A DNA stretch of 64,000 nucleotides, taken from assembly GCF_003018235.1 (NCBI RefSeq), contig NZ_CP027439.1; one strand, 5' to 3'. This stretch comes from Escherichia coli. GTDB taxonomy: Bacteria; Pseudomonadota; Gammaproteobacteria; Enterobacterales; Enterobacteriaceae. The notes beneath the pieces were generated by a model that did no database searches, was not told the DNA's origin, and saw nothing but the letters and a program-made list of their open reading frames with translations. The position numbers and the translations under genes were made by a program. This document shows, piece by piece, positions 1 to 64,000 of the stretch; positions within the stretch are counted from its first letter, which is position 1; the number at the start of each line of letters is the position of its first letter.

Positions 1-1
1 C

Positions 2-1996
2 GGCATACTCAGTGCGCTGGGATACTCCATCAATACCCTGACAATGTTCGGGATGGTGCTGGCCATCGGCCTGCTGGTTGATGACGCCATTGTGGTCGTG
101 GAAAACGTTGAACGCGTAATGGCTGAGGAAGGGCTAAAACCCCGCGCTGCAACACGAAAGTCTATGGAGCAGATCCAGGGGGCGTTGGTCGGCATTGCGC
201 TGGTCTTATCGGCAGTGTTTATTCCTATGGCCTTTTTTGGTGGCAGTACGGGGGTTATCTATCGACAGTTCTCCATTACGATTGTCTCGGCGATGGTGCT
301 GTCAGTGCTTGTTGCCCTCACCCTGACGCCTGCGCTTTGCGCCACTATACTGAAGCCGGTAAAGCCCGGTGAGCATGCCAAAAACCGTGGATTTTTTGGC
401 TGGTTTAACCGCCGTTTCGACGCCAGTAGCTCGCATTATTCACGTGCTGTCGGTCGTATGCTGAACGGAACAGGACGCTACTTAATCATATACGGCGTGA
501 TTGTCCTGGGTATGGCCTGGCTGTTTGCACGTCTGCCAACCGCATTCTTGCCTTCAGAAGATCAGGGCGTATTGGCTACGCAGGCCGTCCTACCCGCAGG
601 CGCGACTCAGGAGCGTTCTCAGCTTATTCTGGATCAGATTAATGACTGGTATCTCAATAAGGAGAAGCAAAACGTTGCTAACGTCCTGACGGTCAATGGT
701 TTTGGGTTCGCCGGTCGCGGGCAGAATATTGGTATTGCCTTTATCGGCCTGAAAGACTGGTCTAAGCGTGAAGGTAGTGAAAACAGCGTTGACGCCATCG
801 CGGCACGCGCTAATGAAGCCTTCTCTAAGCTCATCGATGCGCAAATCGCCGCGTTCAACTTGCCGCCAATTATTGCACTGGGTAACGCAACCGGCTTCGA
901 TTTTGAACTGATTGATCAAGCTGGCCTGGGGCATGAAAAACTCATGGAAGCCCGCAATACCCTGCTCCAGATGGCGCAGCAGCACCCTGACGTATTGATG
1001 GCCGTAAGGCCGAACGGCATGGAAGATACGCCTCAATATCGGATCAATATCGACCAGCAAAAAGCATCAGCACTGGGCGTTTCTCTGGAGGATATTAACA
1101 CCACGCTAAGTACCGCCTGGGCAGGAAGTTACGTCAATGACTTTATGGACAGAGGCAGGGTTAAAAAGGTTTATGTGATGAGCGATGCGTCTTGGCGCAT
1201 GATGCCGGACGATCTCAATAACTGGTACGTTCGCGCCGGTAACGGTAAAATGGTTTCCTTCGCAAGTTTTGCTGACGCTCAGTGGATTTATGGCTCGCCG
1301 CGCCTTGAGCGGTTCAATGGTCTGCCGTCCCTGGAAATACTTGGACAACCTGCACCGGGTCGAAGCTCAGGCGAAGCTATGGCTCTTATGGAGCAGTTAG
1401 CATCGCAGTTACCGAAAGGTATCGGTCACGACTGGACCGGGATGTCATATCAGGAACGCCTGAGTGGTCAGCAGGCTCCGGCGCTTTATGCCCTGTCGTT
1501 GATTATCGTTTTCCTGTGTCTGGCAGCGCTGTATGAAAGCTGGTCTATTCCATTTGCTGTGATGCTGGTAGTACCGCTAGGCGTCGTTGGTGCGTTGCTC
1601 GCAACGACCTTGCGTGGTCTCAATAACGACGTCTATTTCGTTGTCGGCCTGCTTACAACCATCGGTTTATCGGCGAAGAACGCGATCCTGATCGTTGAAT
1701 TTGCCAACGACATGATGGTGAAGGAAGGAAAAGGTCTAATTGAAGCAACGCTTGAGGCAGCACATATGCGTCTGCGCCCGATATTAATGACCTCACTGGC
1801 CTTTATACTCGGGGTTCTGCCACTGGCATTAAGCCGTGGAGCTGGGTCTGGCGCACAGAATGCCGTTGGGACTGGTGTCATTGGTGGGATGGTCGCGGCA
1901 ACGCTGCTGGCGATCTACTTTGTGCCAGTGTTCTTTGTCGTTGTACGCCGTCGTTTTACTGGCAAGCGTGTCAATGATGACGAGGATGATGAGTAA
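2..1996 (+). CDS. RND multidrug efflux permease, AcrB family (5'-partial; C-terminal ~650 aa in window)
   Basis: Frame is open from position 2 ([38 protein letters not shown]...), colinear with AcrB-type transporters to the C-terminus; no start codon in window. Confidence 0.9.
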
Positions 1997-2001
1997 TCAA
2001 A

Positions 2002-2031
2002 ATCACCGGAGCCCCTGCTCCGGTGATTTTT

Positions 2032-2033
<2 letters not shown>
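2002..2033 (+). terminator. Rho-independent terminator after RND gene
   Basis: GC hairpin caccggagc/gctccggtg followed by T-run (attttttc) right after stop codon. Confidence 0.6.
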
Positions 2034-2955
<922 letters not shown>

Positions 2956-3067
2956 TTAATCATGAGAAGGGTTCATAGACGCAATCATTTTAGCCTCGTT
3001 ACTCTCAATAATCACAGTTGATACACTTCTTCACAGTTAAATTCTCCAATTGCTCAGCAGGTTTATA

Positions 3068-3838
3068 ATGAAGGTTTTAATTGTCGGTGCGACCGGCAGT
3101 ATTGGTCGTCATGTTGTAGAAATGTCGATAGAAATGGGACATCAATCGAAAGCCCTGGTCCGTTCCCCAAAAAAAAGAAAATTGTTGCCACAGGGAATTG
3201 AGATTGTTTATGGCGACGTCTCTGTCCCGGAAACATTGACCGGCATTGGAGATGATATCGATGCCGTTATTTTCACCCTGGGATCAGATGGATTAGGCCG
3301 CATTGGTGCTCGGGCAGTGGACTATGGCGGGGTGAAAAATATTCTTCAACAACTTAAGCATCGGCGAGTCAGAGTTGCGCTGATGACTGCCATCGGCGTG
3401 ACAGAAAGAGAAGGTTCGTATAACCGCCAGACGGAAGCGCATGACTGGAAACGTCGTGCGGAACGCCTGGTTCGTGCCAGCGGTCACCCCTATACCATCG
3501 TCAGGCCTGGTTGGTTTGATTACAACAAACCGAATGAACAACAAATCGTCATGTTACAGGGAGACAGACGTCATTCAGGCACACCGATCGATGGCGTGAT
3601 TTCCCGTAAACAAATAGCCAGAGTACTGGTTAGCGCATTAACAGACGATGATGCTAAGAATAAAACGCTTGAACTCATTGCCGAAAAAGGGAAAGAGCAA
3701 CAGAATCTCACCCCACTTTTCTCAGCCCTGCAACAGGACCGCGCAGATAAAAACGATGGTATTCATGATTTAAACAACATGCCCATGGACTCAGAGCCTG
3801 AGTGCGTTGTTCGTGATCTTAATGCAATGACGCAATAA
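3068..3838 (+). CDS. NAD(P)H-binding oxidoreductase, NmrA-like/atypical SDR
   Basis: Rossmann motif MKVLIVGATGSIGRHVV at N-terminus; start chosen at internal ATG of ORF 3050..3838. Confidence 0.75.
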   Translation: MKVLIVGATGSIGRHVVEMSIEMGHQSKALVRSPKKRKLLPQGIEIVYGDVSVPETLTGIGDDIDAVIFTLGSDGLGRIGARAVDYGGVKNILQQLKHRRVRVALMTAIGVTEREGSYNRQTEAHDWKRRAERLVRASGHPYTIVRPGWFDYNKPNEQQIVMLQGDRRHSGTPIDGVISRKQIARVLVSALTDDDAKNKTLELIAEKGKEQQNLTPLFSALQQDRADKNDGIHDLNNMPMDSEPECVVRDLNAMTQ

Positions 3839-3848
3839 GATAAATATA

Positions 3849-3878
3849 AAAAAGGCGGTATATTCTACCGCCTTTTTT
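3849..3878. terminator. Bidirectional hairpin terminator between convergent genes
   Basis: aaaaaaggcggta-tatt-ctaccgcctttttt, stem flanked by A-run and T-run. Confidence 0.65.
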
Positions 3879-3880
3879 AA

Positions 3881-4936
3881 TTACGCCTTCAATGAGGCCA
3901 TATCGATCACAAAGCGATATTTTACATCACTCTTTAGCATCCGCTGCCAGGCCGTGTTAATATCCGAAATATTAATCAACTCAATATCAGACGTTATCTG
4001 ATGCTTTGCACAGAAATCGATCATTTCCTGTGTCTCCGCAATCCCACCAATGACCGAGCCAGCCACCGATTTTCGTCCTAAAATCAGCGGCGCGCTGTTC
4101 AGCATCGGATTCAAGTCTCCCAGATACCCCACAAGCACCAGTGTTCCGCTCAGCGCCAGCGTCGGAATATAGGGATTCAGATCATGCACATAAGGAACCG
4201 TATCGATAATCAAATCAAACTGGTTATGTGCTTCCTGCATCTGCTTTTCATCGGTTGAAATAACAATATGCGTGGCCCCCAGACGGCGAGCATCGGCCTC
4301 TTTGTTCGGCGAACGACTGAATAACGTGACTTCCGCACCCAGCGCTTTGGCTAATTTTATCGCCATATGCCCCAGACCACCCAACCCAACGACCACAACT
4401 TTGCTGCCCGGGCCAACATTCCAGTGACGAAGCTGTGACCAGGTGGTGATACCCGCGCACAGCAGCGGTGCTGCACCTTTTAAATCCAGCGTATCAGGTA
4501 CTTTGATAACGAATTTTTCGGTGACCACAATCTTGTCCGAATAGCCGCCATAGGTTGGCATATGGTCATGCCTGTCAATGTCGTTATAGGTTAAGGTATT
4601 GCCCTCTTCACAGTACTGCTCCAGCCCCTGCTCACAGGGCTTACAATGCTGGCAGGAGTCCACCATGCAACCTACACCGGCATAGTCGCCCACGCGGAAT
4701 TCGGTCACCGCCTTGCCAATCTGAGTCACTCGGCCAATGATTTCATGCCCCGGCACCATCGGATATTTTACACCGCCCCAGTCATTAAACGCATTGTGGA
4801 TGTCTGAGTGACAAACGCCGCTGTATAAAATCTCGATAACCACATCGTTATCGCGCGGATCGCGGCGAACAAAATTGTGTGGTACTAAATCCTCTTTCGC
4901 GGCAAAAGCGGCATAACCTTTCACATTTAAGGTCAT
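3881..4936 (-). CDS. Zinc-type NAD(P)-dependent alcohol dehydrogenase (YahK/cinnamyl-ADH-like)
   Basis: GVCHSDIH zinc motif, GHEIIGRV, GLGGLGHMAIK Rossmann motif; start at ATG 4936 (MTLNVKG) preceded by GGAG. Confidence 0.9.
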   Translation of the reverse strand: MTLNVKGYAAFAAKEDLVPHNFVRRDPRDNDVVIEILYSGVCHSDIHNAFNDWGGVKYPMVPGHEIIGRVTQIGKAVTEFRVGDYAGVGCMVDSCQHCKPCEQGLEQYCEEGNTLTYNDIDRHDHMPTYGGYSDKIVVTEKFVIKVPDTLDLKGAAPLLCAGITTWSQLRHWNVGPGSKVVVVGLGGLGHMAIKLAKALGAEVTLFSRSPNKEADARRLGATHIVISTDEKQMQEAHNQFDLIIDTVPYVHDLNPYIPTLALSGTLVLVGYLGDLNPMLNSAPLILGRKSVAGSVIGGIAETQEMIDFCAKHQITSDIELINISDINTAWQRMLKSDVKYRFVIDMASLKA

Positions 4937-5013
4937 CGTTGAATCTCCGAATAAGAAATGAAACGACATGATGGTCACACGGCGGCCATCATGTCCTTGG
5001 AAGAGTAAGAGGG

Positions 5014-5412
5014 TTATTGCGGGCGTAATTCGCCATATTTATAAGATGCCGTTGCGCCGCCATCAATCAGCAGATCGCTGCCGGTAATGTAGGTACCATT
5101 AGGCCCAAACAGAAACTCTGCCAGCGCACCAATCTCATCCGGCGTGCCTCCCCGCCCTGCCGGCGATTTATCAAGCATATTGCGATAAAACGCACCCCGT
5201 TCTGCGCTATTAAGCTCGTCATAGGCTAGGGGCGTAAAGATGATCCCGGCACTGATGCAGTTAATTCGCGCCCCACGTTTGCCCCACTTCACTGCTTCTG
5301 ACATGACACGGAGTGCATTACAACGCTTGGAAATCTGGTAGGCGTATAAGCTGTCTTCAATATCTTTCATCAGTGGCAACTCGAGCAGTTCCTCCGGCGG
5401 TAACGGGAGGGC
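5014..5412 (-). pseudogene. Truncated SDR oxidoreductase (C-terminal ~130 aa only), paralog of the gene at 6366..7193
   Basis: Translation LPLMKDIEDSLYAYQISKRCNALRVMSEAVKWGKRGARINCISAGIIFTPLAYDEL... aligns to the C-terminal half of the intact SDR; N-terminal half absent. Confidence 0.8.
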
Positions 5413-5535
5413 AGAATTTTCAAGATGTAGGCGTTTTATTTTATGGTTAATAATCACCGCCACTCTTATGGTGAGAGCATAAAAAAGCCCCCACGGGCTT
5501 TATTACTAAATTCAATACAAACAACAAATTATGCT

Positions 5536-5573
5536 CTTAACGTACGTTTTCGTTCCATTGGCCCTCAGACCCC
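5536..5573 (-). repeat. Tn3-family 38-bp terminal inverted repeat (solo end)
   Basis: Reverse complement GGGGTCTGAGGGCCAATGGAACGAAAACGTACGTTAAG matches the Tn3-family IR consensus GGGGTCTGA...TGGAACGAAAAC...CGTTAAG. Confidence 0.8.
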
Positions 5574-6270
5574 TCATACGGCTCTCGATGTATTCGTGGC
5601 AATCGGTTGGAATAGCAAAGGGTAACTGGTTATCCCGTAATGATTTGTCAAAATCGCCAGATGGGATCAGATAATCATCGAAATTCCTGTATCGGCGAGA
5701 TCCCTTTACCCAGATGTCACCTGAACGCAAGACTCCCTTCAGCTCATTCAGCACGCAAAATTCGTAATATTTTCGGTCAATGCCGGTGGGAGTGATCACC
5801 ACCTTTCTCCAGCTTTCCGGGATAAACCTGGTTGGCGCGGAAGGTGGTACTTTTCGGAGTTGTTTTCGATACATCTCTCTGACGGTATCAAGCGCGTCAC
5901 TGAGCTGCATTGCGGTAGGTGCAGCCCTGAACTGCAACGCGGACAGCATCCGGGGGGCGTATTTACGCAGCGTACTGTATTTTTCTGTGATTAGATGCAA
6001 CGGGTCGAAGTTGTCCTTACGTGACAGGAGCCGCGTCTCTTCCACACTGTTGATAAATTCCTGCCAGGGAAGGACGTCTTCTATTGCGGCCCAGGGATCT
6101 TCACCGGATTCTCTGGCATTAAGCAATGCCTGCCCGACGGTAACGTATTGCTTCAGCTTACTCTGAATCAGCTTTCCCGTTTGCTGGAGTCGTTCGGCCT
6201 GCGTGCGTTTTGCCCTGCTGAACAGACTGCCCAGAATACGCTCGTGCAGATCAATAACTTCGTCAGTCAG
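5574..6270 (-). pseudogene. Internal fragment of a Tn3-family transposase (TnpA), truncated at both ends
   Basis: ORF 5512..6306 translation (LSALQFRAAP, KYYEFCVLNELKGVLRSGDIWVKGSRRYRNFDDYLIP) resembles the middle part of Tn3-type TnpA; ~230 aa of an expected ~1000. Confidence 0.5.
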
Positions 6271-6336
6271 CGTTCTAATGATACTGACGATTAATATAAA
6301 TAACATAGCCCAGCCAGAAGGCTGGGCTAACAGGAA

Positions 6337-6364
6337 GGCAGACTATTCACGTGTAGATAGTCTG
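6337..6364 (-). terminator. Hairpin downstream of SDR gene
   Basis: gcagactat-N10-atagtctgc, 9-bp stem immediately 3' of the minus-strand stop. Confidence 0.4.
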
Positions 6365-6365
6365 C

Positions 6366-7193
6366 TTATGGCCTGAGTTCCCCGTATTTATAAGAGGCCG
6401 TCACGCCGCCATCAATCAGAATGTCACTCCCGCTGATATACGTCCCGGCTGGCCCGAAAAGGAGTTCGGCTAATGCACCTATTTCATCCGGGGTTCCACC
6501 TCGTCCGGCTGGCGATTTTTCAAGCATATTCCTGTAAAACTCTCCACGCTCCGGACTCGTTAATTCGTCATAGGCCAGAGGGGTGAAAATAATCCCTGCA
6601 CTGATACAGTTAATGCGCGCTCCGCGTTTACCCCATTTCACGGCTTCCGCCATCACGCGCAGTGCGTTACCACGTTTGGATATTTGATAGGCGTAGAGGC
6701 TGTCATCAATTTCTTTAACGAACGGCAAATCCAGTAATGCCTCAGGTGTCAGCGTGGCTAATGCATCGGCCTGTGACTGGGTCAGGGCATCAACATTCAG
6801 ACGATGACTGGATTGTGAACCGATCACCACAGCGGAGCCTCCGGGGGCAATAACCTTACCAAATTCTTCAAATACGACAGCAGTCCCATATAAATCAACC
6901 CGAAGAATATCTTGGGCTTTGGCCTGTGAGGGGGAGAGCCCCGCTGTATGGATGACGCCTTTTATGTCCCCCAGCTCGGTGGCCGTGCGGACCAGGTTCT
7001 GGACTGACTGTCGGGAACTGACATCAACGACAGCGGTACTGATCGTAAAGCCTGCTTTTGACAGAATTTCTTCGGCTGACTGCGCACTTTCAGCCTTAAT
7101 ATCAGCCAGTAAAATATGCTTACCCACACTGACTCTGCGCGCAATCGCCTGCGCAATTGAGCCACTTCCAATGACCACAATGATCTCTTTCAT
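6366..7193 (-). CDS. Short-chain dehydrogenase/reductase (SDR) family oxidoreductase
   Basis: 275 aa; N-terminal glycine-rich motif IIVVIGSGSIAQAIARR and SDR catalytic YxxxK (YAYQISK). Confidence 0.85.
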   Translation of the reverse strand: MKEIIVVIGSGSIAQAIARRVSVGKHILLADIKAESAQSAEEILSKAGFTISTAVVDVSSRQSVQNLVRTATELGDIKGVIHTAGLSPSQAKAQDILRVDLYGTAVVFEEFGKVIAPGGSAVVIGSQSSHRLNVDALTQSQADALATLTPEALLDLPFVKEIDDSLYAYQISKRGNALRVMAEAVKWGKRGARINCISAGIIFTPLAYDELTSPERGEFYRNMLEKSPAGRGGTPDEIGALAELLFGPAGTYISGSDILIDGGVTASYKYGELRP

Positions 7194-7259
7194 GCGATGT
7201 TCCTTATTGTCGGTGGATCAGTGCGGCCTGATTACAGGCCGCAATCTCACTGGTTGATA

Positions 7260-8408
7260 CTACAATGCGAGTTTAAGGATTGTGGTTAACACATCCGGGG
7301 TGTAGGTCTCAGCCAGCCCGAACCAGCGGGTATTCCCTTCCAGGTTTTCCAGGATACGGGGAAAGTCTGCCTCCGTTATTCCCAGTTGTGACAGACGAGT
7401 TGGGGTACCAATTTTATCAAACCATTTTTCAAGCGCCAGGATGCCTTGTTCAGCGGTTTTCAAACCGAACAGATGCTGCGCAAAACGCTCAAACTGAGAA
7501 GGATTCTGGCTGTGGTACCACTTCATCCATGCAGGCATTACAACGGATAACCCTGCACCATGGGGAACATTAAAGAGGGCTGACAGAGAATGCTCAATCA
7601 TGTGATTAGGGTAGCTGAATCCTGACGTTCCGGCATAGATCAGGCCATTAAGTGCCAGCGTTGCTGCCCATGCAAATTCCGCCCGGGCGTTGTAGTCGCC
7701 CGCATCTGCCAGCAACATTTCCGTCGTCTCCATGACCGTTGCGATAACCGATTCAACCAGACGTGACTGGATTTTCGGCTGCACCGCTGCTGTGAAATAA
7801 CCTTCAATGGAATGGGCGATAATGTCCGCTGCCGAATAGACAAGATAGTCCCGGGAGACCGTCTGCATCAGTGCCGGGTTCACAACGGAGACTTTCGGAA
7901 ACGTATGCACGGAATGCAGAGCAAATTTTTCCAGCGTGGCGTCATTGGTGACAACGGCACCACCGTTCATCTCACTGCCGGTCGCGGCAAGAGTCAGAAC
8001 AGAAAACACGGGTAAGGCAGCTTCGATTTGTCCTTTACCGATAAACAAATCCCAGACGTCGTTCTCATAAAGTGCGCCTGCCGCGACAGATTTCGCACTA
8101 TCCAGTACAGAACCGCCGCCCACGCTTAAAATGGCATCAACCTGGTGAGCACGCGCCAGCTGAATACCTTCTCTGACCTTAGAAATCAGCGGGTTGCTGA
8201 CTATCCCGCCAAACTCTACATACTGAATGCCGTGCTTTGTCAGGCTGTCGCTGATAGTGCTGAACAAACCATCTCGCTTGATGCGGTCACTGCCAAACGC
8301 CAGCAGAACTTTACTGACTTTCTGCTCTGCTAGGATCTGGCCGATCAGCTTTTCTTTGTCTGCACCAAATTCAATTCGGGTCGGGTTATAAAAACTGAAA
8401 TTATCCAT
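7260..8408 (-). CDS. Iron-containing alcohol dehydrogenase (YqhD/BdhA-like aldehyde reductase)
   Basis: 382 aa, N-terminus MDNFSFYNPTRIEFG typical of Fe-ADH family. Confidence 0.85.
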   Translation of the reverse strand: MDNFSFYNPTRIEFGADKEKLIGQILAEQKVSKVLLAFGSDRIKRDGLFSTISDSLTKHGIQYVEFGGIVSNPLISKVREGIQLARAHQVDAILSVGGGSVLDSAKSVAAGALYENDVWDLFIGKGQIEAALPVFSVLTLAATGSEMNGGAVVTNDATLEKFALHSVHTFPKVSVVNPALMQTVSRDYLVYSAADIIAHSIEGYFTAAVQPKIQSRLVESVIATVMETTEMLLADAGDYNARAEFAWAATLALNGLIYAGTSGFSYPNHMIEHSLSALFNVPHGAGLSVVMPAWMKWYHSQNPSQFERFAQHLFGLKTAEQGILALEKWFDKIGTPTRLSQLGITEADFPRILENLEGNTRWFGLAETYTPDVLTTILKLAL

Positions 8409-8541
8409 CAGTCACCTCTGTGAAATTAAGTCTGTGAATGCTGTTCTGTGTAACAACACTATAAGCAACTGACTCACAACCAACCAGATGGTAATATGAT
8501 GAATCAGTTACAACTAAATGATGTAAATAAGAGTACTGCTC

Positions 8542-9498
8542 ATGATTAATGAACTGCGTTCAGTGACCACCTTTATCCGGACTGTTGAGCTGGGAAGTCT
8601 GAGTAAAGCTGCTGAAGCCCAGCAAATATCACCTCAGGCGGCGAGTAAGGCCTTAAAGCAACTCGAAAGCTCTCTGGGCGTGAGGCTGTTTCACCGCACA
8701 ACACGGAGTATGTCGCTCACTGAGGAAGGGCAACGGTTTCTCGAAGCAGCCAAACCAGCACTGACCGGGTTACAGCAGGCTTTTGCTTCTGTCCGGCAGA
8801 CGCGGGAGGGGTTTTCCGGGCCATTGCGCATAGTGGCTCCGCGTTCTGTTGTACAGCATATTATTCACCCTGTGCTGATTGAATATTGTCGGCTTTACCC
8901 GGAAGTTCAGCCTGATGTCCAGCTTGATGACGGGGTGGATAACTGGGTTGAGAAGCGCGTGGATGTTGGTTTTCGGATTGCTGTTTCACCGCAGGATGGG
9001 CTGATTGCCAGACGCCTGTTTCCGTTGCAACTGATTATATGCGCATCGCCTGCATATCTTCGCAAATATGGTATGCCGAAATCACTGCATGACCTCAGTA
9101 ATCACCGCTGTAATACATTTCGACATGCCGCAACCGGGCGATTACTTCCCTGGACTGTGAAGGAAGGAGACAACATACAGGAGCACTATGTTAAGCCTGC
9201 CATGTCGACAAATGATGAGATGCTGGAATTACATGCCGTCCTTGCCGGAGAAGTTATTGCTCAGGTTGCAGCACCGACAGCAGCGCAATACATACGATCA
9301 GGTCAGCTTGTGCCACTGTTACTGGAGAATATCGCTGATGTCCACAGCCTGTTTCTCTATTATGGGAGCCGGGTCGCTCAGCCACTTCGTATTCGCCGTT
9401 TTATTGACCTTGCTGTTGAGCGCCTGGCCAGTAGAAAGGGCTTTGTTTTTTCCTCAGAAGAACTGAGACAGGCACATATTGAAGGTATTGCAATGTAA
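8542..9498 (+). CDS. LysR-family transcriptional regulator
   Basis: HTH region plus LysR effector domain; divergent from Fe-ADH; paralog of 12146..13105. Confidence 0.9.
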   Translation: MINELRSVTTFIRTVELGSLSKAAEAQQISPQAASKALKQLESSLGVRLFHRTTRSMSLTEEGQRFLEAAKPALTGLQQAFASVRQTREGFSGPLRIVAPRSVVQHIIHPVLIEYCRLYPEVQPDVQLDDGVDNWVEKRVDVGFRIAVSPQDGLIARRLFPLQLIICASPAYLRKYGMPKSLHDLSNHRCNTFRHAATGRLLPWTVKEGDNIQEHYVKPAMSTNDEMLELHAVLAGEVIAQVAAPTAAQYIRSGQLVPLLLENIADVHSLFLYYGSRVAQPLRIRRFIDLAVERLASRKGFVFSSEELRQAHIEGIAM

Positions 9499-9717
9499 CA
9501 GTACTGTTCTTCCCGGTATCGAAGTTAATACCTTCAATAAATCCATCACACTGGATGACTTTCTCCCAGATGCACTTCCCTCTCTCACACACAACTCGTT
9601 TGTATAATGTTGCGTGGTGCGAGGGACATCTGCTCCCGCAGCGACCGGAAACATCCCTGCCGTCAGGCAGAGAGCGAGGGACGCTGCCAGACCCTGCATT
9701 TTTTTGTCTATTTTCAT
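9454..9717 (-). CDS. Possible small secreted protein (signal-peptide-like N-terminus)
   Basis: MKIDKKMQGLAASLALCLTAGMFPVAAGA looks like a signal peptide; overlaps the 3' end of the LysR gene by 45 bp; no other support. Confidence 0.2.
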   Translation of the reverse strand: MKIDKKMQGLAASLALCLTAGMFPVAAGADVPRTTQHYTNELCVREGSASGRKSSSVMDLLKVLTSIPGRTVLLHCNTFNMCLSQFF

Positions 9718-9823
9718 ACAGATTTCCTGATACAGGAACGCCCGATTCCTGTCTGTGAATACGTCATGCCAACGAACAGAGAAAAACGGCCCCTGTACGG
9801 AGCCGTTAGCATGGTAAAACAGG

Positions 9824-10600
9824 TTATGACAGGTTACCGGCGTAGACCTGTGTCTGGCCGCCGTCGATGGTAAGATTTATACCGTTGATAAAACTGCTGG
9901 CGTCGGATGCCAGGAACACGACGCCGTCCCCGATCTCATCAGCACGACCAACACGTCCGACGGGGATCTCCGCTGCACATTTGGCGGCGAAGGCTTCAAC
10001 CTCCTCCGGGGTCATACCCTGCACGGTTTCATAGCCTTCAGTCGGGATAGCCCCTGGACTGATAACATTCACGCGGATATTGCGTGTCTTGAGCTCAGTG
10101 GTCCAGACTCGCGCCATGCCGATAACTGCCGCTTTGGTCGCGGCGTAAGTCGTGTATTCCGGCAGACCAATAAAGGCGGTCATGGAGGACGTCAGAATGA
10201 TTGAACCGCCAGCATTCATAATGGGCAGCATGGCTTGTACGGTGAATAACTGCCCCTTAAGGTTGATGTTCAGCATGTTGTCGAAAAACTCTTCGCTCAC
10301 GTCCTCTAGTTTCTTGCCTATGTAGTAGCCGGCATTAGAGAAAATGATGTCCAGATGACCTTTTTCCAGCTGAATGACTGAGGCGACATTCACCATGTCT
10401 TCCTTGCGGGAGACATCGGCAACGATGGCACGGGCATTTGGGCCAATCTGTTTAATCGCCTCATCCAGGACGTCCTGGCGGCGGCCCACTATATAGACAA
10501 AAGCACCTTCTTCAGCAAGGCGCTTTGCGCCCCCCAGACCGAGTCCCGTTCCGCCACCCGTGACCAGTGCCACTTTACCTTTTAACGTTTGAACCGACAT
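9824..10600 (-). CDS. SDR family oxidoreductase
   Basis: 258 aa; KVALVTGGGTGLGLG cofactor motif and NAG motif. Confidence 0.9.
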   Translation of the reverse strand: MSVQTLKGKVALVTGGGTGLGLGGAKRLAEEGAFVYIVGRRQDVLDEAIKQIGPNARAIVADVSRKEDMVNVASVIQLEKGHLDIIFSNAGYYIGKKLEDVSEEFFDNMLNINLKGQLFTVQAMLPIMNAGGSIILTSSMTAFIGLPEYTTYAATKAAVIGMARVWTTELKTRNIRVNVISPGAIPTEGYETVQGMTPEEVEAFAAKCAAEIPVGRVGRADEIGDGVVFLASDASSFINGINLTIDGGQTQVYAGNLS

Positions 10601-10630
10601 AAATATTCCTCTGTTTGTAATACAGGTGGC

Positions 10631-10924
10631 TTACGCGATCGTCTGCACGACGCTCATGCAGGAGAGATCGATAATGTCTTTGATTTTCTCTCCGAGGGCC
10701 AGATGATCAGGGGCGCGCATATAGCGCTCCCAGTCCTCCCGGGAATCGAACTCGGCAATCAGCACCACTGCCTGGGTTTCTGACCAGTCGAGTGTCTTTT
10801 CAACGCTGAAGGCTTTGATCCTCGGGACGATGGAGGGCAATTGGCGAAGGATGTCCACTACAGCAGACAGCTCGGCCTCAGTCTTACCTGGATATGTTTT
10901 GCCTATGAAAATATGTTTCAACAT
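10631..10924 (-). CDS. Dabb-family stress-responsive alpha/beta-barrel protein
   Basis: 97 aa; size and sequence pattern typical of Dabb domain proteins co-transcribed with oxidoreductases. Confidence 0.6.
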   Translation of the reverse strand: MLKHIFIGKTYPGKTEAELSAVVDILRQLPSIVPRIKAFSVEKTLDWSETQAVVLIAEFDSREDWERYMRAPDHLALGEKIKDIIDLSCMSVVQTIA

Positions 10925-10935
10925 TCGGGGCTCCT

Positions 10936-11997
10936 TCAGGCATTTTTCAGCGTAGACATGTCAATAGAGAAACGATATTTGACGTCACCCTTTTCCAGGC
11001 GGACATAAGCTTCATTAATCTCCTGGATGCCGATGACTTCCACATCGGATGTGATGTTGTGCTGACCGCAGAAATCGAGCATTTCCTGCGTTTCAGCAAT
11101 CCCGCCAATAAGTGACCCGGACAGGCTACGGCCGCCAAAAATAAGGCTGTAGGCTGAGACATCAATTTTGTCAGCAGAAGCGCCAACCAGCGTCAGATTA
11201 CCTTCCGGATGCAGCATATTGAGGTAAACATTCAGATCATGTGGAGCGGATACGGTATCGAGAATAAAATCAAACGTACCGGCGTGAGCCTGCATCTCTT
11301 CCGGGTTTCGTGACACCACTACTTCATGAGCACCAACACGGAGTGCATCTTCTTTCTTGGATGGAGATGTGGTGAAGAGAACCACATGTGCGCCCAGGGC
11401 GCGGGCAAATTTTACGCCCATATGTCCTAGTCCGCCCAGACCAACGATACCCACTTTCTGACCGGCCTTTACACCCCAGCGACGGATAGGGGAATAGGCA
11501 GTGATGCCCGCACATACCAGCGGAGCAACACCTGCCAGATCGAGATTTTCCGGTACCTGAAGAACAAAATGCTCATCCACCACAATGCTTTCGGCATAAC
11601 CACCGTAGGTCACCGGAGCAGTACCGTAATTATCCGGTGAGTTATACGTCAGCACCTTGGTAGGGGAATACTGTTCACGATTCGCTTTACAGTGAGGGCA
11701 GGTTGGATCGGCATCGACCAAGCAGCCCACAGCGACAATATCGCCAGCCTTGTGTTTTGTCACCGCCGTGCCCACCGAGATAACCCGGCCTACAATTTCA
11801 TGACCCGGAACAATCGGGTAAATGGTTGGCATGGCGCTGCCGAACTCATCACGCACATGGTGAATGTCAGAGTGGCAAACCCCGCAGAACAGAATATCAA
11901 TCCGGACATCGTGCTCATTCGGATCACGACGCGGGATCGATAACGGTGCAAGTGGGGATGTTGCGGACGTGGCCGCATAAGCTTTGGTTACGTACAT
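10936..11997 (-). CDS. Zinc-type NAD(P)-dependent alcohol dehydrogenase
   Basis: GVCHSDIH, GHEIVGRV, GLGGLGHMGVK motifs; paralog of 3881..4936. Confidence 0.9.
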   Translation of the reverse strand: MYVTKAYAATSATSPLAPLSIPRRDPNEHDVRIDILFCGVCHSDIHHVRDEFGSAMPTIYPIVPGHEIVGRVISVGTAVTKHKAGDIVAVGCLVDADPTCPHCKANREQYSPTKVLTYNSPDNYGTAPVTYGGYAESIVVDEHFVLQVPENLDLAGVAPLVCAGITAYSPIRRWGVKAGQKVGIVGLGGLGHMGVKFARALGAHVVLFTTSPSKKEDALRVGAHEVVVSRNPEEMQAHAGTFDFILDTVSAPHDLNVYLNMLHPEGNLTLVGASADKIDVSAYSLIFGGRSLSGSLIGGIAETQEMLDFCGQHNITSDVEVIGIQEINEAYVRLEKGDVKYRFSIDMSTLKNA

Positions 11998-12145
11998 TCT
12001 TTGCTCCCGTTGATCCCGGCCAGAAGTGCCGGGAAGTGCGACTACTATAGGGAGCTAATTATCAATATAATAGATAGTAAATCATTGAAGCTGTTGCAAG
12101 TATTAATTGATAATAATGTGAGTTATCCTGATAGGGAAAGGCATC

Positions 12146-13105
12146 ATGCTGACAAAAGACATTCGCGCGATAGATATACTGGCGAAAGCTGTGGAACTGG
12201 GCAGCCTGCGCCAGGCCGCTCTCGCAAAAGGGGTGACCTCACAGGCCGCCAGCCAGACACTCGCTCAACTTGAAGACTCACTGGGGGTGCGCCTTCTGCA
12301 CCGCACAACTCGCAGCCTCTCTCTGACAGAGGAGGGCAGGCAACTGCTGGAAGCCACACAACCGGCACTGGCGGTACTGGACCGTGCCCTTACGCGTGCA
12401 CGGCAGGCAAAGGACGAGGTTGCCGGTCCGTTGCGTATTGTTGGTCCCCGATCGGCCTTCACACCGGTTTTATGGCCAGTCATTGACGAATACTGCCGGC
12501 GCTACCCGGACGTTCAGCCAGAAGTGCAGCTTGATGACAACGTGGGGGACTGGGTTCTTGATCGAGTGGACGTGGGGTTTCGGTTTGGTTCTCCGCCTGC
12601 AGAGGGGCTTATCGCACGCCCGCTGTTCCGTGCGCAACTGATTATCTGTGCATCACCGGCATACCTCCGCACGCATGGTGTACCCCGTTCGCTGGAGGAA
12701 CTAGCGTACCACCGCTGCAGCGTCTTTCGCCATCCGGGAACGGATGCAATATTTCCCTGGTACGTAAATATAGGGGGAGAAATCCAGACACGAGAGTTTC
12801 CTCCAACCGTGGCAACAAACAGCACAGACATAGAAGTTGAGGCCACGCTGACCGGACAGGTCATCGCACAGCTCTCATCATTGTCCTCAGCTGCGCTGAT
12901 CCGCGCAGGCCGTCTTGTGCCCTTACTAACAGAGCATGTGGCCAGCCACCTTCATCTGTACGCTTACTACGGGAGCCGCAAAGCGCAGCCGCTGCGGGTC
13001 AGAAAATTTATCGAGCTCGCCGTCGAACGGTTAACGGACAACCGGGAGCTGACTCTGACTACAGATGAACTGCAGACGTATTCTGCTGAAAGGCTGAACC
13101 AGTAA
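12146..13105 (+). CDS. LysR-family transcriptional regulator
   Basis: 319 aa, HTH plus effector domain; divergent from the ADH gene. Confidence 0.9.
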   Translation: MLTKDIRAIDILAKAVELGSLRQAALAKGVTSQAASQTLAQLEDSLGVRLLHRTTRSLSLTEEGRQLLEATQPALAVLDRALTRARQAKDEVAGPLRIVGPRSAFTPVLWPVIDEYCRRYPDVQPEVQLDDNVGDWVLDRVDVGFRFGSPPAEGLIARPLFRAQLIICASPAYLRTHGVPRSLEELAYHRCSVFRHPGTDAIFPWYVNIGGEIQTREFPPTVATNSTDIEVEATLTGQVIAQLSSLSSAALIRAGRLVPLLTEHVASHLHLYAYYGSRKAQPLRVRKFIELAVERLTDNRELTLTTDELQTYSAERLNQ

Positions 13106-13725
13106 GTGACATGTACGAAAACGCCCTTTGTGAAAACAAGACGGGATTCAGATTCATAACCCAGTCAGATATGTCTGCTCCTGACACTTAGCTGACTTTT
13201 AACGGGAGAACAGCCTGGCGGGCTTATATATACAGTTATCGCAATAATTTGCGTGATTTCCTGTGCTGGGGACAATAATCCGCTCAGCACAATAATCGTT
13301 CTTAATTAGTGCCCCTCATTCATCAATCCCTCTCATCTTCTCCGCAGATCCGAAAACCTCCAGAGTAGGATCTTGTCTCACCCTACCGGCGCTGCACACC
13401 ACGACAACACAAGATGTAGCGGCTCTGTCAACTGCCTTGGCTACCAGATGTTGTGTTTATCTCTTCGTTCTGTGAGGGGCGCTGCACGCCGGAAAACGGA
13501 GCTTTGCTCAGGGCGTAATCGTGCTACACTTCCGGAAAGTCGTGAATACGTGAAAAATCGGATCACCTGAAAACCGCCATCCGTTAATTTAATCCAGTGG
13601 TTATCAGGCTGCTAATTATCAGACAAAGAAAACATCATGGCAGGGAAAGTCCTGTGTGTGATAGTCAGGTGAGTTAGCGGTGGTGAGGTAATGATTGCGG
13701 TTTGTGATTATTTATTGGAAAAGGA

Positions 13726-14070
13726 TTGCGGAAGGAATACGTGGACGAACAAAAACTTTTTGATGAGCTGAATGAGAATGGCCACCGGTTCGTGTGGTAT
13801 CTCTGCGAACCTGGTCTTGTACATCCGGACGGGATCTCCCCTGATACTCAGTTCATCGTTGATCAGAACGGGAAGGAACTGGCCCGCCGGTTAAATATTC
13901 ATGAACAGTCAGAAGATGGCTGGCGAATCGACACCTGGCACGCCAGAGATTTTGGAGGGCTGCCGGAAAGTGCTCTGAAGGTGGATTTGCATCTGCTGTT
14001 AACCCGGATTCTTATCGGAGAAACGGGTTCGATGTTTTCGTGGCCCTTTTTCCTGTCCGAAGAAGAGTGA
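13726..14070 (+). CDS. Hypothetical protein (TTG start in ORF track)
   Basis: 114-aa ORF directly upstream of and same strand as the IS-disrupted gene; no recognisable motifs. Confidence 0.3.
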   Translation: MRKEYVDEQKLFDELNENGHRFVWYLCEPGLVHPDGISPDTQFIVDQNGKELARRLNIHEQSEDGWRIDTWHARDFGGLPESALKVDLHLLLTRILIGETGSMFSWPFFLSEEE

Positions 14071-14108
14071 TCATAATGATGGGCAGGATTTCTCTTTAAG
14101 GAAAAAAC

Positions 14109-15839
<1,731 letters not shown>

Positions 15840-15842
15840 CAG

Positions 15843-16020
15843 ATATCAGCATTCACGGCTTGGGATGCGTGCCGTTTTACTGGCCAAACGATTGAGGAAG
15901 CTTAATGGTATGCCTTCCTCAAATCTTGATAATGGCAGTTGCTGGTCTGTACAACATGTATTGTGGACTGAGTGGAGGAAACAACGAAAATCCAGAGCCA
16001 GAATGGCATGCCCGGGTACC
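15843..16020 (+). pseudogene. 3' part of the IS-disrupted gene
   Basis: After removing the IS and one CAG copy, the 14109 frame continues to a TAA at about 16018..16020. Confidence 0.5.
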
Positions 16021-16086
16021 TAACTTTTTCAGATGCAGGGATGCGGACAGATCATAAATCTTCATGTAATGTTTCAGGAGTCAGTT

Positions 16087-16521
16087 ATGGAAAATATGAT
16101 GAAAACTATGCGTGAGTATTTCCCCACGCGAACAGTAGTGTTCGAACAGTCTCTGGATATGTTTGGTATCACCCGGGGTAAGGATGGGAAGCTCATATTT
16201 CCCCGTCATTCTGATAACCGTTTCCCGATCGGGCGTATCCGCAAACGTCTGGCAGCTTATGGCTGGCGCGGAGAACGTCTGAATCAGGAAGTAGCGCGTA
16301 TCGTCGCGGGTCCTGGTGTTCTTCCTGAAAGAAATGATTACAGCATATTTTTTCCTTACGGATGGGAACGTAACCAGCTTACCCCTGAGATGCGGAGAAT
16401 GTTTCCCCGGAAGACTGGTCGCCGCGTGCTGCTTATGCTGGATGAGCTCCATTATATTCATGACGCCGGGGAGCGTAAGTCGTTTTCACCAGAAAGTAAT
16501 GAAGCACCCGAGGTATCATGA
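16087..16521 (+). CDS. Hypothetical protein, translationally coupled to the downstream recombinase
   Basis: ATG at 16087 preceded by CAGGAG; stop overlaps recombinase start (ATGA). Confidence 0.6.
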   Translation: MENMMKTMREYFPTRTVVFEQSLDMFGITRGKDGKLIFPRHSDNRFPIGRIRKRLAAYGWRGERLNQEVARIVAGPGVLPERNDYSIFFPYGWERNQLTPEMRRMFPRKTGRRVLLMLDELHYIHDAGERKSFSPESNEAPEVS

Positions 16522-17300
16522 ATTACCCTTCTCTTCCCGGACAGGCCTACGCCCCGGAAAAAGTGCATCTACCTATGGCCATCGATTACCCGGCAGCGCT
16601 GGCCCTGCGTCAGATGGCAATCGTCCAGGACGAACTGCCGAAATACCTGCTGGCCCCGGAAGTGAGCGCCCTGCTGCATTATGTCCCCGATTTGCACCGC
16701 AAGATGCTGCTGGCCACGTTGTGGAATACCGGTGCGCGCATTAACGAAGCGCTGGCCCTGACCCGGAGTGATTTTTCGCTGGTGCCACCCTACCCGTTTG
16801 TGCAACTGGCCACGCTGAAACAGCGGGCGGAAAAAGCGGCCAGAACAGCAGGAAGAACGCCTGCCGGCAGCCAGGCGCATCGCTTGGTACCGCTGTCAGA
16901 TAAACAGTACGTCAGCCAGCTGGAGATGATGGTGGCCACGCTGAAAATTCCCCTCGAACGCAGGAATAAACGTACTGGCAGAACAGAGAAAGCACGCATC
17001 TGGGAAATTACCGACCGCACGGTCCGTACCTGGCTCAGCGAAGCGGTTGAAGCGGCAGCGGCTGACGGGGTGACGTTCTCCGTGCCGGTGACACCGCATA
17101 CATTCCGTCACAGCTATGCCATGCACATGTTGTACAACGGTATTCCGCTGAAAGTGCTGCAGAGCCTGATGGGACACAAGTCAGTCAGTTCGACAGAGGT
17201 GTACACGAAGGTGTTTGCACTGGACGTAGCTGCGCGACATCGGGTGCAGTTCCTGATGCCCAGTGATGATGCTGTGGCTATGCTCAGGGGAAACACCTAA
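16518..17300 (+). CDS. Tyrosine site-specific recombinase (phage-integrase family, plasmid resolvase-like)
   Basis: 260 aa; catalytic residues in GARINEALAL, HTFRHSYAMHML and GHKSVSSTEVYTKV. Confidence 0.85.
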   Translation: MNYPSLPGQAYAPEKVHLPMAIDYPAALALRQMAIVQDELPKYLLAPEVSALLHYVPDLHRKMLLATLWNTGARINEALALTRSDFSLVPPYPFVQLATLKQRAEKAARTAGRTPAGSQAHRLVPLSDKQYVSQLEMMVATLKIPLERRNKRTGRTEKARIWEITDRTVRTWLSEAVEAAAADGVTFSVPVTPHTFRHSYAMHMLYNGIPLKVLQSLMGHKSVSSTEVYTKVFALDVAARHRVQFLMPSDDAVAMLRGNT

Positions 17301-17430
17301 GTGGTAAAACAACTGAAGATTACTCCAGTGTGGTCACTTAGCGATTGAGGCTAAGTTCCAGAGTGGTGGCGTTCAGTTATACCCAAGTGTGACAGGCTGA
17401 CGCGCCCGTCGGGCTTGTCCAACCCTTCGC

Positions 17431-17455
17431 CTGCTCAGATCCAAGATCTGAACAG
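17431..17455. promoter_or_regulatory. Candidate recombinase core site (imperfect palindrome)
   Basis: CTGCTCAGATCCAAGATCTGAACAG: 9-11-bp inverted arms around a short spacer, ~130 bp downstream of the recombinase stop. Confidence 0.3.
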
Positions 17456-17615
17456 ACTCACGGTTTGCGCGGTGGGTCAACAAAATTAAATACGATCACC
17501 AGAAATATTTTCTGGACACTTTTTCCGATAGTGCCGAATTGTCCAGGTTGGAAAGCATTTTTTGTGCGTTGTTGAAGGGCCGCGACGAGTGGAGCAAGGT
17601 GACAAAAATAATGCT

Positions 17616-17639
17616 GGACAGAAAAACCTGAACGTCCAA
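17616..17639 (+). repeat. Conserved inter-cassette site, copy 1
   Basis: GGACAGAAAAACCTGAACGTCCAA; consensus GGACAGAATAACCTGAATGTCCAG. Confidence 0.7.
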
Positions 17640-18129
17640 TATGGGGAAAGGATTACGTGACGGGGCGGGTTTGCTAGCAGTTCTGCGAACGTACCAGCGC
17701 ATCGAGGACTGGTAATGCCAGCAGGCTATTACGTCCGGGCTGGAAAATCGAGAGTTGCGATGATGACGAGGCAAGGGGATCGCAGACATTAACCTCTGCA
17801 ATAGAATATCTATTGCGTGATTTATTATAAATGTTATCCCTTTATTGTTTTCCAATTATCCCCGCAGTTGAAGAAATCAGCACTGAATAAAATTTTCAAA
17901 ATTTTATTCATGATGCTTACAAATAAATTAATGTAGATGAATCATCGGGATAGACTATTCTACATCAACTGCATTCTTAATTTTACGTCAAAATCAAGCG
18001 TTGCACTAAAATAAATCCTTACTAGAATAGCTATCCAGAAGAATCACCATGTATTCTTCAGTCTGACCCTCGGGCGCAGATTCTTGTTGTATTAAAATAT
18101 TGGGAAAATAAATCAGGAGTGAAAATGCA

Positions 18130-18441
18130 GTGACAGAGACACGTTACACAACGTCTGAAAGCAAAAAAGCCCTGAATAATCAGAGCTTTATTACTGGATT
18201 GGAAATGACGGCCATCAAATCCAATTCAAAACACACCAAAGGCATGTCCTCAAGTGATGAAGATAATAGAAAACTATTCAATCTACGTCAACCGAATGCC
18301 TGCGGTAACAATCCCAAAGCCGTTATCGGAGGTACGATTATGTTGCCATTGCTCAACACGTTCATGAATGCCCCTCTTCTGAGTCAGGGGGCTACTATCC
18401 TGTTTCTTGGGCTTCTTATCCTTGCGCTCAAGAACCAGTGA
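18130..18441 (+). CDS. Small protein with C-terminal transmembrane tail (family A)
   Basis: C-terminal hydrophobic stretch IMLPLLNTFMNAPLLSQGATILFLGLLILAL; shares FNLRQ...GG...LL.Q pattern with 19121..19450; start codon uncertain. Confidence 0.5.
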   Translation: MTETRYTTSESKKALNNQSFITGLEMTAIKSNSKHTKGMSSSDEDNRKLFNLRQPNACGNNPKAVIGGTIMLPLLNTFMNAPLLSQGATILFLGLLILALKNQ

Positions 18442-18476
18442 TCGCACTGAGCTGGCTTCGGCCAGCTTCTTTACTT

Positions 18477-18500
18477 GGATAGAATCACCTGAACGTCCAG
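18477..18500 (+). repeat. Conserved inter-cassette site, copy 2
   Basis: GGATAGAATCACCTGAACGTCCAG, 36 bp after stop of 18130..18441. Confidence 0.7.
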
Positions 18501-18595
18501 TCGGGCGCTAATTTATAATAAATGACCGTAGAAGGGCCATTTCTACGGCAAAGTTCTGGAGATGATAAAATAAGGGCCTTAAACAATAAAAGGGC

Positions 18596-19003
18596 TTGCT
18601 TATGACACTGGACCAACTGCTTGAAATCCACGACTGCGCTGGGCTGAGCACCTATGAACAGGAAACAATTATATCTTTCATTAACCAGCGGCGAGGTGAC
18701 TTTGGTGTAAAAGCGTTTCCGGAAATTATGCCTCCAGTATCTTGCGGCTGGATCTCCAGAAGAACAAAACAACGTTCTCAGGAGCAGGCAGACGAAAATA
18801 GCTGGAATTATTATAAACAGAAGATTCAGGAATGGATAACGCTAATCGAATTGCATGAGGCATCACTTACTAGGGGGGAAAAGCTAAAGCGCTTTGTGGG
18901 AAAGCATAAATGGTGGTTAGGAGGCACTTGCGCAGTTATCGCATCAATTACAAGCACTGTGATAGCTAGCTGGATTCTTTCGTTATGGACTTGGGCTAAC
19001 TGA
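18596..19003 (+). CDS. Small protein with C-terminal transmembrane segment
   Basis: 135-aa ORF; C-terminal WWLGGTCAVIASITSTVIASWILSLW. Confidence 0.5.
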   Translation: MLMTLDQLLEIHDCAGLSTYEQETIISFINQRRGDFGVKAFPEIMPPVSCGWISRRTKQRSQEQADENSWNYYKQKIQEWITLIELHEASLTRGEKLKRFVGKHKWWLGGTCAVIASITSTVIASWILSLWTWAN

Positions 19004-19005
19004 CG

Positions 19006-19030
19006 TGACAGAAGCTGCGTTACGTCCAAG
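19006..19030 (+). repeat. Conserved inter-cassette site, degenerate copy
   Basis: GTGACAGAAGCTGCGTTACGTCCAAG directly after stop of 18596..19003. Confidence 0.5.
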
Positions 19031-19120
19031 TTGATAAAAAGTTGTTATCCACAGAGAACAGGGCGGTCATCCGGCGGGTTCAATAATATGATATTATTAC
19101 AGCACCTTAAAAAATAAGGA

Positions 19121-19450
19121 TTGCGGACGGATGATATATTGATAAAGGATACTCATGCGTGTAAAACGCAAAATACCCTGAGTAATCAGGGTATTAAACG
19201 CGGAAAAGTAAAGGTTGAGCGCTTTACATTTTCCATTCACACCAGAGGCGTGACTAAATCTAAAATTGATTCTACGGCAACGTTCAATCTACGTCAAATC
19301 GCCAATGGTTTTCCTGTTATGAAAATTACCGGAGGCTTCATGTTGTTAACCATCATCGACACCTATCTTCATGCTTCATTACTGACACAGATACTGGTAA
19401 TCCCGTTTATCTGTGCGGTGGTGTGGGCGGTAAAGAAAATCCGGGTATAA
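19121..19450 (+). CDS. Small protein with C-terminal transmembrane tail (family A paralog)
   Basis: ATFNLRQIANGFPVMKITGGFMLLTIIDTYLHASLLTQILVIPFICAVVWAV parallels the C-terminus of 18130..18441. Confidence 0.5.
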   Translation: MRTDDILIKDTHACKTQNTLSNQGIKRGKVKVERFTFSIHTRGVTKSKIDSTATFNLRQIANGFPVMKITGGFMLLTIIDTYLHASLLTQILVIPFICAVVWAVKKIRV

Positions 19451-19504
19451 CTTAAACATGGCTGGCTGAGAGGCCAGCCATGTTCAGTGAGTTTTGTTTC
19501 GAAT

Positions 19505-19529
19505 GGACAGAATAACCTGAATGTCCAAG
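19505..19529 (+). repeat. Conserved inter-cassette site, copy 3
   Basis: GGACAGAATAACCTGAATGTCCAAG. Confidence 0.7.
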
Positions 19530-19645
19530 TTTGCAAGGAATTGTGATCGTACTACAACCAGTGTCAACCTTCCTATAATGCAGATAATCTTCTATAATTT
19601 CTTTTAATTCTGTGGCGATGTCATTAAGGAAAAGAGGTATTATTT

Positions 19646-19903
19646 ATGGGAAATAAACACATCAGCGCCAGTGAAGCTAAAAAGATTAGTTCTTCAGTGA
19701 TACCTGATGCAGACAAAACACTTGATATGATATTTGGAGGAATAAAGCTCCAAGCAAGATTGGGCCAGACATCCTTTATTTATCCTGTCCATGAAAACAT
19801 TCTTGAGCAAGTGGTCAAGGTTCTAAGGGAATCTGGTTATAGGATTAACTCATCGAAGGCTAATGAGAATAACAAATTTATTATTGAAATTAGCTGGCAG
19901 TGA
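19646..19903 (+). CDS. Hypothetical small soluble protein
   Basis: 85-aa ORF with GAGG-like RBS (aaaagaggtattatttATG). Confidence 0.5.
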   Translation: MGNKHISASEAKKISSSVIPDADKTLDMIFGGIKLQARLGQTSFIYPVHENILEQVVKVLRESGYRINSSKANENNKFIIEISWQ

Positions 19904-19962
19904 AATAGAATCCGCTTTGTCTTTATTTTACCCTTGAAGCCACCCATTAGTGTGGCTTTTTT

Positions 19963-19986
19963 TGACAAGATTACCTGAATGTCCAG
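19963..19986 (+). repeat. Conserved inter-cassette site, copy 4
   Basis: GACAAGATTACCTGAATGTCCAGG. Confidence 0.7.
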
Positions 19987-19998
19987 GTAACGCGGGGA

Positions 19999-20445
19999 TT
20001 AATGAGAAGAATAGGTAGTTGGTATATTTAGCTTGAGTCCAATCTCCTTTATGAGATTGTAGGTATTTTCCTTACTGTTGCCAGCAAGTATTGAGGTGAT
20101 CTCATTAAGGTTTTGTGCTGCACCAAGAACTTCACCCTTTGATGGTACAAACTTCATACCTAAATAGCTTCTTTTTAGGCTACCAGGCAAGGCTGCATAC
20201 TTTGCCATTAACTGAGAAGCAGCATCTTTCAAATCGTGGATGGTTTCATGATTAGCTCTGAAATTTGTGATCGTCGCTTGCTCACGTAATAAAAGCGCTG
20301 TAATCCTCCCTAATTGTTCTCTGAATGATATATAAGGCTCAATGAATCTTTTTGCGATGAGTTGACCAACAACAAAAACGGTTACGCCGGTCAGAACAGT
20401 TACGGCAGCAGACGAACTCATAATTGTACCTAGTGACTGAATCAT
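19999..20445 (-). CDS. Hypothetical protein with N-terminal transmembrane helix
   Basis: 148 aa; N-terminal AAVTVLTGVTVFVVGQLIA; divergent from 20563..21042. Confidence 0.5.
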   Translation of the reverse strand: MIQSLGTIMSSSAAVTVLTGVTVFVVGQLIAKRFIEPYISFREQLGRITALLLREQATITNFRANHETIHDLKDAASQLMAKYAALPGSLKRSYLGMKFVPSKGEVLGAAQNLNEITSILAGNSKENTYNLIKEIGLKLNIPTTYSSH

Positions 20446-20483
20446 GGGGGTTATCCTATCTGGAGGGCAACAGCCTGTCTACT

Positions 20484-20507
20484 GTACAGAAAATGCTGTA
20501 TGTCCAG
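20484..20507 (+). repeat. Conserved inter-cassette site, divergent copy 5
   Basis: GTACAGAAAATGCTGTATGTCCAG between the divergent ORFs. Confidence 0.5.
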
Positions 20508-20562
20508 TCTGTGCTGGAATTATAATGGCAACCATGATCATCACAGGAAGAACGAGTAACAG

Positions 20563-21042
20563 ATGGCAACTGCGTGGGTGGATGTGGCTGATAATGCCGT
20601 AAAAATAGGTTTGGGGTCGTTGTTGACTATTTTAGGGGGGTGGCTGACTCTTAAGCTAACACAAAAGCACGAATTAAAAAAAGAAGCGGCAGTACAGGGA
20701 TTAAAAGATAAAGAAATAAAAACCAAACGATATGTGGAGTTTCTGACCTTGTCTCAATCTCTCATGCAAAAATATTTATATGAGCAGTGTGAAGCAAATA
20801 ACGATGATTATCTTGCCTATCTTCGCATACATAATGAGATAACGATCACGTCAGGTTTAGCCATAAGGAAAGCAGCATTTAAACTCCAGTTTGATGTTTC
20901 TACTTTCATTTTCTACAACAAAATACACGACACAGAACTCATTAATGCACTGAGGGATAAGGCTAGAAATTCTGTTTCCATGTTTCAGGCCATTGTGAAT
21001 GAGGAAATCTGCAACGGAAAGTTTGGCACAGCAAGCCAGTAG
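20563..21042 (+). CDS. Hypothetical protein with N-terminal transmembrane helix
   Basis: 159 aa; N-terminal IGLGSLLTILGGWLTLKL. Confidence 0.5.
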   Translation: MATAWVDVADNAVKIGLGSLLTILGGWLTLKLTQKHELKKEAAVQGLKDKEIKTKRYVEFLTLSQSLMQKYLYEQCEANNDDYLAYLRIHNEITITSGLAIRKAAFKLQFDVSTFIFYNKIHDTELINALRDKARNSVSMFQAIVNEEICNGKFGTASQ

Positions 21043-21046
21043 CGCT

Positions 21047-21071
21047 GGGCAGAATAACCTGAATGTTTAAC
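21047..21071 (+). repeat. Conserved inter-cassette site, copy 6
   Basis: GGGCAGAATAACCTGAATGTTTAAC, 4 bp after stop. Confidence 0.6.
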
Positions 21072-21299
21072 TGCCGGAGGAATTAACCGAGGGGCGTGAA
21101 AAGGCCGCTTACGCGGCCTCAGTTTTCTCTTGAACTCCTGAAGTCTATGTAGTCGATAAACTCAAGAATATAGTAGGCAATCACGCCTGTACCTACATAG
21201 ATAGCTCCGAATATCAGTGACTCACTCATTGAAGTGTACTCCTGAATAACACTCTATTGCACATAGCCGCAAGCCAGATCCCTCGCATCCAGTATAACC

Positions 21300-21490
21300 G
21301 GACTTACTCCACTGCAGTTTCAGAAACAACTACGTCTACAGGAAGCCAGACGATTGATGTTACGAGGTTCAGATGCCAGTATTGCCGGGTACAACGTTGG
21401 ATATGAAAGCACAAGTCAGTTCTCCCGGGAATATAGACGTTACTTCGGCTATCCCCCCAAAAAGGACATTGCACGATTACGCGAAACATA
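21300..21490 (+). pseudogene. AraC-family regulator, C-terminal HTH fragment only
   Basis: Translation ...[30 protein letters not shown] matches the second HTH of AraC/XylS proteins; no upstream body. Confidence 0.6.
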
Positions 21491-21529
21491 AACATCTTTG
21501 ACATTCGCGACGTCCGACCAGCCGAACAG

Positions 21530-21554
21530 GATAGAACACCCTGAACATCTCGGC
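21530..21554 (+). repeat. Conserved inter-cassette site, copy 7
   Basis: GGATAGAACACCCTGAACATCTCGG. Confidence 0.5.
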
Positions 21555-21653
21555 TGACTGTGCTTTCATTTTTAGTCGGTTAAGCAGACGCTTTTCTGTA
21601 ATTTCTTTCAGTTCAATGTAGCTGATACTTAACTTTTTGAAATAACTAATATT

Positions 21654-21941
21654 TCACCTCATTCGTTCGCTGGCAAGATTATAAACATCACTACGTTCAC
21701 GTTTCCCTACAGCAACAACAGCGATAACTAATTGATCATCAATCACCTGATAAACCAGGCGGAAGCCAGACGCACGAAGTTTAATTTTGTAGCAATCCTT
21801 TATCCCACGCAGTTTTGCTGATGGGATATGTGGATTTTCACTGCACTTCTTTAGCTTTTTAGCAAACTGCTGCTGAATTGCCTTATCCAGTTTTTGCCAT
21901 TCTTTCAGTGCATCTTCCCTGAATCTGACTGTGTAAGTCAT
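21654..21941 (-). CDS. RelE/StbE-family type II toxin
   Basis: 95 aa; ...CYKIKLRASGFRLVYQVIDDQLVIAVVAVGKRERSDVY resembles plasmid StbE/RelE. Confidence 0.85.
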   Translation of the reverse strand: MTYTVRFREDALKEWQKLDKAIQQQFAKKLKKCSENPHIPSAKLRGIKDCYKIKLRASGFRLVYQVIDDQLVIAVVAVGKRERSDVYNLASERMR

Positions 21942-22189
21942 AGGTAGCTATCCAGATCTACATCGTGCAGCTTCTGGTTGCTGCGTTCGGCGACCAGATT
22001 AACCAGTTCCTGATCGTCTAGGGCATCGAGCATCTTTTCATACAGTTCTGCGGGGACACAGTAAAAGGCGGGCTGGTTACGGTTCAGAATCGCGACTGGG
22101 TAACCATCACCGGCACTGACTGTCGCCATCGGGTTTTTTTTCAGTTCGCTGACACTGGCGCTAGTGTCACTCAGAATAATGTGGGGCAT
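21938..22189 (-). CDS. Phd/YefM/StbD-family antitoxin
   Basis: 83 aa, overlaps toxin start by 4 bp; classic antitoxin-toxin order. Confidence 0.8.
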   Translation of the reverse strand: MPHIILSDTSASVSELKKNPMATVSAGDGYPVAILNRNQPAFYCVPAELYEKMLDALDDQELVNLVAERSNQKLHDVDLDSYL

Positions 22190-22271
22190 AGGGCACCTTT
22201 AGAGACTATTTAACAGGTCTTTATAGTGTTCTAAAAAAGACCTCTTAACAAGTCTTTTTGTCATTTTACTC

Positions 22272-22316
22272 AATGTGCCGTAAAGCCCCGCCCTTCAGGG
22301 CGAGGAGGATGTCAAA
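22272..22316 (+). repeat. 45-bp direct repeat with hairpin, copy 1 (second copy at 26028..26072)
   Basis: AATGTGCCGTAAAGCCCCGCCCTTCAGGGCGAGGAGGATGTCAAA. Confidence 0.7.
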
Positions 22317-22412
22317 TAATAGGACCCCGAAAGGATTAGTAATGTGGCGTCTTTGCTACACAGGTGCTTTTGTAATATGTTGTATAGCGTACTCACTACA
22401 CAGGAGATGTGT

Positions 22413-22952
22413 ATGGCATTGTCACAGATCAGCGTTCGTATTGATGATGAACTCAAACAACGCACGGATGAAAAAATGAAACTGCTGAGAACCAACCCCA
22501 CGCAGGCCATTACGTTGCTCTATCAGTATATTGCTGAAAATGGGAAACTTCCCTTTACTGTCAGCACCCAACTCTTCACTTCAGAGGATTACACCCAAAA
22601 ATTAATCACCACAGTCAGATCTATTTATGAATACTGGCGCGCGCTTTCTGAGACATCAGCAACAACCAGAACGAAAAGTGGAATGGCCTATTCAATGGCA
22701 ATGGCAGCACATGTTTCGAAGCTGCACAGCGATCTGATACACAACTGCGGCACCTTGAGTGGTGAAGAAGTTGCCTCATTAATGATTGTTATGGAGGACA
22801 TTCTTTCTACGCCGCCATCTTTTTATCGCGGAGAAGCGCCCGATCAGGTGTTTCAGGATAAATTAAACGCTGCTGACCAAACTATTCTGATGATTGAAAA
22901 ATGTCATGGTATGAATGTTCAACGCGGGGAAAATTTTTACGCTCTCAGATGA
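22413..22952 (+). CDS. DinJ/RelB-like ribbon-helix-helix N-terminus with ~130-aa C-terminal extension
   Basis: N-terminal MALSQISVRIDDELKQRTDEKMKLLRTNPTQAITLLYQYIAENGKLPF resembles DinJ antitoxins; C-terminal domain unrecognised. Confidence 0.5.
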   Translation: MALSQISVRIDDELKQRTDEKMKLLRTNPTQAITLLYQYIAENGKLPFTVSTQLFTSEDYTQKLITTVRSIYEYWRALSETSATTRTKSGMAYSMAMAAHVSKLHSDLIHNCGTLSGEEVASLMIVMEDILSTPPSFYRGEAPDQVFQDKLNAADQTILMIEKCHGMNVQRGENFYALR

Positions 22953-22999
22953 ATGCACTGAATATGCAACAGCCCGTAAGGGTTTTTTTTGTGTACGCA

Positions 23000-23022
23000 G
23001 GACAGTTAATCCTAGTGTCCAG
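23000..23022 (+). repeat. Conserved inter-cassette site, copy 8
   Basis: GGACAGTTAATCCTAGTGTCCAG. Confidence 0.5.
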
Positions 23023-23085
23023 TGTGGAGCGGAAGTTACGTAACATTTGACGTAAGTATTTTTGGGATACTTATGAACTGAAATA

Positions 23086-23105
23086 AGATTTCGCATGCGA
23101 AATCT
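23086..23105. promoter_or_regulatory. parS-like palindrome 1
   Basis: AGATTTCGCATGCGAAATCT perfect palindrome. Confidence 0.6.
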
Positions 23106-23306
23106 ATTGCGTATCATTATTGATACTCTATGATTTCTCTGTATACTGTTCATATTGTCATGAACGTATGGCAACAAACGCAGTAGTAGATAGCTGCTTC
23201 TGCATCTTGGCGCAACGCCTGACTCACAGGAGTGTGTATGAAATACCGCAATGAATTCATATCATTACAGCAATACTTTTTCAATCCGCGCCGCCCCCTC
23301 TCAAAC

Positions 23307-23322
23307 ATTTCGCATGCGAAAT
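23307..23322. promoter_or_regulatory. parS-like palindrome 2 (parA operator position)
   Basis: ATTTCGCATGCGAAAT 15 bp upstream of the parA start. Confidence 0.6.
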
Positions 23323-23337
23323 CTTAAGGACTGTTAC

Positions 23338-24204
23338 ATGACACTGAAAATTGGACCTATCGGAAAATTAATCGTTATATGTAGCCAGAAGGGCGGAATC
23401 GTAAAATCGCAGTCATCCAGCGAAATAGCATATGATCTTCGAGAATCAGGTTTTCGTGTGCTTGAAATTGATATGGACTGGACTACTGGTCTGACAGAGA
23501 GAGCTTTCCCCGATAGCTTACCCTATGAGATAGAGCGCGAACCTTTAAGTAACAGTTTTACACCCGGCGAAGCGAATACATATCAGCTTTTCTTCCCGGA
23601 CACTGAAGTTCGACCGATTGAGCTTCCTGGCGGGCGTTTTTTTATTGGCGCTACCAGTGAGCTTAATGAAATTAACTACCGCAACAGCGACTGTATGTTC
23701 GACTTCAGAGACCGTATTGAAGAACTGAAGAAACAGTTTGATTTTATTATTGCTGATTCAGCGCCATCATATTCAAACGTTATGATCGCCGCACATATGT
23801 CAGCTGACTATCTTCTGATCCCTACTCTGTTGGAGAAGCAGGCCCGAAATGCAGTTGGTAAACAGCTTACTTACATGCAAAAAATAAAACGGAACTATAA
23901 TCCATCGTTGCAGTTTATGGGCACTTATGTGACCCAAACACCGGTAAAAAATTATAAAAAGCCGCTTAAAGAAGGGTATTTGGGACCTATTGATACACTG
24001 AATCTGAATCTACTCATTGAGATCCTTCAGGGAAAAGGATATTCCGAAGAGTACATTCTTGCCTATATATCATTTGTACCTGCTGCTGCCAAAGAAGCGA
24101 TAGAACTTGGCCTCTCATTTGATGAATATGATCCTAAGTGTCTTCCTGCAATTCAGTATAAAGAGCTTACCCAGAAAATTATTCAGATCGCAGGAGATAA
24201 ATAA
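23338..24204 (+). CDS. parA: ParA-family partition ATPase
   Basis: Deviant Walker A (ICSQKGGIVKSQ); overlaps parB start (TAATG). Confidence 0.8.
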   Translation: MTLKIGPIGKLIVICSQKGGIVKSQSSSEIAYDLRESGFRVLEIDMDWTTGLTERAFPDSLPYEIEREPLSNSFTPGEANTYQLFFPDTEVRPIELPGGRFFIGATSELNEINYRNSDCMFDFRDRIEELKKQFDFIIADSAPSYSNVMIAAHMSADYLLIPTLLEKQARNAVGKQLTYMQKIKRNYNPSLQFMGTYVTQTPVKNYKKPLKEGYLGPIDTLNLNLLIEILQGKGYSEEYILAYISFVPAAAKEAIELGLSFDEYDPKCLPAIQYKELTQKIIQIAGDK

Positions 24205-25235
24205 TGGCCAAGAAACCGTTTATGAAACGACTCAAGGCGCAGCAGGAAATGAAAAAAAACTCTGCTGTTGTCTCTGATATTGAACAAGTCATTGCAAATA
24301 AACAGCCAGATGAGAAGAGCCATGACGTATCTGCGCACCAGATTTTGACAGATATTTCCCGCCCGGTTCTTGAACCTGATGGACAGATAATCCGCGTCGA
24401 TATAAACCTGGTTTATGCTGAGGAACAAGTACGACCTGAAGAAGATTTCGATGAAGAGGTTATCGATGGTATGGCAGATACTTTCGAAACCATAGGGATG
24501 CTTACCCCGCCTCGTTGTTATCCCCGCGACAGACGTGGATACCAGATATGGTTAGGAGAAACACGAGTTCGTACTGCACGTAAACGTGGTGATACCCATA
24601 TTGATATTTATGTCGGTAAACCACCACGAGAAAGAAAAGAACGAATCATTGGTCAGCTCATTGAAAACCTTCAGCAATCGGGTTTAAAACCATTAGCGAC
24701 TGCAAGATCGTTCTATGAACTTAAGCATCACTTCAATATGACGGGTGAACAGATCGCAAAAACGATGGGTAAACCAACCTCATTTGTCAGTAAACATCTT
24801 CGTCTCATTGATGCTCCAGAGAATGTTACCGCCCTTCTCCGGGATAAAGTGACATCCGATATTGATTTGGCTTACACACTAATACAGGTAAATGAAAGGG
24901 CTCCTGAAGAAGCCGAGAAGCTTATTGCAGCTGCGCGGGAATCTGGTATTTCACGCGCGCAAGTTAAAGCTGTTCTTGATGAGGTTAAGAACAAAAGCAA
25001 CCGTGAGATTTCGCATGCGAAATCTAAAGCTCAGAATAAAAGGCCATCCAAGTCTCTTAATAACAATTCAGATGTAAAAAGCTGGCAGGTAGTTGTCGAG
25101 ATTGACGGTCAGCAGGGAGTAATAATGACCGACCGTGCGCCAGAGGAAGATGGCTATGTGTGGGTTAAATTAGATATTGGTGAAATATCCGTCGAGGCTT
25201 CAGAGGTTCGTGTCAAGGGAATGCGGTCTTTGTGA
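24204..25235 (+). CDS. parB: ParB-family partition protein
   Basis: 343 aa downstream of parA; ParB/Spo0J-like HTH region (GEQIAKTMGKPTSFVSKHLRL). Confidence 0.75.
   Translation: MAKKPFMKRLKAQQEMKKNSAVVSDIEQVIANKQPDEKSHDVSAHQILTDISRPVLEPDGQIIRVDINLVYAEEQVRPEEDFDEEVIDGMADTFETIGMLTPPRCYPRDRRGYQIWLGETRVRTARKRGDTHIDIYVGKPPRERKERIIGQLIENLQQSGLKPLATARSFYELKHHFNMTGEQIAKTMGKPTSFVSKHLRLIDAPENVTALLRDKVTSDIDLAYTLIQVNERAPEEAEKLIAAARESGISRAQVKAVLDEVKNKSNREISHAKSKAQNKRPSKSLNNNSDVKSWQVVVEIDGQQGVIMTDRAPEEDGYVWVKLDIGEISVEASEVRVKGMRSL
25006..25025. promoter_or_regulatory. parS-like palindrome 3 (inside parB)
   Basis: AGATTTCGCATGCGAAATCT. Confidence 0.55.
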
Positions 25236-25672
25236 TGAAATCAACCCCATTCACTGAAATGGCCACTGCATTCCGTGGCCAAATTGTCCGTCTCTGGGCG
25301 CTTCGATATCCCGGAACTCAATCCGAAGCAGCTGCTGCATTAACAGAAGCTGCTATCAATCTTGGATACGTTACAAGAAGTAGACCTGTGCCTGGAGCAG
25401 CCTTATTATCATGGTTATCGAATCCCGCTGAAACGCCTCTGTGGGCGGCTCAGACCGCATTAACGATGATGCTCAAGATTGGCTGGAAGCCAGAGAGTAA
25501 TCAAGAATGGTGTGGGATGTCGGCACTGATATTCAGAGCTAATCGTAAACTTTCACTTGAACTGTTAGTTGCATCCTTGCCTGATAGTATAGACAGGCAA
25601 ACTGCTACAGGATGGTTTGTGGCTGCAATAGAAGAAGATGCCCACTACCGTTATAACAGGAAATTCAGATGA
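25232..25672 (+). CDS. Hypothetical protein
   Basis: 146-aa ORF overlapping parB stop. Confidence 0.5.
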   Translation: MMKSTPFTEMATAFRGQIVRLWALRYPGTQSEAAAALTEAAINLGYVTRSRPVPGAALLSWLSNPAETPLWAAQTALTMMLKIGWKPESNQEWCGMSALIFRANRKLSLELLVASLPDSIDRQTATGWFVAAIEEDAHYRYNRKFR

Positions 25673-25992
25673 CCTTTCAGGAGCTTGATGCTTGTATTGC
25701 TGGCTCTGGTAGGCGTTCTATCGCTTCAGCGTTAATCGCTTTTATTCTCGATGCGTTTGATGATGGACAGGACGGAGTTGATCTTGATTCTTTCCAGAGC
25801 CAGATGCGCTTCGTTCGCAACAATGTAACAACCGTAGCCAACTATCTGCAGCGACAGGGGGTTCTCCATATACTGTATTACCGTGATGGTGCCGCAGAAC
25901 GTCAGTATGAGACCGTTAATAATTATGGACGATGGGCAAAACAGCACTATCGTCCTTCTCAGGCACTTATTCAGTTGCACCGCCGTAATTAA
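25669..25992 (+). CDS. Hypothetical protein
   Basis: 107-aa ORF, overlapping start/stop with the upstream ORF. Confidence 0.5.
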   Translation: MTFQELDACIAGSGRRSIASALIAFILDAFDDGQDGVDLDSFQSQMRFVRNNVTTVANYLQRQGVLHILYYRDGAAERQYETVNNYGRWAKQHYRPSQALIQLHRRN

Positions 25993-25994
25993 AG

Positions 25995-26020
25995 CAAAGA
26001 TTTCGCATGCGAAATCTTTG
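25995..26020. promoter_or_regulatory. parS-like palindrome 4 (26-bp perfect palindrome)
   Basis: CAAAGATTTCGCATGCGAAATCTTTG. Confidence 0.6.
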
Positions 26021-26027
26021 CTTACCT

Positions 26028-26072
26028 AATGTGCCATAAAGCCCCGTCCTTCTGGACGGGGAGGATGTCAAA
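26028..26072 (+). repeat. 45-bp direct repeat with hairpin, copy 2
   Basis: AATGTGCCATAAAGCCCCGTCCTTCTGGACGGGGAGGATGTCAAA; stem shows compensatory changes relative to copy 1. Confidence 0.7.
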
Positions 26073-26074
26073 GG

Positions 26075-27349
26075 TCATCGTATCATTGCCACCGGGAGGT
26101 CAGTCCAGCGTGTCGTATATGCTGGTGACAACATTTCGCGCTTCATTTGCCACTCAGGAGCTATGCCTCGCCCCGCAAACCACACTTTCCCAAGTCCAGA
26201 ATGGTTAATACCGTCCACGACTTTCATCAATTGATTACTGTTGCTTCGGGGCAGAGTATCATCAAACAGATTCAACTGTGAAACTCCGGTCGGCGTAAAA
26301 TCGTTCAGCATGCAGCCTGCCCTTACATAGCGGTGGCCATTCACCCAGATCCTGTCCAGGGCTTTGACGGCAGCGGCAATGATGTCCGGTGTATCCTGCG
26401 TGGGGATGAGCAGCTTTTCACTGGCCAGATTACCGTAGTAGGGCTCATTTACGGCAAACGGCGATGTTTTCACAAATACGACAATATGCCTGCAGAACTG
26501 CCGTTCGCCGCGCAGCTTTTCCGCAGCACGCTCAGCGTACTGACAGACTGCCTGACGCAGGGCTTCATACGTTGTGATACGCTCCCCAAAAGACCTGCTG
26601 CAGACAATCTGCTGTTTCGGCGGGGGAGCTTCTTCAAGCGAAATACAGCTTTCTCCGTTGAGTTCCCGGACCGTTCTCTCCAGTACAACGTTGAAATTCT
26701 TCCGGATAAATACGGGGTTCGCGCGCGCCAGCTGCAGTGCAGTGGTGATGCCCATTGTGCTTAGTTTCCTGGATATCCTGCTGCCAACTCCCCAGATTTC
26801 TTCCACCGGCTGCAGTGAAAGCAGTTTCTCCGTTCGTTTCGGATTGTGTGATGTCAGGGCAAGCACACCACCGAATTGTGGCCATTCCTTGGACGCCCAT
26901 TGCGCGCTTTTAGCCAGCGTTTTGGTTGGCCCCATCCCGACACCTATTGTCAGCCCCGTTCCTGAGCGCACGTGTTCGCGTAGCTGCCGCCCAAAGTCCT
27001 CATAGTCGATGCAGTTGTCTATACCACGGATATCGAGAAACATCTCATCGATGCTGTACTGTTCCACACGTGGCGCCAGCTCTTCTAGGTGAGTCATCAC
27101 CCTGTTAGACATGGACGCGTACAGCTCGTAATTGCTTGAGAACACGATGATCTGCTCAGAGAATTCCGCCTTCTTCAGTTGAAACCACGGCACTCCCATT
27201 TTGATACCCAGCAACTTCGCTTCTTTTGAACGGGCGATAACGCAACCATCATTGTTACTGAGTACCACAACCGGCTTGTTTCGCAAATCAGGTCGAAATA
27301 CTTTCTCGCAGCTGGCATAAAATGAATTCACATCAGCGAGCGCAAACAT
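26075..27349 (-). CDS. umuC: Y-family translesion DNA polymerase V catalytic subunit (UmuC/MucB-type)
   Basis: 424 aa; N-terminal [41 protein letters not shown]. Confidence 0.9.
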
Positions 27350-27771
27350 CAGCGTACCTCACGCGTCTTGTGTATGAATGCCGTCACTACCCCGAAAATC
27401 TGCAGATCTTCCGGATAGAGGGTGGGGTAGGCTGGATTCATCGGCAGCAGGGCAATACGGGGCTTAAGCTGCAGGCGTTTGACAGTAAACTCGCCGTCAA
27501 TTTCAGCAATAACGATGTCCCCCTGCAGTGGTTTTTCAGCTTTATCGACCACCATCAGATCACCGGAGTGCAACCCCATATTCTGCATCGAATCACCTAT
27601 GGCCCGGACAAAGAAAGTTGCAGCCGGACGTCGGATACAGTAGGCATTCAGATCCAGTTCGTCTTCGGTGTAGTCTGCGGCCGGTGACGGAAAACCTGCT
27701 GGGCAACGTTCGGTGAAAAGTGGTGCGGTAGATAGTTCTGGTTCAGGTGCCGCTGGAACAAAAAGGATCAT
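27349..27771 (-). CDS. umuD: UmuD/MucA-type protein (LexA-like self-cleaving peptidase)
   Basis: GFPSPAADY and GDSM...K motifs; start MILFVPAAP; stop overlaps umuC start. Confidence 0.85.
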
Positions 27772-27793
27772 GGTATACTTCTTTAAATACCTG

Positions 27794-27809
27794 TTTATAT
27801 ATACAGTAT
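27794..27809. promoter_or_regulatory. LexA (SOS) box upstream of umuDC
   Basis: CTGTTTATATATACAG = CTGT-N8-ACAG, ~25 bp upstream of umuD start. Confidence 0.8.
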
Positions 27810-27892
27810 AATTTAAGATATTTTCCATTCCGCAAGCTGAATTTTACGCTGCCATGCCAGGTGATTGTTCTGGCGAACAAAACAGATGCGTG

Positions 27893-27901
27893 TTATCCAC
27901 A
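27893..27901. promoter_or_regulatory. DnaA box
   Basis: TTATCCACA exact consensus, upstream of the iteron cluster. Confidence 0.6.
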
Positions 27902-27974
27902 GAACCGGTGCATAACCCTGTGAGTTGATATCCGCTCTGCTCTGAAGGACAGGGTTTTTCGGCGGATTAGGTAA

Positions 27975-28220
27975 AGTCTACTGTATGCGACATTTTGATT
28001 TAGTTTTTTCCACTGGCTAGATCCAATAAATATATCCATATAGACCCTTAGAGATCCTAGAAGATCCCCGATCGCTGCAGGCCGCTCCGTTACTGGTCTC
28101 ATAGATGATTAATGTCTACTGTGTGCTACATAATGTCTATTGTATGCGACATAATATCTATTGAGTGCTACAAAAGGTCTACTATGTGCTACCATAAGGT
28201 CTACTGTGAGCTACTAAGAT
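27975..28220. repeat. RepFIB-type upstream iteron cluster
   Basis: Repeated ~21-bp units TCTACTGTGTGCTACATAA / TCTATTGTATGCGACATAA / TCTATTGAGTGCTACAAAA / TCTACTATGTGCTACCATAA / TCTACTGTGAGCTACTAAG plus nearby GATC sites. Confidence 0.8.
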
Positions 28221-28251
28221 ATTTTTTGTTCACACTAAACAGGGAAATAAA

Positions 28252-29139
28252 ATGTCTAATAAAATCAATGAACAATTCCTGAATATCAAGGAAATTAACA
28301 AGCGAACGGGAGAAGAGCTCACGCTTATATCCACAAGTGAGTCCAGTGTTCAGGTAGTTCCGTTGATGCGCCTTGGTGTTTTTGTCCCGACTCTTAAAGG
28401 GACCGATAAAGCTAAAATTACCCGCAATACCGTTGATGCTTCGAAAGATTTTAATACGCTTTCGCTCTACAGCTCTGAGGGATTCGAGAAGGTCATTATT
28501 AGTGGTCCCCGACTTGATATGGACACTGATTTTAAAGTTTGGGTTGGCATAATTTCCGTTCTGACAGACAGTGATCATCCGATCACCAAAGAAGGAAAAA
28601 TCGTGATACCTTTCAGCGAATTTGCGCATCGCTGCGGATTCCCACGGGGGAGGATGAAACAGGAACTTCGCACTCGCCTGAAAGACTCGATAAAGAAGAT
28701 TATGTCCACAATTGTCGAATTTTCGAAAGACTCCGGGAAACCAACAGAGAAGACGCAGATGGTGCAACTCATGGGGGAGTCCACAATAGACATTGGTAAT
28801 GATCTTGTTCTGCTTACACCCAGTATGTCTTTAAAAGATCTTTACGCCAGTGAGTATAAAGTCCTGCTCAAGCTAAAAGCGCTAAAAAGCCTGGCTCGTA
28901 AGGAGTCTGCTCAGGCTCTGTATCTCTATTTGGAAGGTCTGCCCACAAATCCTGCTCCAGTTAGTATTAAGCGTTTTCGCGAACGTCTCAACCTTACATC
29001 CAGAACTGCACTGCAGAATGCCACCATTAAGAAAGCTCTAAAGCAGCTGGAAGAAATTGGTTATCTGGAATATCAGGAAATGAGGAGTGGCAGGGACATC
29101 GCGTTTAATATCATCAAACGTAATCCGAAGCTTCAGTAA
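28252..29139 (+). CDS. repA: Replication initiator RepA of a RepFIB-type (iteron) replicon
   Basis: 295 aa; PVALMRLGVFVP-like N-terminus, ITGPRLDMDTDFKVW and NPKL C-terminus match RepFIB RepA. Confidence 0.85.
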   Translation: MSNKINEQFLNIKEINKRTGEELTLISTSESSVQVVPLMRLGVFVPTLKGTDKAKITRNTVDASKDFNTLSLYSSEGFEKVIISGPRLDMDTDFKVWVGIISVLTDSDHPITKEGKIVIPFSEFAHRCGFPRGRMKQELRTRLKDSIKKIMSTIVEFSKDSGKPTEKTQMVQLMGESTIDIGNDLVLLTPSMSLKDLYASEYKVLLKLKALKSLARKESAQALYLYLEGLPTNPAPVSIKRFRERLNLTSRTALQNATIKKALKQLEEIGYLEYQEMRSGRDIAFNIIKRNPKLQ

Positions 29140-29245
29140 GCTACTGTATGCTACATATTGTCCCATTATCTTGAGCGATAACTCCCAAAGTATTCATCTC
29201 GCTGTTATGAGACATTTGTTAATAGCATACAGTAGACATTTCAGT
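29140..29245. repeat. Downstream iterons of the replicon
   Basis: GCTACTGTATGCTACATATTG and inverted ATAGCATACAGTAGACATTTC after repA. Confidence 0.6.
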
Positions 29246-29560
29246 TATGTGGCCTCAGCGTCGTGTGCGGGCTGTGCCGTGCCTCCAACTTAGCCGGGTT
29301 GGCGTTGATGCAAGGGTACGCTTCGCCGCTGCGGTCACCCGGTCCCTCCTTCCCGTCTGCCGTGATTTTCCGGTCGTTCACCCGCTCAGATTTCGCGGTA
29401 TCACCCTCCAACTCCCGTCAGCCGAGTGCGTCAGGCTGCGGCTTCCCTTGCGCCCCTGCATCCCCGCCTTATCGCCCGGCTTTTATGGAGGCACGGCACC
29501 GCCCGGTGTCGCGGAATATGTGAACAACGGAGGAAATCCCATGCAGTATGCGAAACTCCC

Positions 29561-29986
29561 ATGCAGTATGCGAAACCTGTCACTCTGAACGTTGAAGAGT
29601 GCGACCGTCTGTCTTTTCTGCCTTACCTGTTTGGCCTGGATTTTCTGTATGCCGAAGCGTCTGTATACGCGCTGGCGAAACAAATGATGCCGGAATATCA
29701 GGGAGGTTTCTGGCACTTCATCCGCCTGCCGGACGGTGGCGGTTACATGATGCCGGATGGCGACCGTTTCCACATGGTGAACGGTGCAAACTGGTTTGAC
29801 CGTACCGTGAGTGCTGATGCCGCAGGCATCATTCTGATTTCCCTTGTGATTAACCGCCAGTTGTGGCTGTACCACGACAGCGGGGATGCAGGACTGACCC
29901 AGCTTTACCGGATGCGCGATGCGCAGTTGTGGCGTCACATCGAATTTCACCCTGAATGCAACGCGATTTACGCGGCACTGGACTGA
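29561..29986 (+). CDS. klcA: KlcA/ArdB-family anti-restriction protein
   Basis: 141 aa; LSFLPYLFG...[19 protein letters not shown]...[13 protein letters not shown] pattern. Confidence 0.75.
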
Positions 29987-30032
29987 TTAACGGACGGGGC
30001 GGCAATGCCGCCCCTGTAAAGGAGACGAGAAC

Positions 30033-30455
30033 ATGTACTGTACTGTTAAAGAAATTATCCGCGAAGTGCTGGATACAGACGTGCCGGACAGTGAATGCGT
30101 TTTTGCCGTGGTGCTGACACGTGGGGATGTGCGTCACATAGCCCAGGACTGGAGTCTGACAGACGATGAGCTGGAAGCCGTCATGCAGCGGCTGGACGAT
30201 GCCTTTGAGCATGGTGCGGATGTCAGCATTGTTCACGACGTTGTTCGTGAACTGATGGAGGAAAAGCGCGCCAGCCGTCAGGTGACAGTCCCGGCGGTGA
30301 TGCTGGAAAAAGTGATGGCGCTGGCAGGCAGTGAAATGAAGCGCCTGTATGCCGTCGGGAGTGAGAACGGGGGCGACGGTGACGCATTCGTCAGGGAGGA
30401 ACGCGAAGCAATAAACGTTGTGTTACAGGCGCTGGACGGGGAGCACATGTCATGA
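30033..30455 (+). CDS. Hypothetical leading-region protein
   Basis: 140-aa ORF between klcA and the Frpo-like repeat. Confidence 0.5.
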   Translation: MYCTVKEIIREVLDTDVPDSECVFAVVLTRGDVRHIAQDWSLTDDELEAVMQRLDDAFEHGADVSIVHDVVRELMEEKRASRQVTVPAVMLEKVMALAGSEMKRLYAVGSENGGDGDAFVREEREAINVVLQALDGEHMS

Positions 30456-30643
30456 ATATCAGCACGGAAACCCGCGAAATTCTGCGCAATTACAAAGCCG
30501 TGATTAATGCGTGGCGTCGTGAAATGGGACAGAAACCGCTCACCACCGCACAGATTGTTGATGAAATCTGCGATTTTGTGGCGAATCAGCAGGCGGTTTT
30601 CCTCGGTGGTCACTACATCCTTCAGGGCAGCAGAAACAGGTGA
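30452..30643 (+). CDS. Hypothetical small protein
   Basis: 63-aa ORF overlapping the upstream stop. Confidence 0.35.
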   Translation: MNISTETREILRNYKAVINAWRREMGQKPLTTAQIVDEICDFVANQQAVFLGGHYILQGSRNR

Positions 30644-30867
30644 TACAGGGGCAGGCGGTGGAGGCCGCCTGTCAGCCCGCGCGAAAACCCCTGGCAGGCT
30701 GACGCCTGCCGGAAGGGAAGCGGGCCACGCTGACGCGTCGCCCGTTACCCTTCCTGTTTGTGATGTGCCCGGAATGTTTTTTTCTGATGTTATTTTTCTG
30801 TGGTTACCGTGCTTGTTATTGTTCTTCTTCTTTTTCCTCTTCCTCTTCTTTCCGTTCCTCTCCTGTT

Positions 30868-31395
30868 TATGGCTTTTCCGGGCGTCCCCCTGACGGGGCG
30901 GGCTGTCGTGAACGGAGCCAGCGAAGCTGTCTCCGCCCTGGCGGGCTTCCATCCCTGACGCGAAACCCTGGCTTGCAGCGACCGTTCCGGTCGCGCCGCC
31001 TCTGTCGCGCCGTGGCCTGCGCTCCTGGCATCCCGGCAAAAGGCCGCCGGGATGTAAGGGGCAACGCCGTTTCGCGCACGCGCTCTCCGTCGTTGCGGCG
31101 GGCCCCTGCTCATTGCCTGCCGGGTGCCACACACCCGTATGAGTCCCTGTCGCCGGGGGCTGAGACAGCCACAACCTGCCGCACTGACTGTCCAGGGTAA
31201 ATGAACAGCCCACAAAATTTTTTACCCAAAAACCGGTAAAAAATTTTGCGTTCTGCCCAGGACAGGTGCGTCAGGCCGTGGCAGTGATGCCCCTTGCGGC
31301 GAAGGTTCTCAAACGGGTGAAGTTCATACCACAGGGAATACAGCAGCAGGTTCCCGCGAAACGTCAAAACCGCGGCTCCCGAAACTCAACGGGTG
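30868..31395 (+). repeat. Frpo/ssi-like leading-region repeat, copy 1
   Basis: ~500-bp GC-rich element shared with 34163..34700 and 39676..40128; contains hairpin AAAATTTTTTACC-N8-GGTAAAAAATTTT. Confidence 0.75.
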
Positions 31396-31907
31396 ATGTT
31401 CTTTAAAAATCAGGATTTATTTCAGCCTCCGGCAATACGCATTTATTTGTTCTGTCAGTCATCCGGCTGACAGGTAATGAGAACGCAGGAACAGAAGGAG
31501 GAAAACACCGGAAAGCGTCAGATGCAGATATGAAAAAAGCAGGTCAGGGACCTGCTTAATCCATGCCGCAGAGACTGCACGAACAGTTTTTGCGGCTCCA
31601 GTCAATCGTCATAAGAGGCTAAATTATGACAATAAGTATTGTTTCACCTTCCGCAGCGGCTGTAAAGCCCCGCCGTCATCCCCGTTTCAGACGCGAAGAC
31701 ATCCCCGCGCCGGAAATTGACCCCGTGCTGAAAGCCTTCGGGCGACACATAGCCCGGAGTTTTCACCGGGGGCGTGGTGCACACATCCCCGCCATGAAAA
31801 ACACGGCCTTCGGGCAGGTGCTCCGCACACTCGAACTGAAACGCGCTTTTAACTGATGAGGTGAGCCGCCCCGCGAGGGGCGGCAACAGACGGAAGGAGA
31901 ACATTTT

Positions 31908-33269
31908 ATGACATTAGCAGCAATCACCATGACCGCCCCGGAAGCCGCCAGCCCTGTGCAGATGTACCGCGCGACCTACTCACCGGATGACAACAAACTG
32001 CGCCTGTATGCCGCGTCACGTCTTGACCCGGAGACGTATAAGAAAGTCCATGATGCCGGTTTCCGCTGGGCACCAAAACAGGCGCTGTTTGTCGCGCCAG
32101 CTTGGACACCGGGCCGGGAAGATGTGCTCCTCTCACTTGCCGGAGAGATTGAGGATGAAGACAGCACACTCGCTGAACGTCAGGAAGCACGGGCGGAGCG
32201 GTTTACTGGATACAGCGGAAAGCGGGCCAGTGAATCCGCACAGGCACTTGATGAAGTGGAAAGACTGGCCGCGATGATCCCGCCCGGTCAGCCCATTCTT
32301 GTGGGGCATCACAGCGAACGCCGCGCCCGTCGTGATGCGCAGCGTATTGAAAACGGCATGAAACGTGCTGTGATGCTCTTTGAACGTGCAGAATACTGGG
32401 AAGAGCGGGCGCGCTCGGCACTGCTTCACGCGAAGTATAAAGAACGTCCGGACGTTCGCTGGCGTCGTATCAAAAAAATCGAAGCTGATTTGCGCAAGTC
32501 TGAAAAGACCATCGCGCAGTCGCAGAAATATCTGACGATGTGGCGGGCTGAATCGCTGGATCTGAATATGGCAAAACTCATCAGCAGTCATGACCATATC
32601 AGCGCCTGTTTCCCGCTGGATACGTATCCGCGCCCGGCAGAAAAAAGCCAGTATGAAGGAAGTCGCTCGTTATGGTCGGCCCTGGATGATGACATCATCA
32701 CCACGGAGCAGGCCCGTGAAATTGCGATCCGCTGTCATGAACGGCAGATTCAGCGTCAGCAACGCTGGGTTAACCACTATCAGAACCGCCTGATCTATGA
32801 GCGTGCCATGCTGGACGAAAGCGGCGGCGTGGTTACCCGGACACAGGATTTTGAGCCGGGCGGACAGGTTTTCAGCCGGGGTGAGTGGCTGACCATCATC
32901 CGCGTGAACAAAAGCAACGGGGCGGTGAGTTCAGTCACAACGCCAAATTACAGTTTTCTCGGGTACAGCGGCACGATGAAAGTGACGCCCGATCGCATCA
33001 CGGACTACAAAGCACCATCGGCAGAAGAGGCTGCCGTCGCCAGCCAGGCCGCGAAGCGTCCGCCGGTAGTCAACTATCCGGGGGAAGGTTTCCGGGAAAT
33101 GACAAAGGCACAGTGGGCCGCCCTGCCCCGGGACTGTAAGGCCGTGCGCAGTGTGGCAGAAGCAGAAGACCACGGGGCATACCGCTACCGCCGCACAATG
33201 GACAATAATTTCCGTCTGGTGAATGTGTATATCACCGACATGAAAATTACGGAAATCCCACAGAAATAA
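31908..33269 (+). CDS. Hypothetical leading-region protein
   Basis: 453-aa ORF with GGAAGGAG RBS, first gene after Frpo-like copy 1. Confidence 0.7.
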   Translation: MTLAAITMTAPEAASPVQMYRATYSPDDNKLRLYAASRLDPETYKKVHDAGFRWAPKQALFVAPAWTPGREDVLLSLAGEIEDEDSTLAERQEARAERFTGYSGKRASESAQALDEVERLAAMIPPGQPILVGHHSERRARRDAQRIENGMKRAVMLFERAEYWEERARSALLHAKYKERPDVRWRRIKKIEADLRKSEKTIAQSQKYLTMWRAESLDLNMAKLISSHDHISACFPLDTYPRPAEKSQYEGSRSLWSALDDDIITTEQAREIAIRCHERQIQRQQRWVNHYQNRLIYERAMLDESGGVVTRTQDFEPGGQVFSRGEWLTIIRVNKSNGAVSSVTTPNYSFLGYSGTMKVTPDRITDYKAPSAEEAAVASQAAKRPPVVNYPGEGFREMTKAQWAALPRDCKAVRSVAEAEDHGAYRYRRTMDNNFRLVNVYITDMKITEIPQK

Positions 33270-33315
33270 GGTATATCCCCCCGGGAAATCCCCGGGGGAT
33301 GACGGAGATAATGAC

Positions 33316-33879
33316 ATGCACAGTCAGTTAAAAGAACGTATCCGGCTGATGCGCGCAAGGCTGGATAACGCCGCGCCGGTTGCTGAAATCCGGGCTGAAT
33401 CTCAGCTTTTTGTGACTCCTGCCCCGGTCTGTGATCGCCTGGTGACGCTGGCGGAGATCAGCAACCGTGATCACATTCTGGAACCCTCTGCCGGCACCGG
33501 GGCCATACTGCGGGCGATTCGGGATACCGCGCCGGGGGCCATGTGTGATGCGGTGGAAATCAACAGCGGGCTGGTCCGGTATCTGCGGGAAAATTTTAAC
33601 GGTGTCAGGGTTCAGTGTGGCGACTTCATGGAATGGCAGCCGGTGCAGTATTACAGCCGGGTTATCATGAATCCGCCGTTCAGCCACGGGCAGGATATCC
33701 GGCATATCCTGCGGGCCTTTTCCCTGTTGCGTCCGGGTGGCGTGCTGGTTGCCGTCTGTCTGAACGGGCCGCGCCAGCAGGAGAAGCTGTTACCGTTTTC
33801 TGACGTCCGCGAGGAGCTGCCACGCGGCACGTTTGCTTATACCGATGTTCCGACGATGATTATTCGTCTGCGTGCCTGA
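33316..33879 (+). CDS. Orphan SAM-dependent DNA methyltransferase (N6-adenine type)
   Basis: SAM-binding EPSAGTGAIL and catalytic NPPF motif; no adjacent restriction enzyme. Confidence 0.75.
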   Translation: MHSQLKERIRLMRARLDNAAPVAEIRAESQLFVTPAPVCDRLVTLAEISNRDHILEPSAGTGAILRAIRDTAPGAMCDAVEINSGLVRYLRENFNGVRVQCGDFMEWQPVQYYSRVIMNPPFSHGQDIRHILRAFSLLRPGGVLVAVCLNGPRQQEKLLPFSDVREELPRGTFAYTDVPTMIIRLRA

Positions 33880-34060
33880 TGACTCCGGGCAGGCGGGAGG
33901 ACAAATGCCCGTCTGCCCGCGCCGGGAAAAGACCGCGCGCCGGTGGCGCTGAAAGGGGCCGCGCTCACGCGCCGCCCCTTACATTACGCGGACATTCTGC
34001 TGTGGGCTTCTGTCTTTTCAGACCTGTCATTTGTCTGTTACTGATGATGTTGTTGTTCCT

Positions 34061-34108
34061 GCTACTGCTACTGCTACTGCTACTGCTACTGCTACTGCTA
34101 CTGCTACT
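34061..34108. repeat. Hexanucleotide tandem repeat (GCTACT)x8
   Basis: Eight perfect tandem copies read directly, followed by a CT-rich tract. Confidence 0.9.
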
Positions 34109-34162
34109 GTTCTTCTTTTTTCTGCTGTTCTGATTACTGCCTGTTTTGTTGTTCTCCTGCTT

Positions 34163-34700
34163 ATGCCTTTTCCGGGCGTCCCCCTGGCGGGGCGGGCTGT
34201 CGTGAACGGAGCCAGCGAAGCTGTCTCCGCCCTGGCGGGCTTCCATCCCTGACGCGAAACCCCGGGCTTGCAGCGACCGTTCCGGTCGCGCCGCCTCTGT
34301 CGCGCCGTGGCCTGCGCTCCCGGCATCCCGGCAAAAGGCCGCCGGGATGTAAGGGGCAACGCCGTTTCGCAAACCGCGCTTCACGTCGTTGCGGCGGGTC
34401 CCTGTCCGTTGTTGTGTCCGGTGCCATTCACCTGTTTAAGCCCCTGTCGCCGGGGGCTGATACAGCCACAACCGTCTCCGCCAGTCCAGGGGTGAAATGT
34501 ACATCCCGCAAAACTTTTTGCCCAAAAGCAGGCAAAAACTTTTGCGGTCTGCCCCCGGACAGTCGTTTCCGGCCGTGGCAGTGATGCCCCTTGCGGCGAA
34601 GGTTCTCAAAAAGGTGATGGTGAATACCGGAGGGAACAAAAGGCAGGTCCCCGCAAAACGTCAAAACCGCGGCTCCCGAAACTCAAAAGATGATGGGGGC
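34163..34700 (+). repeat. Frpo/ssi-like leading-region repeat, copy 2
   Basis: Near-identical blocks to copy 1 (GCGTCCCCCTG...GGCAACGCCGTTTCGC) and copy 3. Confidence 0.75.
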
Positions 34701-34728
34701 TGAAAACATCAACAGAAGGAGGCACATC

Positions 34729-35558
<830 letters not shown>

Positions 35559-35621
35559 GAGAGGTGCCGGACGGGAACGCGTCCGGCAGACATACAACCA
35601 TCCCGGTCAAAGGAGAAATAT

Positions 35622-37580
35622 ATGTCAGTTACAGAGTCTAAGACAAAAACGGAGCGTAAATCCAGCCGTAAACCTGCAAAAACGCAGGAAACAGTCCTGT
35701 CTGCCCTGCTGGCGCAGACGGAGGAAGTGAGCGTGCCGCTGGCCTCACTGATTAAATCACCGCTGAATGTGCGCACGGTGCCGTATTCTGCGGAGTCCGT
35801 CAGCGAACTGGCGGACTCCATTAAAGGCGTCGGCCTGTTACAGAATCTGGTTGTTCATGCCCTGCCAGGTGACCGTTACGGTGTCGCCGCAGGTGGTCGC
35901 CGACTGGCTGCACTCAACATGCTGGCAGAGCGTGGCATCATTCCGGCTGACTGGCCTGTCCGTGTGAAGGTCATTCCGCAGGAGCTGGCGACGGCGGCAT
36001 CAATGACTGAAAACGGTCATCGTCGGGATATGCACCCTGCTGAACAGATTGCCGGATTCCGCGCAATGGCGCAGGAAGGCAAAACACCTGCACAAATCGG
36101 TGATTTGCTGGGCTATTCACCCCGCCATGTCCAGCGAATGCTGAAACTGGCAGATCTTGCGCCTGTCATCCTCGATGCGCTGGCAGAAGACCGCATCACC
36201 ACCGAACACTGTCAGGCGCTGGCACTGGAGAACGACACCGCGCGTCAGGTGCAGGTGTTTGAAGCCGCCTGCCAGTCAGGATGGGGTGGAAAACCGGAAG
36301 TGCAGACCATTCGTCGTCTGGTGACCGAAAGTGAAGTGGCGGTGGCGGGGAACAGTAAATTCCGCTTCGTGGGGGCTGATGCCTTCTCGCCAGATGAACT
36401 GCGCACCGATTTGTTCAGCGACGACGAGGGTGGCTATGTGGACTGTGTTGCGCTCGATGTCGCCCTGCTGGAAAAACTCCAGGCTGTCGCAGAGTTCCTT
36501 CGGGAAGCCGAAGGCTGGGAATGGTGCGCCGGACGTATGGAGCCTGTTGGTGAGTGCCGTGAGGATGCCGGAACATACCGCTGTCTGCCGGAGCCGGAAG
36601 CGGTGCTGACGGAGGCGGAAGAAGAACGCCTGAACGAACTGATGGCACGTTACGACGCGCCGGAAAACCAGAGTGAGGAATCCGACCTGCTGGAAGCCGA
36701 AATGAAGCTGATGCGCTGCATGGCGAAGGTCAGGGCGTGGACGCCGGAGATGCGTGCCGGAAGTGGCGTGGTGGTGTCCTGGCGTTATGGCAACGTGTGT
36801 GTCCAGCGTGGTGTGCAGTTGCGCAGTGAGGATGATGTGGCTGATAACGATTACCGCACGGAACAGGTGCAGGAGAAAGCCTCAGTGGAGGAAATCAGTC
36901 TGCCGCTGCTGACGAAAATGTCCTCAGAGCGCACGCTGGCAGTCCAGGCGGCACTGATGCAGCAATCAGACAAATCCCTGGCACTTCTGGCATGGACACT
37001 CTGTCTGAATGTATTTGGCAGTGGAGCGTACAGCAATCCCGCCAGAATCCGCCTGGAATGTGAGCATTATTCGCTGACCAGCGATGCGCCGTCAGGGAAG
37101 GAAGGTGCCGCATTCATGGCGATGATGGCAGAAAAAGCCCGTCTTGCCGCCCTGCTGCCGGATGGATGGGCACGGGATATGACGACGTTCCTGTCACTCA
37201 GTCAGGAGGTGCTGTTATCACTGCTCAGTTTCTGCACCGCGTGCAGTATCCACGGTGTCCAGACCCGTGAGTATGGTCACACGTCACGCAGTCCGCTGGA
37301 TTCGCTGGAAAGCGCCATCGGCTTTCACATGCGCGACTGGTGGCAGCCGACAAAAGCAAACTTCTTCGGACACCTGAAAAAGCCGCAGATTATCGCAGCC
37401 CTGAATGAGGCAGGACTGTCCGGTGCTGCACGGGACGCGGAGAAGATGAAGAAAGGCGATGCGGCTGAACATGCAGAGTTCCACATGAAAGACAACCGCT
37501 GGGTGCCTGGCTGGATGTGTGCACCACGCCCACAGACGGATGCCACTGAACGCACCGATAACCTGGCTGATGCCGCCTGA
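35622..37580 (+). CDS. ParB-like nuclease domain protein (F-type leading region)
   Basis: 652 aa; N-terminal ParB/Srx motif (SLIKSPLNVRTVPYS...GLLQNLVV...GGRRLAALNML). Confidence 0.8.
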   Translation: MSVTESKTKTERKSSRKPAKTQETVLSALLAQTEEVSVPLASLIKSPLNVRTVPYSAESVSELADSIKGVGLLQNLVVHALPGDRYGVAAGGRRLAALNMLAERGIIPADWPVRVKVIPQELATAASMTENGHRRDMHPAEQIAGFRAMAQEGKTPAQIGDLLGYSPRHVQRMLKLADLAPVILDALAEDRITTEHCQALALENDTARQVQVFEAACQSGWGGKPEVQTIRRLVTESEVAVAGNSKFRFVGADAFSPDELRTDLFSDDEGGYVDCVALDVALLEKLQAVAEFLREAEGWEWCAGRMEPVGECREDAGTYRCLPEPEAVLTEAEEERLNELMARYDAPENQSEESDLLEAEMKLMRCMAKVRAWTPEMRAGSGVVVSWRYGNVCVQRGVQLRSEDDVADNDYRTEQVQEKASVEEISLPLLTKMSSERTLAVQAALMQQSDKSLALLAWTLCLNVFGSGAYSNPARIRLECEHYSLTSDAPSGKEGAAFMAMMAEKARLAALLPDGWARDMTTFLSLSQEVLLSLLSFCTACSIHGVQTREYGHTSRSPLDSLESAIGFHMRDWWQPTKANFFGHLKKPQIIAALNEAGLSGAARDAEKMKKGDAAEHAEFHMKDNRWVPGWMCAPRPQTDATERTDNLADAA

Positions 37581-37634
37581 TGAACAACCACACCGCCCCG
37601 CCGGAGACGGGGCGGCAGCAAGGGAGATACCGTG

Positions 37635-38069
37635 ATGAAAACTGAACTGACCCTGAATGTATTACAGACCATGAACGCACAGGAATATGAAGATATCCGG
37701 GCTGCCGGAAGTGATGAACGCCGTGAGCTGACTCACGCCGTGATGCGGGAGCTGGATGCGCCGGATAACTGGACGATGAACGGCGAGTACGGCAGCGAGT
37801 TTGGCGGCTTTTTCCCCGTCCAGGTCCGTTTCACGCCTGCCCACGAACGTTTTCACCTGGCGTTATGTTCACCGGGCGATGTCTCTCAGGTCTGGGTGCT
37901 GGTTCTGGTGAATGCCGGTGGTGAGCCGTTTGCGGTGGTTCAGGTACAGCGGCGGTTTGCACCGGAAGCCGTCAGCCATTCACTGGCACTGGCGGCGTCA
38001 CTGGATACGCAGGGGTACAGCGTTAACGACATCATCCATATCCTGATGGCGGAAGGAGGTCAGGTATGA
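37635..38069 (+). CDS. psiB: Plasmid SOS inhibition protein B
   Basis: [40 protein letters not shown]... matches F PsiB. Confidence 0.95.
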
Positions 38070-38785
38070 GCGTACGTTCACAGGCACTGGTTCCCCTCAG
38101 CACAGAGCAACAGGCCGCATGGCGGGCGGTGGCGGAGACAGAAAAACGCCGCCATCAGGGTAACACGCTGGCGGAATATCCGTATGCGGGGGCGTTTTTC
38201 CGCTGTCTGAACGGAAGCCGCAGGATATCGCTGTCTGACCTGCGATTTTTCATGCCGTCCCTGACCGCAGAAGAACTGCACGGCAACCGTCTTCAGTGGC
38301 TGTATGCAGTCGATGTGCTGATTGAAACACAGGGCGAGGTCTGCCTCCTTCCCCTTCCCGGTGATGCAGCAGAGCGGTTGTTTCCGTCGGTGCGGTTTCG
38401 TGTCAGGGAGCGCAGTCGCCATAAATCCGCGCTGGTCATGCAGAAGTACAGCCGCCAGCAGGCACGGGAGGCAGAGCAGAAAGCCCGTGCGTACCAGGCG
38501 CTGGTCGCTCAGGCTGAAATCGAACTGGCATTCCATTCGCCGGAAACAGTCGGAAGCTGGCATGCACGCTGGAGTGACCGGGTGGCAGAGCATGACCTGG
38601 AAACCCTGTTCTGGCAGTGGGGCGAGCGTTTTCCGTCACTGGCCGGAATGGAACGCTGGCAGTGGCAGGATATGCCGTTCTGGCAGGTTATTGCGGAAGC
38701 CAGTCTTGCAGCAAGAGAGGCCGGTCACGCTGTCCGTGAGATGGAGCGGTGGATGGTGCCGAACAAACTCCGGGAGGCTGCGTGA
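38066..38785 (+). CDS. psiA: Plasmid SOS inhibition protein A
   Basis: 239 aa immediately after psiB with ATGA overlap; matches F PsiA. Confidence 0.9.
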
Positions 38786-39006
38786 TGCGGCAACAATCAC
38801 ACAGATTACCCGTAAACAGCCTGAATGAGCGGGTTATTTTCAGGAAAAGTGAGTGTGGTCAGCGTGCAGGGATATGGGCTATGATGTGCCCGGCGCTTGA
38901 GGCTTTCTGCCTCATGACGTGAAGGTGGTTTGTTGCCGTGTTGTGTGGCAGAAAGAAGATAGCCCCGTAGTAAGTTAATTTTCATTAACCACCACGAGGC
39001 ATCCCT

Positions 39007-39219
39007 ATGTCTAGTCCACATCAGGATAGCCTCTTACCGCGCTTTGCGCAAGGAGAAGAAGGCCATGAAACTACCACGAAGTTCCCTTGTCTGGTGTGTG
39101 TTGATCGTGTGTCTCACACTGTTGATATTCACTTATCTGACACGAAAATCGCTGTGCGAGATTCGTTACAGAGACGGACACAGGGAGGTGGCGGCTTTCA
39201 TGGCTTACGAATCCGGTAA
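39007..39219 (+). CDS. mok: Mok, overlapping leader reading frame of the hok/flm locus
   Basis: 70-aa frame overlapping hok in another frame, as in hok/sok-type loci. Confidence 0.6.
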
Positions 39220-39223
39220 GTAG
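39065..39223 (+). CDS. hok: Hok/FlmA-family type I toxin
   Basis: Manual translation [52 protein letters not shown] (52 aa); Sok antisense RNA expected on the opposite strand just upstream. Confidence 0.9.
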
Positions 39224-39675
39224 CAACCTGGAGGCGGGCGCAGGCCCGCCTTTTCAGGACTGATGCTGGTCTGACTACTGAAGCGCCTTTATAAAGGGGC
39301 TGCTGGTTCGCTGGTAGCCCCTTTCTCCTTGCTGATGTTGTACGGGCATGAACAACCTGACTTCAGGAAGATCGTTTCCCTTCAGGAACGGGGATGAACG
39401 CGCGCCTGCGGCGCCCGTTCTTTTCCCCCGCCTTCTCTGGTTATGGCCTGTCAGAAATCACATCACCTTCCCTGTGATTATTCTCTTTTTCTTCCTGCTC
39501 TGATTCTGACTACTGCAGTGTTGTCCTGTCTGCTAGGCGCACCTTCGGCTCCCGGCTGCCTGGCGGCATCCGGTCGTCAGGCCCGACTCCGACAGGCAGC
39601 TGCTGGCGCACCTGCCAGTCTCCGCCGAACCCGCTGGCGCGGTTTCGGGCTGTCGCTACGGTCCGATGCGTGAAA

Positions 39676-40128
39676 ACCACAGGCTTGCAGCGACCGTTCC
39701 GGTCGCGCCGCCTCTGTCGCGCCGTAGCCTGCGCTCCCGGCATCCCGGCAAAAGGCCGCCGGGATGTAAGGGGCAACGCCGTTTCGCAAACCGCGCTTCA
39801 CGTCGTTGCGGCGGGTCCCTGCCCGTTGTTGTGTCCGGTGCCATTCACCTGTTTAAGCCCCTGTCGCCGGGGGCTGATACAGCCACAACCTGCCGCACTG
39901 ACTGTCCAGGGTAAATGAACAGCCCACAAAATTTTTTACCCAAAACCCGGTAAAAAATTTTGCGTTCTGCCCAGGACAGGTGCGTCAGGCCGTGGCAGTG
40001 ATGCCCCTTGCGGCGAAGGTTCTCAAACAGGTGATGGTTAATACCGGAGGGAACAAAAGGCAGGTCCCCGCAAAACGTCAAAACCGCGGCTCCCGAAACT
40101 CAACAGATGATGGGGGCTGAAAACCAGA
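39676..40128 (+). repeat. Frpo/ssi-like leading-region repeat, copy 3
   Basis: Shares the 3' block with copy 1 and the central block with copy 2. Confidence 0.75.
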
Positions 40129-40137
40129 GAAAGCAGG

Positions 40138-40425
40138 ATGAGTACCCGAAATATCCACGTTAACACCGCGTCGTACACGCTTCTTGTTGCCGGGAAGAAA
40201 AAAAACACCGGGGAAGAGTGGGACGTCCTGGAATTCAGCAGCCTGACTGAGCTGAAAAAATATCGCAAAAGCCACCCGGAAAAGATGGCCTTCAGCTATA
40301 GCTACGCGCTCAGCCAGGGTGTGGATACGCAGTTCCGCCATATCAACATTGCGGAAGCTGATCACTTCAAACAGTTCCTGCGTCAGATTAAGCGTGCCGG
40401 CCTCGATATCCGGGCGATCTGCTGA
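40138..40425 (+). CDS. Hypothetical leading-region protein
   Basis: 95-aa ORF immediately after Frpo-like copy 3. Confidence 0.6.
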   Translation: MSTRNIHVNTASYTLLVAGKKKNTGEEWDVLEFSSLTELKKYRKSHPEKMAFSYSYALSQGVDTQFRHINIAEADHFKQFLRQIKRAGLDIRAIC

Positions 40426-40542
40426 CCGGATGTGATGAATATCCCTCCTGATTGTTGCAATGTTGTTAATGGAGAACGGGGGGATGATATTAAGCGGAAA
40501 AATTTTTTATTAAATTTATTCTTTCATAAAGGAGTAGCTGTT

Positions 40543-41364
40543 ATGCGATTAGCTTCCCGTTTTGGTCGGTATAATTCCATCCGCCGTGAACGTCCTTTAA
40601 CGGATGATGAATTAATGCAGTTCGTGCCTTCGGTATTTTCCGGTGATAAACATGAGTCCCGGAGTGAACGTTATACGTATATTCCAACAATCAATATCAT
40701 CAATAAGTTACGTGATGAAGGTTTCCAGCCATTCTTTGCCTGTCAGAGTCGGGTTCGTGATTTGGGGCGTCGGGAATACAGTAAATATATGTTACGTCTT
40801 CGTAGGGAAGGGCATATTAACGGGCAGGAAGTTCCTGAAATTATCCTGCTTAATTCACATGATGGTTCATCCAGTTATCAGATGATCCCGGGAATTTTTC
40901 GTTTTGTCTGCACAAATGGCCTGGTGTGCGGAAATAATTTTGGCGAAATCCGCGTTCCACATAAAGGTGATATTGTCGGGCAGGTTATCGAGGGAGCGTA
41001 TGAAGTGCTCGGTGTCTTTGATAAGGTCACTGATAATATGGAGGCAATGAAAGAAATTCATCTTAACAGTGACGAGCAACATTTATTTGGCAGAGCTGCC
41101 CTGATGGTCAGGTATGAAGATGAAAATAAAACGCCGGTGACGCCTGAACAGATAATTACTCCCCGTCGTCGGGAGGATAAACAGAACGATCTCTGGACAA
41201 CCTGGCAGCGGGTTCAGGAGAATATGATAAAAGGTGGATTATCGGGGCGAAGTGCCTCCGGGAAAAATACCAGGACAAGAGCCATTACAGGTATTGATGG
41301 TGATATAAGAATCAACAAAGCATTATGGATGATTGCCGAACAGTTCAGGGAGTGGAAGTCATGA
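40543..41364 (+). CDS. DUF932-like plasmid protein
   Basis: 273 aa from MRLASRFGRYNS with AAAGGAG RBS; resembles DUF932 family. Confidence 0.6.
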   Translation: MRLASRFGRYNSIRRERPLTDDELMQFVPSVFSGDKHESRSERYTYIPTINIINKLRDEGFQPFFACQSRVRDLGRREYSKYMLRLRREGHINGQEVPEIILLNSHDGSSSYQMIPGIFRFVCTNGLVCGNNFGEIRVPHKGDIVGQVIEGAYEVLGVFDKVTDNMEAMKEIHLNSDEQHLFGRAALMVRYEDENKTPVTPEQIITPRRREDKQNDLWTTWQRVQENMIKGGLSGRSASGKNTRTRAITGIDGDIRINKALWMIAEQFREWKS

Positions 41365-41415
41365 TAATATAAGTAAAGCCCCGAAAAATTTTTCGGGGCT
41401 TTACTTATATTATCA
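41362..41415. terminator. 54-bp perfect palindrome, bidirectional terminator between convergent genes
   Basis: TGATAATATAAGTAAAGCCCCGAAAAATTTTTCGGGGCTTTACTTATATTATCA. Confidence 0.7.
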
Positions 41416-41660
41416 TCCTGCGGCATTGCTATGTCGTCTGATATGCCTCAATTTCATCAACTGGCTTTTCGGTAGTATGTAAATATTGTGCCCGCGAAAA
41501 ATGGTCTGGCAGGAGGCTGCGCAGTTACCGGATATATATAAGATGGGTTCCCGCTTTGCGGGGCTTCGGCCAGTCAGTATTGTCACTCATATGATATTTT
41601 TGTGTGTGGCCTTCCATGCCGCTTTTGCGGCATAACCGATATCTGACAATGTCTGTAAGA

Positions 41661-42170
41661 TTAATTGTTCTGCACGCTGTTAATTTCCGGAAGTGATTTC
41701 TTCGTGGTCGGAACCTGGATGCCTTTACTGCTCTTTATCCCGGTATAAATCCGGTAAACCTCTGATGCGTAGGCAAGACGTCTCTGGTTCTGGCGTTCGG
41801 TCTTCCTGAATCCAGCATTGTATGCACCAACGGCCTCCCAGGAGACGCCCCATTTTTTAAAGGCTATTGCCAGATAATAAGCACCGGTATAAATGTTCAT
41901 GCAGGGATCTGTTGTCAGATGTTCCGGCTTAATTCCATAGCGGGCCAGTTCGTTAAAATGCTGGGAATCTACCTGCATCAGTCCGCTGCCATATCCCGTT
42001 ACCGGATTAATACCGATGGCATTAACCCGGTAACGGGATTCTTTCCATGATATTGCTCTCAGTAAATCAGGATCTATTTTGTAATCCCGGCCTGCAAGAT
42101 CAAAGCAATCAGTGGCATGGCAGATCTCATTTATAAACATCAGGCAGATGGCTAACATCCATTTTTTCAT
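41661..42170 (-). CDS. Lytic transglycosylase (F orf169 / gene X type)
   Basis: 169 aa from [12 protein letters not shown] (signal peptide) with Slt-domain motifs; location next to oriT as in F. Confidence 0.85.
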
Positions 42171-42199
42171 TTTTCCACCTCTGGTGACTTTATCCGTAA

Positions 42200-42540
42200 A
42201 TAATTTAACCCACTCCACAAAAAGGCTCAACAGGTTGGTGGTTCTCACCACCAAAAGCACCACACCCCACGCAAAAACAAGTTTTTGCTGATTTTTCTTT
42301 ATAAATAGAGAGTTATGAAAAATTAGTTTCTCTTACTCTCTTTATGATATTTAAAAAAGCGGTGGTACTGACTATTTTTATAAAAAACATTATTTTATAT
42401 TAGGGGCGCTGCTAGCGGCGCGGTGTGTTTTTTTATAGGATAACGCCAGGGGCGCTGCTAGCGGTGCGTCCCTGTTTGCATTATGAATTTTAGTGTTTCG
42501 AAATTAACTTTATTTTATGTTCAAAAAAGGTAATCTCTAA
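42200..42540 (-). other. oriT: Origin of transfer (oriT), F-type
   Basis: Minus strand carries the F nic-region sequence (GGTGTGGTGCTTTTGGTGGTGAGAACCACC...); direct repeats GGGGCGCTGCTAGCGG upstream of traM. Confidence 0.8.
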
Positions 42541-42923
42541 TGGCTAAGGTGAACCTGTATATCAGCAATGATGCTTATGAAAAAATAAATGCGATTATTG
42601 AGAAGCGTCGACAGGAAGGGGCAAGGGAAAAAGATATCAGTTTTTCAGCAACAGCTTCAATGCTTCTTGAACTGGGGCTTCGTGTACATGAGGCTCAGAT
42701 GGAGCGTAAAGAGTCTGCATTTAATCAGACTGAGTTTAATAAATTGCTTCTTGAATGCGTTGTAAAAACACAATCATCAGTAGCGAAAATTTTGGGTATT
42801 GAGTCTCTCAGTCCTCATGTCTCCGGAAATCCAAAGTTTGAATATGCCAATATGGTTGAAGATATCAGGGAGAAGGTATCATCTGAGATGGAGCGATTTT
42901 TTCCAAAAAATGATGATGAATAA
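42540..42923 (+). CDS. traM: Relaxosome protein TraM
   Basis: 127 aa, near-identical to F TraM (MAKVNLYISNDAYEKINAIIEKRRQEGAREKD...). Confidence 0.95.
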   Translation: MAKVNLYISNDAYEKINAIIEKRRQEGAREKDISFSATASMLLELGLRVHEAQMERKESAFNQTEFNKLLLECVVKTQSSVAKILGIESLSPHVSGNPKFEYANMVEDIREKVSSEMERFFPKNDDE

Positions 42924-43034
42924 AAGAAATTTGACTTCGTTCAAATATCAGAGTTTTTATGATTTAAAAGGGTGACAGTACGAAAGATAATTAGTATATT
43001 AATTACGTGGTTAATGCCACGTTAAAATTTGAAT

Positions 43035-43113
43035 TTGAAAATCGCCGATGCAGGGAGTTCACGTCTCCCTGCATCGACTGTCCATAGAATCCTTTGTGAG
43101 GAGGTTCCTATGT
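43035..43113 (-). ncRNA. finP: FinP antisense RNA (approximate coordinates)
   Basis: Stable hairpin GATGCAGGGAG-N8-CTCCCTGCATC in the traJ leader; position matches F finP; ends not determinable. Confidence 0.4.
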
Positions 43114-43799
43114 ATCCGATGGATCGTATTCAACAAAAACATGCTCGTCAAATAGATCTGCTGGAAAATCTGACGGCAGTTATTCAGGATTATCCAAATC
43201 CAGCCTGTATCAGGGACGAAACTGGAAAATTTATTTTTTGCAATACGCTGTTTCATGAGTCATTTCTTACACAAGATCAAAGTGCTGAAAAATGGCTTCT
43301 GTCGCAGAGAGATTTTTGTGAATTGATCTCTGTCACAGAGATGGAAGCATACAGGAATGAGCATACGCATCTTAATCTTGTAGAGGATGTTTTTATTCAG
43401 AACAGATTCTGGACAATATCTATTCAGTCATTTCTTAATGGACACAGAAATATCATTCTGTGGCAATTTTATGATGCTGCTCATGTTCGTCATAAAGACA
43501 GTTATAATCAAAAAACGATTGTCAGTGATGATATCAGAAATATAATCAGAAGAATGAGTGATGATTCTTCTGTATCATCATATGTAAATGATGTCTTTTA
43601 CTTATATAGCACCGGAATCAGTCATAATGCTATAGCAAGAATATTAAACATATCCATCTCCACATCAAAGAAACACGCGTCTCTGATATGCGACTACTTC
43701 TCTGTTTCTAATAAAGATGAGTTAATCATCTTACTCTACAATAAAAAGTTTATTCATTATTTGTACGAGAAGGCTATGTGTATCATAAATACGCGTTAA
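43110..43799 (+). CDS. traJ: Transfer operon activator TraJ
   Basis: Start MYPMDRIQQKHARQIDLLENL with GAGG RBS; position between traM and traY. Confidence 0.85.
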   Translation: MYPMDRIQQKHARQIDLLENLTAVIQDYPNPACIRDETGKFIFCNTLFHESFLTQDQSAEKWLLSQRDFCELISVTEMEAYRNEHTHLNLVEDVFIQNRFWTISIQSFLNGHRNIILWQFYDAAHVRHKDSYNQKTIVSDDIRNIIRRMSDDSSVSSYVNDVFYLYSTGISHNAIARILNISISTSKKHASLICDYFSVSNKDELIILLYNKKFIHYLYEKAMCIINTR

Positions 43800-43897
43800 T
43801 AAAGTGTTAATAAAATATAGACTTTCCGTCTATTTACCTTTTCTGATTATTCTGCAAACATAAGTAGTAACCAGAAGATAAACAGCGGGAGGTGTTA

Positions 43898-44293
43898 TTG
43901 AAAAGATTTGGTACACGTTCTGCAACAGGTAAGATGGTAAAACTAAAATTACCTGTAGATGTGGAAAGTCTATTAATTGAGGCAAGTAACAGAAGCGGAA
44001 GAAGTCGATCGTTTGAGGCAGTAATAAGACTTAAAGATCATCTTCACCGCTATCCAAAGTTTAACAGGGCAGGGAATATCTATGGTAAGTCGCTGGTTAA
44101 GTATCTGACAATGCGTCTGGATGATGAAACTAACCAGCTACTTATTGCAGCCAAAAATCGTAGTGGATGGTGTAAAACAGATGAGGCTGCAGACAGAGTT
44201 ATTGATCATTTGATCAAGTTTCCTGATTTTTATAACTCGGAGATATTCAGGGAGGCAGATAAAGAGGAAGATATAACATTTAATACACTCTAG
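43898..44293 (+). CDS. traY: Relaxosome accessory protein TraY (TTG start)
   Basis: (M)KRFGTRSATGKMVKLKLPVDVESLLIEASNRSGRSRSFEAV... with GGGAGG RBS before TTG. Confidence 0.85.
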   Translation: MKRFGTRSATGKMVKLKLPVDVESLLIEASNRSGRSRSFEAVIRLKDHLHRYPKFNRAGNIYGKSLVKYLTMRLDDETNQLLIAAKNRSGWCKTDEAADRVIDHLIKFPDFYNSEIFREADKEEDITFNTL

Positions 44294-44325
44294 TTTTATT
44301 CATTTATCCGAAATTGAGGTAACTT

Positions 44326-44685
44326 ATGAATGCTGTTTTAAGTGTTCAGGGTGCTTCTGCGCCCGTCAAAAAGAAGTCGTTTTTTTCTAAATTCACTCGT
44401 CTGAATATGCTTCGCCTGGCTCGCGCTGTGATCCCGGCTGCTGTTCTGATGATGTTCTTCCCGCAACTGGCAATGGCAGCACAGGGCCAGGACCTGATGG
44501 CAAGCGGTAACACCACGGTTAAGGCGACCTTCGGTAAGGACTCCAGTGTTGTTAAATGGGTCGTTCTGGCTGAAGTTCTGGTCGGTGCGGTCATGTACAT
44601 GATGACCAAAAACGTCAAGTTCCTGGCCGGTTTTGCCATCATCTCTGTATTTATTGCTGTGGGTATGGCCGTCGTTGGCCTCTGA
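44326..44685 (+). CDS. traA: F-pilin precursor TraA
   Basis: 119 aa with long leader; mature part [50 protein letters not shown]. Confidence 0.95.
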
Positions 44686-44699
44686 CAGGAAATAAAACG

Positions 44700-45011
44700 A
44701 TGTCGGGAGACGAGAATAAACTTAAGAAATATCGTTTCCCGGAAACACTGACCAACCAGAGCCGCTGGTTTGGCCTGCCACTGGATGAACTGATCCCCGC
44801 AGCAATCTGTATTGGCTGGGGTATCACAACATCGAAATATCTGTTCGGTATTGGTGCAGCGGTTCTGGTTTATTTCGGGATTAAAAAACTGAAAAAAGGG
44901 CGGGGCAGTTCCTGGTTACGTGACCTGATTTACTGGTATATGCCAACAGCCCTGCTGCGCGGTATTTTTCATAATGTTCCCGATTCGTGTTTCCGGCAGT
45001 GGATTAAATAG
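44700..45011 (+). CDS. traL: Pilus assembly protein TraL
   Basis: F tra operon order and size (103 aa). Confidence 0.85.
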
Positions 45012-45032
45012 AACTGATACCAGGATTGTTAT

Positions 45033-45599
45033 ATGGAACACGGTGCCCGTTTAAGTACCAGTCGTGTAATGGCCATCGCCTTTATATTTATGTCAGTGCT
45101 TATTGTTCTCAGCCTCTCTGTTAACGTCATTCAGGGGGTGAATAACTACCGTCTTCAGAATGAGCAACGCACTGCCGTGACGCCAATGGCATTTAATGCC
45201 CCCTTTGCCGTGTCACAGAACAGTGCCGACGCCTCTTATTTACAGCAGATGGCGCTGTCATTTATTGCCCTCCGTCTGAATGTTTCATCAGAAACCGTCG
45301 ATGCCTCACATCAGGCGCTTCTGCAATATATCCGCCCGGGTGCACAGAACCAGATGAAAGTTATTCTGGCTGAAGAAGCGAAGCGTATTAAAAACGATAA
45401 CGTGAACTCAGCCTTTTTCCAGACCAGTGTTCGTGTCTGGCCTCAGTATGGCCGTGTGGAAATTCGTGGTGTGCTTAAAACCTGGATTGGTGATTCAAAA
45501 CCTTTCACTGATATCAAACATTACATCCTTATTCTGAAGCGGGAAAACGGGGTGACCTGGCTGGATAATTTCGGGGAAACAGACGATGAGAAAAAATAA
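45033..45599 (+). CDS. traE: Pilus assembly protein TraE
   Basis: 188 aa with N-terminal TM; F order. Confidence 0.85.
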
Positions 45600-46314
45600 T
45601 ACAGCAATAATATTCGGCGGCCTGTTTTTTTCCTGCAGCGTGATGGCCGGAGCCGGTACGCTGGCACCCACCGTGGTGCCAATGGTGAACGGTGGTCAGG
45701 CCAGTATTGCCATCAGCAATACCAGCCCGAATCTGTTTACCGTTCCCGGTGACCGGATTATCGCCGTGAACAGTCTGGATGGTGCCCTGACCAGTAATGA
45801 GCAGACCGCCTCCGGCGGTGTGGTGGTTGCCACCGTCAACAAAAAGCCCTTTACGTTCATTCTGGAAACAGAACGTGGTCTGAATCTTTCCATTCAGGCC
45901 GTTCCCCGTGAAGGCGCGGGGCGTACCATTCAGCTGGTCAGTGACCTGCGCGGAACCGGAGAAGAAGCCGGTACGTGGGAAACGTCCACGCCTTACGAAT
46001 CCCTGCTTGTGACCATCAGCCAGGCCGTCCGTGGCGGAAAATTACCCGCAGGCTGGTATCAGGTCCCGGTGACAAAGGAAACCCTGCAGGCCCCGGCGGG
46101 GCTGTCTTCAGTGGCAGATGCCGTATGGACGGGGAATCACCTGAAGATGGTCCGCTTTGCCGTGGAAAATAAAACGCTGTCTGCCCTGAATATCCGGGAA
46201 AGTGACTTCTGGCAGCCGGGAACCCGTGCCGTGATGTTCAGCCAGCCTGCCAGCCAGTTACTGGCAGGTGCGCGCATGGATGTGTATGTCATCCGTGACG
46301 GGGAGGGCAACTGA
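45586..46314 (+). CDS. traK: Secretin-like protein TraK
   Basis: 242 aa with signal peptide; F order. Confidence 0.85.
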
Positions 46315-47741
46315 TGGCCAGTATCAATACCATTGTGAAACGCAAGCAGTACCTGTGGCTGGGGATTGTGGTTGTCGGTACAGCCTCCGCGATTGGTGGG
46401 GCACTGTATCTGTCTGATGTGGACATGTCCGGTAACGGTGAAACCGTGGCTGAACAGGAGCCTGTGCCGGATATGACCGGTGTGGTGGATACGACCTTTG
46501 ATGACAAGGTGCGTCAGCATGCCACCACAGAGATGCAGGTGACGGCAGCGCAGATGCAGAAGCAGTATGAGGAAATCCGTCGTGAGCTGGATGTTCTGAA
46601 CAAACAGCGCGGTGATGACCAGCGTCGTATTGAAAAGCTGGGACAGGACAATGCCGCCCTGGCAGAGCAGGTAAAAGCCCTGGGTGCTAATCCCGTCACG
46701 GCGACCGGTGAGCCTGTACCGCAGATGCCTGCCTCACCGCCCGGCCCGGAAGGCGAACCACAGCCAGGAAACACACCCGTATCTTTCCCGCCGCAGGGCA
46801 GCGTTGCTGTTCCACCGCCGACGGCGTTTTATCCCGGGAATGGTGTCACGCCACCACCACAGGTGACGTACCAGTCTGTGCCGGTGCCTAACCGGATACA
46901 GCGTAAGGTGTTTACCCGTAATGAGGGAAAACAGGGACCCTCGCTGCCGTACATTCCGTCAGGAAGTTTTGCGAAAGCCATGCTGATTGAAGGGGCGGAT
47001 GCCAATGCCTCTGTCACTGGTAATGAATCCACGGTGCCGATGCAGCTGCGTATCACCGGCCTGGTGGAAATGCCGAACAGCAAAACGTATGACGCAAAGG
47101 GATGTTTTGTGGGTCTGGAAGCCTGGGGGGATGTCTCCAGTGAGCGTGCCATTGTACGTACCCGCAATATCAGCTGCCTGAAGGACGGCAAAACCATTGA
47201 TATGCCGATTAAGGGGCATGTCAGCTTCCGGGGTAAAAACGGTATTAAGGGCGAAGTGGTGATGCGTAACGGCAAAATCCTCGGCTGGGCATGGGGCGCG
47301 GGATTTGTTGACGGTATCGGTCAGGGAATGGAGCGTGCTTCCCAGCCGGCTGTCGGGCTGGGTGCCACTGCTGCTTACGGGGCCGGCGATGTCCTTAAAA
47401 TGGGTATCGGTGGCGGCGCATCGAAAGCCGCACAGACGCTCAGTGACTACTACATCAAACGTGCCGAACAGTATCACCCGGTGATACCGATTGGTGCGGG
47501 CAACGAAGTGACCGTGGTGTTCCAGGACGGCTTCCAGCTGAAAACCGTGGAAGAGATGGCGCTGGAGCGCACGCAGAACAGAGCGGAAGAAGATAATCCG
47601 GAAAGTCCGGTTCCTGTTCCGCCATCAGCTGAAAGTCATCTTAACGGCTTTAATACTGACCAGATGCTGAAGCAGCTGGGCAACCTGAATCCGCAGCAGT
47701 TTATGTCCGGCAGCCAGGGAGGAGGCAACGATGGCAAATAA
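46314..47741 (+). CDS. traB: T4SS core protein TraB (VirB10-like)
   Basis: 475 aa, N-terminal TM, coiled-coil and proline-rich region. Confidence 0.9.
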   Translation: MASINTIVKRKQYLWLGIVVVGTASAIGGALYLSDVDMSGNGETVAEQEPVPDMTGVVDTTFDDKVRQHATTEMQVTAAQMQKQYEEIRRELDVLNKQRGDDQRRIEKLGQDNAALAEQVKALGANPVTATGEPVPQMPASPPGPEGEPQPGNTPVSFPPQGSVAVPPPTAFYPGNGVTPPPQVTYQSVPVPNRIQRKVFTRNEGKQGPSLPYIPSGSFAKAMLIEGADANASVTGNESTVPMQLRITGLVEMPNSKTYDAKGCFVGLEAWGDVSSERAIVRTRNISCLKDGKTIDMPIKGHVSFRGKNGIKGEVVMRNGKILGWAWGAGFVDGIGQGMERASQPAVGLGATAAYGAGDVLKMGIGGGASKAAQTLSDYYIKRAEQYHPVIPIGAGNEVTVVFQDGFQLKTVEEMALERTQNRAEEDNPESPVPVPPSAESHLNGFNTDQMLKQLGNLNPQQFMSGSQGGGNDGK

Positions 47742-48318
47742 TATGTCGTCCCGTCAGGCGTGCCATGCCGCCCGGTATGTTGTCGCCCGGGTTCTGCGAG
47801 GACTGTTCTGGTGTCTGAAATACGCCGTCATTCTGCCACTGGCCACAATGGCCCTGATGGCTCTGTTTGTTTTATGGAAGGACAACACCACGCCGGGAAA
47901 ATTGCTGGTTCAGGAGATCGAGTTTGTAAGGGGCAGAACGCCAGCGGGGTTATATCCGGTCCGATACTGCTCGAACAGTTTTGGTTCCGATTTAGCGATG
48001 CCTCCGTCTGTAACGTGCGGTTTTCGCCGGGGGGATGCTGCAGAATATGCCAGGGAGACTGACCGGTCACTGATGCAACTGTTCACCGCATTATGGGCAA
48101 CGCTGGCACTGATGTATGTCTCGCTGGCGGTGATCTCCGGAAAATGTCCGATGCGACCCGGAAAAATGAAATGTGTCCGGGTGGTAACCGCAGATGAACA
48201 TCTGAAGGAAGTTCTTACGGAAGATGCTTCCCTGCCGGAAAAAATCAGGAAATGGCCTGTTTATCTTCCTGATGACAGAACAAACAGAAACAACGGAGAT
48301 AAAAATGAACATGCGTAA
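47731..48318 (+). CDS. traP: Conjugal transfer protein TraP
   Basis: 195-aa membrane protein in F position. Confidence 0.75.
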   Translation: MANNMSSRQACHAARYVVARVLRGLFWCLKYAVILPLATMALMALFVLWKDNTTPGKLLVQEIEFVRGRTPAGLYPVRYCSNSFGSDLAMPPSVTCGFRRGDAAEYARETDRSLMQLFTALWATLALMYVSLAVISGKCPMRPGKMKCVRVVTADEHLKEVLTEDASLPEKIRKWPVYLPDDRTNRNNGDKNEHA

Positions 48319-48625
48319 TATTAATGTTATTACAGCCCTCTCTGTGCCGGGTAAAACCGTGTCAGATGATTTTATTCATGCTGTTCTCAGTAACTGCGCC
48401 ACAAGAATCGTACTTCCTGCACCGGAGAAATTCGGTTCTGAGTCATTGCCGCACAATTTTAATATGGCTGCTGTCGGTGTGATGAAGAAGGGTATGTCGA
48501 TGAGCTTATTTTCTTCTCCGGGGCATATTGTGGTTGCCGGACAATCCGGTGACGGAAAATCTGTTCCGGTGAAAGAACTAATCGACAGAATTATTCAGAA
48601 ATATAAGGAACCCTTCGATGAATAA
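48305..48625 (+). CDS. trbD: Conjugal transfer protein TrbD (by position)
   Basis: 106-aa ORF between traP and trbG. Confidence 0.55.
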   Translation: MNMRNINVITALSVPGKTVSDDFIHAVLSNCATRIVLPAPEKFGSESLPHNFNMAAVGVMKKGMSMSLFSSPGHIVVAGQSGDGKSVPVKELIDRIIQKYKEPFDE

Positions 48626-48869
48626 GCTGGTTTCTGATGGCAGCGTCAAAAAAATAAATTATCCGGTGCTGTATGAGTCCGTAATAACACCTCCGTTATG
48701 TGAAGTCAGTGCACCAGAACCTGATGCGGGTGGGAAACGCATTGTGGCATATGTTTATAAATCATCACGGAATACGGTTTTTGAAAATCCTGACATTGTA
48801 AAAACCTGTACGGTCAGGGATTTGAAGAATGATTTTGTGAACTGCGATGAGAAAGGTGAGGGACAATGA
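48618..48869 (+). CDS. trbG: Conjugal transfer protein TrbG
   Basis: 83-aa ORF in F position. Confidence 0.65.
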   Translation: MNKLVSDGSVKKINYPVLYESVITPPLCEVSAPEPDAGGKRIVAYVYKSSRNTVFENPDIVKTCTVRDLKNDFVNCDEKGEGQ

Positions 48870-49381
48870 AACAGATTTCTTTATTTATTCCTCTGCTGGG
48901 GACCTTATTACTTTCCGGCTGTGCCGGAACCAGTACGGAATTTGAGTGTAACGCCACCACATCCGATACCTGTATGACGATGGAGCAGGCCAATGAGAAG
49001 GCCAAAAAACTGGAGCAGTCCTCAGAAGCAAAGCCGGTTGCGGCATCACTGCCGCGCCTGGCTGAAGGGAACTTCCGGACAATGCCGGTGCAGACCGTCA
49101 CCGCGACCACTCCGTCCGGCAGCGGGCCTGTAGTGACTGCACTTCCGGAGCAGAAACTGCTGGCACCACGCCCGCTGTTTACCGCTGCCCGGGAAGTGAA
49201 AACGGTTGTTCCGGTCAGCTCAGTTGCGCCGGTAACGCCTCCCCGTCCGTTAAGAACGGGTGAGCAGACGGCAGCATTATGGATAGCACCATATATTGAT
49301 AATCAGGATGTTTATCATCAGCCATCCAGTGTGTTTTTTGTTATTAAACCATCTGCGTGGGGAAAACCACGTATTAATTAA
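48866..49381 (+). CDS. traV: Outer-membrane lipoprotein TraV
   Basis: Lipobox LLLSGCAG; 171 aa; F order. Confidence 0.9.
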   Translation: MKQISLFIPLLGTLLLSGCAGTSTEFECNATTSDTCMTMEQANEKAKKLEQSSEAKPVAASLPRLAEGNFRTMPVQTVTATTPSGSGPVVTALPEQKLLAPRPLFTAAREVKTVVPVSSVAPVTPPRPLRTGEQTAALWIAPYIDNQDVYHQPSSVFFVIKPSAWGKPRIN

Positions 49382-49515
49382 CTGGCCCTGAAGTTGTATA
49401 TCAGCCGGCAATGCCGGCGGGCTTTCTGTATTCAAAATCTGCCTGTAAAACGAGTGCCCTGTGCGTGAAAAGGGATGGGCGGTAGCGTGTCAGAACATGT
49501 CGGGAGGAATATTCC

Positions 49516-49737
49516 GTGAGTGATGAAGCCGATGAAGCATATTCAGTGACAGAACAGATGACCATGACAGGAATAAACCGGATACGCCAGAAAATAAATG
49601 CTCATGGTATTCCTGTTTATCTCTGTGAAGCATGCGGTAATCCTATTCCGGAAGCCCGGCGGAAAATATTTCCCGGTGTGACGTTATGTGTTGAATGTCA
49701 GGCGGATCAGGAAAGGCAGAGGAAACACTATGCATAA
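49516..49737 (+). CDS. traR: TraR (DksA/TraR C4 zinc-finger family)
   Basis: 73 aa with CEACGNPIPEARRKIFPGVTLCVEC zinc finger. Confidence 0.9.
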   Translation: MSDEADEAYSVTEQMTMTGINRIRQKINAHGIPVYLCEACGNPIPEARRKIFPGVTLCVECQADQERQRKHYA

Positions 49738-50203
49738 ATCAGAAACTGAAAAAATAGATTCTATCCTGGATGAACATCAACAGATATATCGCAGACATAA
49801 CCGAATAGATAACATCCTGGCGTTTTTTGCGTGTATTGCATGGATTCCCTGTATTATTGCTGCGTTCGGCGTTGATGGTATATATCTGAAAATCCTGTTT
49901 GCGGTCCTTGCCTGCTGTGGTGCGGTATGCTTTTTTATTTTCTTCTTCACCCTCCTGCCGGAATCACTCATGGTCCTCAGCCGTCAGAGCCTGCTTCAGC
50001 TTATGCGTCTGACTGAAGACGTACCGGATGCGAGACAGGAACTGCTTAACCGTCTGCTGTCCGGTAAAAAACTGACTGGTCGGAATGAAAAGGATATCCG
50101 GCGTCTCTGGCAGGATAAAGTGGATGCAATGCAGGAGTCTGCCACCCGTCAGCGTGAACAGGATACCATTCGGAAGTTTGCTGAAGAGAGTAAATCTGAA
50201 TGA
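49730..50203 (+). CDS. Hypothetical membrane protein inserted between traR and traC
   Basis: 157 aa from MHKSETEKID; two predicted TM helices; no counterpart in canonical F order. Confidence 0.55.
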   Translation: MHKSETEKIDSILDEHQQIYRRHNRIDNILAFFACIAWIPCIIAAFGVDGIYLKILFAVLACCGAVCFFIFFFTLLPESLMVLSRQSLLQLMRLTEDVPDARQELLNRLLSGKKLTGRNEKDIRRLWQDKVDAMQESATRQREQDTIRKFAEESKSE

Positions 50204-50527
50204 AAATCTGCTGTGTTTTATAACCTCATAAGTTAACTGAAGGAATATTCAGTGATTAATATTTAACTGGAGGTAATAAAGAATGCATACCTTTATCTTT
50301 CTTGTGCTGATGAAAAATGTTGGCGGTGGTGGTATCTGGAATATTACACCCATGCCAAATACGGATGTATGTGCACAGATCCTTCGGAGAATAGAAGCGC
50401 GTGGAGGCAGGGCTTAGGAAATTCAGGGGAGTGTATTGAAGTTAAAACAAATGAACCTTTGAACAACGTGATGGAAACACTGAATGGTGATGGGCAATGA
50501 GTGCTTACTGCTTCGAAGGAAAATGAA

Positions 50528-50890
50528 ATGAAGTCGATATATTTAAAATCTGTTCTGGCTTTTATATTTGTTGGCGTTATGGCTATGTTGATATGTGGTC
50601 TTTTTTACAATGATTACCTTGAGCAACAACCTGCAACACCAGAACAACTGACAGAGATTACACAGGATATCCCCTGTGCAGCAGAAGCATTTAAGGAAGC
50701 TATTAAGTCTGACACATCTGATTATCAGCCTGAACCTTTAAGTCTTGGTAAGGCAAAAGAGCTTGCATCAGCGTGTAGAGAAAGAAACGAAATGGCAGAG
50801 GTGAAACGGGTAAGAGAAAATGAGCGCAATAAGATTCGCGAAAAACAAATTCAGGCATTAAATGATGCTCATTCAGTAAAGGAACGTTAA
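50528..50890 (+). CDS. Hypothetical protein with N-terminal TM/signal segment
   Basis: 120 aa from MKSIYLKSVLAFIFVGVMAMLICG; no counterpart in canonical F order. Confidence 0.5.
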   Translation: MKSIYLKSVLAFIFVGVMAMLICGLFYNDYLEQQPATPEQLTEITQDIPCAAEAFKEAIKSDTSDYQPEPLSLGKAKELASACRERNEMAEVKRVRENERNKIREKQIQALNDAHSVKER

Positions 50891-51015
50891 TCCTGGTTTC
50901 CTGTTAAAAGCCTCCATCTCTTATTTGTGCTGTGGTTTCAGGAATGGCACTGCGTGATATATCCACGGCCACAGACTGATATTTTCCTTTTTTAAACGCA
51001 CTAAGGAATACTCAT

Positions 51016-53646
51016 ATGAGTAATAACCCACTTGAGGCCGTCACTCAGGCGGTTAACTCCCTCGTCACAGCACTGAAACTGCCTGACGAATCAGCAAAGG
51101 CCAATGAAGTGCTGGGCGAAATGAGCTTCCCGCAGTTCAGCCGTCTGCTGCCGTACCGTGATTACAACCAGGAATCCGGTCTGTTCATGAATGACACCAC
51201 GATGGGCTTTATGCTGGAAGCCATTCCCATCAATGGGGCGAATGAGTCCATTGTGGAGGCCCTCGATCATATGCTGCGCACCAAACTGCCGCGCGGTATT
51301 CCGTTGTGTATCCATCTGATGTCCAGTCAGCTGGTTGGTGACAGGATTGAATACGGGCTGCGTGAGTTCTCCTGGTCTGGCGAACAGGCCGAACGGTTTA
51401 ACGCCATTACCCGTGCCTATTATATGAAAGCGGCAGCGACACAGTTTCCGCTGCCGGAGGGGATGAATCTGCCCCTGACCCTGCGCCATTACCGGGTGTT
51501 TATCTCGTACTGTTCTCCCTCGAAGAAAAAAAGCCGGGCTGACATTCTGGAAATGGAAAATCTGGTGAAAATCATCCGTGCCTCTTTTCACGGCGCAAAA
51601 ATCACCACACAGACAGTGGATGCACAGGCTTTCATCGAGATTGTCGGGGAGATGATTAACCATAATCCGGACTCTCTGTACCCGAAAAGACGTCAGCTGG
51701 ACCCGTATTCTGATCTGAATTATCAGTGTGTGGAGGACAGTTTTGATCTGAAGGTCCGGGCGGATTACCTGACGCTGGGGCTGCGTGAGAACGGCAGGAA
51801 CAGCACAGCCCGTATCCTGAATTTCCATCTGGCCCGTAACCCGGAAATCGCCTTCCTGTGGAACATGGCCGATAACTACAGCAATCTGCTGAACCCGGAA
51901 ATGTCCATTTCCTGCCCGTTCATCCTGACGCTGACACTGGTGGTGGAAGATCAGGTGAAAACCCACAGTGAAGCCAACCTGAAGTACATGGACCTGGAGA
52001 AAAAGTCGAAGACCTCCTATGCCAAATGGTTTCCGTCCGTGGAGAAAGAGGCGAAGGAGTGGGGGGAACTGCGCCAGCGGCTGGGCTCCGGTCAGTCTTC
52101 TGTCGTGTCCTACTTCCTTAACATCACAGCATTCTGCAAGGATAACAATGAAACGGCTCTGGAAGTGGAGCAGGACATTCTGAACAGCTTTCGTAAAAAC
52201 GGTTTTGAGCTGATTTCACCGCGCTTTAACCACATGCGCAATTTCCTGACCTGCCTGCCCTTTATGGCCGGGAAAGGGCTGTTTAAACAGCTGAAAGAGG
52301 CCGGTGTGGTTCAGCGCGCAGAGAGCTTTAATGTGGCCAACCTGATGCCGTTAGTGGCGGATAACCCCCTGACACCGGCAGGCCTGCTGGCACCCACCTA
52401 CCGTAACCAGCTGGCGTTTATCGATATCTTCTTTAAGGGGATGAATAACACCAACTACAACATGGCGGTCTGTGGCACCTCCGGGGCCGGTAAAACCGGG
52501 CTGATACAGCCACTTATCCGCAGCGTGCTGGACTCCGGGGGCTTTGCCGTGGTGTTCGACATGGGGGATGGCTACAAGTCTTTGTGTGAGAACATGGGGG
52601 GCGTATATCTGGACGGTGAAACCCTGCGCTTTAACCCGTTTGCGAACATCACTGATATTGACCAGTCAGCGGAGCGTGTCCGTGACCAGTTGTCGGTGAT
52701 GGCCAGCCCCAACGGTAACCTGGATGAAGTGCATGAAGGTCTGTTGCTGCAGGCGGTCAGAGCCTCCTGGCTGGCTAAAAAGAAGCAGGCGCGCATTGAT
52801 GATGTGGTGGATTTCCTGAAAAACGCCCGTGATAACGACCAGTATGTCGAGTCACCGACCATCCGCAGCCGTCTGGACGAAATGATTGTGCTGCTTGACC
52901 AGTACACTGCCAACGGCACTTACGGCCGGTATTTTAACTCTGATGAACCGTCCCTACGGGATGATGCCAGAATGGTGGTGCTGGAGCTGGGCGGACTGGA
53001 AGACCGTCCGTCACTGCTGGTTGCGGTGATGTTCAGCCTTATCATTTACATCGAGAACCGGATGTACCGCACGCCGCGTAACCTCAAGAAACTGAACGTC
53101 ATTGATGAAGGCTGGCGTCTGCTGGACTTCAAAAATCGTAAAGTTGGTGAGTTTATTCAAAAAGGTTACCGCACCTGTCGCCGTCATACCGGTGCCTATA
53201 TCACCATCACACAGAACATCGTCGACTTTGACTCTGACAAGGCATCCAGCGCAGCCCGTGCGGCATGGGGTAACTCCTCCTACAAAATTATCCTCAAACA
53301 GAGTGCGAAGGAGTTCGCGAAATATAACCAGTTATTCCCGGATCAGTTCCAGCCACTGCAGCGCGACATGATTGGTAAGTTTGGTGCGGCCAAAGACCAG
53401 TGGTTCAGTTCCTTCCTGCTGCAGGTGGAAAACCATTCCTCCTGGCACCGTCTGTTTGTGGACCCGTTAAGCCGTGCCATGTACAGCTCTGACGGCCCGG
53501 ATTTTGAGTTTGTGCAGCAGAAACGCAGAGAGGGTATGAGTATTCATGAGGCGGTGTGGCAGCTGGCGTGGAAGAAATCGGGGCCGGAGATGGCTTCGCT
53601 GGAGGCCTGGCTGGAAGAACATGAGAAATACAGGAGTGTTGCATGA
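51016..53646 (+). CDS. traC: T4SS ATPase TraC (VirB4-like)
   Basis: 876 aa; Walker A GTSGAGKTG. Confidence 0.95.
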   Translation: MSNNPLEAVTQAVNSLVTALKLPDESAKANEVLGEMSFPQFSRLLPYRDYNQESGLFMNDTTMGFMLEAIPINGANESIVEALDHMLRTKLPRGIPLCIHLMSSQLVGDRIEYGLREFSWSGEQAERFNAITRAYYMKAAATQFPLPEGMNLPLTLRHYRVFISYCSPSKKKSRADILEMENLVKIIRASFHGAKITTQTVDAQAFIEIVGEMINHNPDSLYPKRRQLDPYSDLNYQCVEDSFDLKVRADYLTLGLRENGRNSTARILNFHLARNPEIAFLWNMADNYSNLLNPEMSISCPFILTLTLVVEDQVKTHSEANLKYMDLEKKSKTSYAKWFPSVEKEAKEWGELRQRLGSGQSSVVSYFLNITAFCKDNNETALEVEQDILNSFRKNGFELISPRFNHMRNFLTCLPFMAGKGLFKQLKEAGVVQRAESFNVANLMPLVADNPLTPAGLLAPTYRNQLAFIDIFFKGMNNTNYNMAVCGTSGAGKTGLIQPLIRSVLDSGGFAVVFDMGDGYKSLCENMGGVYLDGETLRFNPFANITDIDQSAERVRDQLSVMASPNGNLDEVHEGLLLQAVRASWLAKKKQARIDDVVDFLKNARDNDQYVESPTIRSRLDEMIVLLDQYTANGTYGRYFNSDEPSLRDDARMVVLELGGLEDRPSLLVAVMFSLIIYIENRMYRTPRNLKKLNVIDEGWRLLDFKNRKVGEFIQKGYRTCRRHTGAYITITQNIVDFDSDKASSAARAAWGNSSYKIILKQSAKEFAKYNQLFPDQFQPLQRDMIGKFGAAKDQWFSSFLLQVENHSSWHRLFVDPLSRAMYSSDGPDFEFVQQKRREGMSIHEAVWQLAWKKSGPEMASLEAWLEEHEKYRSVA

Positions 53647-54029
53647 CCACAACGCAAAAAACGACTGACGTTACAGCCCGTCGACGCAGCCACTGGTGGT
53701 GGACGGTGCCGGGATGCCTGGCAATGGTGTTACTGAACGCAGCCGTCAGTTACGGCATTGTCAGACTGAACGCACCAGTGACTGTCGCCTTCAACATGAA
53801 ACAGACCGTGGATGCGTTTTTTGACAGCGCCAGTCAGAAACAACTGTCAGAAGCACAGTCAAAAGCCCTTTCAGCGCGTTTTAATACGGCACTGGAAGCC
53901 AGCCTGCTGACGTGGCAGCAGAAACACCACGCGGTCATTCTGGTTTCGCCTGCCGTGGTACAGGGGGCACCGGATATCACCCGGGAAATCCAGCAGGATA
54001 TTGCCCGGCGGATGAGGGCGGAGCCATGA
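53643..54029 (+). CDS. trbI: Conjugal transfer protein TrbI
   Basis: 128 aa with N-terminal TM; F order. Confidence 0.85.
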   Translation: MTTTQKTTDVTARRRSHWWWTVPGCLAMVLLNAAVSYGIVRLNAPVTVAFNMKQTVDAFFDSASQKQLSEAQSKALSARFNTALEASLLTWQQKHHAVILVSPAVVQGAPDITREIQQDIARRMRAEP

Positions 54030-54658
54030 GATGCCGGGGGCTGATTGCCCTGCTGATATGGGGGCAGAGTGTGGCCGCAGCCGATCTTGGCACCTGGGGC
54101 GATCTGTGGCCGGTGCAGGAGCCGGACATGCTGACGGTGATCATGCAGCGCCTGACGGCACTGGAGCAGTCCGGTGAGATGGGCCGGAAAATGGATGCCT
54201 TTAAGGAGCGGGTGATCCGCAACAGCCTGCGGCCCCCTGCCGTTCCCGGAATCGGACGCACGGAAAAATACAGCAGCCGGTTGTTTGACCCGTCCGTCAG
54301 ACTGGCTGCGGATATCCGGGATAACGAAGGGCGGGTGTTTGCCCGTCAGGGAGAAGTGATGAATCCGCTGCAGTATGTCCCTTTTAACCAGACGCTGTAT
54401 TTCATCAATGGCGATGATCCGGCGCAGGTGACCTGGATGAAACGCCAGACGCCGCCCACACTGGAGAGCAAAATTATCCTCGTGCAGGGCAGTATCCCGG
54501 AGATGCAGAAGTCTCTGGACAGCCGTGTTTACTTTGACCAGAACGGTGTGCTCTGCCAGCGCCTCGGCATTGATCAGGTCCCGGCACGGGTGAGCGCCGT
54601 TCCCGGCGATCGCTTCCTGAAGGTGGAATTTATTCCGGCAGAGGAGGGCAGAAAATGA
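54026..54658 (+). CDS. traW: Pilus assembly protein TraW
   Basis: Start MRCRGLIALLIWGQSVAA (signal peptide); F order. Confidence 0.85.
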   Translation: MRCRGLIALLIWGQSVAAADLGTWGDLWPVQEPDMLTVIMQRLTALEQSGEMGRKMDAFKERVIRNSLRPPAVPGIGRTEKYSSRLFDPSVRLAADIRDNEGRVFARQGEVMNPLQYVPFNQTLYFINGDDPAQVTWMKRQTPPTLESKIILVQGSIPEMQKSLDSRVYFDQNGVLCQRLGIDQVPARVSAVPGDRFLKVEFIPAEEGRK

Positions 54659-55647
54659 AGCGAAGCCTGTGGCTGCTGATGTTATTCCTTCTCGCCGGTC
54701 ATGTCCCTGCAGCGTCTGCGGATTCTGCCTGTGAGGGGCGTTTTGTAAACCCGATCACGGATATCTGCTGGAGCTGTATTTTCCCGCTCTCGCTGGGCAG
54801 TATCAAAGTCAGTCAGGGTAAGGTCCCCGACACAGCGAACCCGTCGATGCCCATTCAGATTTGTCCGGCACCGCCGCCGCTGTTCAGGCGTATCGGGCTG
54901 GCCATTGGTTACTGGGAGCCGATGGCGCTGACGGACGTCACCCGATCACCGGGATGCATGGTTAACCTGGGCTTCAGCCTGCCGGCTTTTGGTAAAACGG
55001 CACAGGGAACGGCGAAAAAGGATGAGAAGCAGGTGAACGGGGCGTTCTATCACGTTCACTGGTACAAATACCCGCTGACGTACTGGCTTAACATCATCAC
55101 ATCGCTGGGCTGTCTGGAAGGTGGTGACCTGGATATCGCTTATCTTTCTGAAATCGACCCCACCTGGACGGACAGCAGCCTGACCACCATTCTCAATCCG
55201 GAAGCTGTCATCTTTGCCAATCCGATAGCACAGGGGGCCTGTGCAGCAGATGCCATTGCCAGCGCCTTTAATATGCCTCTCGATGTTCTGTTCTGGTGTG
55301 CCGGTTCGCAGGGCAGTATGTACCCGTTCAATGGCTGGGTGAGTAATGAGTCCAGTCCGTTGCAGTCCTCCCTGCTGGTCAGTGAACGCATGGCGTTCAA
55401 GCTGCACCGTCAGGGCATGATTATGGAAACCATCGGGAAAAATAACGCCGTCTGTAATGAATATCCGTCCCCAATCCTGCCCAAAGAACGCTGGCGTTAC
55501 CAGATGGTGAATATGTACCCGGACAGCGGACAGTGCCACCCGTTCGGGCGCAGTGTGACCCGCTGGGAAACCGGGAAAAATCCGCCCAATACAAAGAAAA
55601 ACTTCGGCTACCTGATGTGGCGTAAACGTAACTGTGTCTTCCTGTGA
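54655..55647 (+). CDS. traU: Conjugal transfer protein TraU
   Basis: 330 aa with signal peptide; F order. Confidence 0.9.
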   Translation: MKRSLWLLMLFLLAGHVPAASADSACEGRFVNPITDICWSCIFPLSLGSIKVSQGKVPDTANPSMPIQICPAPPPLFRRIGLAIGYWEPMALTDVTRSPGCMVNLGFSLPAFGKTAQGTAKKDEKQVNGAFYHVHWYKYPLTYWLNIITSLGCLEGGDLDIAYLSEIDPTWTDSSLTTILNPEAVIFANPIAQGACAADAIASAFNMPLDVLFWCAGSQGSMYPFNGWVSNESSPLQSSLLVSERMAFKLHRQGMIMETIGKNNAVCNEYPSPILPKERWRYQMVNMYPDSGQCHPFGRSVTRWETGKNPPNTKKNFGYLMWRKRNCVFL

Positions 55648-55652
55648 GGTGA

Positions 55653-56294
55653 ATGATGAAGCTGAGTATGAAATCTCTGGCAGCACTGCTGATGATGCTG
55701 AACGGGGCGGTTATGGCGTCAGAAAACGTGAACACTCCTGAAAACCGCCAGTTCCTGAAGCAGCAGGAAAATTTAAGCAGACAACTGCGTGAAAAACCTG
55801 ACCATCAGCTGAAAGCCTGGGCGGAGAAGCAGGTGCTGGAAAACCCCCTTCAGCGTTCAGATAACCATTTCCTGGATGAGCTGGTTCGTAAACAGCAGGC
55901 TTCGCAGGACGGGAAACCCCGGCAGGGTGCTCTGTATTTTGTGTCGTTTTCCATTCCCGAAGAGGGGCTGAAACGAATGCTGGGCGAAACCCGGCACTAC
56001 GGTATACCCGCCACACTGCGGGGCATGGTGAACAATGACCTGAAGACCACCGCTGAAGCCGTGCTGTCCCTGGTGAAAGACGGCGCGACTGATGGTGTTC
56101 AGATCGACCCGACGCTGTTTTCACAGTATGGCATTCGCAGTGTACCGGCACTGGTGGTGTTCTGCAGTCAGGGATACGACATCATCCGGGGAAACCTGCG
56201 GGTCGGCCAGGCGCTGGAGAAAGTGGCCGCCACGGGTGACTGCTGGCAGGTGGCTCATGATTTACTGGCAGGGAAAGGAGATTCCGGGAAATGA
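55653..56294 (+). CDS. trbC: Pilus assembly protein TrbC
   Basis: 213 aa with signal peptide; F order. Confidence 0.85.
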   Translation: MMKLSMKSLAALLMMLNGAVMASENVNTPENRQFLKQQENLSRQLREKPDHQLKAWAEKQVLENPLQRSDNHFLDELVRKQQASQDGKPRQGALYFVSFSIPEEGLKRMLGETRHYGIPATLRGMVNNDLKTTAEAVLSLVKDGATDGVQIDPTLFSQYGIRSVPALVVFCSQGYDIIRGNLRVGQALEKVAATGDCWQVAHDLLAGKGDSGK

Positions 56295-58099
56295 AACGTA
56301 TTTTACCTCTGATACTGGCTCTGGTTGCCGGCATGGCACAGGCTGACAGCAACAGTGATTACCGGGCCGGCTCTGATTTTGCTCACCAGATCAAAGGACA
56401 GGGAAGCAGCAGTATTCAGGGCTTTAAGCCACAGGAGAGTATCCCCGGCTATAACGCGAATCCGGACGAGACAAAATACTACGGTGGCGTGACTGCCGGC
56501 GGGGATGGCGGCCTGAAAAATGACGGCACCACGGAATGGGCGACCGGTGAAACCGGAAAAACCATCACAGAGTCATTCATGAACAAGCCGAAAGACATTC
56601 TTTCACCGGATGCACCGTTTATCCAGACCGGCAGGGATGTGGTGAACCGGGCTGACAGCATTGTGGGAAACACCGGGCAGCAGTGCAGTGCGCAGGAGAT
56701 TAGCCGGAGTGAATACACGAATTACACCTGTGAGCGGGATTTACAGGTGGAGCAGTACTGCACACGAACTGCCCGTATGGAGCTGCAGGGGAGTACCACA
56801 TGGGAAACCCGGACGCTGGAGTATGAAATGAGTCAGCTACCTGCACGTGAAGTGAATGGTCAGTATGTTGTCTCCATTACCTCTCCCGTTACCGGTGAAA
56901 TTGTCGATGCGCATTACAGCTGGAGTCGTACTTACCTGCAGAAGAGTGTACCTATGACAATTACAGTACTGGGAACCCCACTGAGCTGGAATGCCAAATA
57001 CTCAGCAGATGCCTCATTTACACCAGTACAGAAAACACTGACTGCCGGTGTTGCTTTTACGTCATCTCACCCCGTCCGGGTCGGGAATACAAAATTCAAA
57101 CGTCATACGGCAATGAAGCTGCGTCTGGTTGTCAGGGTAAAAAAAGCCTCGTACACCCCGTATGTTGTCTGGTCTGAAAGCTGCCCGTTCAGCAAGGAGC
57201 TGGGGAAACTGACAAAAACAGAATGTACGGAGGCTGGCGGGAACAGGACGCTGGTGAAAGACGGTCAGTCATACAGCATGTACCAGAGCTGCTGGGCATA
57301 CCGGGACACGTATGTCACGCAGTCAGCAGACAAGGGAACCTGTCAGACCTACACCGACAATCCTGCCTGTACCCTGGTGTCGCACCAGTGCGCCTTTTAC
57401 TCCGAAGAAGATGCCTGTCTGCATGAATATGCCACGTACTCCTGCGAGTCAAAAACATCCGGGAAAGTGATGGTCTGTGGGGGAGACGTCTTCTGTCTCG
57501 ATGGCGAATGCGATAAGGCTCAGAGCGGGCAGAGTAATGATTTTGCCGAAGCCGTTTCTCAGCTGGCGGCACTGGCCGCTGCAGGTAAGGATGTCGCGGC
57601 GCTGAACGGGGTGGATGTCCGTGCTTTCACCGGACAGGCGAAATTTTGTAAGAAGGCTGCAGCCGGATACAGCAACTGCTGTAAGGACAGCGGCTGGGGA
57701 CAGGATATTGGGCTGGCCAAATGCAGCAGTGATGAAAAAGCCCTGTCTAAAGCAAAATCAAACAAACTGACCGTCAGCGTCGGGGAATTCTGTTCGAAGA
57801 AAGTGCTGGGTGTCTGTCTGGAGAAAAAACGCAGCTACTGTCAGTTTGATTCGAAACTGGCGCAGATAGTCCAGCAGCAGGGGCGCAACGGGCAGCTACG
57901 TATCAGTTTTGGTAGTGCGAAGCATCCTGACTGTCGGGGAATTACGGTTGATGAACTGCAGAAAATTCAGTTCGACAGACTGGATTTCACTAACTTCTAC
58001 GAAGACCTGATGAATAACCAGAAAATCCCTGACAGTGGCGTTCTGACGCAGAAAGTGAAAGAGCAGATTGCTGAACAGCTGAAACAGGCAGGACAGTAA
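56291..58099 (+). CDS. traN: Mating-pair stabilisation protein TraN
   Basis: 602 aa, signal peptide, cysteine-rich C-terminal half. Confidence 0.9.
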   Translation: MKRILPLILALVAGMAQADSNSDYRAGSDFAHQIKGQGSSSIQGFKPQESIPGYNANPDETKYYGGVTAGGDGGLKNDGTTEWATGETGKTITESFMNKPKDILSPDAPFIQTGRDVVNRADSIVGNTGQQCSAQEISRSEYTNYTCERDLQVEQYCTRTARMELQGSTTWETRTLEYEMSQLPAREVNGQYVVSITSPVTGEIVDAHYSWSRTYLQKSVPMTITVLGTPLSWNAKYSADASFTPVQKTLTAGVAFTSSHPVRVGNTKFKRHTAMKLRLVVRVKKASYTPYVVWSESCPFSKELGKLTKTECTEAGGNRTLVKDGQSYSMYQSCWAYRDTYVTQSADKGTCQTYTDNPACTLVSHQCAFYSEEDACLHEYATYSCESKTSGKVMVCGGDVFCLDGECDKAQSGQSNDFAEAVSQLAALAAAGKDVAALNGVDVRAFTGQAKFCKKAAAGYSNCCKDSGWGQDIGLAKCSSDEKALSKAKSNKLTVSVGEFCSKKVLGVCLEKKRSYCQFDSKLAQIVQQQGRNGQLRISFGSAKHPDCRGITVDELQKIQFDRLDFTNFYEDLMNNQKIPDSGVLTQKVKEQIAEQLKQAGQ

Positions 58100-58122
58100 G
58101 GTAGGGAAAATAACCGGGGGAA

Positions 58123-58383
58123 ATGATGAAAGTCATATTCACGTCGAACCGTTTTATTGATTTTCTTATCCGGCTTTTGATTACAGCGATTGTCATTTCC
58201 CCGGTAATTATCTGGTCGTGGGATACGGTAAAAGAAACCACTGCAGGTGAGATACTTGCTGCTGCTTTCGTTATTTTTTACTCCGGTGTGCTCCTGTTTA
58301 TTCTGTATTTTTGTTTTTCTGCCCTGACTGACCTGCAGAAACCTGATGAAAGAAAAAGTGATGAAAGGAATGAAGATGAATAA
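58123..58383 (+). CDS. trbE: Conjugal transfer protein TrbE
   Basis: 86-aa membrane protein between traN and traF. Confidence 0.75.
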   Translation: MMKVIFTSNRFIDFLIRLLITAIVISPVIIWSWDTVKETTAGEILAAAFVIFYSGVLLFILYFCFSALTDLQKPDERKSDERNEDE

Positions 58384-59119
58384 AGCATTACTGCCACTGT
58401 TACTCTGCTGCTTTATTTTTCCGGCGTCAGGAAAAGATGCAGGCTGGCAGTGGTATAACGAGAAAATAAATCCGAAGGAAAAAGAAAATAAACCAGTACC
58501 TGCAGCCCCCCGTCAGGAGCCGGACATTATGCAGAAACTGGCCGCACTGCAGACGGCAACAAAGCGGGCGCTGTACGAAGCCATTCTGTATCCCGGTGTG
58601 GATAATTTTGTGAAATATTTCCGTCTGCAGAATTACTGGACTCAGCAGGCCGGGCTTTTCACCATGAGCGCCAGAAAGGCCATGCTGGCACATCCTGAAC
58701 TGGACTATAACCTGCAGTACAGCCATTACAACGGTACGGTACGGAACCAGCTGGCAGCAGACCAGGCGCAGCAGCGACAGGCCATTGCGAAACTGGCTGA
58801 ACACTACGGCATCATGTTTTTTTACCGGGGGCTGGACCCTATTGACGGGCAGCTGGCGCAGGTCATTAATGGCTTCAGGGATACCTATGGTCTGAGTGTT
58901 ATTCCCGTATCCGTGGATGGCGTGATTAATCCGCTGTTGCCGGATTCCCGGACTGACCAGGGGCAGGCGCAGCGCCTCGGCGTGAAATATTTCCCGGCCA
59001 TGATGCTGGTTGACCCGAAACAGGGCAGTGTTCGCCCGTTATCATACGGCTTTATTTCGCAGGATGATCTGGCAAAACAGTTCCTGAACGTTTCTGAAGA
59101 TTTTAAACCAAATTTTTAA
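58376..59119 (+). CDS. traF: Pilus assembly protein TraF (thioredoxin-like)
   Basis: Start MNKALLPLLLCCFIFPASG; F order. Confidence 0.9.
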   Translation: MNKALLPLLLCCFIFPASGKDAGWQWYNEKINPKEKENKPVPAAPRQEPDIMQKLAALQTATKRALYEAILYPGVDNFVKYFRLQNYWTQQAGLFTMSARKAMLAHPELDYNLQYSHYNGTVRNQLAADQAQQRQAIAKLAEHYGIMFFYRGLDPIDGQLAQVINGFRDTYGLSVIPVSVDGVINPLLPDSRTDQGQAQRLGVKYFPAMMLVDPKQGSVRPLSYGFISQDDLAKQFLNVSEDFKPNF

Positions 59120-59134
59120 TCGCGGATTTGATTT

Positions 59135-59482
59135 ATGAGTGAAGATTATTTGAAAATGTTTACAGGTGTTTTTCTGTTAATATTTGTCATTATTGCCGGT
59201 TATTTCTTTTCTGAGCGTAATGACAGGAAAATGTTTCTCCTGAGCTCACTGGTTTTCCTTGTTATTAATATCGCGTGTTTATATGTGCTTACCGCCAGTC
59301 TCTGGTTTCTGTGTGGTGCAATTATGAATCAGGGCGCAGCAATGGTTGTTCCAATGGTTATTGGCTCATTACCGGACGTTACGAGCTTCGACAGGTTCAG
59401 AAGAATATTTGTCTGTATTATGTTGTCATCAGTATGGTCCGGAATGATGTGGTTTTTTATAAGGGGGCTTATGACAGGCTAA
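59135..59482 (+). CDS. trbA: Conjugal transfer protein TrbA
   Basis: 115-aa polytopic membrane protein in F position. Confidence 0.75.
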   Translation: MSEDYLKMFTGVFLLIFVIIAGYFFSERNDRKMFLLSSLVFLVINIACLYVLTASLWFLCGAIMNQGAAMVVPMVIGSLPDVTSFDRFRRIFVCIMLSSVWSGMMWFFIRGLMTG

Positions 59483-59600
59483 GTCATATAAAACGGTAAT
59501 AAAAACCATACAAAATAATGAGGTTGAACTGATTAATATCACACAAACGCGAATATTACAGACATAAATACTCTCATGTAAATAATAACCGGAGTTTAAC

Positions 59601-59885
59601 ATGATAAGTAAACGCAGATTCTCTTTACCCCGGCTTGATATTACGGGAATGTGGGTATTTTCCCTGGGTGTCTGGTTTCATATCGTCGCCCGTCTTGTTT
59701 ACAGCAAACCCTGGATGGCTTTTTTTCTGGCGGAGCTGATTGCGGCCATCCTTGTGCTGTTCGGCGCATACCAGGTGCTGGATGCATGGATTGCCCGTGT
59801 CAGCCGGGAAGAGCGTGAGGCACTGGAAGCCAGGCAACAGGCCATGATGGAAGGGCAGCAGGAGGGCAGACATGTCTCTCATTAA
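59601..59885 (+). CDS. traQ: Pilin chaperone TraQ
   Basis: 94-aa membrane protein; F order. Confidence 0.8.
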   Translation: MISKRRFSLPRLDITGMWVFSLGVWFHIVARLVYSKPWMAFFLAELIAAILVLFGAYQVLDAWIARVSREEREALEARQQAMMEGQQEGRHVSH

Positions 59886-60417
59886 ATCACTGTTGTTCAC
59901 CCTGTTGCTGGCATCCGCTGCCGTGCAGGCCTCCACCCGGGATGAAATTGAACGACTCTGGAATCTGCAGGGCATGGCCGCGCAGCCTGCACAACCGGCA
60001 GCAGGCACGTCAGCCAGGACAGAAAAGCCAGCCCCCCGCTGGTTCCGCCTCAGCAACGGCAGGCAGGTTAACCTGGCCGACTGGAAGGTGGTGCTGTTTA
60101 TGCAGGGGCATTGCCCTTACTGTCACCAGTTTGACCCGGTACTGAAACAGCTGGCACAGCAGTACGGCTTTTCCGTTTTTCCCTACACCCTGGATGGTCA
60201 GGGGGATACCGCCTTTCCGGAGGCATTGCCGGTGCCACCGGACGTGATGCAGACCTTCTTCCCGAATATCCCGGTGGCCACACCGACTACCTTCCTGGTC
60301 AACGTCAACACGCTTGAGGCATTACCGCTTTTACAGGGGGCAACGGATGTTGCCGGTTTTATGGCGCGGATGGATACCGTTCTGCAGATGTACGGAGGGA
60401 AAAAAGGTGCGAAATAA
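59872..60417 (+). CDS. trbB: Thiol:disulfide interchange protein TrbB
   Basis: Signal peptide plus CPYC thioredoxin motif. Confidence 0.9.
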   Translation: MSLIKSLLFTLLLASAAVQASTRDEIERLWNLQGMAAQPAQPAAGTSARTEKPAPRWFRLSNGRQVNLADWKVVLFMQGHCPYCHQFDPVLKQLAQQYGFSVFPYTLDGQGDTAFPEALPVPPDVMQTFFPNIPVATPTTFLVNVNTLEALPLLQGATDVAGFMARMDTVLQMYGGKKGAK

Positions 60418-60709
60418 GCAGGTGGTGTTACTCATTGCCGGAATATCCGGCATCGCGACGGGAATAATCGTCAGCCTGAATATCCCCTTTATCCATCAGG
60501 GGCTTTTTTATCCCGCCAGCCCTGTAGAAATTGTCGTTTCGCTGTGCCTTACCTTTTCTGTTTCTGTTGTGTTTTTTGTGGGGGCAATTGTGGGATGGAT
60601 TTCGGTGTCTGAAATATATTACAGCCGCAGGACTGGACGGAAATATCGGGATATTCCTGCTGAAATGTCGTATGCGCCGGGAGAACACATTAAGGGAGGG
60701 CAAGAATGA
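60407..60709 (+). CDS. trbJ: Conjugal transfer protein TrbJ (GTG start)
   Basis: GTG at 60407 after GGAGGG RBS; ~100-aa membrane protein; F order. Confidence 0.6.
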   Translation: MRNKQVVLLIAGISGIATGIIVSLNIPFIHQGLFYPASPVEIVVSLCLTFSVSVVFFVGAIVGWISVSEIYYSRRTGRKYRDIPAEMSYAPGEHIKGGQE

Positions 60710-62082
60710 TGCCACGCATTAAACCTCTTCTGGTTCTTTGTGCTGCTTTACTGACGGTCACACCCGCAGCGTCAGCGGATGTGAACAGCGACATGAATCA
60801 GTTCTTTAACAAGCTGGGCTTCGCCTCCAATACCACACAGCCGGGCGTCTGGCAGGGGCAGGCCGCCGGTTATGCTTACGGTGGCTCCCTGTATGCCCGT
60901 ACTCAGGTCAAAAATGTTCAGCTGATTTCCATGACGCTGCCGGATATCAATGCCGGATGTGGCGGCATCGACGCCTATCTCGGCTCGTTCAGTTTTATTA
61001 ATGGCGAGCAGCTGCAGCGTTTTGTTAAGCAGATTATGAGCAATGCTGCCGGTTACTTTTTTGACCTTGCCCTGCAGACAACGGTGCCGGAAATCAAAAC
61101 CGCAAAAGACTTCCTGCAGAAAATGGCAAGCGACATTAACAGTATGAACCTCAGTTCCTGCCAGGCGGCACAGGGGATTATCGGCGGGCTCTTCCCCCGG
61201 ACGCAGGTGTCCCAGCAGAAAGTCTGTCAGGACATTGCCGGTGAGAGCAATATTTTTGCTGACTGGGCGGCTTCCCGGCAGGGATGTACCGTTGGCGGTA
61301 AATCTGACAGCGTCAGGGATAAAGCCAGCGACAAGGATAAGGAGCGGGTGACCAAAAACATTAACATCATGTGGAATGCGCTTTCCAAAAACAGAATGTT
61401 TGACGGCAACAAAGAGCTGAAAGAGTTTGTGATGACGCTGACCGGCTCACTGGTGTTTGGTCCCAACGGCGAAATCACACCGCTGTCAGCCAGAACCACT
61501 GACCGCTCAATTATCCGGGCCATGATGGAAGGCGGCACAGCAAAAATTTATCACTGCAACGATTCTGATAAATGCCTGAAAGTGGTGGCAGACACACCGG
61601 TGACCATCAGCCGGGATAATGCACTGAAGTCTCAGATTACTAAACTTCTGGCCAGCATTCAGAACAAGGCGGTCAGTGACACGCCTCTGGATGACAAGGA
61701 AAAAGGCTTTATTTCCAGTACCACCATCCCCGTCTTCAAATACCTGGTTGACCCGCAGATGCTCGGTGTTTCCAACAGTATGATTTACCAGCTGACGGAC
61801 TATATCGGTTACGACATCCTGCTGCAGTACATTCAGGAGCTGATACAGCAGGCCCGGGCGATGGTGGCCACAGGAAATTATGACGAAGCAGTTATCGAAC
61901 ATATTAACGACAACATGAATGATGCCACCCGGCAGATTGCGGCGTTTCAGTCACAGGTGCAGGTACAGCAGGATGCGCTGCTGGTTGTCGATCGTCAGAT
62001 GAGCTACATGCGTCAGCAGCTTTCCGCCCGCATGCTCAGTCGTTACCAGAACAACTATCACTTCGGAGGGAGCACGCTGTGA
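60706..62082 (+). CDS. traH: Pilus assembly protein TraH
   Basis: 458 aa with signal peptide; F order. Confidence 0.9.
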   Translation: MMPRIKPLLVLCAALLTVTPAASADVNSDMNQFFNKLGFASNTTQPGVWQGQAAGYAYGGSLYARTQVKNVQLISMTLPDINAGCGGIDAYLGSFSFINGEQLQRFVKQIMSNAAGYFFDLALQTTVPEIKTAKDFLQKMASDINSMNLSSCQAAQGIIGGLFPRTQVSQQKVCQDIAGESNIFADWAASRQGCTVGGKSDSVRDKASDKDKERVTKNINIMWNALSKNRMFDGNKELKEFVMTLTGSLVFGPNGEITPLSARTTDRSIIRAMMEGGTAKIYHCNDSDKCLKVVADTPVTISRDNALKSQITKLLASIQNKAVSDTPLDDKEKGFISSTTIPVFKYLVDPQMLGVSNSMIYQLTDYIGYDILLQYIQELIQQARAMVATGNYDEAVIEHINDNMNDATRQIAAFQSQVQVQQDALLVVDRQMSYMRQQLSARMLSRYQNNYHFGGSTL

Positions 62083-64000
62083 ATGAAGTTTATGTGATTG
62101 CCGGTGGTGAGTGGTTGCGGAATAACCTGAACGCCATTGCCGCTTTTATGGGAACCAGGACGTGGGATTCCATTGAAAAAATTGCGCTCACATTGTCTGT
62201 TCTCGCGGTGGCCGTGATGTGGGTACAGCGGCACAACGTGATGGATTTGCTGGGCTGGGTGGCCGTGTTTGTGCTTATCAGCCTGCTGGTTAATGTCCGC
62301 ACATCGGTGCAGATTATTGATAACAGTGACCTGGTCAAAGTTCACCGGGTGGATAATGTGCCGGTCGGACTGGCGATGCCACTTTCACTGACGACCCGTA
62401 TCGGGCATGCAATGGTGGCCAGTTACGAGATGATCTTCACGCAACCGGACAGTGTCACCTACAGCAAAACGGGGATGCTGTTTGGCGCAGAACTGGTATC
62501 AAAAAGCACCGACTTTTTGTCCCGGAATCCGGAAATCGCCAATCTTTTCCAGGATTATGTGCAGAACTGCGTGATGGGGGATATTTACCTGAACCACAAA
62601 TATACGCTGGAGGAGCTGATGGCCTCCGCTGATCCCTACACGCTGATTTTTTCCCGCCCCAGCCCGCTGCGGGGCGTTTATGACAGCAATAATAATTTCG
62701 TAACCTGTAAGGACGCTTCGGTTTCGCTGAAAGACAAGCTGAATCTGGACACACAGAGTGGCGGAAAAACCTGGCATTATTATGCCCAGCAGCTATTTGG
62801 CGGACGCCCTGATCCTAACCTGCTGTTCAGTACGCTGATTGGCGACAGTTACAGTTACTTCTATGGCTCAAGTAAATCAGCCAGCCAGATCATCCGCCAG
62901 AATGTCACCATCAATGCGCTGAAGGAGGGGATCACCAGTTATGCCGCACGTAATGGTGATTCGGCCAGCCTGGTGAATCTGGCCACCACATCATCGATGG
63001 AGAAGCAACGTCTGGCACATGTCTCCATCGGTCATGTGGCGATGCGGACACTGCCCATGACGCAGACCATCCTGACGGGGATCGCCATCGGTATTTTCCC
63101 GCTCCTGGTACTGGCGGCTGTCTTCAACAAACTGACGCTGTCCGTCCTGAAAGGCTATGTGTTTGCCCTGATGTGGTTGCAGTCATGGCCAATGTTGTAC
63201 GCCATTCTGAACAGCGCCATGACATTTTATGCAAAGCAGAATGGTGCACCGGTGGTGCTCTCGGAAATTTCACAGATACAGCTGAAATACTCCGATCTGG
63301 CTTCCACTGCCGGGTATCTTTCCATGATGATCCCGCCATTATCCTGGATGATGGTCAGGGGGCTCGGGGCAGGATTTTCCAGTGTGTACAGCCATTTCGC
63401 TTCCTCTGCTATCAGCCCGACCGCCAGTGCAGCAGGCAGTGTGGTTGACGGTAATTACTCCTACGGCAACATGCAGACGGAGAACGTTAACGGCTTCAGC
63501 TGGAGCACCAACAGCACCACGTCGTTTGGTCAGATGATGTACCAGACCGGCAGTGGCGCAACCGCCACACAGACCCGTGACGGTAATATGGTGATGGATG
63601 CAAGCGGAGCGATGTCCCGGTTACCGGTCGGCATCAATGCAACGCGTCAGATTGCGGCGGCACAACAGGAAATGGCCCGGGAAGCATCGAACAGAGCAGA
63701 AAGTGCCCTGCATGGGTTCAGCAGCAGTATTGCCAGTGCCTGGAACACGCTCAGTCAGTTTGGTTCTAACCGGGGGAGCAGTGATTCTGTCACCGGTGGT
63801 GCTGACAGCACGATGAGTGCTCAGGACTCCATGATGGCCAGCCGTATGCGCAGTGCAGTGGAAAGCTATGCGAAGGCGCATAATATCAGTAATGAGCAGG
63901 CGACTCAGGAACTGGCATCAACAAGTACCAGGCTATCTGGTGGAATGTATGCTGATGCTCATGCTGAATGGGGGGTTAAACCTAAAATTCTTGGTGTTGG
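62079..64000 (+). CDS. traG: Mating-pair stabilisation protein TraG, N-terminal part (3'-partial)
   Basis: GTG start overlapping traH stop; translation (M)NEVYVIAGGEWLRNNLNAIAAFMGTRTWDS... open to window end. Confidence 0.9.
   Translation, partial: MNEVYVIAGGEWLRNNLNAIAAFMGTRTWDSIEKIALTLSVLAVAVMWVQRHNVMDLLGWVAVFVLISLLVNVRTSVQIIDNSDLVKVHRVDNVPVGLAMPLSLTTRIGHAMVASYEMIFTQPDSVTYSKTGMLFGAELVSKSTDFLSRNPEIANLFQDYVQNCVMGDIYLNHKYTLEELMASADPYTLIFSRPSPLRGVYDSNNNFVTCKDASVSLKDKLNLDTQSGGKTWHYYAQQLFGGRPDPNLLFSTLIGDSYSYFYGSSKSASQIIRQNVTINALKEGITSYAARNGDSASLVNLATTSSMEKQRLAHVSIGHVAMRTLPMTQTILTGIAIGIFPLLVLAAVFNKLTLSVLKGYVFALMWLQSWPMLYAILNSAMTFYAKQNGAPVVLSEISQIQLKYSDLASTAGYLSMMIPPLSWMMVRGLGAGFSSVYSHFASSAISPTASAAGSVVDGNYSYGNMQTENVNGFSWSTNSTTSFGQMMYQTGSGATATQTRDGNMVMDASGAMSRLPVGINATRQIAAAQQEMAREASNRAESALHGFSSSIASAWNTLSQFGSNRGSSDSVTGGADSTMSAQDSMMASRMRSAVESYAKAHNISNEQATQELASTSTRLSGGMYADAHAEWGVKPKILGV

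Follow-up and report, generated by a model that had tools for sequence, protein, structure and literature searches.

The intrinsic multidrug defence of Gram-negative bacteria rests mainly on efflux pumps of the RND class. These were long held to be too large and too host-dependent for plasmid transfer; OqxAB and, more recently, TMexCD-TOprJ show that mobile RND pumps can matter clinically. Plasmid-borne RND pumps form an established group that includes OqxAB, TMexCD-TOprJ and older cases on pB4 and pNDM-CIT (PMC7064769). OqxAB and TMexCD-TOprJ are chromosomal RND operons that were captured on conjugative plasmids (PMC7064769), and both have proven resistance phenotypes. In addition, RamAp, a plasmid-borne ramA of IncHI2 plasmids, raises host acrAB-tolC expression (PMC9927516).

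The DNA analysed here, 64,000 nucleotides of an Escherichia coli contig (NZ_CP027439.1) and hereafter called the window, begins inside the gene of an RND permease. We consider it probable that this gene is the last of a three-gene efflux operon, carried within a chromosomally derived island on a conjugative F-type plasmid. The operon would run from a small RamA/MarA-family AraC activator through an AcrA-like periplasmic adaptor to an AcrB-paralog permease, whose distal two-thirds lie in the window. It would represent a different mobile RND lineage from those above, namely a close AcrB paralog that shares a conjugative F-type plasmid with a MarA/RamA-type activator of its own. OqxAB and TMexCD-TOprJ are alike in their capture from the chromosome but belong to other RND lineages, and an identity with OqxB was rejected (NF000037, 849.6 bits vs a cutoff of 2200). 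TMexCD-TOprJ comes with an outer-membrane channel and a TetR-type regulator, in contrast to the window-type operon, which has an AraC-type activator and no channel gene; no resistance phenotype has been reported for the window pump. With RamAp the operon shares a small MarA/RamA-family activator on a plasmid. RamAp, however, is a true ramA, whereas the pump-linked regulator is 57% identical to RamA/RamAp, scores under the RamA cutoff and forms one operon with its own pump.

The closest well-described pump is AcrAB-TolC of E. coli (AcrB, b0462). The window pump resembles it in RND family (HAE-1), in length class and in amino acid identity from end to end (74-75%), and shares identical proton-relay residues and switch loop, an adaptor gene immediately upstream and the lack of a linked channel gene. 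It differs in falling into a separate clade and under the AcrB equivalog cutoff, in being plasmid-borne, in an adaptor only 56% identical to AcrA and in four binding-pocket residues. Regulation differs too, acrAB having the divergent TetR repressor AcrR and the window-type operon a RamA-like activator in the same orientation. Closer still are the second AcrAB-like modules of Erwiniaceae, Rahnella and Shimwellia (for example in Erwinia sp. SLM-02 and Shimwellia pseudoproteus), which belong to the same paralog clade at 80-87% amino acid identity and keep a small AraC-type regulator, adaptor and permease in the same order. These modules are chromosomal and have other flanking genes, whereas the window allele and its 94-100% relatives are mobile, with added oxidoreductase and LysR genes.

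Table 1. Coordinates of the features assigned in the window, with strand and basis or remark.
Feature	Position	Strand	Basis or remark
RND (HAE-1) efflux permease, AcrB paralog, 3' 664 codons and stop	2..1996	+	Profile matches, identity to pSCU-111-1 permease
LysR-family regulator	2032..2925	-	NCBIfam LysR; convergent with pump, divergent from next gene
NmrA-like NAD(P)H-binding oxidoreductase (annotated 'SDR family')	3068..3838	+	Pfam NAD_binding_10, NmrA; pSCU-111-1 RefSeq CDS 18068-18838
Zn-dependent NAD(P) alcohol dehydrogenase / aldehyde reductase (Ahr-like)	3881..4936	-	NCBIfam, pSCU-111-1 RefSeq CDS 18881-19936
Truncated SDR oxidoreductase, C-terminal part only; right-hand end of RND block	5014..5405	-	NF005395 positions 147-275/276
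Tn3-family transposon terminal piece, 37-bp inverted repeat 5537-5573	5406..5573	-	Sequence reading, exact inverted-repeat match
Tn3-family transposase gene, internal fragment (remnant)	5574..6273	-	NF033527 positions 259-507 of 954 only
Second oxidoreductase/LysR module of island	6274..13363	.	Family profiles; pSCU-111-1 identity
SDR	6366-7193	-	Second module
Fe-ADH	7260-8408	-	Second module
LysR	8542-9498	+	Second module
SDR	9824-10600	-	Second module
Zn-ADH	10936-11997	-	Second module
LysR	12146-13105	+	Second module
Maintenance/replication backbone, pDEC5B-4 type	13363..34067	.	98.7-99.9% nt to closed plasmid NZ_CP038392.1
IS3 insertion	14581-15839		Interrupts pDEC5B-4 match
Tyrosine recombinase	16518-17300
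ParA	23251-24204
ParB	24204-25235
UmuC/UmuD	26075-27828	-
Five tandem 21-22-bp iterons, immediately upstream of rep	28108..28214	+	Sixth copy at 27970
Rep_3-family RepFIB-like replication initiator	28252..29139	+	Pfam PF01051

The left window edge cuts the permease gene, and an apparent ATG start at position 44 is an artefact of the ORF listing. The copy on pSCU-111-1 (NZ_CP051728.1), a closed circular conjugative E. coli plasmid that is 99.7% identical in nucleotides to window positions 1-5573, encodes a permease of 1044 amino acids, which puts the 5' 380 codons upstream of the window; the 664 residues within it are 100% identical to the pSCU-111-1 protein. The fragment alone scores 1103.5 bits against TIGR00915, the HAE-1 RND permease subfamily (cutoff 940.35), and covers positions 382-1037 of the AcrB model, which is 1049 positions long. 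The full-length protein, taken from the pSCU-111-1 copy, reaches 1760.9 bits with the same subfamily model and 1609.2 bits with NF000282 (cutoff 1250), above the cutoff in both cases.

All six proton-relay residues, D407, D408, K940, N941, R971 and T978 in AcrB numbering, are identical in the window translation (codons at window nucleotides 80, 83, 1676, 1679, 1769 and 1790), and the switch loop F615-G616-F617 is kept together with F628. The binding pockets, on the other hand, carry the changes F610L, F664A, E673A and M573A relative to AcrB. Hence a working pump mechanism is expected from the relay residues, the substrate range is not necessarily that of AcrB, and the pocket changes mean that an AcrB-like drug spectrum should not be assumed. 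Comparison of the window permease with the Klebsiella-plasmid and Salmonella-chromosome alleles gave a dN/dS of 0.02 at a dS of about 0.8, which indicates that the gene is maintained by strongly purifying selection. A scan for terminators, with totals at chance level, gave none in the 35-bp gap that separates the pump gene from the LysR gene facing it.

The initial annotation had labelled the gene 'AcrB-type'. As an assignment to the AcrB family of RND permeases this stands; as a statement of orthology it does not. The full-length permease is 74% identical to K-12 AcrB and scores 1900.9 bits against the AcrB equivalog model NF011706, below its cutoff of 2150. A neighbour-joining tree, which is distance-based and carries no bootstrap support, places the pump outside the true AcrB proteins, in a distinct clade of paralogs that is their sister group. 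This clade consists of proteins of 1040-1050 amino acids from Pantoea, Erwinia, Tatumella, Rosenbergiella, Rahnella, Shimwellia and Mangrovibacter. Both clades are represented in Pantoea osteomyelitidis, by one true AcrB and one protein of the pump type, which indicates paralogy. The window fragment is 75.0% identical to AcrB, and identities of only 70.9% to AcrF and 65.2% to MdtF led us to reject both of these assignments. Judged by these sequence comparisons, the pump is a paralog of AcrB and not its orthologue.

The initial annotation had also proposed a search upstream for an acrA-like partner and a regulator, and both are present in the 99.7%-identical block of pSCU-111-1. There the gene for a 389-residue AcrA-like adaptor, 56% identical to AcrA, ends 6 bp before the permease start, and the gene for a 113-residue AraC-type regulator lies a further 28 bp upstream of the adaptor, outside the window; the three genes together occupy 23678-28358 of pSCU-111-1. 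The regulator scores 152.4 bits against the RamA equivalog model NF012144 (cutoff 180), and its 57% identity is to plasmid-borne RamA. The same order of regulator, adaptor and permease recurs in Klebsiella plasmids, a 1.07-Mb Salmonella contig, the chromosome of Erwinia sp. SLM-02, Klebsiella contigs, metagenome contigs (94% amino acid identity) and Shimwellia; the adaptor gene directly precedes the permease gene in pSCU-111-1 and six other contexts. With the first 380 codons, adaptor and regulator lying outside the window, we assume from the 99.7%-identical relative that the operon is complete in the window's own replicon. A MarA/RamA-type site was absent upstream of the operon; the scan of 35.6 kb gave one match, with 0.81 expected by chance, and this match falls within the adaptor gene and outside any promoter, which led us to discard it as evidence.

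In the window a convergent LysR gene directly follows the permease, without a channel gene. Likewise, no outer-membrane factor gene adjoins the operon in pSCU-111-1, the Klebsiella plasmid, the Salmonella contig, Erwinia sp. SLM-02, two Klebsiella contigs, the metagenome contigs or Shimwellia. AcrF, AcrD and MdtF, paralogs of AcrB in E. coli, all work through TolC, and by analogy with them we infer from the missing channel gene that the pump depends on the TolC of its host.

These features also bear on whether the pump gene might be inert cargo, that is, truncated, silenced or incapable of forming a complex with E. coli TolC, which we regard as improbable. The use of TolC by AcrF, AcrD and MdtF speaks against a failure of assembly. 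Inactivity of the gene is at odds with 664 codons that contain no internal stop and no frameshift (0 of each), with the retention of all catalytic residues, with the dN/dS value across alleles and with a permease that is full-length in every relative examined. What inert cargo would account for is the decay of the neighbouring genes, seen as a truncated SDR gene and as unannotated gaps in pSCU-111-1 where other islands hold aldo-keto reductase and hydrolase genes. The 5' end lies outside the view, the element is very rare, and one carrier plasmid from Klebsiella, MT570100 (p13294-1NR), was published as 'NR', no resistance genes (PMC8957301); these points are on the same side.

The whole window was compared by local BLAST with the two closest closed plasmids. 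Positions 1-13363 match pSCU-111-1 at 99.6-99.7% nucleotide identity, and the two differ by one inversion, with its breakpoint in a 174-bp Tn3-family end, and by an IS100 present only in pSCU-111-1. The backbone that follows matches the second plasmid, pDEC5B-4, in a stretch that runs across the origin of that record and has further breaks at 17640-19503 and 20397-21255 besides the IS3 insertion. It also holds toxin-antitoxin genes and the leading region. The F-type DNA of the window further includes hok/sok and FinP/traJ, with Rfam matches for sok, FinP and the traJ 5' UTR. A tra region extends from about 42 kb to the window end, is colinear with annotated F-type plasmids and is 85-98% identical to that of pSCU-111-1. 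Since both sides of the join between island and backbone match closed plasmids, both are closed-plasmid DNA, and by these matches the window combines, as a mosaic, the plasmid types of pSCU-111-1 and pDEC5B-4.

The observation that an AcrB-family permease is contiguous with plasmid DNA was thus borne out: the window combines an intact 664-codon frame with par, umuDC, rep and tra genes. A RepFIB replicon had been placed about 26 kb from the permease. The distance agrees with our measurement (26.3 kb from the pump stop to the rep start), and the replicon type agrees in part. A Rep_3 initiator with iterons is present, annotated in pDEC5B-4 as 'RepB family plasmid replication initiator', but its identity to the RepFIB initiator from plasmid F is only 45%, and 'RepFIB-like' is the accurate term.

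The initial annotation left open whether the operon was plasmid-borne or the plasmid was integrated in or joined to chromosome-type DNA, holding that the window could not tell which. We agree that the window alone does not separate the two. The wider comparison favours a plasmid-borne operon, with the same gene and its flanks found in a closed plasmid, and nothing suggests a plasmid joined to a chromosome. Closed plasmids carry both the identical allele (pSCU-111-1) and diverged ones (two plasmids from Klebsiella), and in the window itself the gene is contiguous with replicon and tra region. 'Chromosome-type DNA' is nevertheless apt for the origin of the island, which has chromosomal relatives in Salmonella, Erwinia and Shimwellia.

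That chromosome-like content is what an integrated F-type plasmid (Hfr-like) or a cointegrate would explain, with the pump marking the chromosomal side. A close allele lies in the 1.07-Mb Salmonella contig, Erwinia and Shimwellia have orthologous modules in their chromosomes, and the DNA to the left of position 1 is out of view. Integration is still very unlikely in our judgement. The exact allele with its flanks (99.7% nucleotide identity) is embedded between stretches of plasmid DNA in a closed circular plasmid, none of 5,426 complete E. coli genomes has the element on the chromosome, and Tn3-family remnants delimit the island, which passes into plasmid sequence at a boundary that pSCU-111-1 shares.

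The same boundary bears on an assembly chimera, in which island and backbone would have been misjoined at a repeat. The island ends at the identical nucleotide, 13363, in the window and in pSCU-111-1, and the adjoining DNA differs between the two. Neither an IS end nor a long shared sequence was found at this join, so the join is not at a repeat, and a misassembly explains this pattern less well than a genuine element boundary does. Independently, pSCU-111-1 has the junctions at 5405/5406 and 5573/5574 as well. It is true that repeated Tn3 and IS elements are present in the window, that no single record in PLSDB or among complete E. coli genomes covers its whole length and that the join of pSCU-type and pDEC5B-4-type sequence at 13363 is absent from other records; such mosaicism, however, is normal for F-type plasmids, and we hold a chimera to be extremely unlikely.

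On the preferred reading of a plasmid-borne operon, the operon would lie in an island of at least about 13 kb made up of LysR regulators and NAD(P)-dependent aldehyde/alcohol oxidoreductases. The LysR gene beside the pump is annotated at the same relative position in pSCU-111-1 and the Klebsiella plasmid and is kept in the Salmonella contig and two Klebsiella contigs. The product of the adjacent alcohol dehydrogenase gene scores 305.9 bits against the Ahr-like model, under its equivalog cutoff. Homology to the intact islands of the Klebsiella plasmid, the Salmonella contig and the two Klebsiella contigs stops at 5405, and these islands have a full 276-residue SDR as the counterpart of the truncated gene. 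The end of a Tn3-family element cuts the SDR gene at this position. Its terminal segment is present in pSCU-111-1 as two inverted copies, and the tnpA fragment beyond it is 93-94% identical in nucleotides to tnpA of many plasmids. Fuller copies of the island add aldo-keto reductases, a flavodoxin, a CMD-family protein, a cupin and a BhsA-like protein. The island reads as a clear example of plasmids capturing chromosomal detoxification modules through Tn3-family activity.

In the model that we consider probable, the island originated in the chromosome of an environmental species of the Enterobacterales, probably a plant-associated one, and now resides on a conjugative F-type plasmid. The permease would trimerise, use the proton gradient and work with its own adaptor and the TolC of the host to expel amphiphilic toxic compounds. 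To judge by the reductase genes nearby and the habitats of the relatives, its natural substrates may be plant-derived phenolics or aldehydes; antibiotics might possibly be exported too.

Two allele lineages could be distinguished. The first, at 99-100% identity to the window, comprises pSCU-111-1, K. pneumoniae contigs, Enterobacter vonholyi and a Pantoea MAG, and the second, at about 87-88% nucleotide and 96% amino acid identity, two Klebsiella plasmids and a Salmonella chromosome. Chromosomal relatives at 80-87% amino acid identity are mostly from plant- or insect-associated Erwiniaceae. An adaptor scan of 100,044 species-representative genomes for the donor species, made with exact 8-residue patterns that miss even 85% orthologues, gave Edwardsiella AcrA-like proteins at 54% as its best matches. 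We found no paper describing this regulator-adaptor-permease operon. An 'AcrAB-like' pump has been reported (PMC13182041), but it is chromosomal in K. pneumoniae and need not be the window pump.

At 95% amino acid identity or above, the pump is present in 3 of 72,556 PLSDB plasmids, and the element occurs in one of the 5,426 complete E. coli genomes. Plasmids carry here a rare, not a new, kind of cargo, and the operon is uncharacterised. Records from E. coli, Klebsiella and Enterobacter already contain alleles that are identical or nearly so. Tentatively, and as a possibility we would rate as rather doubtful, the operon may be an unrecognised transferable efflux determinant, conferring tolerance to antibiotics, biocides or plant toxins through a TolC-dependent pump together with an activator that would induce the mar/ram/sox regulon of the host, as RamAp does. 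If the pump is active against drugs, it would be a resistance determinant missed by current screening; if it exports only plant or environmental toxins, the island would be an ordinary one for niche adaptation.

In the PLSDB resistance-gene prediction neighbouring matches are labelled acrB or adeF, and the pump gene itself is unlabelled. The absence of this label, and the publication of a carrier plasmid as 'no resistance' (PMC8957301), fit with a transferable determinant of this kind.

Part of the second module of the accessory island, which comprises oxidoreductase and LysR genes, is also found in other settings. Its SDR, Fe-ADH and LysR trio (6264-9518) is present at 98% identity in the E. 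coli chromosome NZ_CP196316.1, and part of the trio (6264-8000) is carried at 97.8% by an E. albertii plasmid. Hence the 'island' is a composite of modules that circulate separately. In both the window and pSCU-111-1, a closed circular conjugative E. coli plasmid with a pump identical at the amino acid level, the island ends at the same nucleotide, window position 13363. Beyond this point the DNA differs: the window continues into sequence of the type found in the closed plasmid pDEC5B-4, pSCU-111-1 into its ccdAB region, and no recognisable insertion sequence or transposon end was found at the join.

Two distinct Tn3-family remnants (5406-6273) adjoin each other beside the RND block. In pSCU-111-1 the 174-bp segment corresponding to 5400-5573 occurs as two inverted copies, and the RND block lies in the flipped orientation relative to the window. 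The drug-binding pockets of the pump carry four natural substitutions (AcrB numbering), and these may give it a substrate range different from that of AcrB.

The backbone includes a plasmid-borne umuDC-like operon and four RNA features that are typical of F-like plasmids.

Features of the pump, Tn3-family remnants and backbone, in window positions
Feature	Position	Strand	Remark
M573A	575		pump pocket
F610L	686		pump pocket
F664A	848		pump pocket
E673A	875		pump pocket
Inverted repeat of Tn3-family transposon end	5537-5573		exact, 37 bp; first Tn3-family remnant
tnpA internal fragment	within 5406-6273		700 bp; second Tn3-family remnant
ORF	14109-14597		no Pfam match
ORF	14794-15798	-	no Pfam match
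ORF	16033-16521		no Pfam match
ORF	19999-20445	-	no Pfam match
ORF	20563-21042		no Pfam match
ORF	22344-22952		no Pfam match
umuDC-like error-prone polymerase V operon	26075-27828	-	directly adjoins replicon
AS-pc01 antisense RNA	31534-31631	-	Rfam match
sok antitoxin RNA	38891-39067	+	Rfam match
traJ 5' UTR with FinP	43005-43116		Rfam match
Antisense RNA to traG	62798-62883	-	Rfam match

In the maintenance region, the isrC family of Hfq-binding sRNAs is matched over its full length at 14650-14772 (130 bits against a cutoff of 39), within or beside an IS3-family insertion at 14581-15839. Pfam assigned no family to the tabulated ORFs of this region, which encode 148-334 residues, and NCBIfam gave no match for the five that were scanned, a set without the ORF at 22344-22952. 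By alignment, the counterpart of this last ORF in pDEC5B-4 is a gene annotated as a RelB/DinJ antitoxin, and the GC content of the surrounding stretch, at 18-25 kb, is low (39-45%).

Outside the region matching the window, pSCU-111-1 further encodes cytolethal distending toxin and two-partner secretion systems. It also carries a UbiD/UbiX decarboxylase pair together with a tannase/feruloyl esterase gene, and both are compatible with a link to plant-phenolic metabolism.

Follow-up and report, generated by a model that had tools for sequence, protein, structure and literature searches.

The segment at 5014-6365 of the 64-kb Escherichia coli sequence analysed here (the whole stretch is referred to as the window) lies within the accessory region of a conjugative plasmid of the F type. 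It is a non-functional scar composed of several layers of mobile-element remains, and no function is expected from any part of it. It probably has a multi-step history, in which a Tn3-family element received ISEc63 in its tnpA, a deletion occurred at a CAG microhomology, ISEc20 was inserted, and a joint was finally formed at GTAACG. The limits and identity of every piece, listed below, were observed directly, as were the structures of a sister plasmid, pSCU-111-1. The original prediction for this locus had placed all of its features correctly to within a few bases.

about 5014..5404, minus strand: truncated SDR gene (SDR'), C-terminal aa 148-276 of 276 (129 aa), PRK06940-type
5400..5405, no strand: left junction, GTAACG, breakpoint 5404/5405
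5405..5535, minus strand: ISEc63 sub-terminal 131 bp, from poly-G tract to IR, from the alignment with four ISEc63 copies
5512..6306, minus strand: spurious chimeric ORF of 264 aa, running from the SDR 3' flank through tnpA' to its end inside the ISEc63 IR
5536..5573, minus strand: 38-bp ISEc63 IRR, fitting the degenerate Tn3-family pattern exactly, outer end at 5573
5574..6270, minus strand: internal part of the TnpA (aa ~289-519 of 994) encoded by another, unnamed Tn3-family transposon
6268..6270, no strand: right junction of tnpA' to the region 3' of the intact SDR, CAG microhomology
6271..6365, minus strand: 3' flank native to the operon with the intact SDR, common to plasmids without the scar
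6366..7193, minus strand: intact SDR paralog, 275 aa, outside the scar and not rearranged

The left junction and ISEc20

The left junction of the window reads GGCGGTAAC up to the breakpoint and GGGAGGGCAG beyond it. The same site in pSCU-111-1 (E. coli, NZ_CP051728.1; 99.6-99.8% identity to window 5400-12540) reads ...AAAGTAAC followed by the same GGGAGGGCAG, and the corresponding region of the Klebsiella SDR gene reads GGCGGTAACGTTGCC, in which GTAACG is native. The hexamer occurs in the native SDR gene and also where the ISEc20 terminus, GTAAC, meets the first G of the ISEc63 G-run. It is also evident that the breakpoint 5404/5405 is the exact nucleotide at which ISEc20, an element of the IS110 family, sits inside ISEc63 in pSCU-111-1. 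Because of this coincidence in position and the hexamer shared with the ISEc20 terminus, the most likely ancestor of the window is one that bore ISEc20 and underwent a deletion ending at the IS terminus. A coincidental GTAAC match could in principle occur, at about 1 in 1,000. The probable involvement of this third element in the left junction had been missed in the original prediction.

The ISEc63-in-tnpA joint and the tnpA'/SDR-flank joint are present in both pSCU-111-1 and the window, and both have lost the ISEc63 left end, and with it one side of any 5-bp target-site duplication. Unlike the window, pSCU-111-1 keeps ISEc20 inside ISEc63, and beyond ISEc20 the ISEc63 interior continues without interruption for 300 bp. 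Its ISEc63 remainder adjoins another truncated gene (NAD(P)H-binding), whereas that of the window adjoins SDR'. In addition, pSCU-111-1 carries IS100 at window 10699-10704. All 8 of the 8 independent ISEc20 copies show the arrangement G-run, TGCCCC...GTAAC, G-run, and the empty focB site is G6, so that the ISEc63 poly-G tract is a natural ISEc20 target. In fact, the tract holds ISEc20 in three ISEc63 contexts (pSCU-111-1, pSE11-3 and pEC404/03-1); it is a recurrent landing site of ISEc20, and one deletion ends exactly at the terminus of that IS110-family element.

The ISEc20 body (DEDD recombinase gene and non-coding end) gave no BLAST match in the window, with only the 5-bp GTAAC in common. 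Neither the left junction nor an ancestor with ISEc20 and an intact left SDR was found among other plasmids, complete E. coli genomes, metagenome contigs and species-representative genomes. A search for other carriers of the window junctions returned only pSCU-111-1, for the right-hand joints, and a metagenome scan for the GTAAC pattern gave a single match, a pSE11-3-like contig (L020).

IS110-family elements use a DEDD recombinase together with a guide RNA. It is conceivable, but in our view unlikely, that the ISEc20 recombinase itself made the left junction in a bridge-RNA-guided, site-specific event at a pseudo-site in the SDR gene, rather than the junction being a passive microhomology deletion. 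Such an event could have been an aberrant excision from a pseudo-end, or recombination between a pseudo-donor and a target with the ISEc63 G-run. The breakpoint lies exactly at the IS terminus, and the SDR site GTAAC-G-T-TGCC is similar on each of its two sides to GTAAC-G(n)-TGCCCC, the end-to-end junction of ISEc20; however, the half-sites are spaced by 2 nt in the SDR gene against 4-7 G in real junctions, and the similarity of the left half extends over 4 nt only. The non-coding end of ISEc20 is predicted to form two stem-loops (z = -3.4), whose strings CUGCCCCC/GGGGG and UAAUAGGGG/GUAACG correspond to the target and to the IS ends; GUAACG is the shared hexamer of the left junction. The guide assignment is a reading of the predicted MFE fold, and no Rfam model matched ISEc20. 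A second odd joint, ...CGTAAC-G followed by TGCCCC, is present in pSE11-3 and in the metagenome contig L020, but GTAACG is not demonstrable as native in the pSE11-3 left flank (...CGTAACG followed by ISEc20), where the homologs of the IS91-like neighbour diverge 13-18 bp before the joint. A description in PMC12288879 has IS110-family elements forming alternative circles with alternative short end sequences, and a statement in PMC11208160 has DNA excision as possible by bridge recombinases, both of which would suit a recombinase origin; there is, however, one instance only of the joint. On balance, it is doubtful that the SDR'/ISEc63 joint at 5404/5405 is an RNA-guided off-target deletion by ISEc20 at the pseudo-site GTAACG(T)TGCC. 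If it were, ISEc20 and several kb of flanking plasmid DNA would have been excised, the plasmid cargo would have been remodelled, and the joint would exemplify off-target rearrangement by a bridge-RNA system in nature.

The left junction could also have formed without ISEc20, through direct illegitimate joining of the SDR gene to the ISEc63 poly-G tract, the GTAAC identity being due to chance. The SDR gene natively contains GTAACG, homopolymer tracts are fragile and ISEc20 is absent from the window, all of which are consistent with this explanation. Nonetheless, it would need a break at the very nucleotide that bounds ISEc20 in the 99.8%-identical sister plasmid, with the same G3-A-G3 left, and a second coincidence, namely 5 bp identical to the IS terminus directly adjoining; we consider it improbable.

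The SDR genes and the right junction

The original prediction described the C-terminal ~130 aa of an SDR gene to the left of the scar and an intact paralog to its right, and this description agrees with the 129 aa found in SDR' and the gene at 6366-7193. SDR' matches positions 147-275 of the NF005395 profile. It retains the YxxxK motif, but its N-terminal Rossmann cofactor-binding half and its promoter are lost, and it thus lacks the combination of N-terminal Rossmann NAD(P)-binding region and YxxxK that marks SDR membership. It shares 90% nt and 98% aa identity with the SDR in a conserved Klebsiella plasmid cluster (aa 148-276), compared with 75% nt and 86% aa with the right-hand intact SDR, and its nucleotide homology to the intact ortholog continues through ...GGCGGTAACG and ends at 5405. 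Judged by these identities, the two SDR genes are old paralogs, and the truncated copy is the ortholog of the Klebsiella plasmid gene.

We aligned the right junction among the window, intact tnpA, Escherichia albertii pEA4_88 and pSCU-111-1. The microhomology at this junction is imperfect (8/10, CGTCAGTCAG versus CGGCAGCCAG; breakpoint 6270/6271), and the tnpA'/SDR-flank joint is identical in pSCU-111-1. The scar-free pEA4_88 matches window 6261-9518 and is the sole comparator for the pre-scar right flank, of which it may not represent the ancestral state.

It had further been proposed that the scar arose when duplicated modules with SDR genes recombined or were rearranged. The scar does lie between two SDR paralogs of equal orientation, but they are only 75% identical in nucleotides and the left one is orthologous to the Klebsiella cluster gene. 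Furthermore, the right SDR is complete and still borders its native 3' flank, neither of the junctions falls at positions that are homologous in the two SDR genes, and both joints are illegitimate (microhomology) rather than paralog-to-paralog crossovers. This origin is very improbable; of the original interpretation, a nested Tn3-family insertion followed by deletions holds, and the recombination of SDR modules does not.

A terminator hairpin is located in the 3' flank of the intact SDR (6329-6306, minus strand) and a terminator-like hairpin within the ISEc63 remnant (5501-5484, minus strand). We infer that the two are expected to stop read-through into SDR' and the downstream ADH gene at 3881-4978. 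A promoter scan of the scar returned terminator-like hairpins only and no sigma-70-like sites, and a role of the ISEc63 end as a promoter for the downstream ADH is thus unsupported. An Rfam scan of the scar gave no matches.

The ISEc63 end and the foreign tnpA fragment

Tn3-family IRs were recognized by a length of ~38 bp, an outer 5'-GGGG and an inner ...ACGxTAAG-3'. The sequence GGGGTCTGAGGGCCAATGGAACGAAAACGTACGTTAAG on the minus strand at 5536-5573 fits this pattern with 0 mismatches and is found once in the window, with 0 expected by chance (100 shuffles). The outer GGGG lies at 5573, which places the interior of the element toward lower coordinates, as predicted. The IR and the adjoining 131 bp share 97% identity with a reference sequence (L006 4001-4171) and 97-100% with ISEc63 copies in which tnpA, tnpR and the PD-(D/E)XK orf are present; the 169-bp segment 5405-5573 has matches in ~3,000 plasmids. 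By alignment, this segment is identified as the last 169 bases (right end) of ISEc63, a Tn3-family element (tnpA, tnpR, PD-(D/E)XK orf) common on enterobacterial plasmids and often found near blaKPC, blaOXA-48 and blaTEM contexts. Compared with ISEc63 (>4.1 kb), the window keeps these 169 bp and lacks tnpA, tnpR, res and the left IR, so the remnant cannot move. No partner IR was found in the 64-kb window, and therefore no two-IR bracket around tnpA, as in a functional Tn3 unit; an IR-like match at 58165-58202 is at chance level only. Similarly, the rest of the window contains neither an ISEc63 body nor ISEc20 nor additional tnpA pieces, which argues that the events were deletions and not inversions. 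There is next to no chance that 5405-5573 is instead a self-contained miniature Tn3-derived element (TIME/MITE or IS101-like): the segment recurs with sharp ends in thousands of plasmids (BLAST tables), but a TIME or IS101-like unit needs two Tn3-type IRs and there is no second one at or near 5405, elsewhere the segment runs unbroken into the PD-(D/E)XK orf, tnpR and tnpA of ISEc63, and the sharp left BLAST end is a deletion joint that merely marks where the window ceases to be ISEc63.

The sequence outside the IR, 5574-6270/6273, matches genes annotated as Tn3 family transposase in >1,000 plasmids (80-97% nt), as the original prediction had anticipated. It retains 697 bp with 97.4% nt identity to a reference sequence (L002 5001-5697), and its product shares 93% aa identity with residues 289-519 of a 994-aa TnpA. 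The NCBIfam model NF033527 (Tn3 family transposase) was matched at positions 259-507 of 954 (E = 2.4e-72), with a score of 244 bits against a full-length cut-off of 500. The fragment lacks the DNA-binding part at the N-terminus as well as the C-terminal DDE domain. On this evidence, 5574-6270 is classified as a fragment of a Tn3 family transposase and not as a functional member. The chimeric ORF does read through the IR, as had been noted, and is TnpA-like only at residues ~13-244; a Pfam scan of its 264 aa gave no match, including to DDE_Tnp_Tn3, since the Pfam Tn3 models do not cover mid-TnpA.

Intact tnpA is continuous across the ISEc63 insertion point, and the insertion is exact at 5573/5574. 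The second transposon carries a distinct IR (GGGGTCCGCTTGG...) and shows no similarity in nucleotide sequence to the ISEc63 tnpA. As the IR end belongs to ISEc63 but the fragment outside it to another Tn3-family transposon, these results support the view that ISEc63 transposed into the tnpA of a different Tn3-family element, with deletions afterwards, which was the core of the original prediction. An intact relative is an unnamed 9,559-bp Tn3-family transposon with the IR GGGGTCCGCTTGGAAAACGGAAAATATCCTACGCTAAG in the K. pneumoniae plasmid NZ_CP141562.1, containing tnpA, tnpR, SMR, LysR, ADH and 3 SDR genes; over TnpA residues 289-519, the window is 97.4% (nt) and 93% (aa) identical to it. The IRs, tnpR and cargo of this transposon are absent from the window. 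We rejected the possibility that the oxidoreductase genes of the window are its cargo, as the two sets are related by 30-55% aa only.

Proposed history and comparison with other plasmid mosaics

The succession of events, and how each joint was made, are what we infer from these structures. First, a Tn3-family transposon would have adjoined the SDR/Fe-ADH/LysR module, its 97%-identical relative being the 9.56-kb oxidoreductase-carrying transposon of the Klebsiella plasmid. ISEc63 would then have entered codon ~519 of its tnpA and placed the right IR at 5536-5573; being distinct from that transposon within the Tn3 family and having another IR, it was presumably outside the transposition immunity of the first. 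Before or after this insertion, an illegitimate deletion at the CAG microhomology may have removed the first ~288 tnpA codons and reached 95 bp 3' of the SDR stop codon. Both events would be older than the split from pSCU-111-1. ISEc20 would subsequently have been inserted into the ISEc63 poly-G tract, 169 bp from the IR tip, a state kept in pSCU-111-1. Finally, in the window lineage, a deletion or fusion from the middle of the Klebsiella-type SDR gene to the ISEc20 terminus via GTAACG would have removed ISEc20, the remaining ISEc63 and the 5' half of that SDR gene.

In annotation, the appropriate labels for 5014-6365 are pseudogene fragments and ISEc63 remnant, not genes, and the chimeric ORFs of 149 aa and 264 aa at the scar should not be called. 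The scar documents the build-up of an oxidoreductase-rich IncF accessory region, in which a Klebsiella-like module and an Escherichia module are found with transposon debris between them.

Scars of this type are of a known kind, ordinary for plasmids. IS-adjacent deletions and nested-transposon mosaics are typical of the resistance and accessory regions of IncF plasmids, and the present locus resembles them in its solo IR, its internal transposase fragment and its cargo gene truncated at a short microhomology. It differs from the usual IncF mosaics in that one of the deletions ends at the very terminus of an IS110-family element; to our knowledge, deletions adjacent to elements of this family are not a textbook outcome.

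Two nested Tn3-family elements

The region at 5014-6366 consists of a truncated SDR gene (SDR'), the right end of the Tn3-family element ISEc63, an internal transposase fragment (tnpA') of a second Tn3-family transposon and the flank of an intact SDR gene. The sequences that define the nesting are as follows.

5536-5573, minus strand: 38-bp Tn3-family inverted repeat (IR), GGGGTCTGAGGGCCAATGGAACGAAAACGTACGTTAAG
L019 (a comparison locus) 619-10177, 9,559 bp: intact Tn3-family transposon on the K. pneumoniae plasmid NZ_CP141562.1

All features originally described were found where the note had placed them. The original prediction of a Tn3-family IR at this place was confirmed: the sequence occurs once in the window, where no copy is expected by chance. 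It also faces lower coordinates, as had been proposed: its outer GGGG lies at 5573 and its parent element stretches in that direction. Rather than standing as an orphan, the IR together with its inner 131 bp (5405-5573) shares 97-100% identity with the right end of ISEc63, whose genes are tnpA, tnpR and a small PD-(D/E)XK orf. The sequence runs on into this orf in intact copies of ISEc63; 169 bp and one IR are present in the window. A further weak match to a degenerate Tn3-IR pattern (58165-58202 in the tra region, 2 mismatches) is at chance level, with at least two hits in 6 of 100 shuffles.

It was also evident that the DNA outside the IR derives from a transposase gene, as suggested from the sequence alone. 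The stretch 5574-6270 (or 6273) matches annotated Tn3-family transposase genes on more than 1,000 plasmids; 5574-6270 corresponds to residues 289-519 of a 994-aa TnpA (93% identity) and to positions 259-507 of the 954-position NCBIfam profile NF033527 (E = 2.4e-72). The predicted read-through of the IR takes the form of a chimeric 264-aa ORF (5512-6306), which starts in the SDR flank, passes through tnpA' and ends within the IR. The tnpA' fragment comes from another element than ISEc63, no nucleotide similarity to the ISEc63 tnpA being detectable. Its best relative is the tnpA of the intact transposon on NZ_CP141562.1 (97.4% nucleotide identity); 38-bp IRs distinct from that of ISEc63, GGGGTCCGCTTGGAAAACGGAAAATATCCTACGCTAAG, with 1 mismatch between them, delimit that transposon. 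This transposon carries tnpR, an SMR transporter, a LysR regulator, an ADH and three SDR genes, and is thus an oxidoreductase-carrying transposon.

The intact tnpA reads ...GCCAGAAGCG/TCATACGGCTCT... at the insertion point, where the window reads ...CAGACCCC/TCATACGGCTCT... Because the intact gene is continuous over the same point, the IR tip joins tnpA cleanly, as for a real transposition end. The distinct IRs, the dissimilar tnpA genes and this clean join support the idea that one Tn3-family element had inserted into the tnpA of another. Given the difference between the two IRs, established Tn3-family biology would not lead one to expect that immunity of the target element to transposition blocks ISEc63 insertion. 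Among the plasmids and E. coli genomes searched, the ISEc63/tnpA' joint has one other carrier, the sister E. coli plasmid pSCU-111-1 (NZ_CP051728.1), and an exact-match scan of species-representative genomes found no further instance.

The left junction and ISEc20

Intact ISEc63 copies read ...GATCTT-G(5-11)-AGGxGGCAGAATTTTC, and the corresponding sequence in the window is CCGGCGGTAAC-GGGAGGGCAGAATTTTC. The poly-G tract differs in length among copies (G5, G7 and G11; comparison loci L004, L006 and L007 at ~3990-4003, window 5405-5411). The ATG of the PD-(D/E)XK orf follows ~45 nt downstream of the tract, which could be prone to slippage and might modulate that orf. In pSCU-111-1, which is 99.6-99.8% identical to window 5400-12540, the tract is occupied by the IS110-family element ISEc20, ...GATCTTGGGGGGG/TGCCCC...[ISEc20]...AAAGTAAC/GGGAGGGCAG, and 300 bp more of contiguous ISEc63 interior lie beyond it.

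L001 (a comparison locus) 6558-8005: ISEc20, IS110 family
ISEc20 in ISEc63, context 1: the window and pSCU-111-1
Context 2: pSE11-3, CP098948 and a metagenome contig
Context 3: pEC404/03-1

All 8 independent copies of ISEc20, taken from both chromosomes and plasmids of E. coli, have the form G-run/TGCCCC...GTAAC/G-run, and the empty focB target is G6, so the ISEc63 tract is a natural ISEc20 target; ISEc20 sits in it in three distinct contexts of ISEc63 insertion. In pEC404/03-1, ISEc20 was later cut by an IS3-family element, leaving ~115 bp. In pSE11-3 (L005 2540-2560) and the similar metagenome contig (L020 40-56) ISEc20 has IS91-like DNA on its left, ...TTTTCGTAAC-G/TGCCCC, with no G-run, and this joint resembles an ISEc20 end-to-end junction.

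The window breakpoint is the exact boundary nucleotide of ISEc20, with the same G3-A-G3 kept. The GTAAC before it equals the last five bases of ISEc20, and the intact Klebsiella SDR gene natively has GGCGGTAACGTTGCC at this spot. The simplest account of the left joint is that the ancestor of the window bore ISEc63::ISEc20, as pSCU-111-1 does, and that a deletion or fusion between the SDR-gene GTAACG and the GTAAC+G at the ISEc20 terminus would have taken out ISEc20, the rest of ISEc63 and the 5' half of the SDR gene. On its left side pSCU-111-1 was truncated differently: there ISEc63 breaks off at position ~3704 and is joined to a truncated NAD(P)H-binding gene. Searches of 72,556 plasmids and 5,426 complete E. 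coli genomes gave no instance of the SDR'/ISEc63 joint. The GTAAC/G-run/ISEc63-end pattern, which includes this joint, recovered only the pSE11-3-like contig from the metagenome collection and nothing from species-representative genomes.

We consider it unlikely that the deletion was made by the ISEc20 recombinase rather than passively, even though its endpoint falls precisely on the ISEc20 terminus. The native SDR site, GTAAC-G-T-TGCC, is similar on both sides to the ISEc20 end junction, GTAAC-Gn-TGCCCC, but the half-sites are spaced by 2 nt in the SDR gene against 4-7 G, the match of the left half is 4 nt, and this is one instance only. IS110-family elements are described as relying on bridge RNAs whose loops bind target and donor, with excision by bridge recombinases possible (PMC11208160), and alternative circles that use alternative short ends are described for at least one member (PMC12288879). 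A candidate bridge RNA is the 226-nt non-coding end of ISEc20 (L001 7780-8005, minus strand): its predicted folding is better than that of shuffles (z = -3.4), and the two predicted stem-loops contain strings that match the target (CUGCCCCC/GGGGG) and the IS ends (UAAUAGGGG/GUAACG). However, this guide assignment is a candidate drawn from the predicted fold, to which no Rfam model matched. A passive deletion or fusion at GTAACG in an ISEc20-bearing ancestor is preferred.

The right junction and the SDR genes

Homology to tnpA stops at ...CGTCAGTCAG (6270/6271) and is followed by CGTTCTAATGATACTGAC..., which natively flanks the intact SDR operon on its 3' side. E. albertii pEA4_88 has this flank without the scar, and the preceding bases there, ...CGGCAGCCAG, place the right joint on a CAG microhomology (imperfect, 8/10 bases). 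The right joint is identical in pSCU-111-1, so it is older than the split between that plasmid and the window.

As predicted, the C-terminal ~130 aa of an SDR lie left of the scar (5014-5403, the last 129 residues, 148-276) and an intact paralog lies on its right (6366-7193). In Klebsiella plasmids, the ortholog of SDR' is the SDR of a conserved RND pump/LysR/SDR/ADH/SDR cluster, with 90% nucleotide and 98% amino acid identity over the fragment, versus only 75% and 86% to the neighbouring intact SDR. By these values the two window genes are old paralogs from different modules. Recombination between duplicated SDR modules, also proposed originally, is thus without support: the paralogs are old, the right-hand gene is intact and the junctions are at non-homologous positions.

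Plasmid setting and significance

The window comes from an F-type conjugative plasmid that belongs to the plasmid pool of Escherichia/Klebsiella; TraB, TraC, TraN, TraH, UmuC and a ParB-like protein were recognised in it (NCBIfam), and thousands of IncF plasmids match its backbone. An accessory region lies at positions 1-12,500; it has many genes for oxidoreductases, as well as LysR regulators and an RND pump. The left module (2-5405: RND pump permease, LysR, SDR, ADH and SDR') shares 88% identity with a cluster on Klebsiella IncFIB/HI1B plasmids, and the DNA right of the scar is common to Escherichia plasmids (98-99.8% identity), so that the scar lies where modules of different provenance meet. 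In pEA4_88 the SDR/Fe-ADH/LysR trio of 6261-9518 forms a discrete block of 3.26 kb that is 97.9% identical to the window and lies between stretches of unrelated DNA. At 10699-10704, where the window is uninterrupted, pSCU-111-1 carries an IS100 (IS21 family) insertion with a 6-bp alignment overlap.

6329-6306, minus strand: terminator-like hairpin
5501-5484, minus strand: terminator-like hairpin

No part of 5014-6365 should be functional, given these hairpins, the failure to find a sigma-70-like promoter in the scar, the reduction of ISEc63, a tnpA' product without the DNA-binding N-terminus and DDE domain, and an SDR' without its cofactor-binding half and upstream region. The scar simply reflects events private to a single plasmid lineage. 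Accessory regions of enterobacterial plasmids typically contain nested Tn3-family insertions, solo IRs, internal transposase fragments and microhomology joints. All components of the scar are known elements and this kind of scar is already known, its sole mildly unusual feature being a deletion that ends precisely on the terminus of an IS110-family element.

Follow-up and report, generated by a model that had tools for sequence, protein, structure and literature searches.

A signal-peptide-like open reading frame beside a plasmid LysR gene as a possible chance frame in spacer DNA

An 87-codon open reading frame (ORF) on the minus strand, with the start of a secreted protein and an end inside a LysR gene, may well be a fortuitous, unconstrained frame in non-coding spacer DNA and not a gene; this is the explanation we favour, with moderate confidence. 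The ORF was found in the window, a 64,000-nucleotide stretch of Escherichia coli contig NZ_CP027439.1 (assembly GCF_003018235.1). A LysR2-ADH-Dabb-SDR2 operon is followed there, after its terminator, by ~290 bp (9519 to ~9809) of lineage-restricted DNA that travels with the operon. This DNA is open in one frame for 74 codons, and the frame simply runs on into whatever DNA adjoins at 9495. We propose that the resemblance to a signal peptide would be a by-product of a GC-rich imperfect hairpin, in which GCN, CTG and GGN codons yield Ala, Leu and Gly, and no functional product would be made. As a finding the ORF is ordinary and of low importance; it offers an example of a convincing 'secreted small protein' that could arise from spacer DNA and a rearrangement joint.

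The ORF, its start signals and its plasmid setting

The first-pass annotation had described a possible small secreted protein that starts with a signal-peptide-like segment and overlaps the convergent LysR gene by 45 bp. These observations held. The ORF list and the sequence gave a minus-strand frame of 87 amino acids, initiated by ATG, with exactly the translation quoted, and the overlap with the LysR1 gene spans 9454-9498. The features of the locus are the following.

8542-9498, plus strand: LysR1, gene of an intact LysR-family regulator, convergent neighbour of the ORF
9454-9717, minus strand: the 87-codon ORF, with ATG at 9717-9715 and stop TGA at 9456-9454 (ORF list, sequence)
9496-9717, minus strand: codons 1-74, the sole part common to all ORF variants, which travels with the SDR2 operon (module Y, below)
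9454-9495, minus strand: the tail, 13 codons and the stop, antisense to the last LysR1 codons
9631-9717, minus strand: signal-peptide-like codons 1-29 (MKIDKKMQGLAASLALCLTAGMFPVAAGA), from the heuristic
9725-9728, minus strand: Shine-Dalgarno-like AGGA, 7 nt before the ATG (sequence)
9732-9752, minus strand: 7-bp inverted repeat ACAGGAA-N7-TTCCTGT, directly upstream of the Shine-Dalgarno-like motif (sequence, fold)
9776-9807, minus strand: intrinsic-terminator-like hairpin (9807-9785; 9 pairs, 6 of them G-C) with a T-run
9824-10600, minus strand: SDR2, gene of an SDR-family oxidoreductase, upstream of the ORF and on its strand

In the amino terminus the n-region MKIDKKMQG, rich in Lys, is followed by an uncharged hydrophobic stretch (LAASLALCLTAGMFPVAAGA), and A-G-A precedes D30. 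This amino terminus passed a simple signal-peptide heuristic (not SignalP), with the h-region counted from residue 9 and A27-G28-A29 preceding D30. The likeness to signal peptides of the Sec and signal peptidase I pathway extends to the Lys-rich n-region, the uncharged core of ~20 residues, A-G-A at -3/-1 and the Asp that follows. Unlike Sec-type signal peptides, however, this putative export signal precedes no conserved mature domain, near-identical copies carry the weakening substitutions G21E and G9D, and a GC-rich hairpin encodes its hydrophobic core. The hairpin is single, long and imperfect and encodes codons 7-27, nt 21-80 of the ORF pairing together in the fold. A lipobox ([LVI][ASTVI][GAS]C) was sought by reading the sequence and is absent, the only approach to it being L-A-L-C17, with Leu at -1. 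The predicted product also contains the peptides DVPRTTQHYTNELCVR and EGSASGR. A single-sequence AlphaFold model was uninformative (mean pLDDT 50.7, with no residue reaching 70).

The terminator-like hairpin follows the SDR2 stop by 16 nt and precedes the start of the ORF by ~60 nt. A search of 9300-10000 for sigma-70-like promoters found none, and a candidate sigma-54 promoter at TTGGCATGACGTATTCA was rejected by eye, the -12 GC being absent. The inverted repeat at 9732-9752 may serve as an operator-like site or form a small hairpin. In the matching plasmid pSCU-111-1 of E. coli (NZ_CP051728.1), which is 99.8% identical to this region of the window, PGAP called the LysR and SDR genes and left 9454-9717 unannotated.

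Gathering-level Rfam matches in the window were as follows.

14650-14772, plus strand: isrC
31534-31631, minus strand: AS-pc01
38891-39067, plus strand: sok
43005-43116: traJ 5' UTR and FinP
62798-62883, minus strand: AS-traG

These matches indicate an F-like conjugative plasmid. Around the ORF it is a mosaic rich in debris of IS100, IS110, Tn3 and IS66. Two modules, each combining a LysR regulator with oxidoreductases, adjoin at 6366-9498 and 9824-13105. LysR1 matches the Pantoea orthologue of LysR2 at 52% amino acid identity, and a relative 73% identical to LysR1 bears, in its source, the name OsaR (oxidative stress response regulator). Window stretches 9495-13183 and 2778-5405 are 98.2% and 94.8% identical, respectively, to a single contig of Pantoea sp. 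Morm (L094, VOQX01000030.1); LysR-regulated oxidoreductase modules are thus common to both genera.

A joint between two DNA modules

The ORF straddles the joint of two blocks of DNA that also occur apart. Module X (SDR1, Fe-ADH and LysR1; window 6264-9518) occurs without the ORF segment on the chromosome of E. coli AH19B041 and on E. albertii plasmid pEA4_88, where homology stops at 9518. Module Y (the ORF segment, SDR2, Dabb, Zn-ADH and LysR2; window 9495-13183) is present in the Pantoea sp. Morm contig at 98.2% DNA identity, and there homology stops at 9495. Since the modules overlap at 9495-9518 and the homology of Y ends at 9495, codons 1-74 alone form part of the DNA that accompanies SDR2. 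The joint has two features of its own.

9495-9518, no strand: a 24-bp stretch, GTAACAGTACTGTTCTTCCCGGTA, common to modules X and Y
9477-9539, no strand: a perfect inverted repeat whose 13-nt arms, 9477-9489 and 9527-9539, flank the 24-bp stretch

Within the 24-bp stretch lie the stop codon of LysR1 and a palindrome of 12 bp, AACAGTACTGTT, and three different junctions were seen at its two edges. The type found in E. albertii and AH19B041 follows 9518, while the Pantoea IS66 remnant and the left end of IS100 both follow 9495; the three junctions are independent and fall inside the 37-nt loop of the 13-nt inverted repeat (9477-9539), the loop that contains AACAGTACTGTT. The inverted repeat at the 3' end of LysR1 may be a site that is locally prone to breakage or insertion. 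There is a single copy of the 24-bp stretch in the window; of 72,556 plasmids only 2 contain it, and no similar sequence is present at 6264 or 13183. We rejected it as a recombination site or the end of a mobile element on the grounds of this rarity and the lack of a partner at the other module ends; likewise, the modules do not share one site at both ends as a site-specific recombination module (pdif-type or integron cassette) would, nor does the stretch recur in many contexts. The notion that the orphan segment is an inverted relic of a LysR 3' end was also discarded: the 13-nt identity gives IEGI in both, but nothing beyond the 13-mer matches.

The simplest account of the 13-nt repeat and the 24-bp overlap takes the arrangement of the window as old and derives the E. 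albertii-type and Pantoea-type arrangements from it. The 87-amino-acid frame would in that event not be a recent fusion, yet it would remain unsupported as a gene. Close relatives carry IS100 at three sites: in the interval from SDR2 to Dabb, within the SDR2 gene, and at codon 74 of the ORF (contigs L001, 7406-9360; L004, 3504-5460; L095, 5169-5193). The window contains no match to the 25-nt left end of IS100 and so carries the uninterrupted arrangement.

The 45-bp overlap with LysR1 arises because the frame runs on into the antisense of the LysR1 3' end that is joined at 9495. It is a frame tail crossing DNA modules and not a conserved gene overlap. The tail (9454-9495, minus strand) is specific to the plasmid lineage of the window, other sequence standing in its place in Pantoea and in L095.

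The protein collection held five variants of the ORF in one cluster, with DNA at least 98% identical. Three are 87 amino acids long, namely the window sequence, one with G9D and one with G9D and T71I; G9D, in the n-region, marks the P0001 lineage. The Pantoea variant has 141 amino acids and carries D4E and G21E. After codon 74 it continues for 67 codons antisense to a truncated IS66 remnant, covering codons 1-38 of an IS66-family orf1 and the terminus of the truncated element. In the 80-amino-acid variant of L095 (SRR21461730), codons 75-80 (6 codons) are the left end of IS100. The frame is thus preserved through codon 74 in Pantoea sp. Morm and L095, and beyond codon 74 the five variants have three unrelated C-termini, of 13, 67 and 6 codons, for lengths of 87, 141 and 80 amino acids. 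Other contigs with the 87-amino-acid form have the architecture of the window, with IS100 at various other sites. In all of the at least 36 contigs seen, which are near-identical in DNA, the frame is open. The Pantoea version was called a hypothetical protein by the gene caller and by NCBI; its G21E places a charge in the hydrophobic core, and this copy fails the signal-peptide heuristic.

Conservation and coding signals

Conservation of the reading frame in related sequences, a check named by the first-pass annotation, was essentially absent: there is no diverged homologue, the segment is missing from distant loci, and the C-terminus differs with each context. That annotation had left it open whether the ORF was a real small protein or an artefact. 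The features it listed stood, the interpretation as a secreted protein was not borne out by conservation, and an artefact is favoured.

A word-indexed search of 5.8 billion protein clusters returned one cluster, that of the ORF itself. Exhaustive phmmer with codons 1-69 against 1.84 billion representatives added two marginal matches (E ~3e-4 and ~7e-4), each covering ~30 query residues in proteins with 5 matched stretches, and we read both as low-complexity. On plasmids, tblastn against the 72,556 sequences matched pSCU-111-1 only, and blastn against the plasmids and 5,426 E. coli genomes matched that same plasmid and no other. Pfam and NCBIfam were empty for the ORF, as was Pfam for the two alternative-frame translations. 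In these searches no homologue appeared outside DNA at least 98% identical, the copies amounting to one plasmid lineage and one Pantoea contig.

Distant homologous loci gave the same picture. Hafnia paralvei has the LysR2-ADH-Dabb-SDR2 module, with SDR2 at 93% amino acid identity; the ORF segment is absent there, similarity stopping 17 nt past the SDR2 stop. An SDR1 homologue directly follows the SDR2 gene in Hafnia, so the arrangement of modules differs. In a contig scan of 80 SDR2-related loci neither blastn nor tblastn matched the segment, which was carried by the near-identical copies alone. Downstream of LysR1 homologues in Klebsiella oxytoca (82% amino acid identity) and a Logan contig no similar sequence was found; the neighbours there are a LacI-family gene or aldo-keto reductases.

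Codon usage was scored with a log-likelihood model, for which 28 long ORFs of the window served as the training set. Codons 1-74 scored 0.005 per codon. Among 222-nt windows cut from the training ORFs this is the 4.6th percentile, and ~20% of spurious ORFs score as high or higher (the ORF stands at about their 80th percentile). The ORF frame was the best of six over 9496-9717 in this model. Between the window and Pantoea the ORF has 2 synonymous and 2 non-synonymous changes. When all variants are counted, 4 changes are non-synonymous and 2 synonymous, as compared with 12 and 25 pooled over Dabb, ADH and LysR2; with so few sites the difference is not significant (Fisher p = 0.17).

ORFs of 85-110 amino acids are common in wrong frames of the window. 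The signal-peptide heuristic was passed by 10 of 338 ORFs of at least 50 amino acids. Eight of these are long ORFs in the tra region; the other two are the ORF at 9454-9717 and a spurious ORF in the ADH gene. This second ORF (10947-11186, minus strand; 79 amino acids, TTG start) is contained entirely in the Zn-ADH gene, whose frame is a different one. As a clear false positive it illustrates the chance rate. The heuristic was passed by 1 of 83 clearly spurious ORFs and by 0.6% of random peptides (~0.6-1.2%), so that the ~300 non-gene ORFs of at least 50 amino acids should supply ~2-3 signal-peptide-like starts per window. A signal-peptide-like start alone, being found in ~1% of spurious ORFs, is weak evidence. 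A Shine-Dalgarno-like motif at the right spacing preceded 3 of the 83 spurious ORFs, as against 14 of 28 long genes. Each of the two signals thus occurs in ~1-4% of spurious ORFs, and both together are expected ~0.1-0.3 times per window. With single rates this low the combination is mildly unusual, although not significant window-wide. To some extent it speaks for a gene start, present or former, but this is outweighed by the absence of homologues.

The ORF resembles spurious or over-predicted short ORFs, including chimeric ones at IS or recombination junctions, in its lack of homologues, its atypical codon usage, an end set by the adjoining DNA and its antisense overlap with a real convergent gene. 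It is also like them in being called by some pipelines (the Pantoea record) and not by PGAP (the E. coli plasmid). It differs from the typical case in its better start context of Shine-Dalgarno motif, ATG and signal-peptide-like N-terminus. This context, in which AGGA at ideal spacing, the ATG and a textbook n/h/c structure with A-x-A come together, counts against a chance frame. So do the first rank among the six frames, the intact frame in at least 36 near-identical contigs and the calling of the Pantoea copy; in addition, small orphan proteins are known to escape homology searches.

Alternative explanations

The ORF might instead be the 5' relic of the gene of a longer Sec-exported protein, a pseudogene fragment fused to foreign sequence, which we consider possible though unlikely. 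By this account the start of that gene was kept, from the ribosome-binding site and start codon through the signal peptide to the first ~45 residues of the mature part, and the rest was lost by rearrangement left of 9495. The co-occurrence of the Shine-Dalgarno motif, ATG and canonical signal peptide would then be explained, as would the rank of the frame in the codon score. The cut falls where three independent junctions were seen, two of them with IS elements, in a plasmid region that is itself a mosaic with IS100, IS110, Tn3 and IS66 debris. In this the ORF is like the gene fragments that IS rearrangement leaves on F-like plasmids: the mosaic of oxidoreductase modules is bounded by IS100, IS110, Tn3 and IS66 remnants, and in two relatives the frame meets IS100 and the IS66 remnant, respectively, at one and the same nucleotide. 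Such fragments normally have an intact parent gene, however, and none could be found for the ORF by word search, phmmer, tblastn on plasmids, tblastn and blastn on 93 loci, or Pfam and NCBIfam. Nor did ~15 billion predicted proteins contain a parent, although phmmer should find a full-length relative sharing 74 residues. Codon usage is poor, and no promoter lies between the upstream terminator and the start. The 13-nt repeat and 24-bp overlap further suggest that the LysR1 end and the segment were possibly original neighbours, in which case nothing was cut off.

It is improbable, in our estimate, that the ORF encodes a real lineage-specific small secreted protein. The sequence would predict a precursor of ~74-87 amino acids, cleaved at AGA/D to a mature form of ~45-58. 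Its translation would depend on transcripts that read through from the SDR2 operon, and it would tolerate replacement of its C-terminal tail. The joint presence of Shine-Dalgarno motif, ATG and signal-peptide start speaks for such a protein, as does the fact that none of the copies seen, whether in E. coli plasmids or in Pantoea, has an interrupted frame. Against it, there is no family and no conservation beyond 98%-identical DNA, the three C-termini are unrelated, and G21E and G9D introduce charge into the signal peptide. A 45-bp antisense overlap is unusual for convergent genes, a terminator stands upstream with no promoter-like site after it, the codon score is low and the structure model is of low confidence. 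If translated, the ORF would give an F-like plasmid an exported orphan peptide, without known relatives and of modest interest for small proteins and de novo gene birth.

Two bolder proposals have, taken together, a slim chance of including a correct one. Codons 1-74 may be a young, orphan exported micro-protein, predicted from sequence, that was carried with the oxidoreductase operon between Pantoea and E. coli plasmids and has a replaceable tail. Alternatively, breakage or insertion may favour the hairpin in which LysR1 ends (arms of 13 bp around a 37-nt loop with the 12-bp palindrome), and this hairpin may shuffle oxidoreductase modules.

Least credible, and in our view highly improbable, is that 9519-9784 forms a structured minus-strand RNA element, for example the leader of a gene since lost, or an element in the 3' UTR of the SDR2 operon that acts in stabilisation or processing, and that the ORF is incidental to it. 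The minus strand folds at -96 kcal/mol, as compared with -77.9 ± 5.0 for shuffled sequences (z = -3.6; 0 of 200 shuffles reached this value), while the plus strand gave z = -2.1 only. Calibration against the window weakened this raw score, which stands at the 4.5th percentile of 638 window tiles and is notable, not exceptional. Searches with Rfam 15 were also negative, with no match at E up to 1 in 9300-10000 and no gathering-level match in the region. Three Pantoea substitutions in one 7-bp stem keep the minus-strand pairing (C-G to U-G twice, U-G to U-A once), but three pairing-compatible transitions would occur by chance about once in four cases, and the copies found are all near-identical, with no diverged ones for covariation. 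Elsewhere in the window, very strong folding (z -5 to -6.4) was predicted for 199-nt tiles at 19001-19199 (plus strand), 39801-39999 (both strands), 33801-34599 (minus strand) and 31401-31599 (plus strand); the strongly folding tiles that overlap an Rfam match are only those starting at 43001 (traJ 5' UTR and FinP) and 31401 (AS-pc01).

Follow-up and report, generated by a model that had tools for sequence, protein, structure and literature searches.

As listed in Table 1, an array of eight small cassettes (0.45–1.5 kb) lies between the genes for dimer resolution and those for partition in an F-type plasmid, within the 64 000-nt stretch of Escherichia coli DNA that was analysed (hereafter the window). 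The G+C content of the array region is 0.42, against 0.51–0.52 in the flanks; this low value, the AraC fragment and the relE/phd and relB-like genes are as described in the initial annotation. The product of orf162 matches PHROG 26837 (E=5e-65), a family without known function, and the orf162–resD pair is also present in pDEC5B-4.

Table 1. Features of the cassette array and its surroundings (window coordinates)
Feature	Position	Strand	Remarks
Degenerate rfsF-like site AGATCCGAAAACCTCCAGAGTAGGATCT	13346..13373	.	3 mismatches to the rfsF pattern of PMC8299605
IS3-family insertion	~14618-15831		Parts the rfsF-like site from the resD operon
orf162	16033..16521	+	Overlaps resD start codon, operon partner; ORF list
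resD, multimer-resolution tyrosine recombinase	16518..17300	+	85.7% identity to F plasmid ResD over 252 aa
Conserved leader	17380..17575	+	Aligned across 8+8 loci
Site 1, leader-proximal, GGACAGAAAAACCTGAACGTCCAA	17616..17639	+	PWM 35.2
Cassette 1, dinQ/dqlB-like family	17640..18476	+	861 bp site to site
33-aa TM peptide, cassette 1	18340-18441		Translation
Site 2 GGATAGAATCACCTGAACGTCCAG	18477..18500	+	PWM 34.3
Cassettes 2 and 3	18501..19504	+	Fused via decayed site 19006-19029
ORF135 (cassettes 2/3)	18596-19003		C-terminal TM, PHROG 34759
36-aa TM peptide (cassettes 2/3)	19340-19450		
Site 4 GGACAGAATAACCTGAATGTCCAA	19505..19528	+	Best copy, PWM 38.4
Cassette 4	19529..19962	+	ORF85 at 19646-19903
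Site 5 TGACAAGATTACCTGAATGTCCAG	19963..19986	+	PWM 27.6
Cassette 5	19987..20483	-	ORF148 at 19999-20445; PHROG 7512, E=2e-46
Site 6 GTACAGAAAATGCTGTATGTCCAG	20484..20507	+	Variant centre ATGCTG; PWM scan
Cassette 6	20508..21046	+	ORF159 at 20563-21042, N-terminal TM segment
Site 7 GGGCAGAATAACCTGAATGTTTAA	21047..21070	+	PWM 31.5
Cassette 7	21071..21528	.	Minus-strand 36-aa hydrophobic peptide (21119-21229) and terminator, then AraC-family C-terminal fragment
Site 8 GGATAGAACACCCTGAACATCTCG	21529..21552	+	Weak right arm, PWM 19.0
Cassette 8	21553..22999	.	relE/phd and relB/dinJ-like gene
relE/phd (cassette 8)	21654-22189	-	
relB/dinJ-like 202-aa gene (cassette 8)	22344-22952		
Terminal site 9 GGACAGTTAATCCTAGTGTCCAG, then GGAAGTTA	23000..23022	+	Junction to parA promoter region
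parA and parB	23251..25235	+	Right-hand array boundary; ORF list

The site bounding the cassettes, (c)TGGACAGAAtnACCTGAAyGTCCAg, is present in nine copies on one strand between 17616 and 23022. A motif search at up to three mismatches returned 3 copies, versus 0.00 expected from shuffles. A position-weight matrix (PWM) derived from the copies themselves was then used to scan both strands of the full 64 kb: it gave seven strong plus-strand sites (sites 1, 2 and 4 to 8), no minus-strand site and none outside 17616–23022. The nine copies of the initial annotation are all borne out, at the positions given there save one (the PWM places the start of site 8 at 21529 instead of 21530), and the two degenerate ones are real. 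The right half has decayed in the copy at 19006 (TGACAGAAGCTGCGTTACGTCCAA); in locus L005 a full site follows the ORF135 homologue, at the corresponding cassette end. The copy at 23000 is short by one base, and its terminal junction recurs in locus L006. The site is longer than 24 bp, with c-T in front and a GGRATTA about 8 nt behind, and its core of about 26 bp has 7-bp inverted arms (CTGGACA/TGTCCAG). Distances from ORF stop to site of 3–60 bp and divergent ORFs around 20484 were found as first described; hairpin and T-run terminators of the preceding gene stand before several sites.

Upstream of site 1 lies a conserved leader, overlooked in the initial annotation and made of IR-a (17387–17423), a hairpin (~17434–17458) and a core (17490–17546; ..ACGATCACC..TGGACACTTTTTCCGATAGTGCCGAATTGTCCAG). 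The core shares TGGACA/TGTCCA arms with the cassette sites, but these are 21 nt apart in the leader versus 12 nt in the sites, a difference of about one helical turn. The alignment of 8+8 loci came from IncF, IncX1, IncX4, Hafnia, Cedecea, Erwinia and a MAG, and the leader is conserved across the named plasmid types and genera as well as in a prophage. Conservation is very strong in the leader core and at nearly all site positions except 9–10. In every array inspected on the leader side, the leader comes first and the first site follows at a fixed offset: among 63 metagenome contigs matched by a 22-mer of the leader core, sites occur solely downstream of the leader and on the same strand, the first at +103, +165 or +188 from the core. 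Site 1 of the window is at +103, as in all IncF-type leaders. IncX1-type arrays vary in their first cassettes; at the far end, the same ParAB stands behind the arrays of L005, L006, L048, L058, L069 and L078.

Far from being one invariant unit, which would have spoken against the initial annotation, the block differs between related plasmids by cassettes precisely present or absent and reshuffled at the sites. None of 4044 plasmid hits spans at least 80% of the region, and homology blocks begin and stop inside sites (one megablast block starts at window 18483, in site 2). The clearest case is pDEC5B-4, which is 99.3–99.7% identical to the window on both flanks and lacks exactly three cassettes: a single site replaces the 1889 bp found between two sites of the window, and the junction is site-precise. 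In the window the difference is bounded by site 1; the lone leader-side site of pDEC5B-4 is the counterpart of site 4 (L059 2548), and site 8 also has its counterpart there (L060 9397). Similarly, cassette 4 is missing from an IncX4 plasmid (L056), cut exactly site to site. Cassette 4 is found behind four different upstream neighbours, and cassette 1, with the same right-hand site part, behind three (window, L001 and L004). What follows cassette 6 differs among the window, L001, L002 and L007 (four different cassettes), and the ATGCTG centre of site 6 always travels with the cassette downstream. Cassettes 2 and 3 travel together in L056 and L057. Cassette 5, also present in L002, L007, L056 and L059, has its gene inverted but not its flanking sites, and the minus-strand peptide and terminator of cassette 7 form a recurrent cassette family of ~340 bp.

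When 82 related loci were pooled (not independent samples, many sharing descent), all 247 sites faced the same way and none was on the opposite strand, even where the enclosed gene was inverted. These loci hold 169 cassettes (median 583 bp) of 98 families; 21 of the 30 recurrent families have at least two different neighbour pairs. The cassettes are autonomous promoter–gene–terminator units with the gene in either orientation, and their recognisable cargo consists of small membrane peptides and of modules for addiction, abortive infection or defence.

Crossovers are confined to a 2–3-bp window inside the site, A8|T9-N10|A11: up to position 8 a site tracks the upstream cassette and from position 11 onward the downstream one; positions 9–10 go either way. 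In 31 informative pairs, no crossover was found in the right-hand ACCTGAAyGTCCA (13–14 nt), the longest shared identity. Homologous recombination would prefer this longer conserved half and is therefore disfavoured; a serine-type mechanism is disfavoured because adjacent sites differ at positions 9–10. Attempts to fold the sites as single strands gave weak structures (-2.3 to -5.7 kcal/mol, z-scores 0.01 to -1.19), which argues against attC-like folding; the exception, site 6 (z-score -2.78), adopts a fold that leaves its own arms unpaired with each other. The site matched none of the known recombinase targets rfsF, dif/cer/psi, res, attC and sfx.

These comparative features suggest that the region is probably an integron-like cassette-capture platform built from other parts. 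What would be the primary recombination site stands at a fixed distance downstream of the leader of about 200 bp, and after it come the eight self-contained cassettes, each with its own gene and often its own terminator. Each boundary is one copy of a presumably double-stranded core, cTGGACAGAA|tn|ACCTGAAyGTCCAg, with the GGRATTA box downstream, and site-specific recombination would insert, delete and exchange cassettes between replicons. Strand exchange is placed directly 3' of A8, on the inner border of the left arm, so that the first ~8 nt of a site would come from the upstream cassette and the rest, with GGRATTA, from the downstream one. By analogy with XerC at cer and IntI at attC, we infer a tyrosine-recombinase-like chemistry, in which the first strand is exchanged on one side and differing centres are tolerated. 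Given its cargo, the platform probably serves to swap addiction- and defence-type functions and membrane peptides between plasmids and phages. It is widespread, being found in many enterobacterial plasmids and one prophage, and yet apparently undescribed: we found no description of such a gene-shuffling platform in the literature.

The initial annotation had implied the adjacent 260-aa recombinase as the integrase of the array. This protein is a ResD: it fits Xer-type catalytic domain models and scores far below the cut-offs of integron-integrase models (63 and 49 bits versus 265 and 435). The ResD target, rfsF (AGATCCGNAA-N8-TTNCGGATCT; PMC8299605), is known as a place where replicons fuse and modules are exchanged (PMC8004404, PMC9412624, PMC8299605). 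In F, L001, L005, L006 and L018 a perfect or near-perfect rfsF precedes resD by ~1.5 kb, and the rfsF-like site of the window is presumably the cognate site of its ResD. The documented target of F-type ResD, the type of the window, is unlike the array site in sequence; and the F plasmid, with both ResD and rfsF, has no leader and just one decayed half-site. Leader, site consensus and cassettes are alike beside F-type ResD, beside ResD-like genes of 45% identity, for which one shared site is not expected, and beside two lineages of serine resolvases having their own res sites. Some arrays adjoin microcin genes without any recombinase, a complete IncX1 plasmid with an array has no tyrosine recombinase whatsoever, and one array with its leader lies in the nin region of a lambdoid prophage. 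From this range of contexts it appears that the enzyme is provided in trans; resD would be a neighbour, and its role as the array mechanism is not supported. It is nonetheless possible, if rather doubtful, that a ResD-family enzyme is the integrase, that leader and first site are its multimer-resolution site and that cassettes pile up by rare core recombination. A multimer-resolution recombinase gene adjoins the leader in most loci, which is unexplained if the platform is fully autonomous; a ResD-family gene flanks it in ~29 of ~44 informative metagenome loci and in the window, L001, L005, L006, L018, L042, L050, L056 and L057. A 10-7-10 reading of the array site, with palindromic arms that end in AA, resembles the 10-8-10 layout of rfsF. 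The IncX4-type clade would be the best guess within the family: its gene lies 100 bp from the leader core in divergent orientation, with no rfsF-like site within kilobases, and its loci often consist of just the leader and one site, as for a recombinase with its own site. The other leading candidate, held as tentatively, is host XerCD activated by FtsK, the arrays being an enterobacterial counterpart of pdif and the leader an accessory or FtsK-loading region. A ubiquitous host enzyme accounts for the missing cis integrase, the copy in a prophage and a consensus that is the same in all contexts and genera. The arrays sit in the resolution, partition and terminus part of plasmids, and IncX leaders hold a Ter-like site. 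Five non-IncF leader lineages have one to three GGGNAGGG motifs (KOPS consensus) between leader core and first site, all on the site-pointing strand and 0 on the other in intervals of normal length. FtsK activates XerD from the XerD side, and the leader-side arm in reverse complement (TTcTGTccAg) can be compared with the XerD arm TTATGTTAAAT, with the crossover at its inner border. However, the Xer-arm match covers 11–12 of 22 positions in the best register, no better than chance given the several registers tried, and no Xer-like site was found at up to five mismatches. The outer CTGGACA common to both arms suggests one protein species instead of XerC plus XerD, IncF-type leaders (that of the window included) have no KOPS motif, and the sites are all direct, whereas pdif sites alternate. 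About as much probability as for these two candidates together goes to something not yet recognised.

The strong conservation of leader core and site, bar positions 9–10, would also fit a DNA-binding regulator. The motif would then be an operator or insulator ahead of each module, and exchange of modules would rely on recombination at this box over long or short homologies, of the RecA or phage Red type, as proposed for lambdoid mosaic boundaries and 'morons'. Palindromic arms whose two spacings differ by about one helical turn are typical of a dimeric binder, and autonomous cassettes and a location in the nin region agree with this view. We consider it improbable in the face of the narrow crossover window, the strict polarity of 247 to 0 and a site-to-site identity of 70–90% over 24 bp, under usual RecA requirements; besides, no consensus promoter is linked to site or leader, and no regulator gene is shared across IncX1, IncF and phage. 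Very improbable is the reading of the cassettes as non-autonomous transposable elements (MITE, IS or IS200/IS605-like) with 7-bp TIRs, in tandem in a specific 12-bp target. The units do start with TGTCCAG and finish with CTGGACA, head to tail. The 'target', however, is no duplication, flanking copies being different, and the constant linkage of positions 11–17 to the downstream unit contradicts this reading; moreover the units come with no transposase and a weak single-strand hairpin, and their cargo is unrelated, the site being their sole shared part.

The array is neither an integron, a pdif module, a shufflon nor a MITE, and the comparative data support the original description of an integron-like, site-bounded array distinct from class-1-type integrons, Xer/dif modules and shufflons. 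As in integrons, a fixed platform precedes small, unrelated cassettes that are lined up in one direction, move individually and are precisely gained and lost, and a single fixed crossover near one site end makes each site a hybrid of two cassettes; cargo rich in toxin–antitoxin genes and small proteins of unknown function recalls chromosomal integrons. Unlike integrons, the array has no IntI, a duplex-type core of 26 bp instead of a folded attC of 55–140 nt, most of the site at the 5' start of the cassette and not at its 3' end, cassettes with their own terminators and either gene orientation, and, where integrons have intI/Pc/attI, a conserved non-coding leader; its enzyme presumably acts in trans. 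Acinetobacter pdif (XerC/XerD) modules are likewise plasmid-borne, bounded by short recombination sites without a cis recombinase, with toxin–antitoxin modules among their cargo, and common to unrelated plasmids; they differ by recognisable XerC/XerD arms and alternating orientation, the array having non-Xer arms, direct sites and a leader first. The array occupies the dimer-resolution position of its plasmids, next to a true ResD, and its ~200 bp of conserved DNA plus core resemble the accessory sequences plus core of cer/psi-type sites; rfsF has a different core and is single-copy, upstream of the resD operon, and we know of no array of rfsF-bounded cassettes. To our knowledge, 'morons' have no common bounding site, fixed polarity or leader. 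They resemble the cassettes as autonomous promoter–gene–terminator units between backbone genes, and, besides the array in the nin region, several cassettes of the window have phage homologues.

The 24-bp motif claimed by the initial annotation proved real: it occurs three times with at most three mismatches (0.00 expected), and a weight matrix built from the copies gave seven strong sites, all on the plus strand, without any further match elsewhere in the 64 kb on either strand. The two other reported copies are genuine, but they are decayed and not full sites: that at 19006 is a left half only (a full site stands at the homologous cassette end in another plasmid) and that at 23000, one base short, forms the conserved terminal junction before parA. 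The length of 24 bp was an underestimate, as c-T precedes the motif and a GGRATTA box follows it after about 8 nt. The first description also holds for the arrangement of the ORFs, the AraC fragment, the toxin-antitoxin genes and the low G+C content (0.42 versus ~0.52). The window is part of an F-type conjugative plasmid, with the gene order: efflux, LysR and dehydrogenase cargo, rfsF-like site, IS3-family element, orf162-resD, array, parAB, umuDC, RepB-type initiator, leading region, and traJ to traH. The 15 terminator-like hairpins, an enrichment over the 4.9 expected, belong to the cassette genes. A consensus promoter scan found nothing at the sites or in the leader (the conserved non-coding block 5' of the first site), and an Rfam search of 13-26 kb gave no match in either; it found isrC within the IS3-family element and, below threshold, two more matches. 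The coordinates are collected in the table.

Coordinates of the features in the window and in related loci fetched for comparison (L numbers)
Locus	Feature	Position	Remark
Window	rfsF-like site	13346-13373	
Window	IS3-family element	14618-15831	
Window	isrC Rfam match	14650-14772	
Window	resD	16518-17300	260 aa
Window	leader	17380-17575	
Window	strong sites	17616, 18477, 19505, 19963, 20484, 21047, 21529	
Window	decayed sites	19006, 23000	
Window	hydrophobic peptide	18340-18441	+ strand
Window	hydrophobic peptide	19340-19450	+ strand
Window	hydrophobic peptide	21119-21229	- strand
Window	palindrome TAAGATTTCGCATGCGAAATCTTA	23084-23107, 23304-23327	
L001	Rpn gene	4880-5815	
L005	Rpn gene	6870-7859	
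L048, L064, L071, L075, L078, L082, L096, L118	Rpn gene		
L002 (IncX1)	Ter-like GTATGTTGTAACTAA	~3700-3720	
L056 (IncX4)	Ter-like GTATGTTGTAACTAA	~5035-5055	
L003 (F plasmid)	half-decayed site TGGACAGAACAACCTAATGAACACA	7971	NC_002483 ~47970
L004	Tn5053-like element	1201-6000	
L004	tandem ~340-bp cassettes	10068-10756	
L018 (Hafnia paralvei)	second resD	5159-5661	
L059 (pDEC5B-4)	IS3 copy	3453-4600	
L060 (pDEC5B-4)	IS3 copy	9751-10898	
L128 (prophage)	cassette between two sites	9025-10062	
L129 (prophage)	leader-like element	2908-3125	
L129 (prophage)	GGGNAGGG	~2990-3070	
L017, L042, L050	GGGNAGGG		between leader core and first site
L130 (prophage)	six-site array	466-3046	

None of the plasmids among 4044 megablast hits covered 80% or more of the region. 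Pieces of it are 85-99.7% identical to different plasmids; the blocks of homology start and stop inside motif copies. In pDEC5B-4, the backbone of which is 99.3-99.7% identical to that of the window, the leader and a single site are directly followed by the ORF85 cassette; between two site copies, the window contains 1889 bp more, i.e. three cassettes. Exactly cassette 4 is missing from an IncX4 plasmid. PLSDB, GTDB (one genome per species) and metagenomes together gave 82 loci, many of them related by descent. Their 247 sites share one strand relative to the leader (none on the other), and their 169 cassettes (median 583 bp, range 129-3206) fall into 98 families at 85% identity. Of the 30 recurrent families, 21 occur with more than one neighbour pair. 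The initial annotation had proposed to look for the same ORFs in different orders between the same sites, and this is what is found: the cassettes change neighbours at the sites across plasmids. Comparison of the sequences indicates that the region is a cassette array and not an invariant block. In the scan of species-representative genomes, arrays were found in Enterobacterales only (Escherichia, Cedecea, Hafnia, Enterobacter, Erwinia and Pantoea); PLSDB adds Klebsiella, Citrobacter and Salmonella as hosts. In pDEC5B-4, the closest relative, resD-leader and relBE-parAB are 48 kb apart and inverted owing to two inverted IS3 copies, one of which interrupts the array.

The cassettes of the window encode small membrane-anchored proteins and peptides, two of which have phage homologues in PHROGs. 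Most of the 98 families of this small sample are unannotated. The recognisable cargo comprises RelE/Phd, a RelB-like protein, HigB, ToxN/AbiQ, Abi proteins, an HNH nuclease, small toxins of the DinQ/DqlB type, and REase-fold effectors which are mis-annotated as 'malate dehydrogenase' (PADLOC Aga_Helical-REase match, 1e-28). Three hydrophobic peptides of 33-36 aa in the window resemble type I toxins; the one on the minus strand forms with its terminator a cassette family of about 340 bp, present in many arrays and sometimes in tandem.

Every array examined on the leader side has the conserved block 5' of its first site. The leader core reads AAATWCGATCACC-N9-TGGACAYTTTTTCCGATAGTGCCGnnnTGTCCAGG, and it can be recognised in IncF, IncX1, IncX4, Hafnia, Cedecea, Erwinia and a MAG; its arms, TGGACA/TGTCCA, are those of the sites, spaced by 21 nt versus 12 in the sites. 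A 22-nt stretch of the core matches 63 metagenome contigs, the sites of which are invariably downstream of it and never on the other strand. From core to first site, the offset is fixed: +103 in the IncF type, +165 in the IncX type and +188 in a third type. The leader habitually adjoins resolution genes. In the IncX1 and IncX4 leaders, a Tus-binding Ter-like GTATGTTGTAACTAA stands immediately 5' of the first site, so that the array begins there at a replication-terminus signal. About ten loci with an IncF-type leader carry, at most ~1.3 kb upstream of it, the gene of a YhgA-like 'recombination-promoting nuclease' (Rpn); absent from the window and from the IncX plasmids, Rpn was rejected as the enzyme of the array.

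We agree with the initial annotation that this is neither a class 1-type integron, nor a XerCD/dif module, nor a shufflon. As in integrons, cassettes are individually gained, lost and reordered at sites that all have one orientation. However, there is no IntI-type integrase beside the array (63 bits for TIGR02249 versus a cut-off of 265, and 49 versus 435 for NF011946), and many arrays have a serine resolvase, or nothing, in its place. An attC site is an imperfect palindrome of 55-140 nt which folds as single-stranded DNA and carries R''/L''/L'/R' boxes, whereas the core has 26 bp, folds weakly and contains no GTTRRRY box. The array would function like an integron, but it lacks what defines one (no IntI, no attC). 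In pdif modules, the sites have a centre of 6-8 bp between a XerC and a XerD arm of 11 bp each, which the array lacks, and neighbouring sites alternate in orientation, unlike the 247 sites here, all on one strand. The Xer core (GGTGCGYRYAA..TTATGKTAAAY) found no match with up to five mismatches in the array and related loci, and the arms agree at 11-12 of 22 positions in the best manual register. In shufflons, Rci inverts segments of one gene at inverted sfx sites; here the sites are direct, the genes unrelated and Rci absent. At a res site, which the adjacent serine resolvase binds and cuts, recombining partners share the same 2-bp overlap, whereas neighbouring sites of the array differ at positions 9-10. 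Nor is the motif an IS or MITE end (terminal inverted repeats, target duplication, transposase), a possibility left open at first: no duplication and no associated transposase were found, and the sequence between units segregates with the downstream unit, which is not how a target-site duplication behaves. A role of the sites as ParB centromere was rejected because they occur with unrelated partition systems (MipZ-like, SopAB, ParM).

To locate the crossover, sites with the same upstream cassette but a different downstream one, and vice versa, were compared. Positions up to about 8 go with the upstream cassette, positions from 11 on and the GGRATTA box go with the downstream one, and positions 9-10, the only poorly conserved ones, follow either. 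This distribution indicates that the crossover is confined to A8/T9-N10/A11, at the inner edge of the left arm. The unusual centres ATGCTG, TATCGG and ACCTTT always stay with the downstream cassette, which means that sites with different centres have recombined and that the event is one-sided. By analogy with XerC at cer or with IntI, such an exchange would be the signature of first-strand exchange by a tyrosine recombinase, with incomplete branch migration. The crossover pattern argues against homologous recombination, for which the right half, with its longer identity, would be the preferred place. A serine recombinase would need matching central dinucleotides, but neighbouring sites carry AA, TC, TA and TT; as the serine resolvases also have their own separate res regions, without TGGACA arms, they were dismissed. 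Since the site folds poorly as single-stranded DNA (-2.3 to -5.7 kcal/mol, z from 0.01 to -1.19, save z -2.78 at site 20484, where the fold leaves the site's own arms unpaired), it is a core of the duplex type, which can be read as 10-7-10 with arms CTGGACA+3.

The tyrosine recombinase next to the array, considered at first as its possible enzyme, is ResD, 85.7% identical to the D protein of the F plasmid. The documented target of ResD is rfsF, AGATCCGNAA-N8-TTNCGGATCT (PMC8299605). F and four related loci have this sequence upstream of their resD operon. It is unrelated to the array motif, which has no more than C..AA in common with an rfsF arm; a ResD homologue is present in the window but the repeated site is not rfsF. 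The only rfsF-like sequence of the window has a decayed right arm and is separated from the resD operon by the IS3-family element, so that ResD-mediated resolution may be impaired in this plasmid. The neighbour of the leader varies: an IncX4-type ResD-like gene (45% identical to ResD), divergent and 100 bp from the core, in ~21 loci; F-type ResD, in tandem, in ~8; serine resolvases of a first lineage, divergent, in ~8, and of a second, in tandem, in ~6; and no recombinase, e.g. microcin J25 genes, in a few. The site consensus is identical across all four neighbour groups. A complete IncX1 plasmid has no tyrosine recombinase, and the IncX1-type arrays differ among themselves. These facts, together with the prophage array described below, suggest that site specificity is not set by the leader neighbour and that the enzyme acts in trans.

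Two leading candidates are left for this enzyme, neither of them probable. That ResD-family enzymes recombine the sites is rather unlikely in our estimate, even though the IncX4-type clade has no rfsF-like site nearby and often has the leader and one site only, like a recombinase with its own resolution site, and though palindromic arms suit a single-protein recombinase. We give an equally small chance to host XerCD with FtsK, which is ubiquitous and would explain all contexts, including those with no recombinase in cis. The E. coli KOPS consensus GGGNAGGG is present in one to three copies between leader core and first site in five non-IncF leader lineages and, in intervals of normal length, always on the strand pointing at the first site (none on the opposite one); in addition, the crossover falls at the inner border of the arm which is the most XerD-like in reverse complement. 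Against XerCD, the site as a whole resembles the Xer arms no more than expected by chance, and KOPS is missing from the IncF-type leaders, including that of the window. A regulator box exploited by homologous recombination looks improbable; it shares what is left after the ResD and XerCD readings with a factor not yet recognised. Other leads were dropped: the 'malate dehydrogenase' cassettes, which are effectors; a 500-aa IncX1 protein, without Pfam domain; and the mcr-10 'xerC' (PMC7067168), as pOZ172 has neither motif nor leader and its recombinase is a different protein of 331 aa.

The array belongs with the site-bounded cassette platforms. We lean towards seeing in it a third independent kind of platform, after integrons and pdif modules, in Enterobacterales: a leader and a 26-bp core would capture autonomous cassettes (mostly genes for addiction, defence and small membrane proteins) without an integrase of their own, and would be common to IncF, IncX1, IncX4 and other plasmids and to lambdoid prophages, driven by a host enzyme on a non-canonical site or by trans-acting resolution-type recombinases. 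Such a platform would link the plasmid and phage accessory gene pools. No description was found in the full-text literature, searched also with motif and leader sequences as strings and with subscription journals largely outside the search; an older one may exist, e.g. where the sequences of pOLA52 or other IncX plasmids were published. In E. coli, Klebsiella and Salmonella, genes for resistance and virulence travel mainly on IncF and IncX plasmids. A site-specific route by which ready-to-express cassettes move among these plasmids and enter prophages would account for part of the plasmids' mosaicism, besides defining a place to seek new anti-phage, anti-defence and addiction genes. The testable question is which enzyme recombines CTGGACAGAA/TN/ACCTGAAYGTCCAG. 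If it is XerCD/FtsK, gene mobility driven by Xer would reach Enterobacterales too, at a non-canonical site; should it be a ResD-type resolvase, a dimer-resolution site would have evolved into a gene-capture platform, a plausible model for the origin of integrons.

The prophage array is that of IMGVR_UViG_2648501177_000013, with a leader-like element and six sites; its place in this lambdoid prophage is the nin region, with the replication genes on one side and the Q antiterminator on the other. Another prophage has one cassette between two sites, near the tail-fibre/moron end. The F plasmid has no leader and, between resD and oriS/repE, no more than a half-decayed site, which resembles an empty platform that has eroded. 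The second resD of Hafnia paralvei, 5'-truncated (codons ~92-260), begins 37 bp after the second site. In one locus a Tn5053-like 'res hunter' (tniA, tniB, tniQ, tniR; inverted repeat TGTCATTTTCAGAAGACG; 5-bp duplication ACTTT) sits in the res of the serine resolvase, directly beside the leader. Lastly, the two copies of a perfect palindrome that bracket the start of parA in the window are probably a par operator or centromere.
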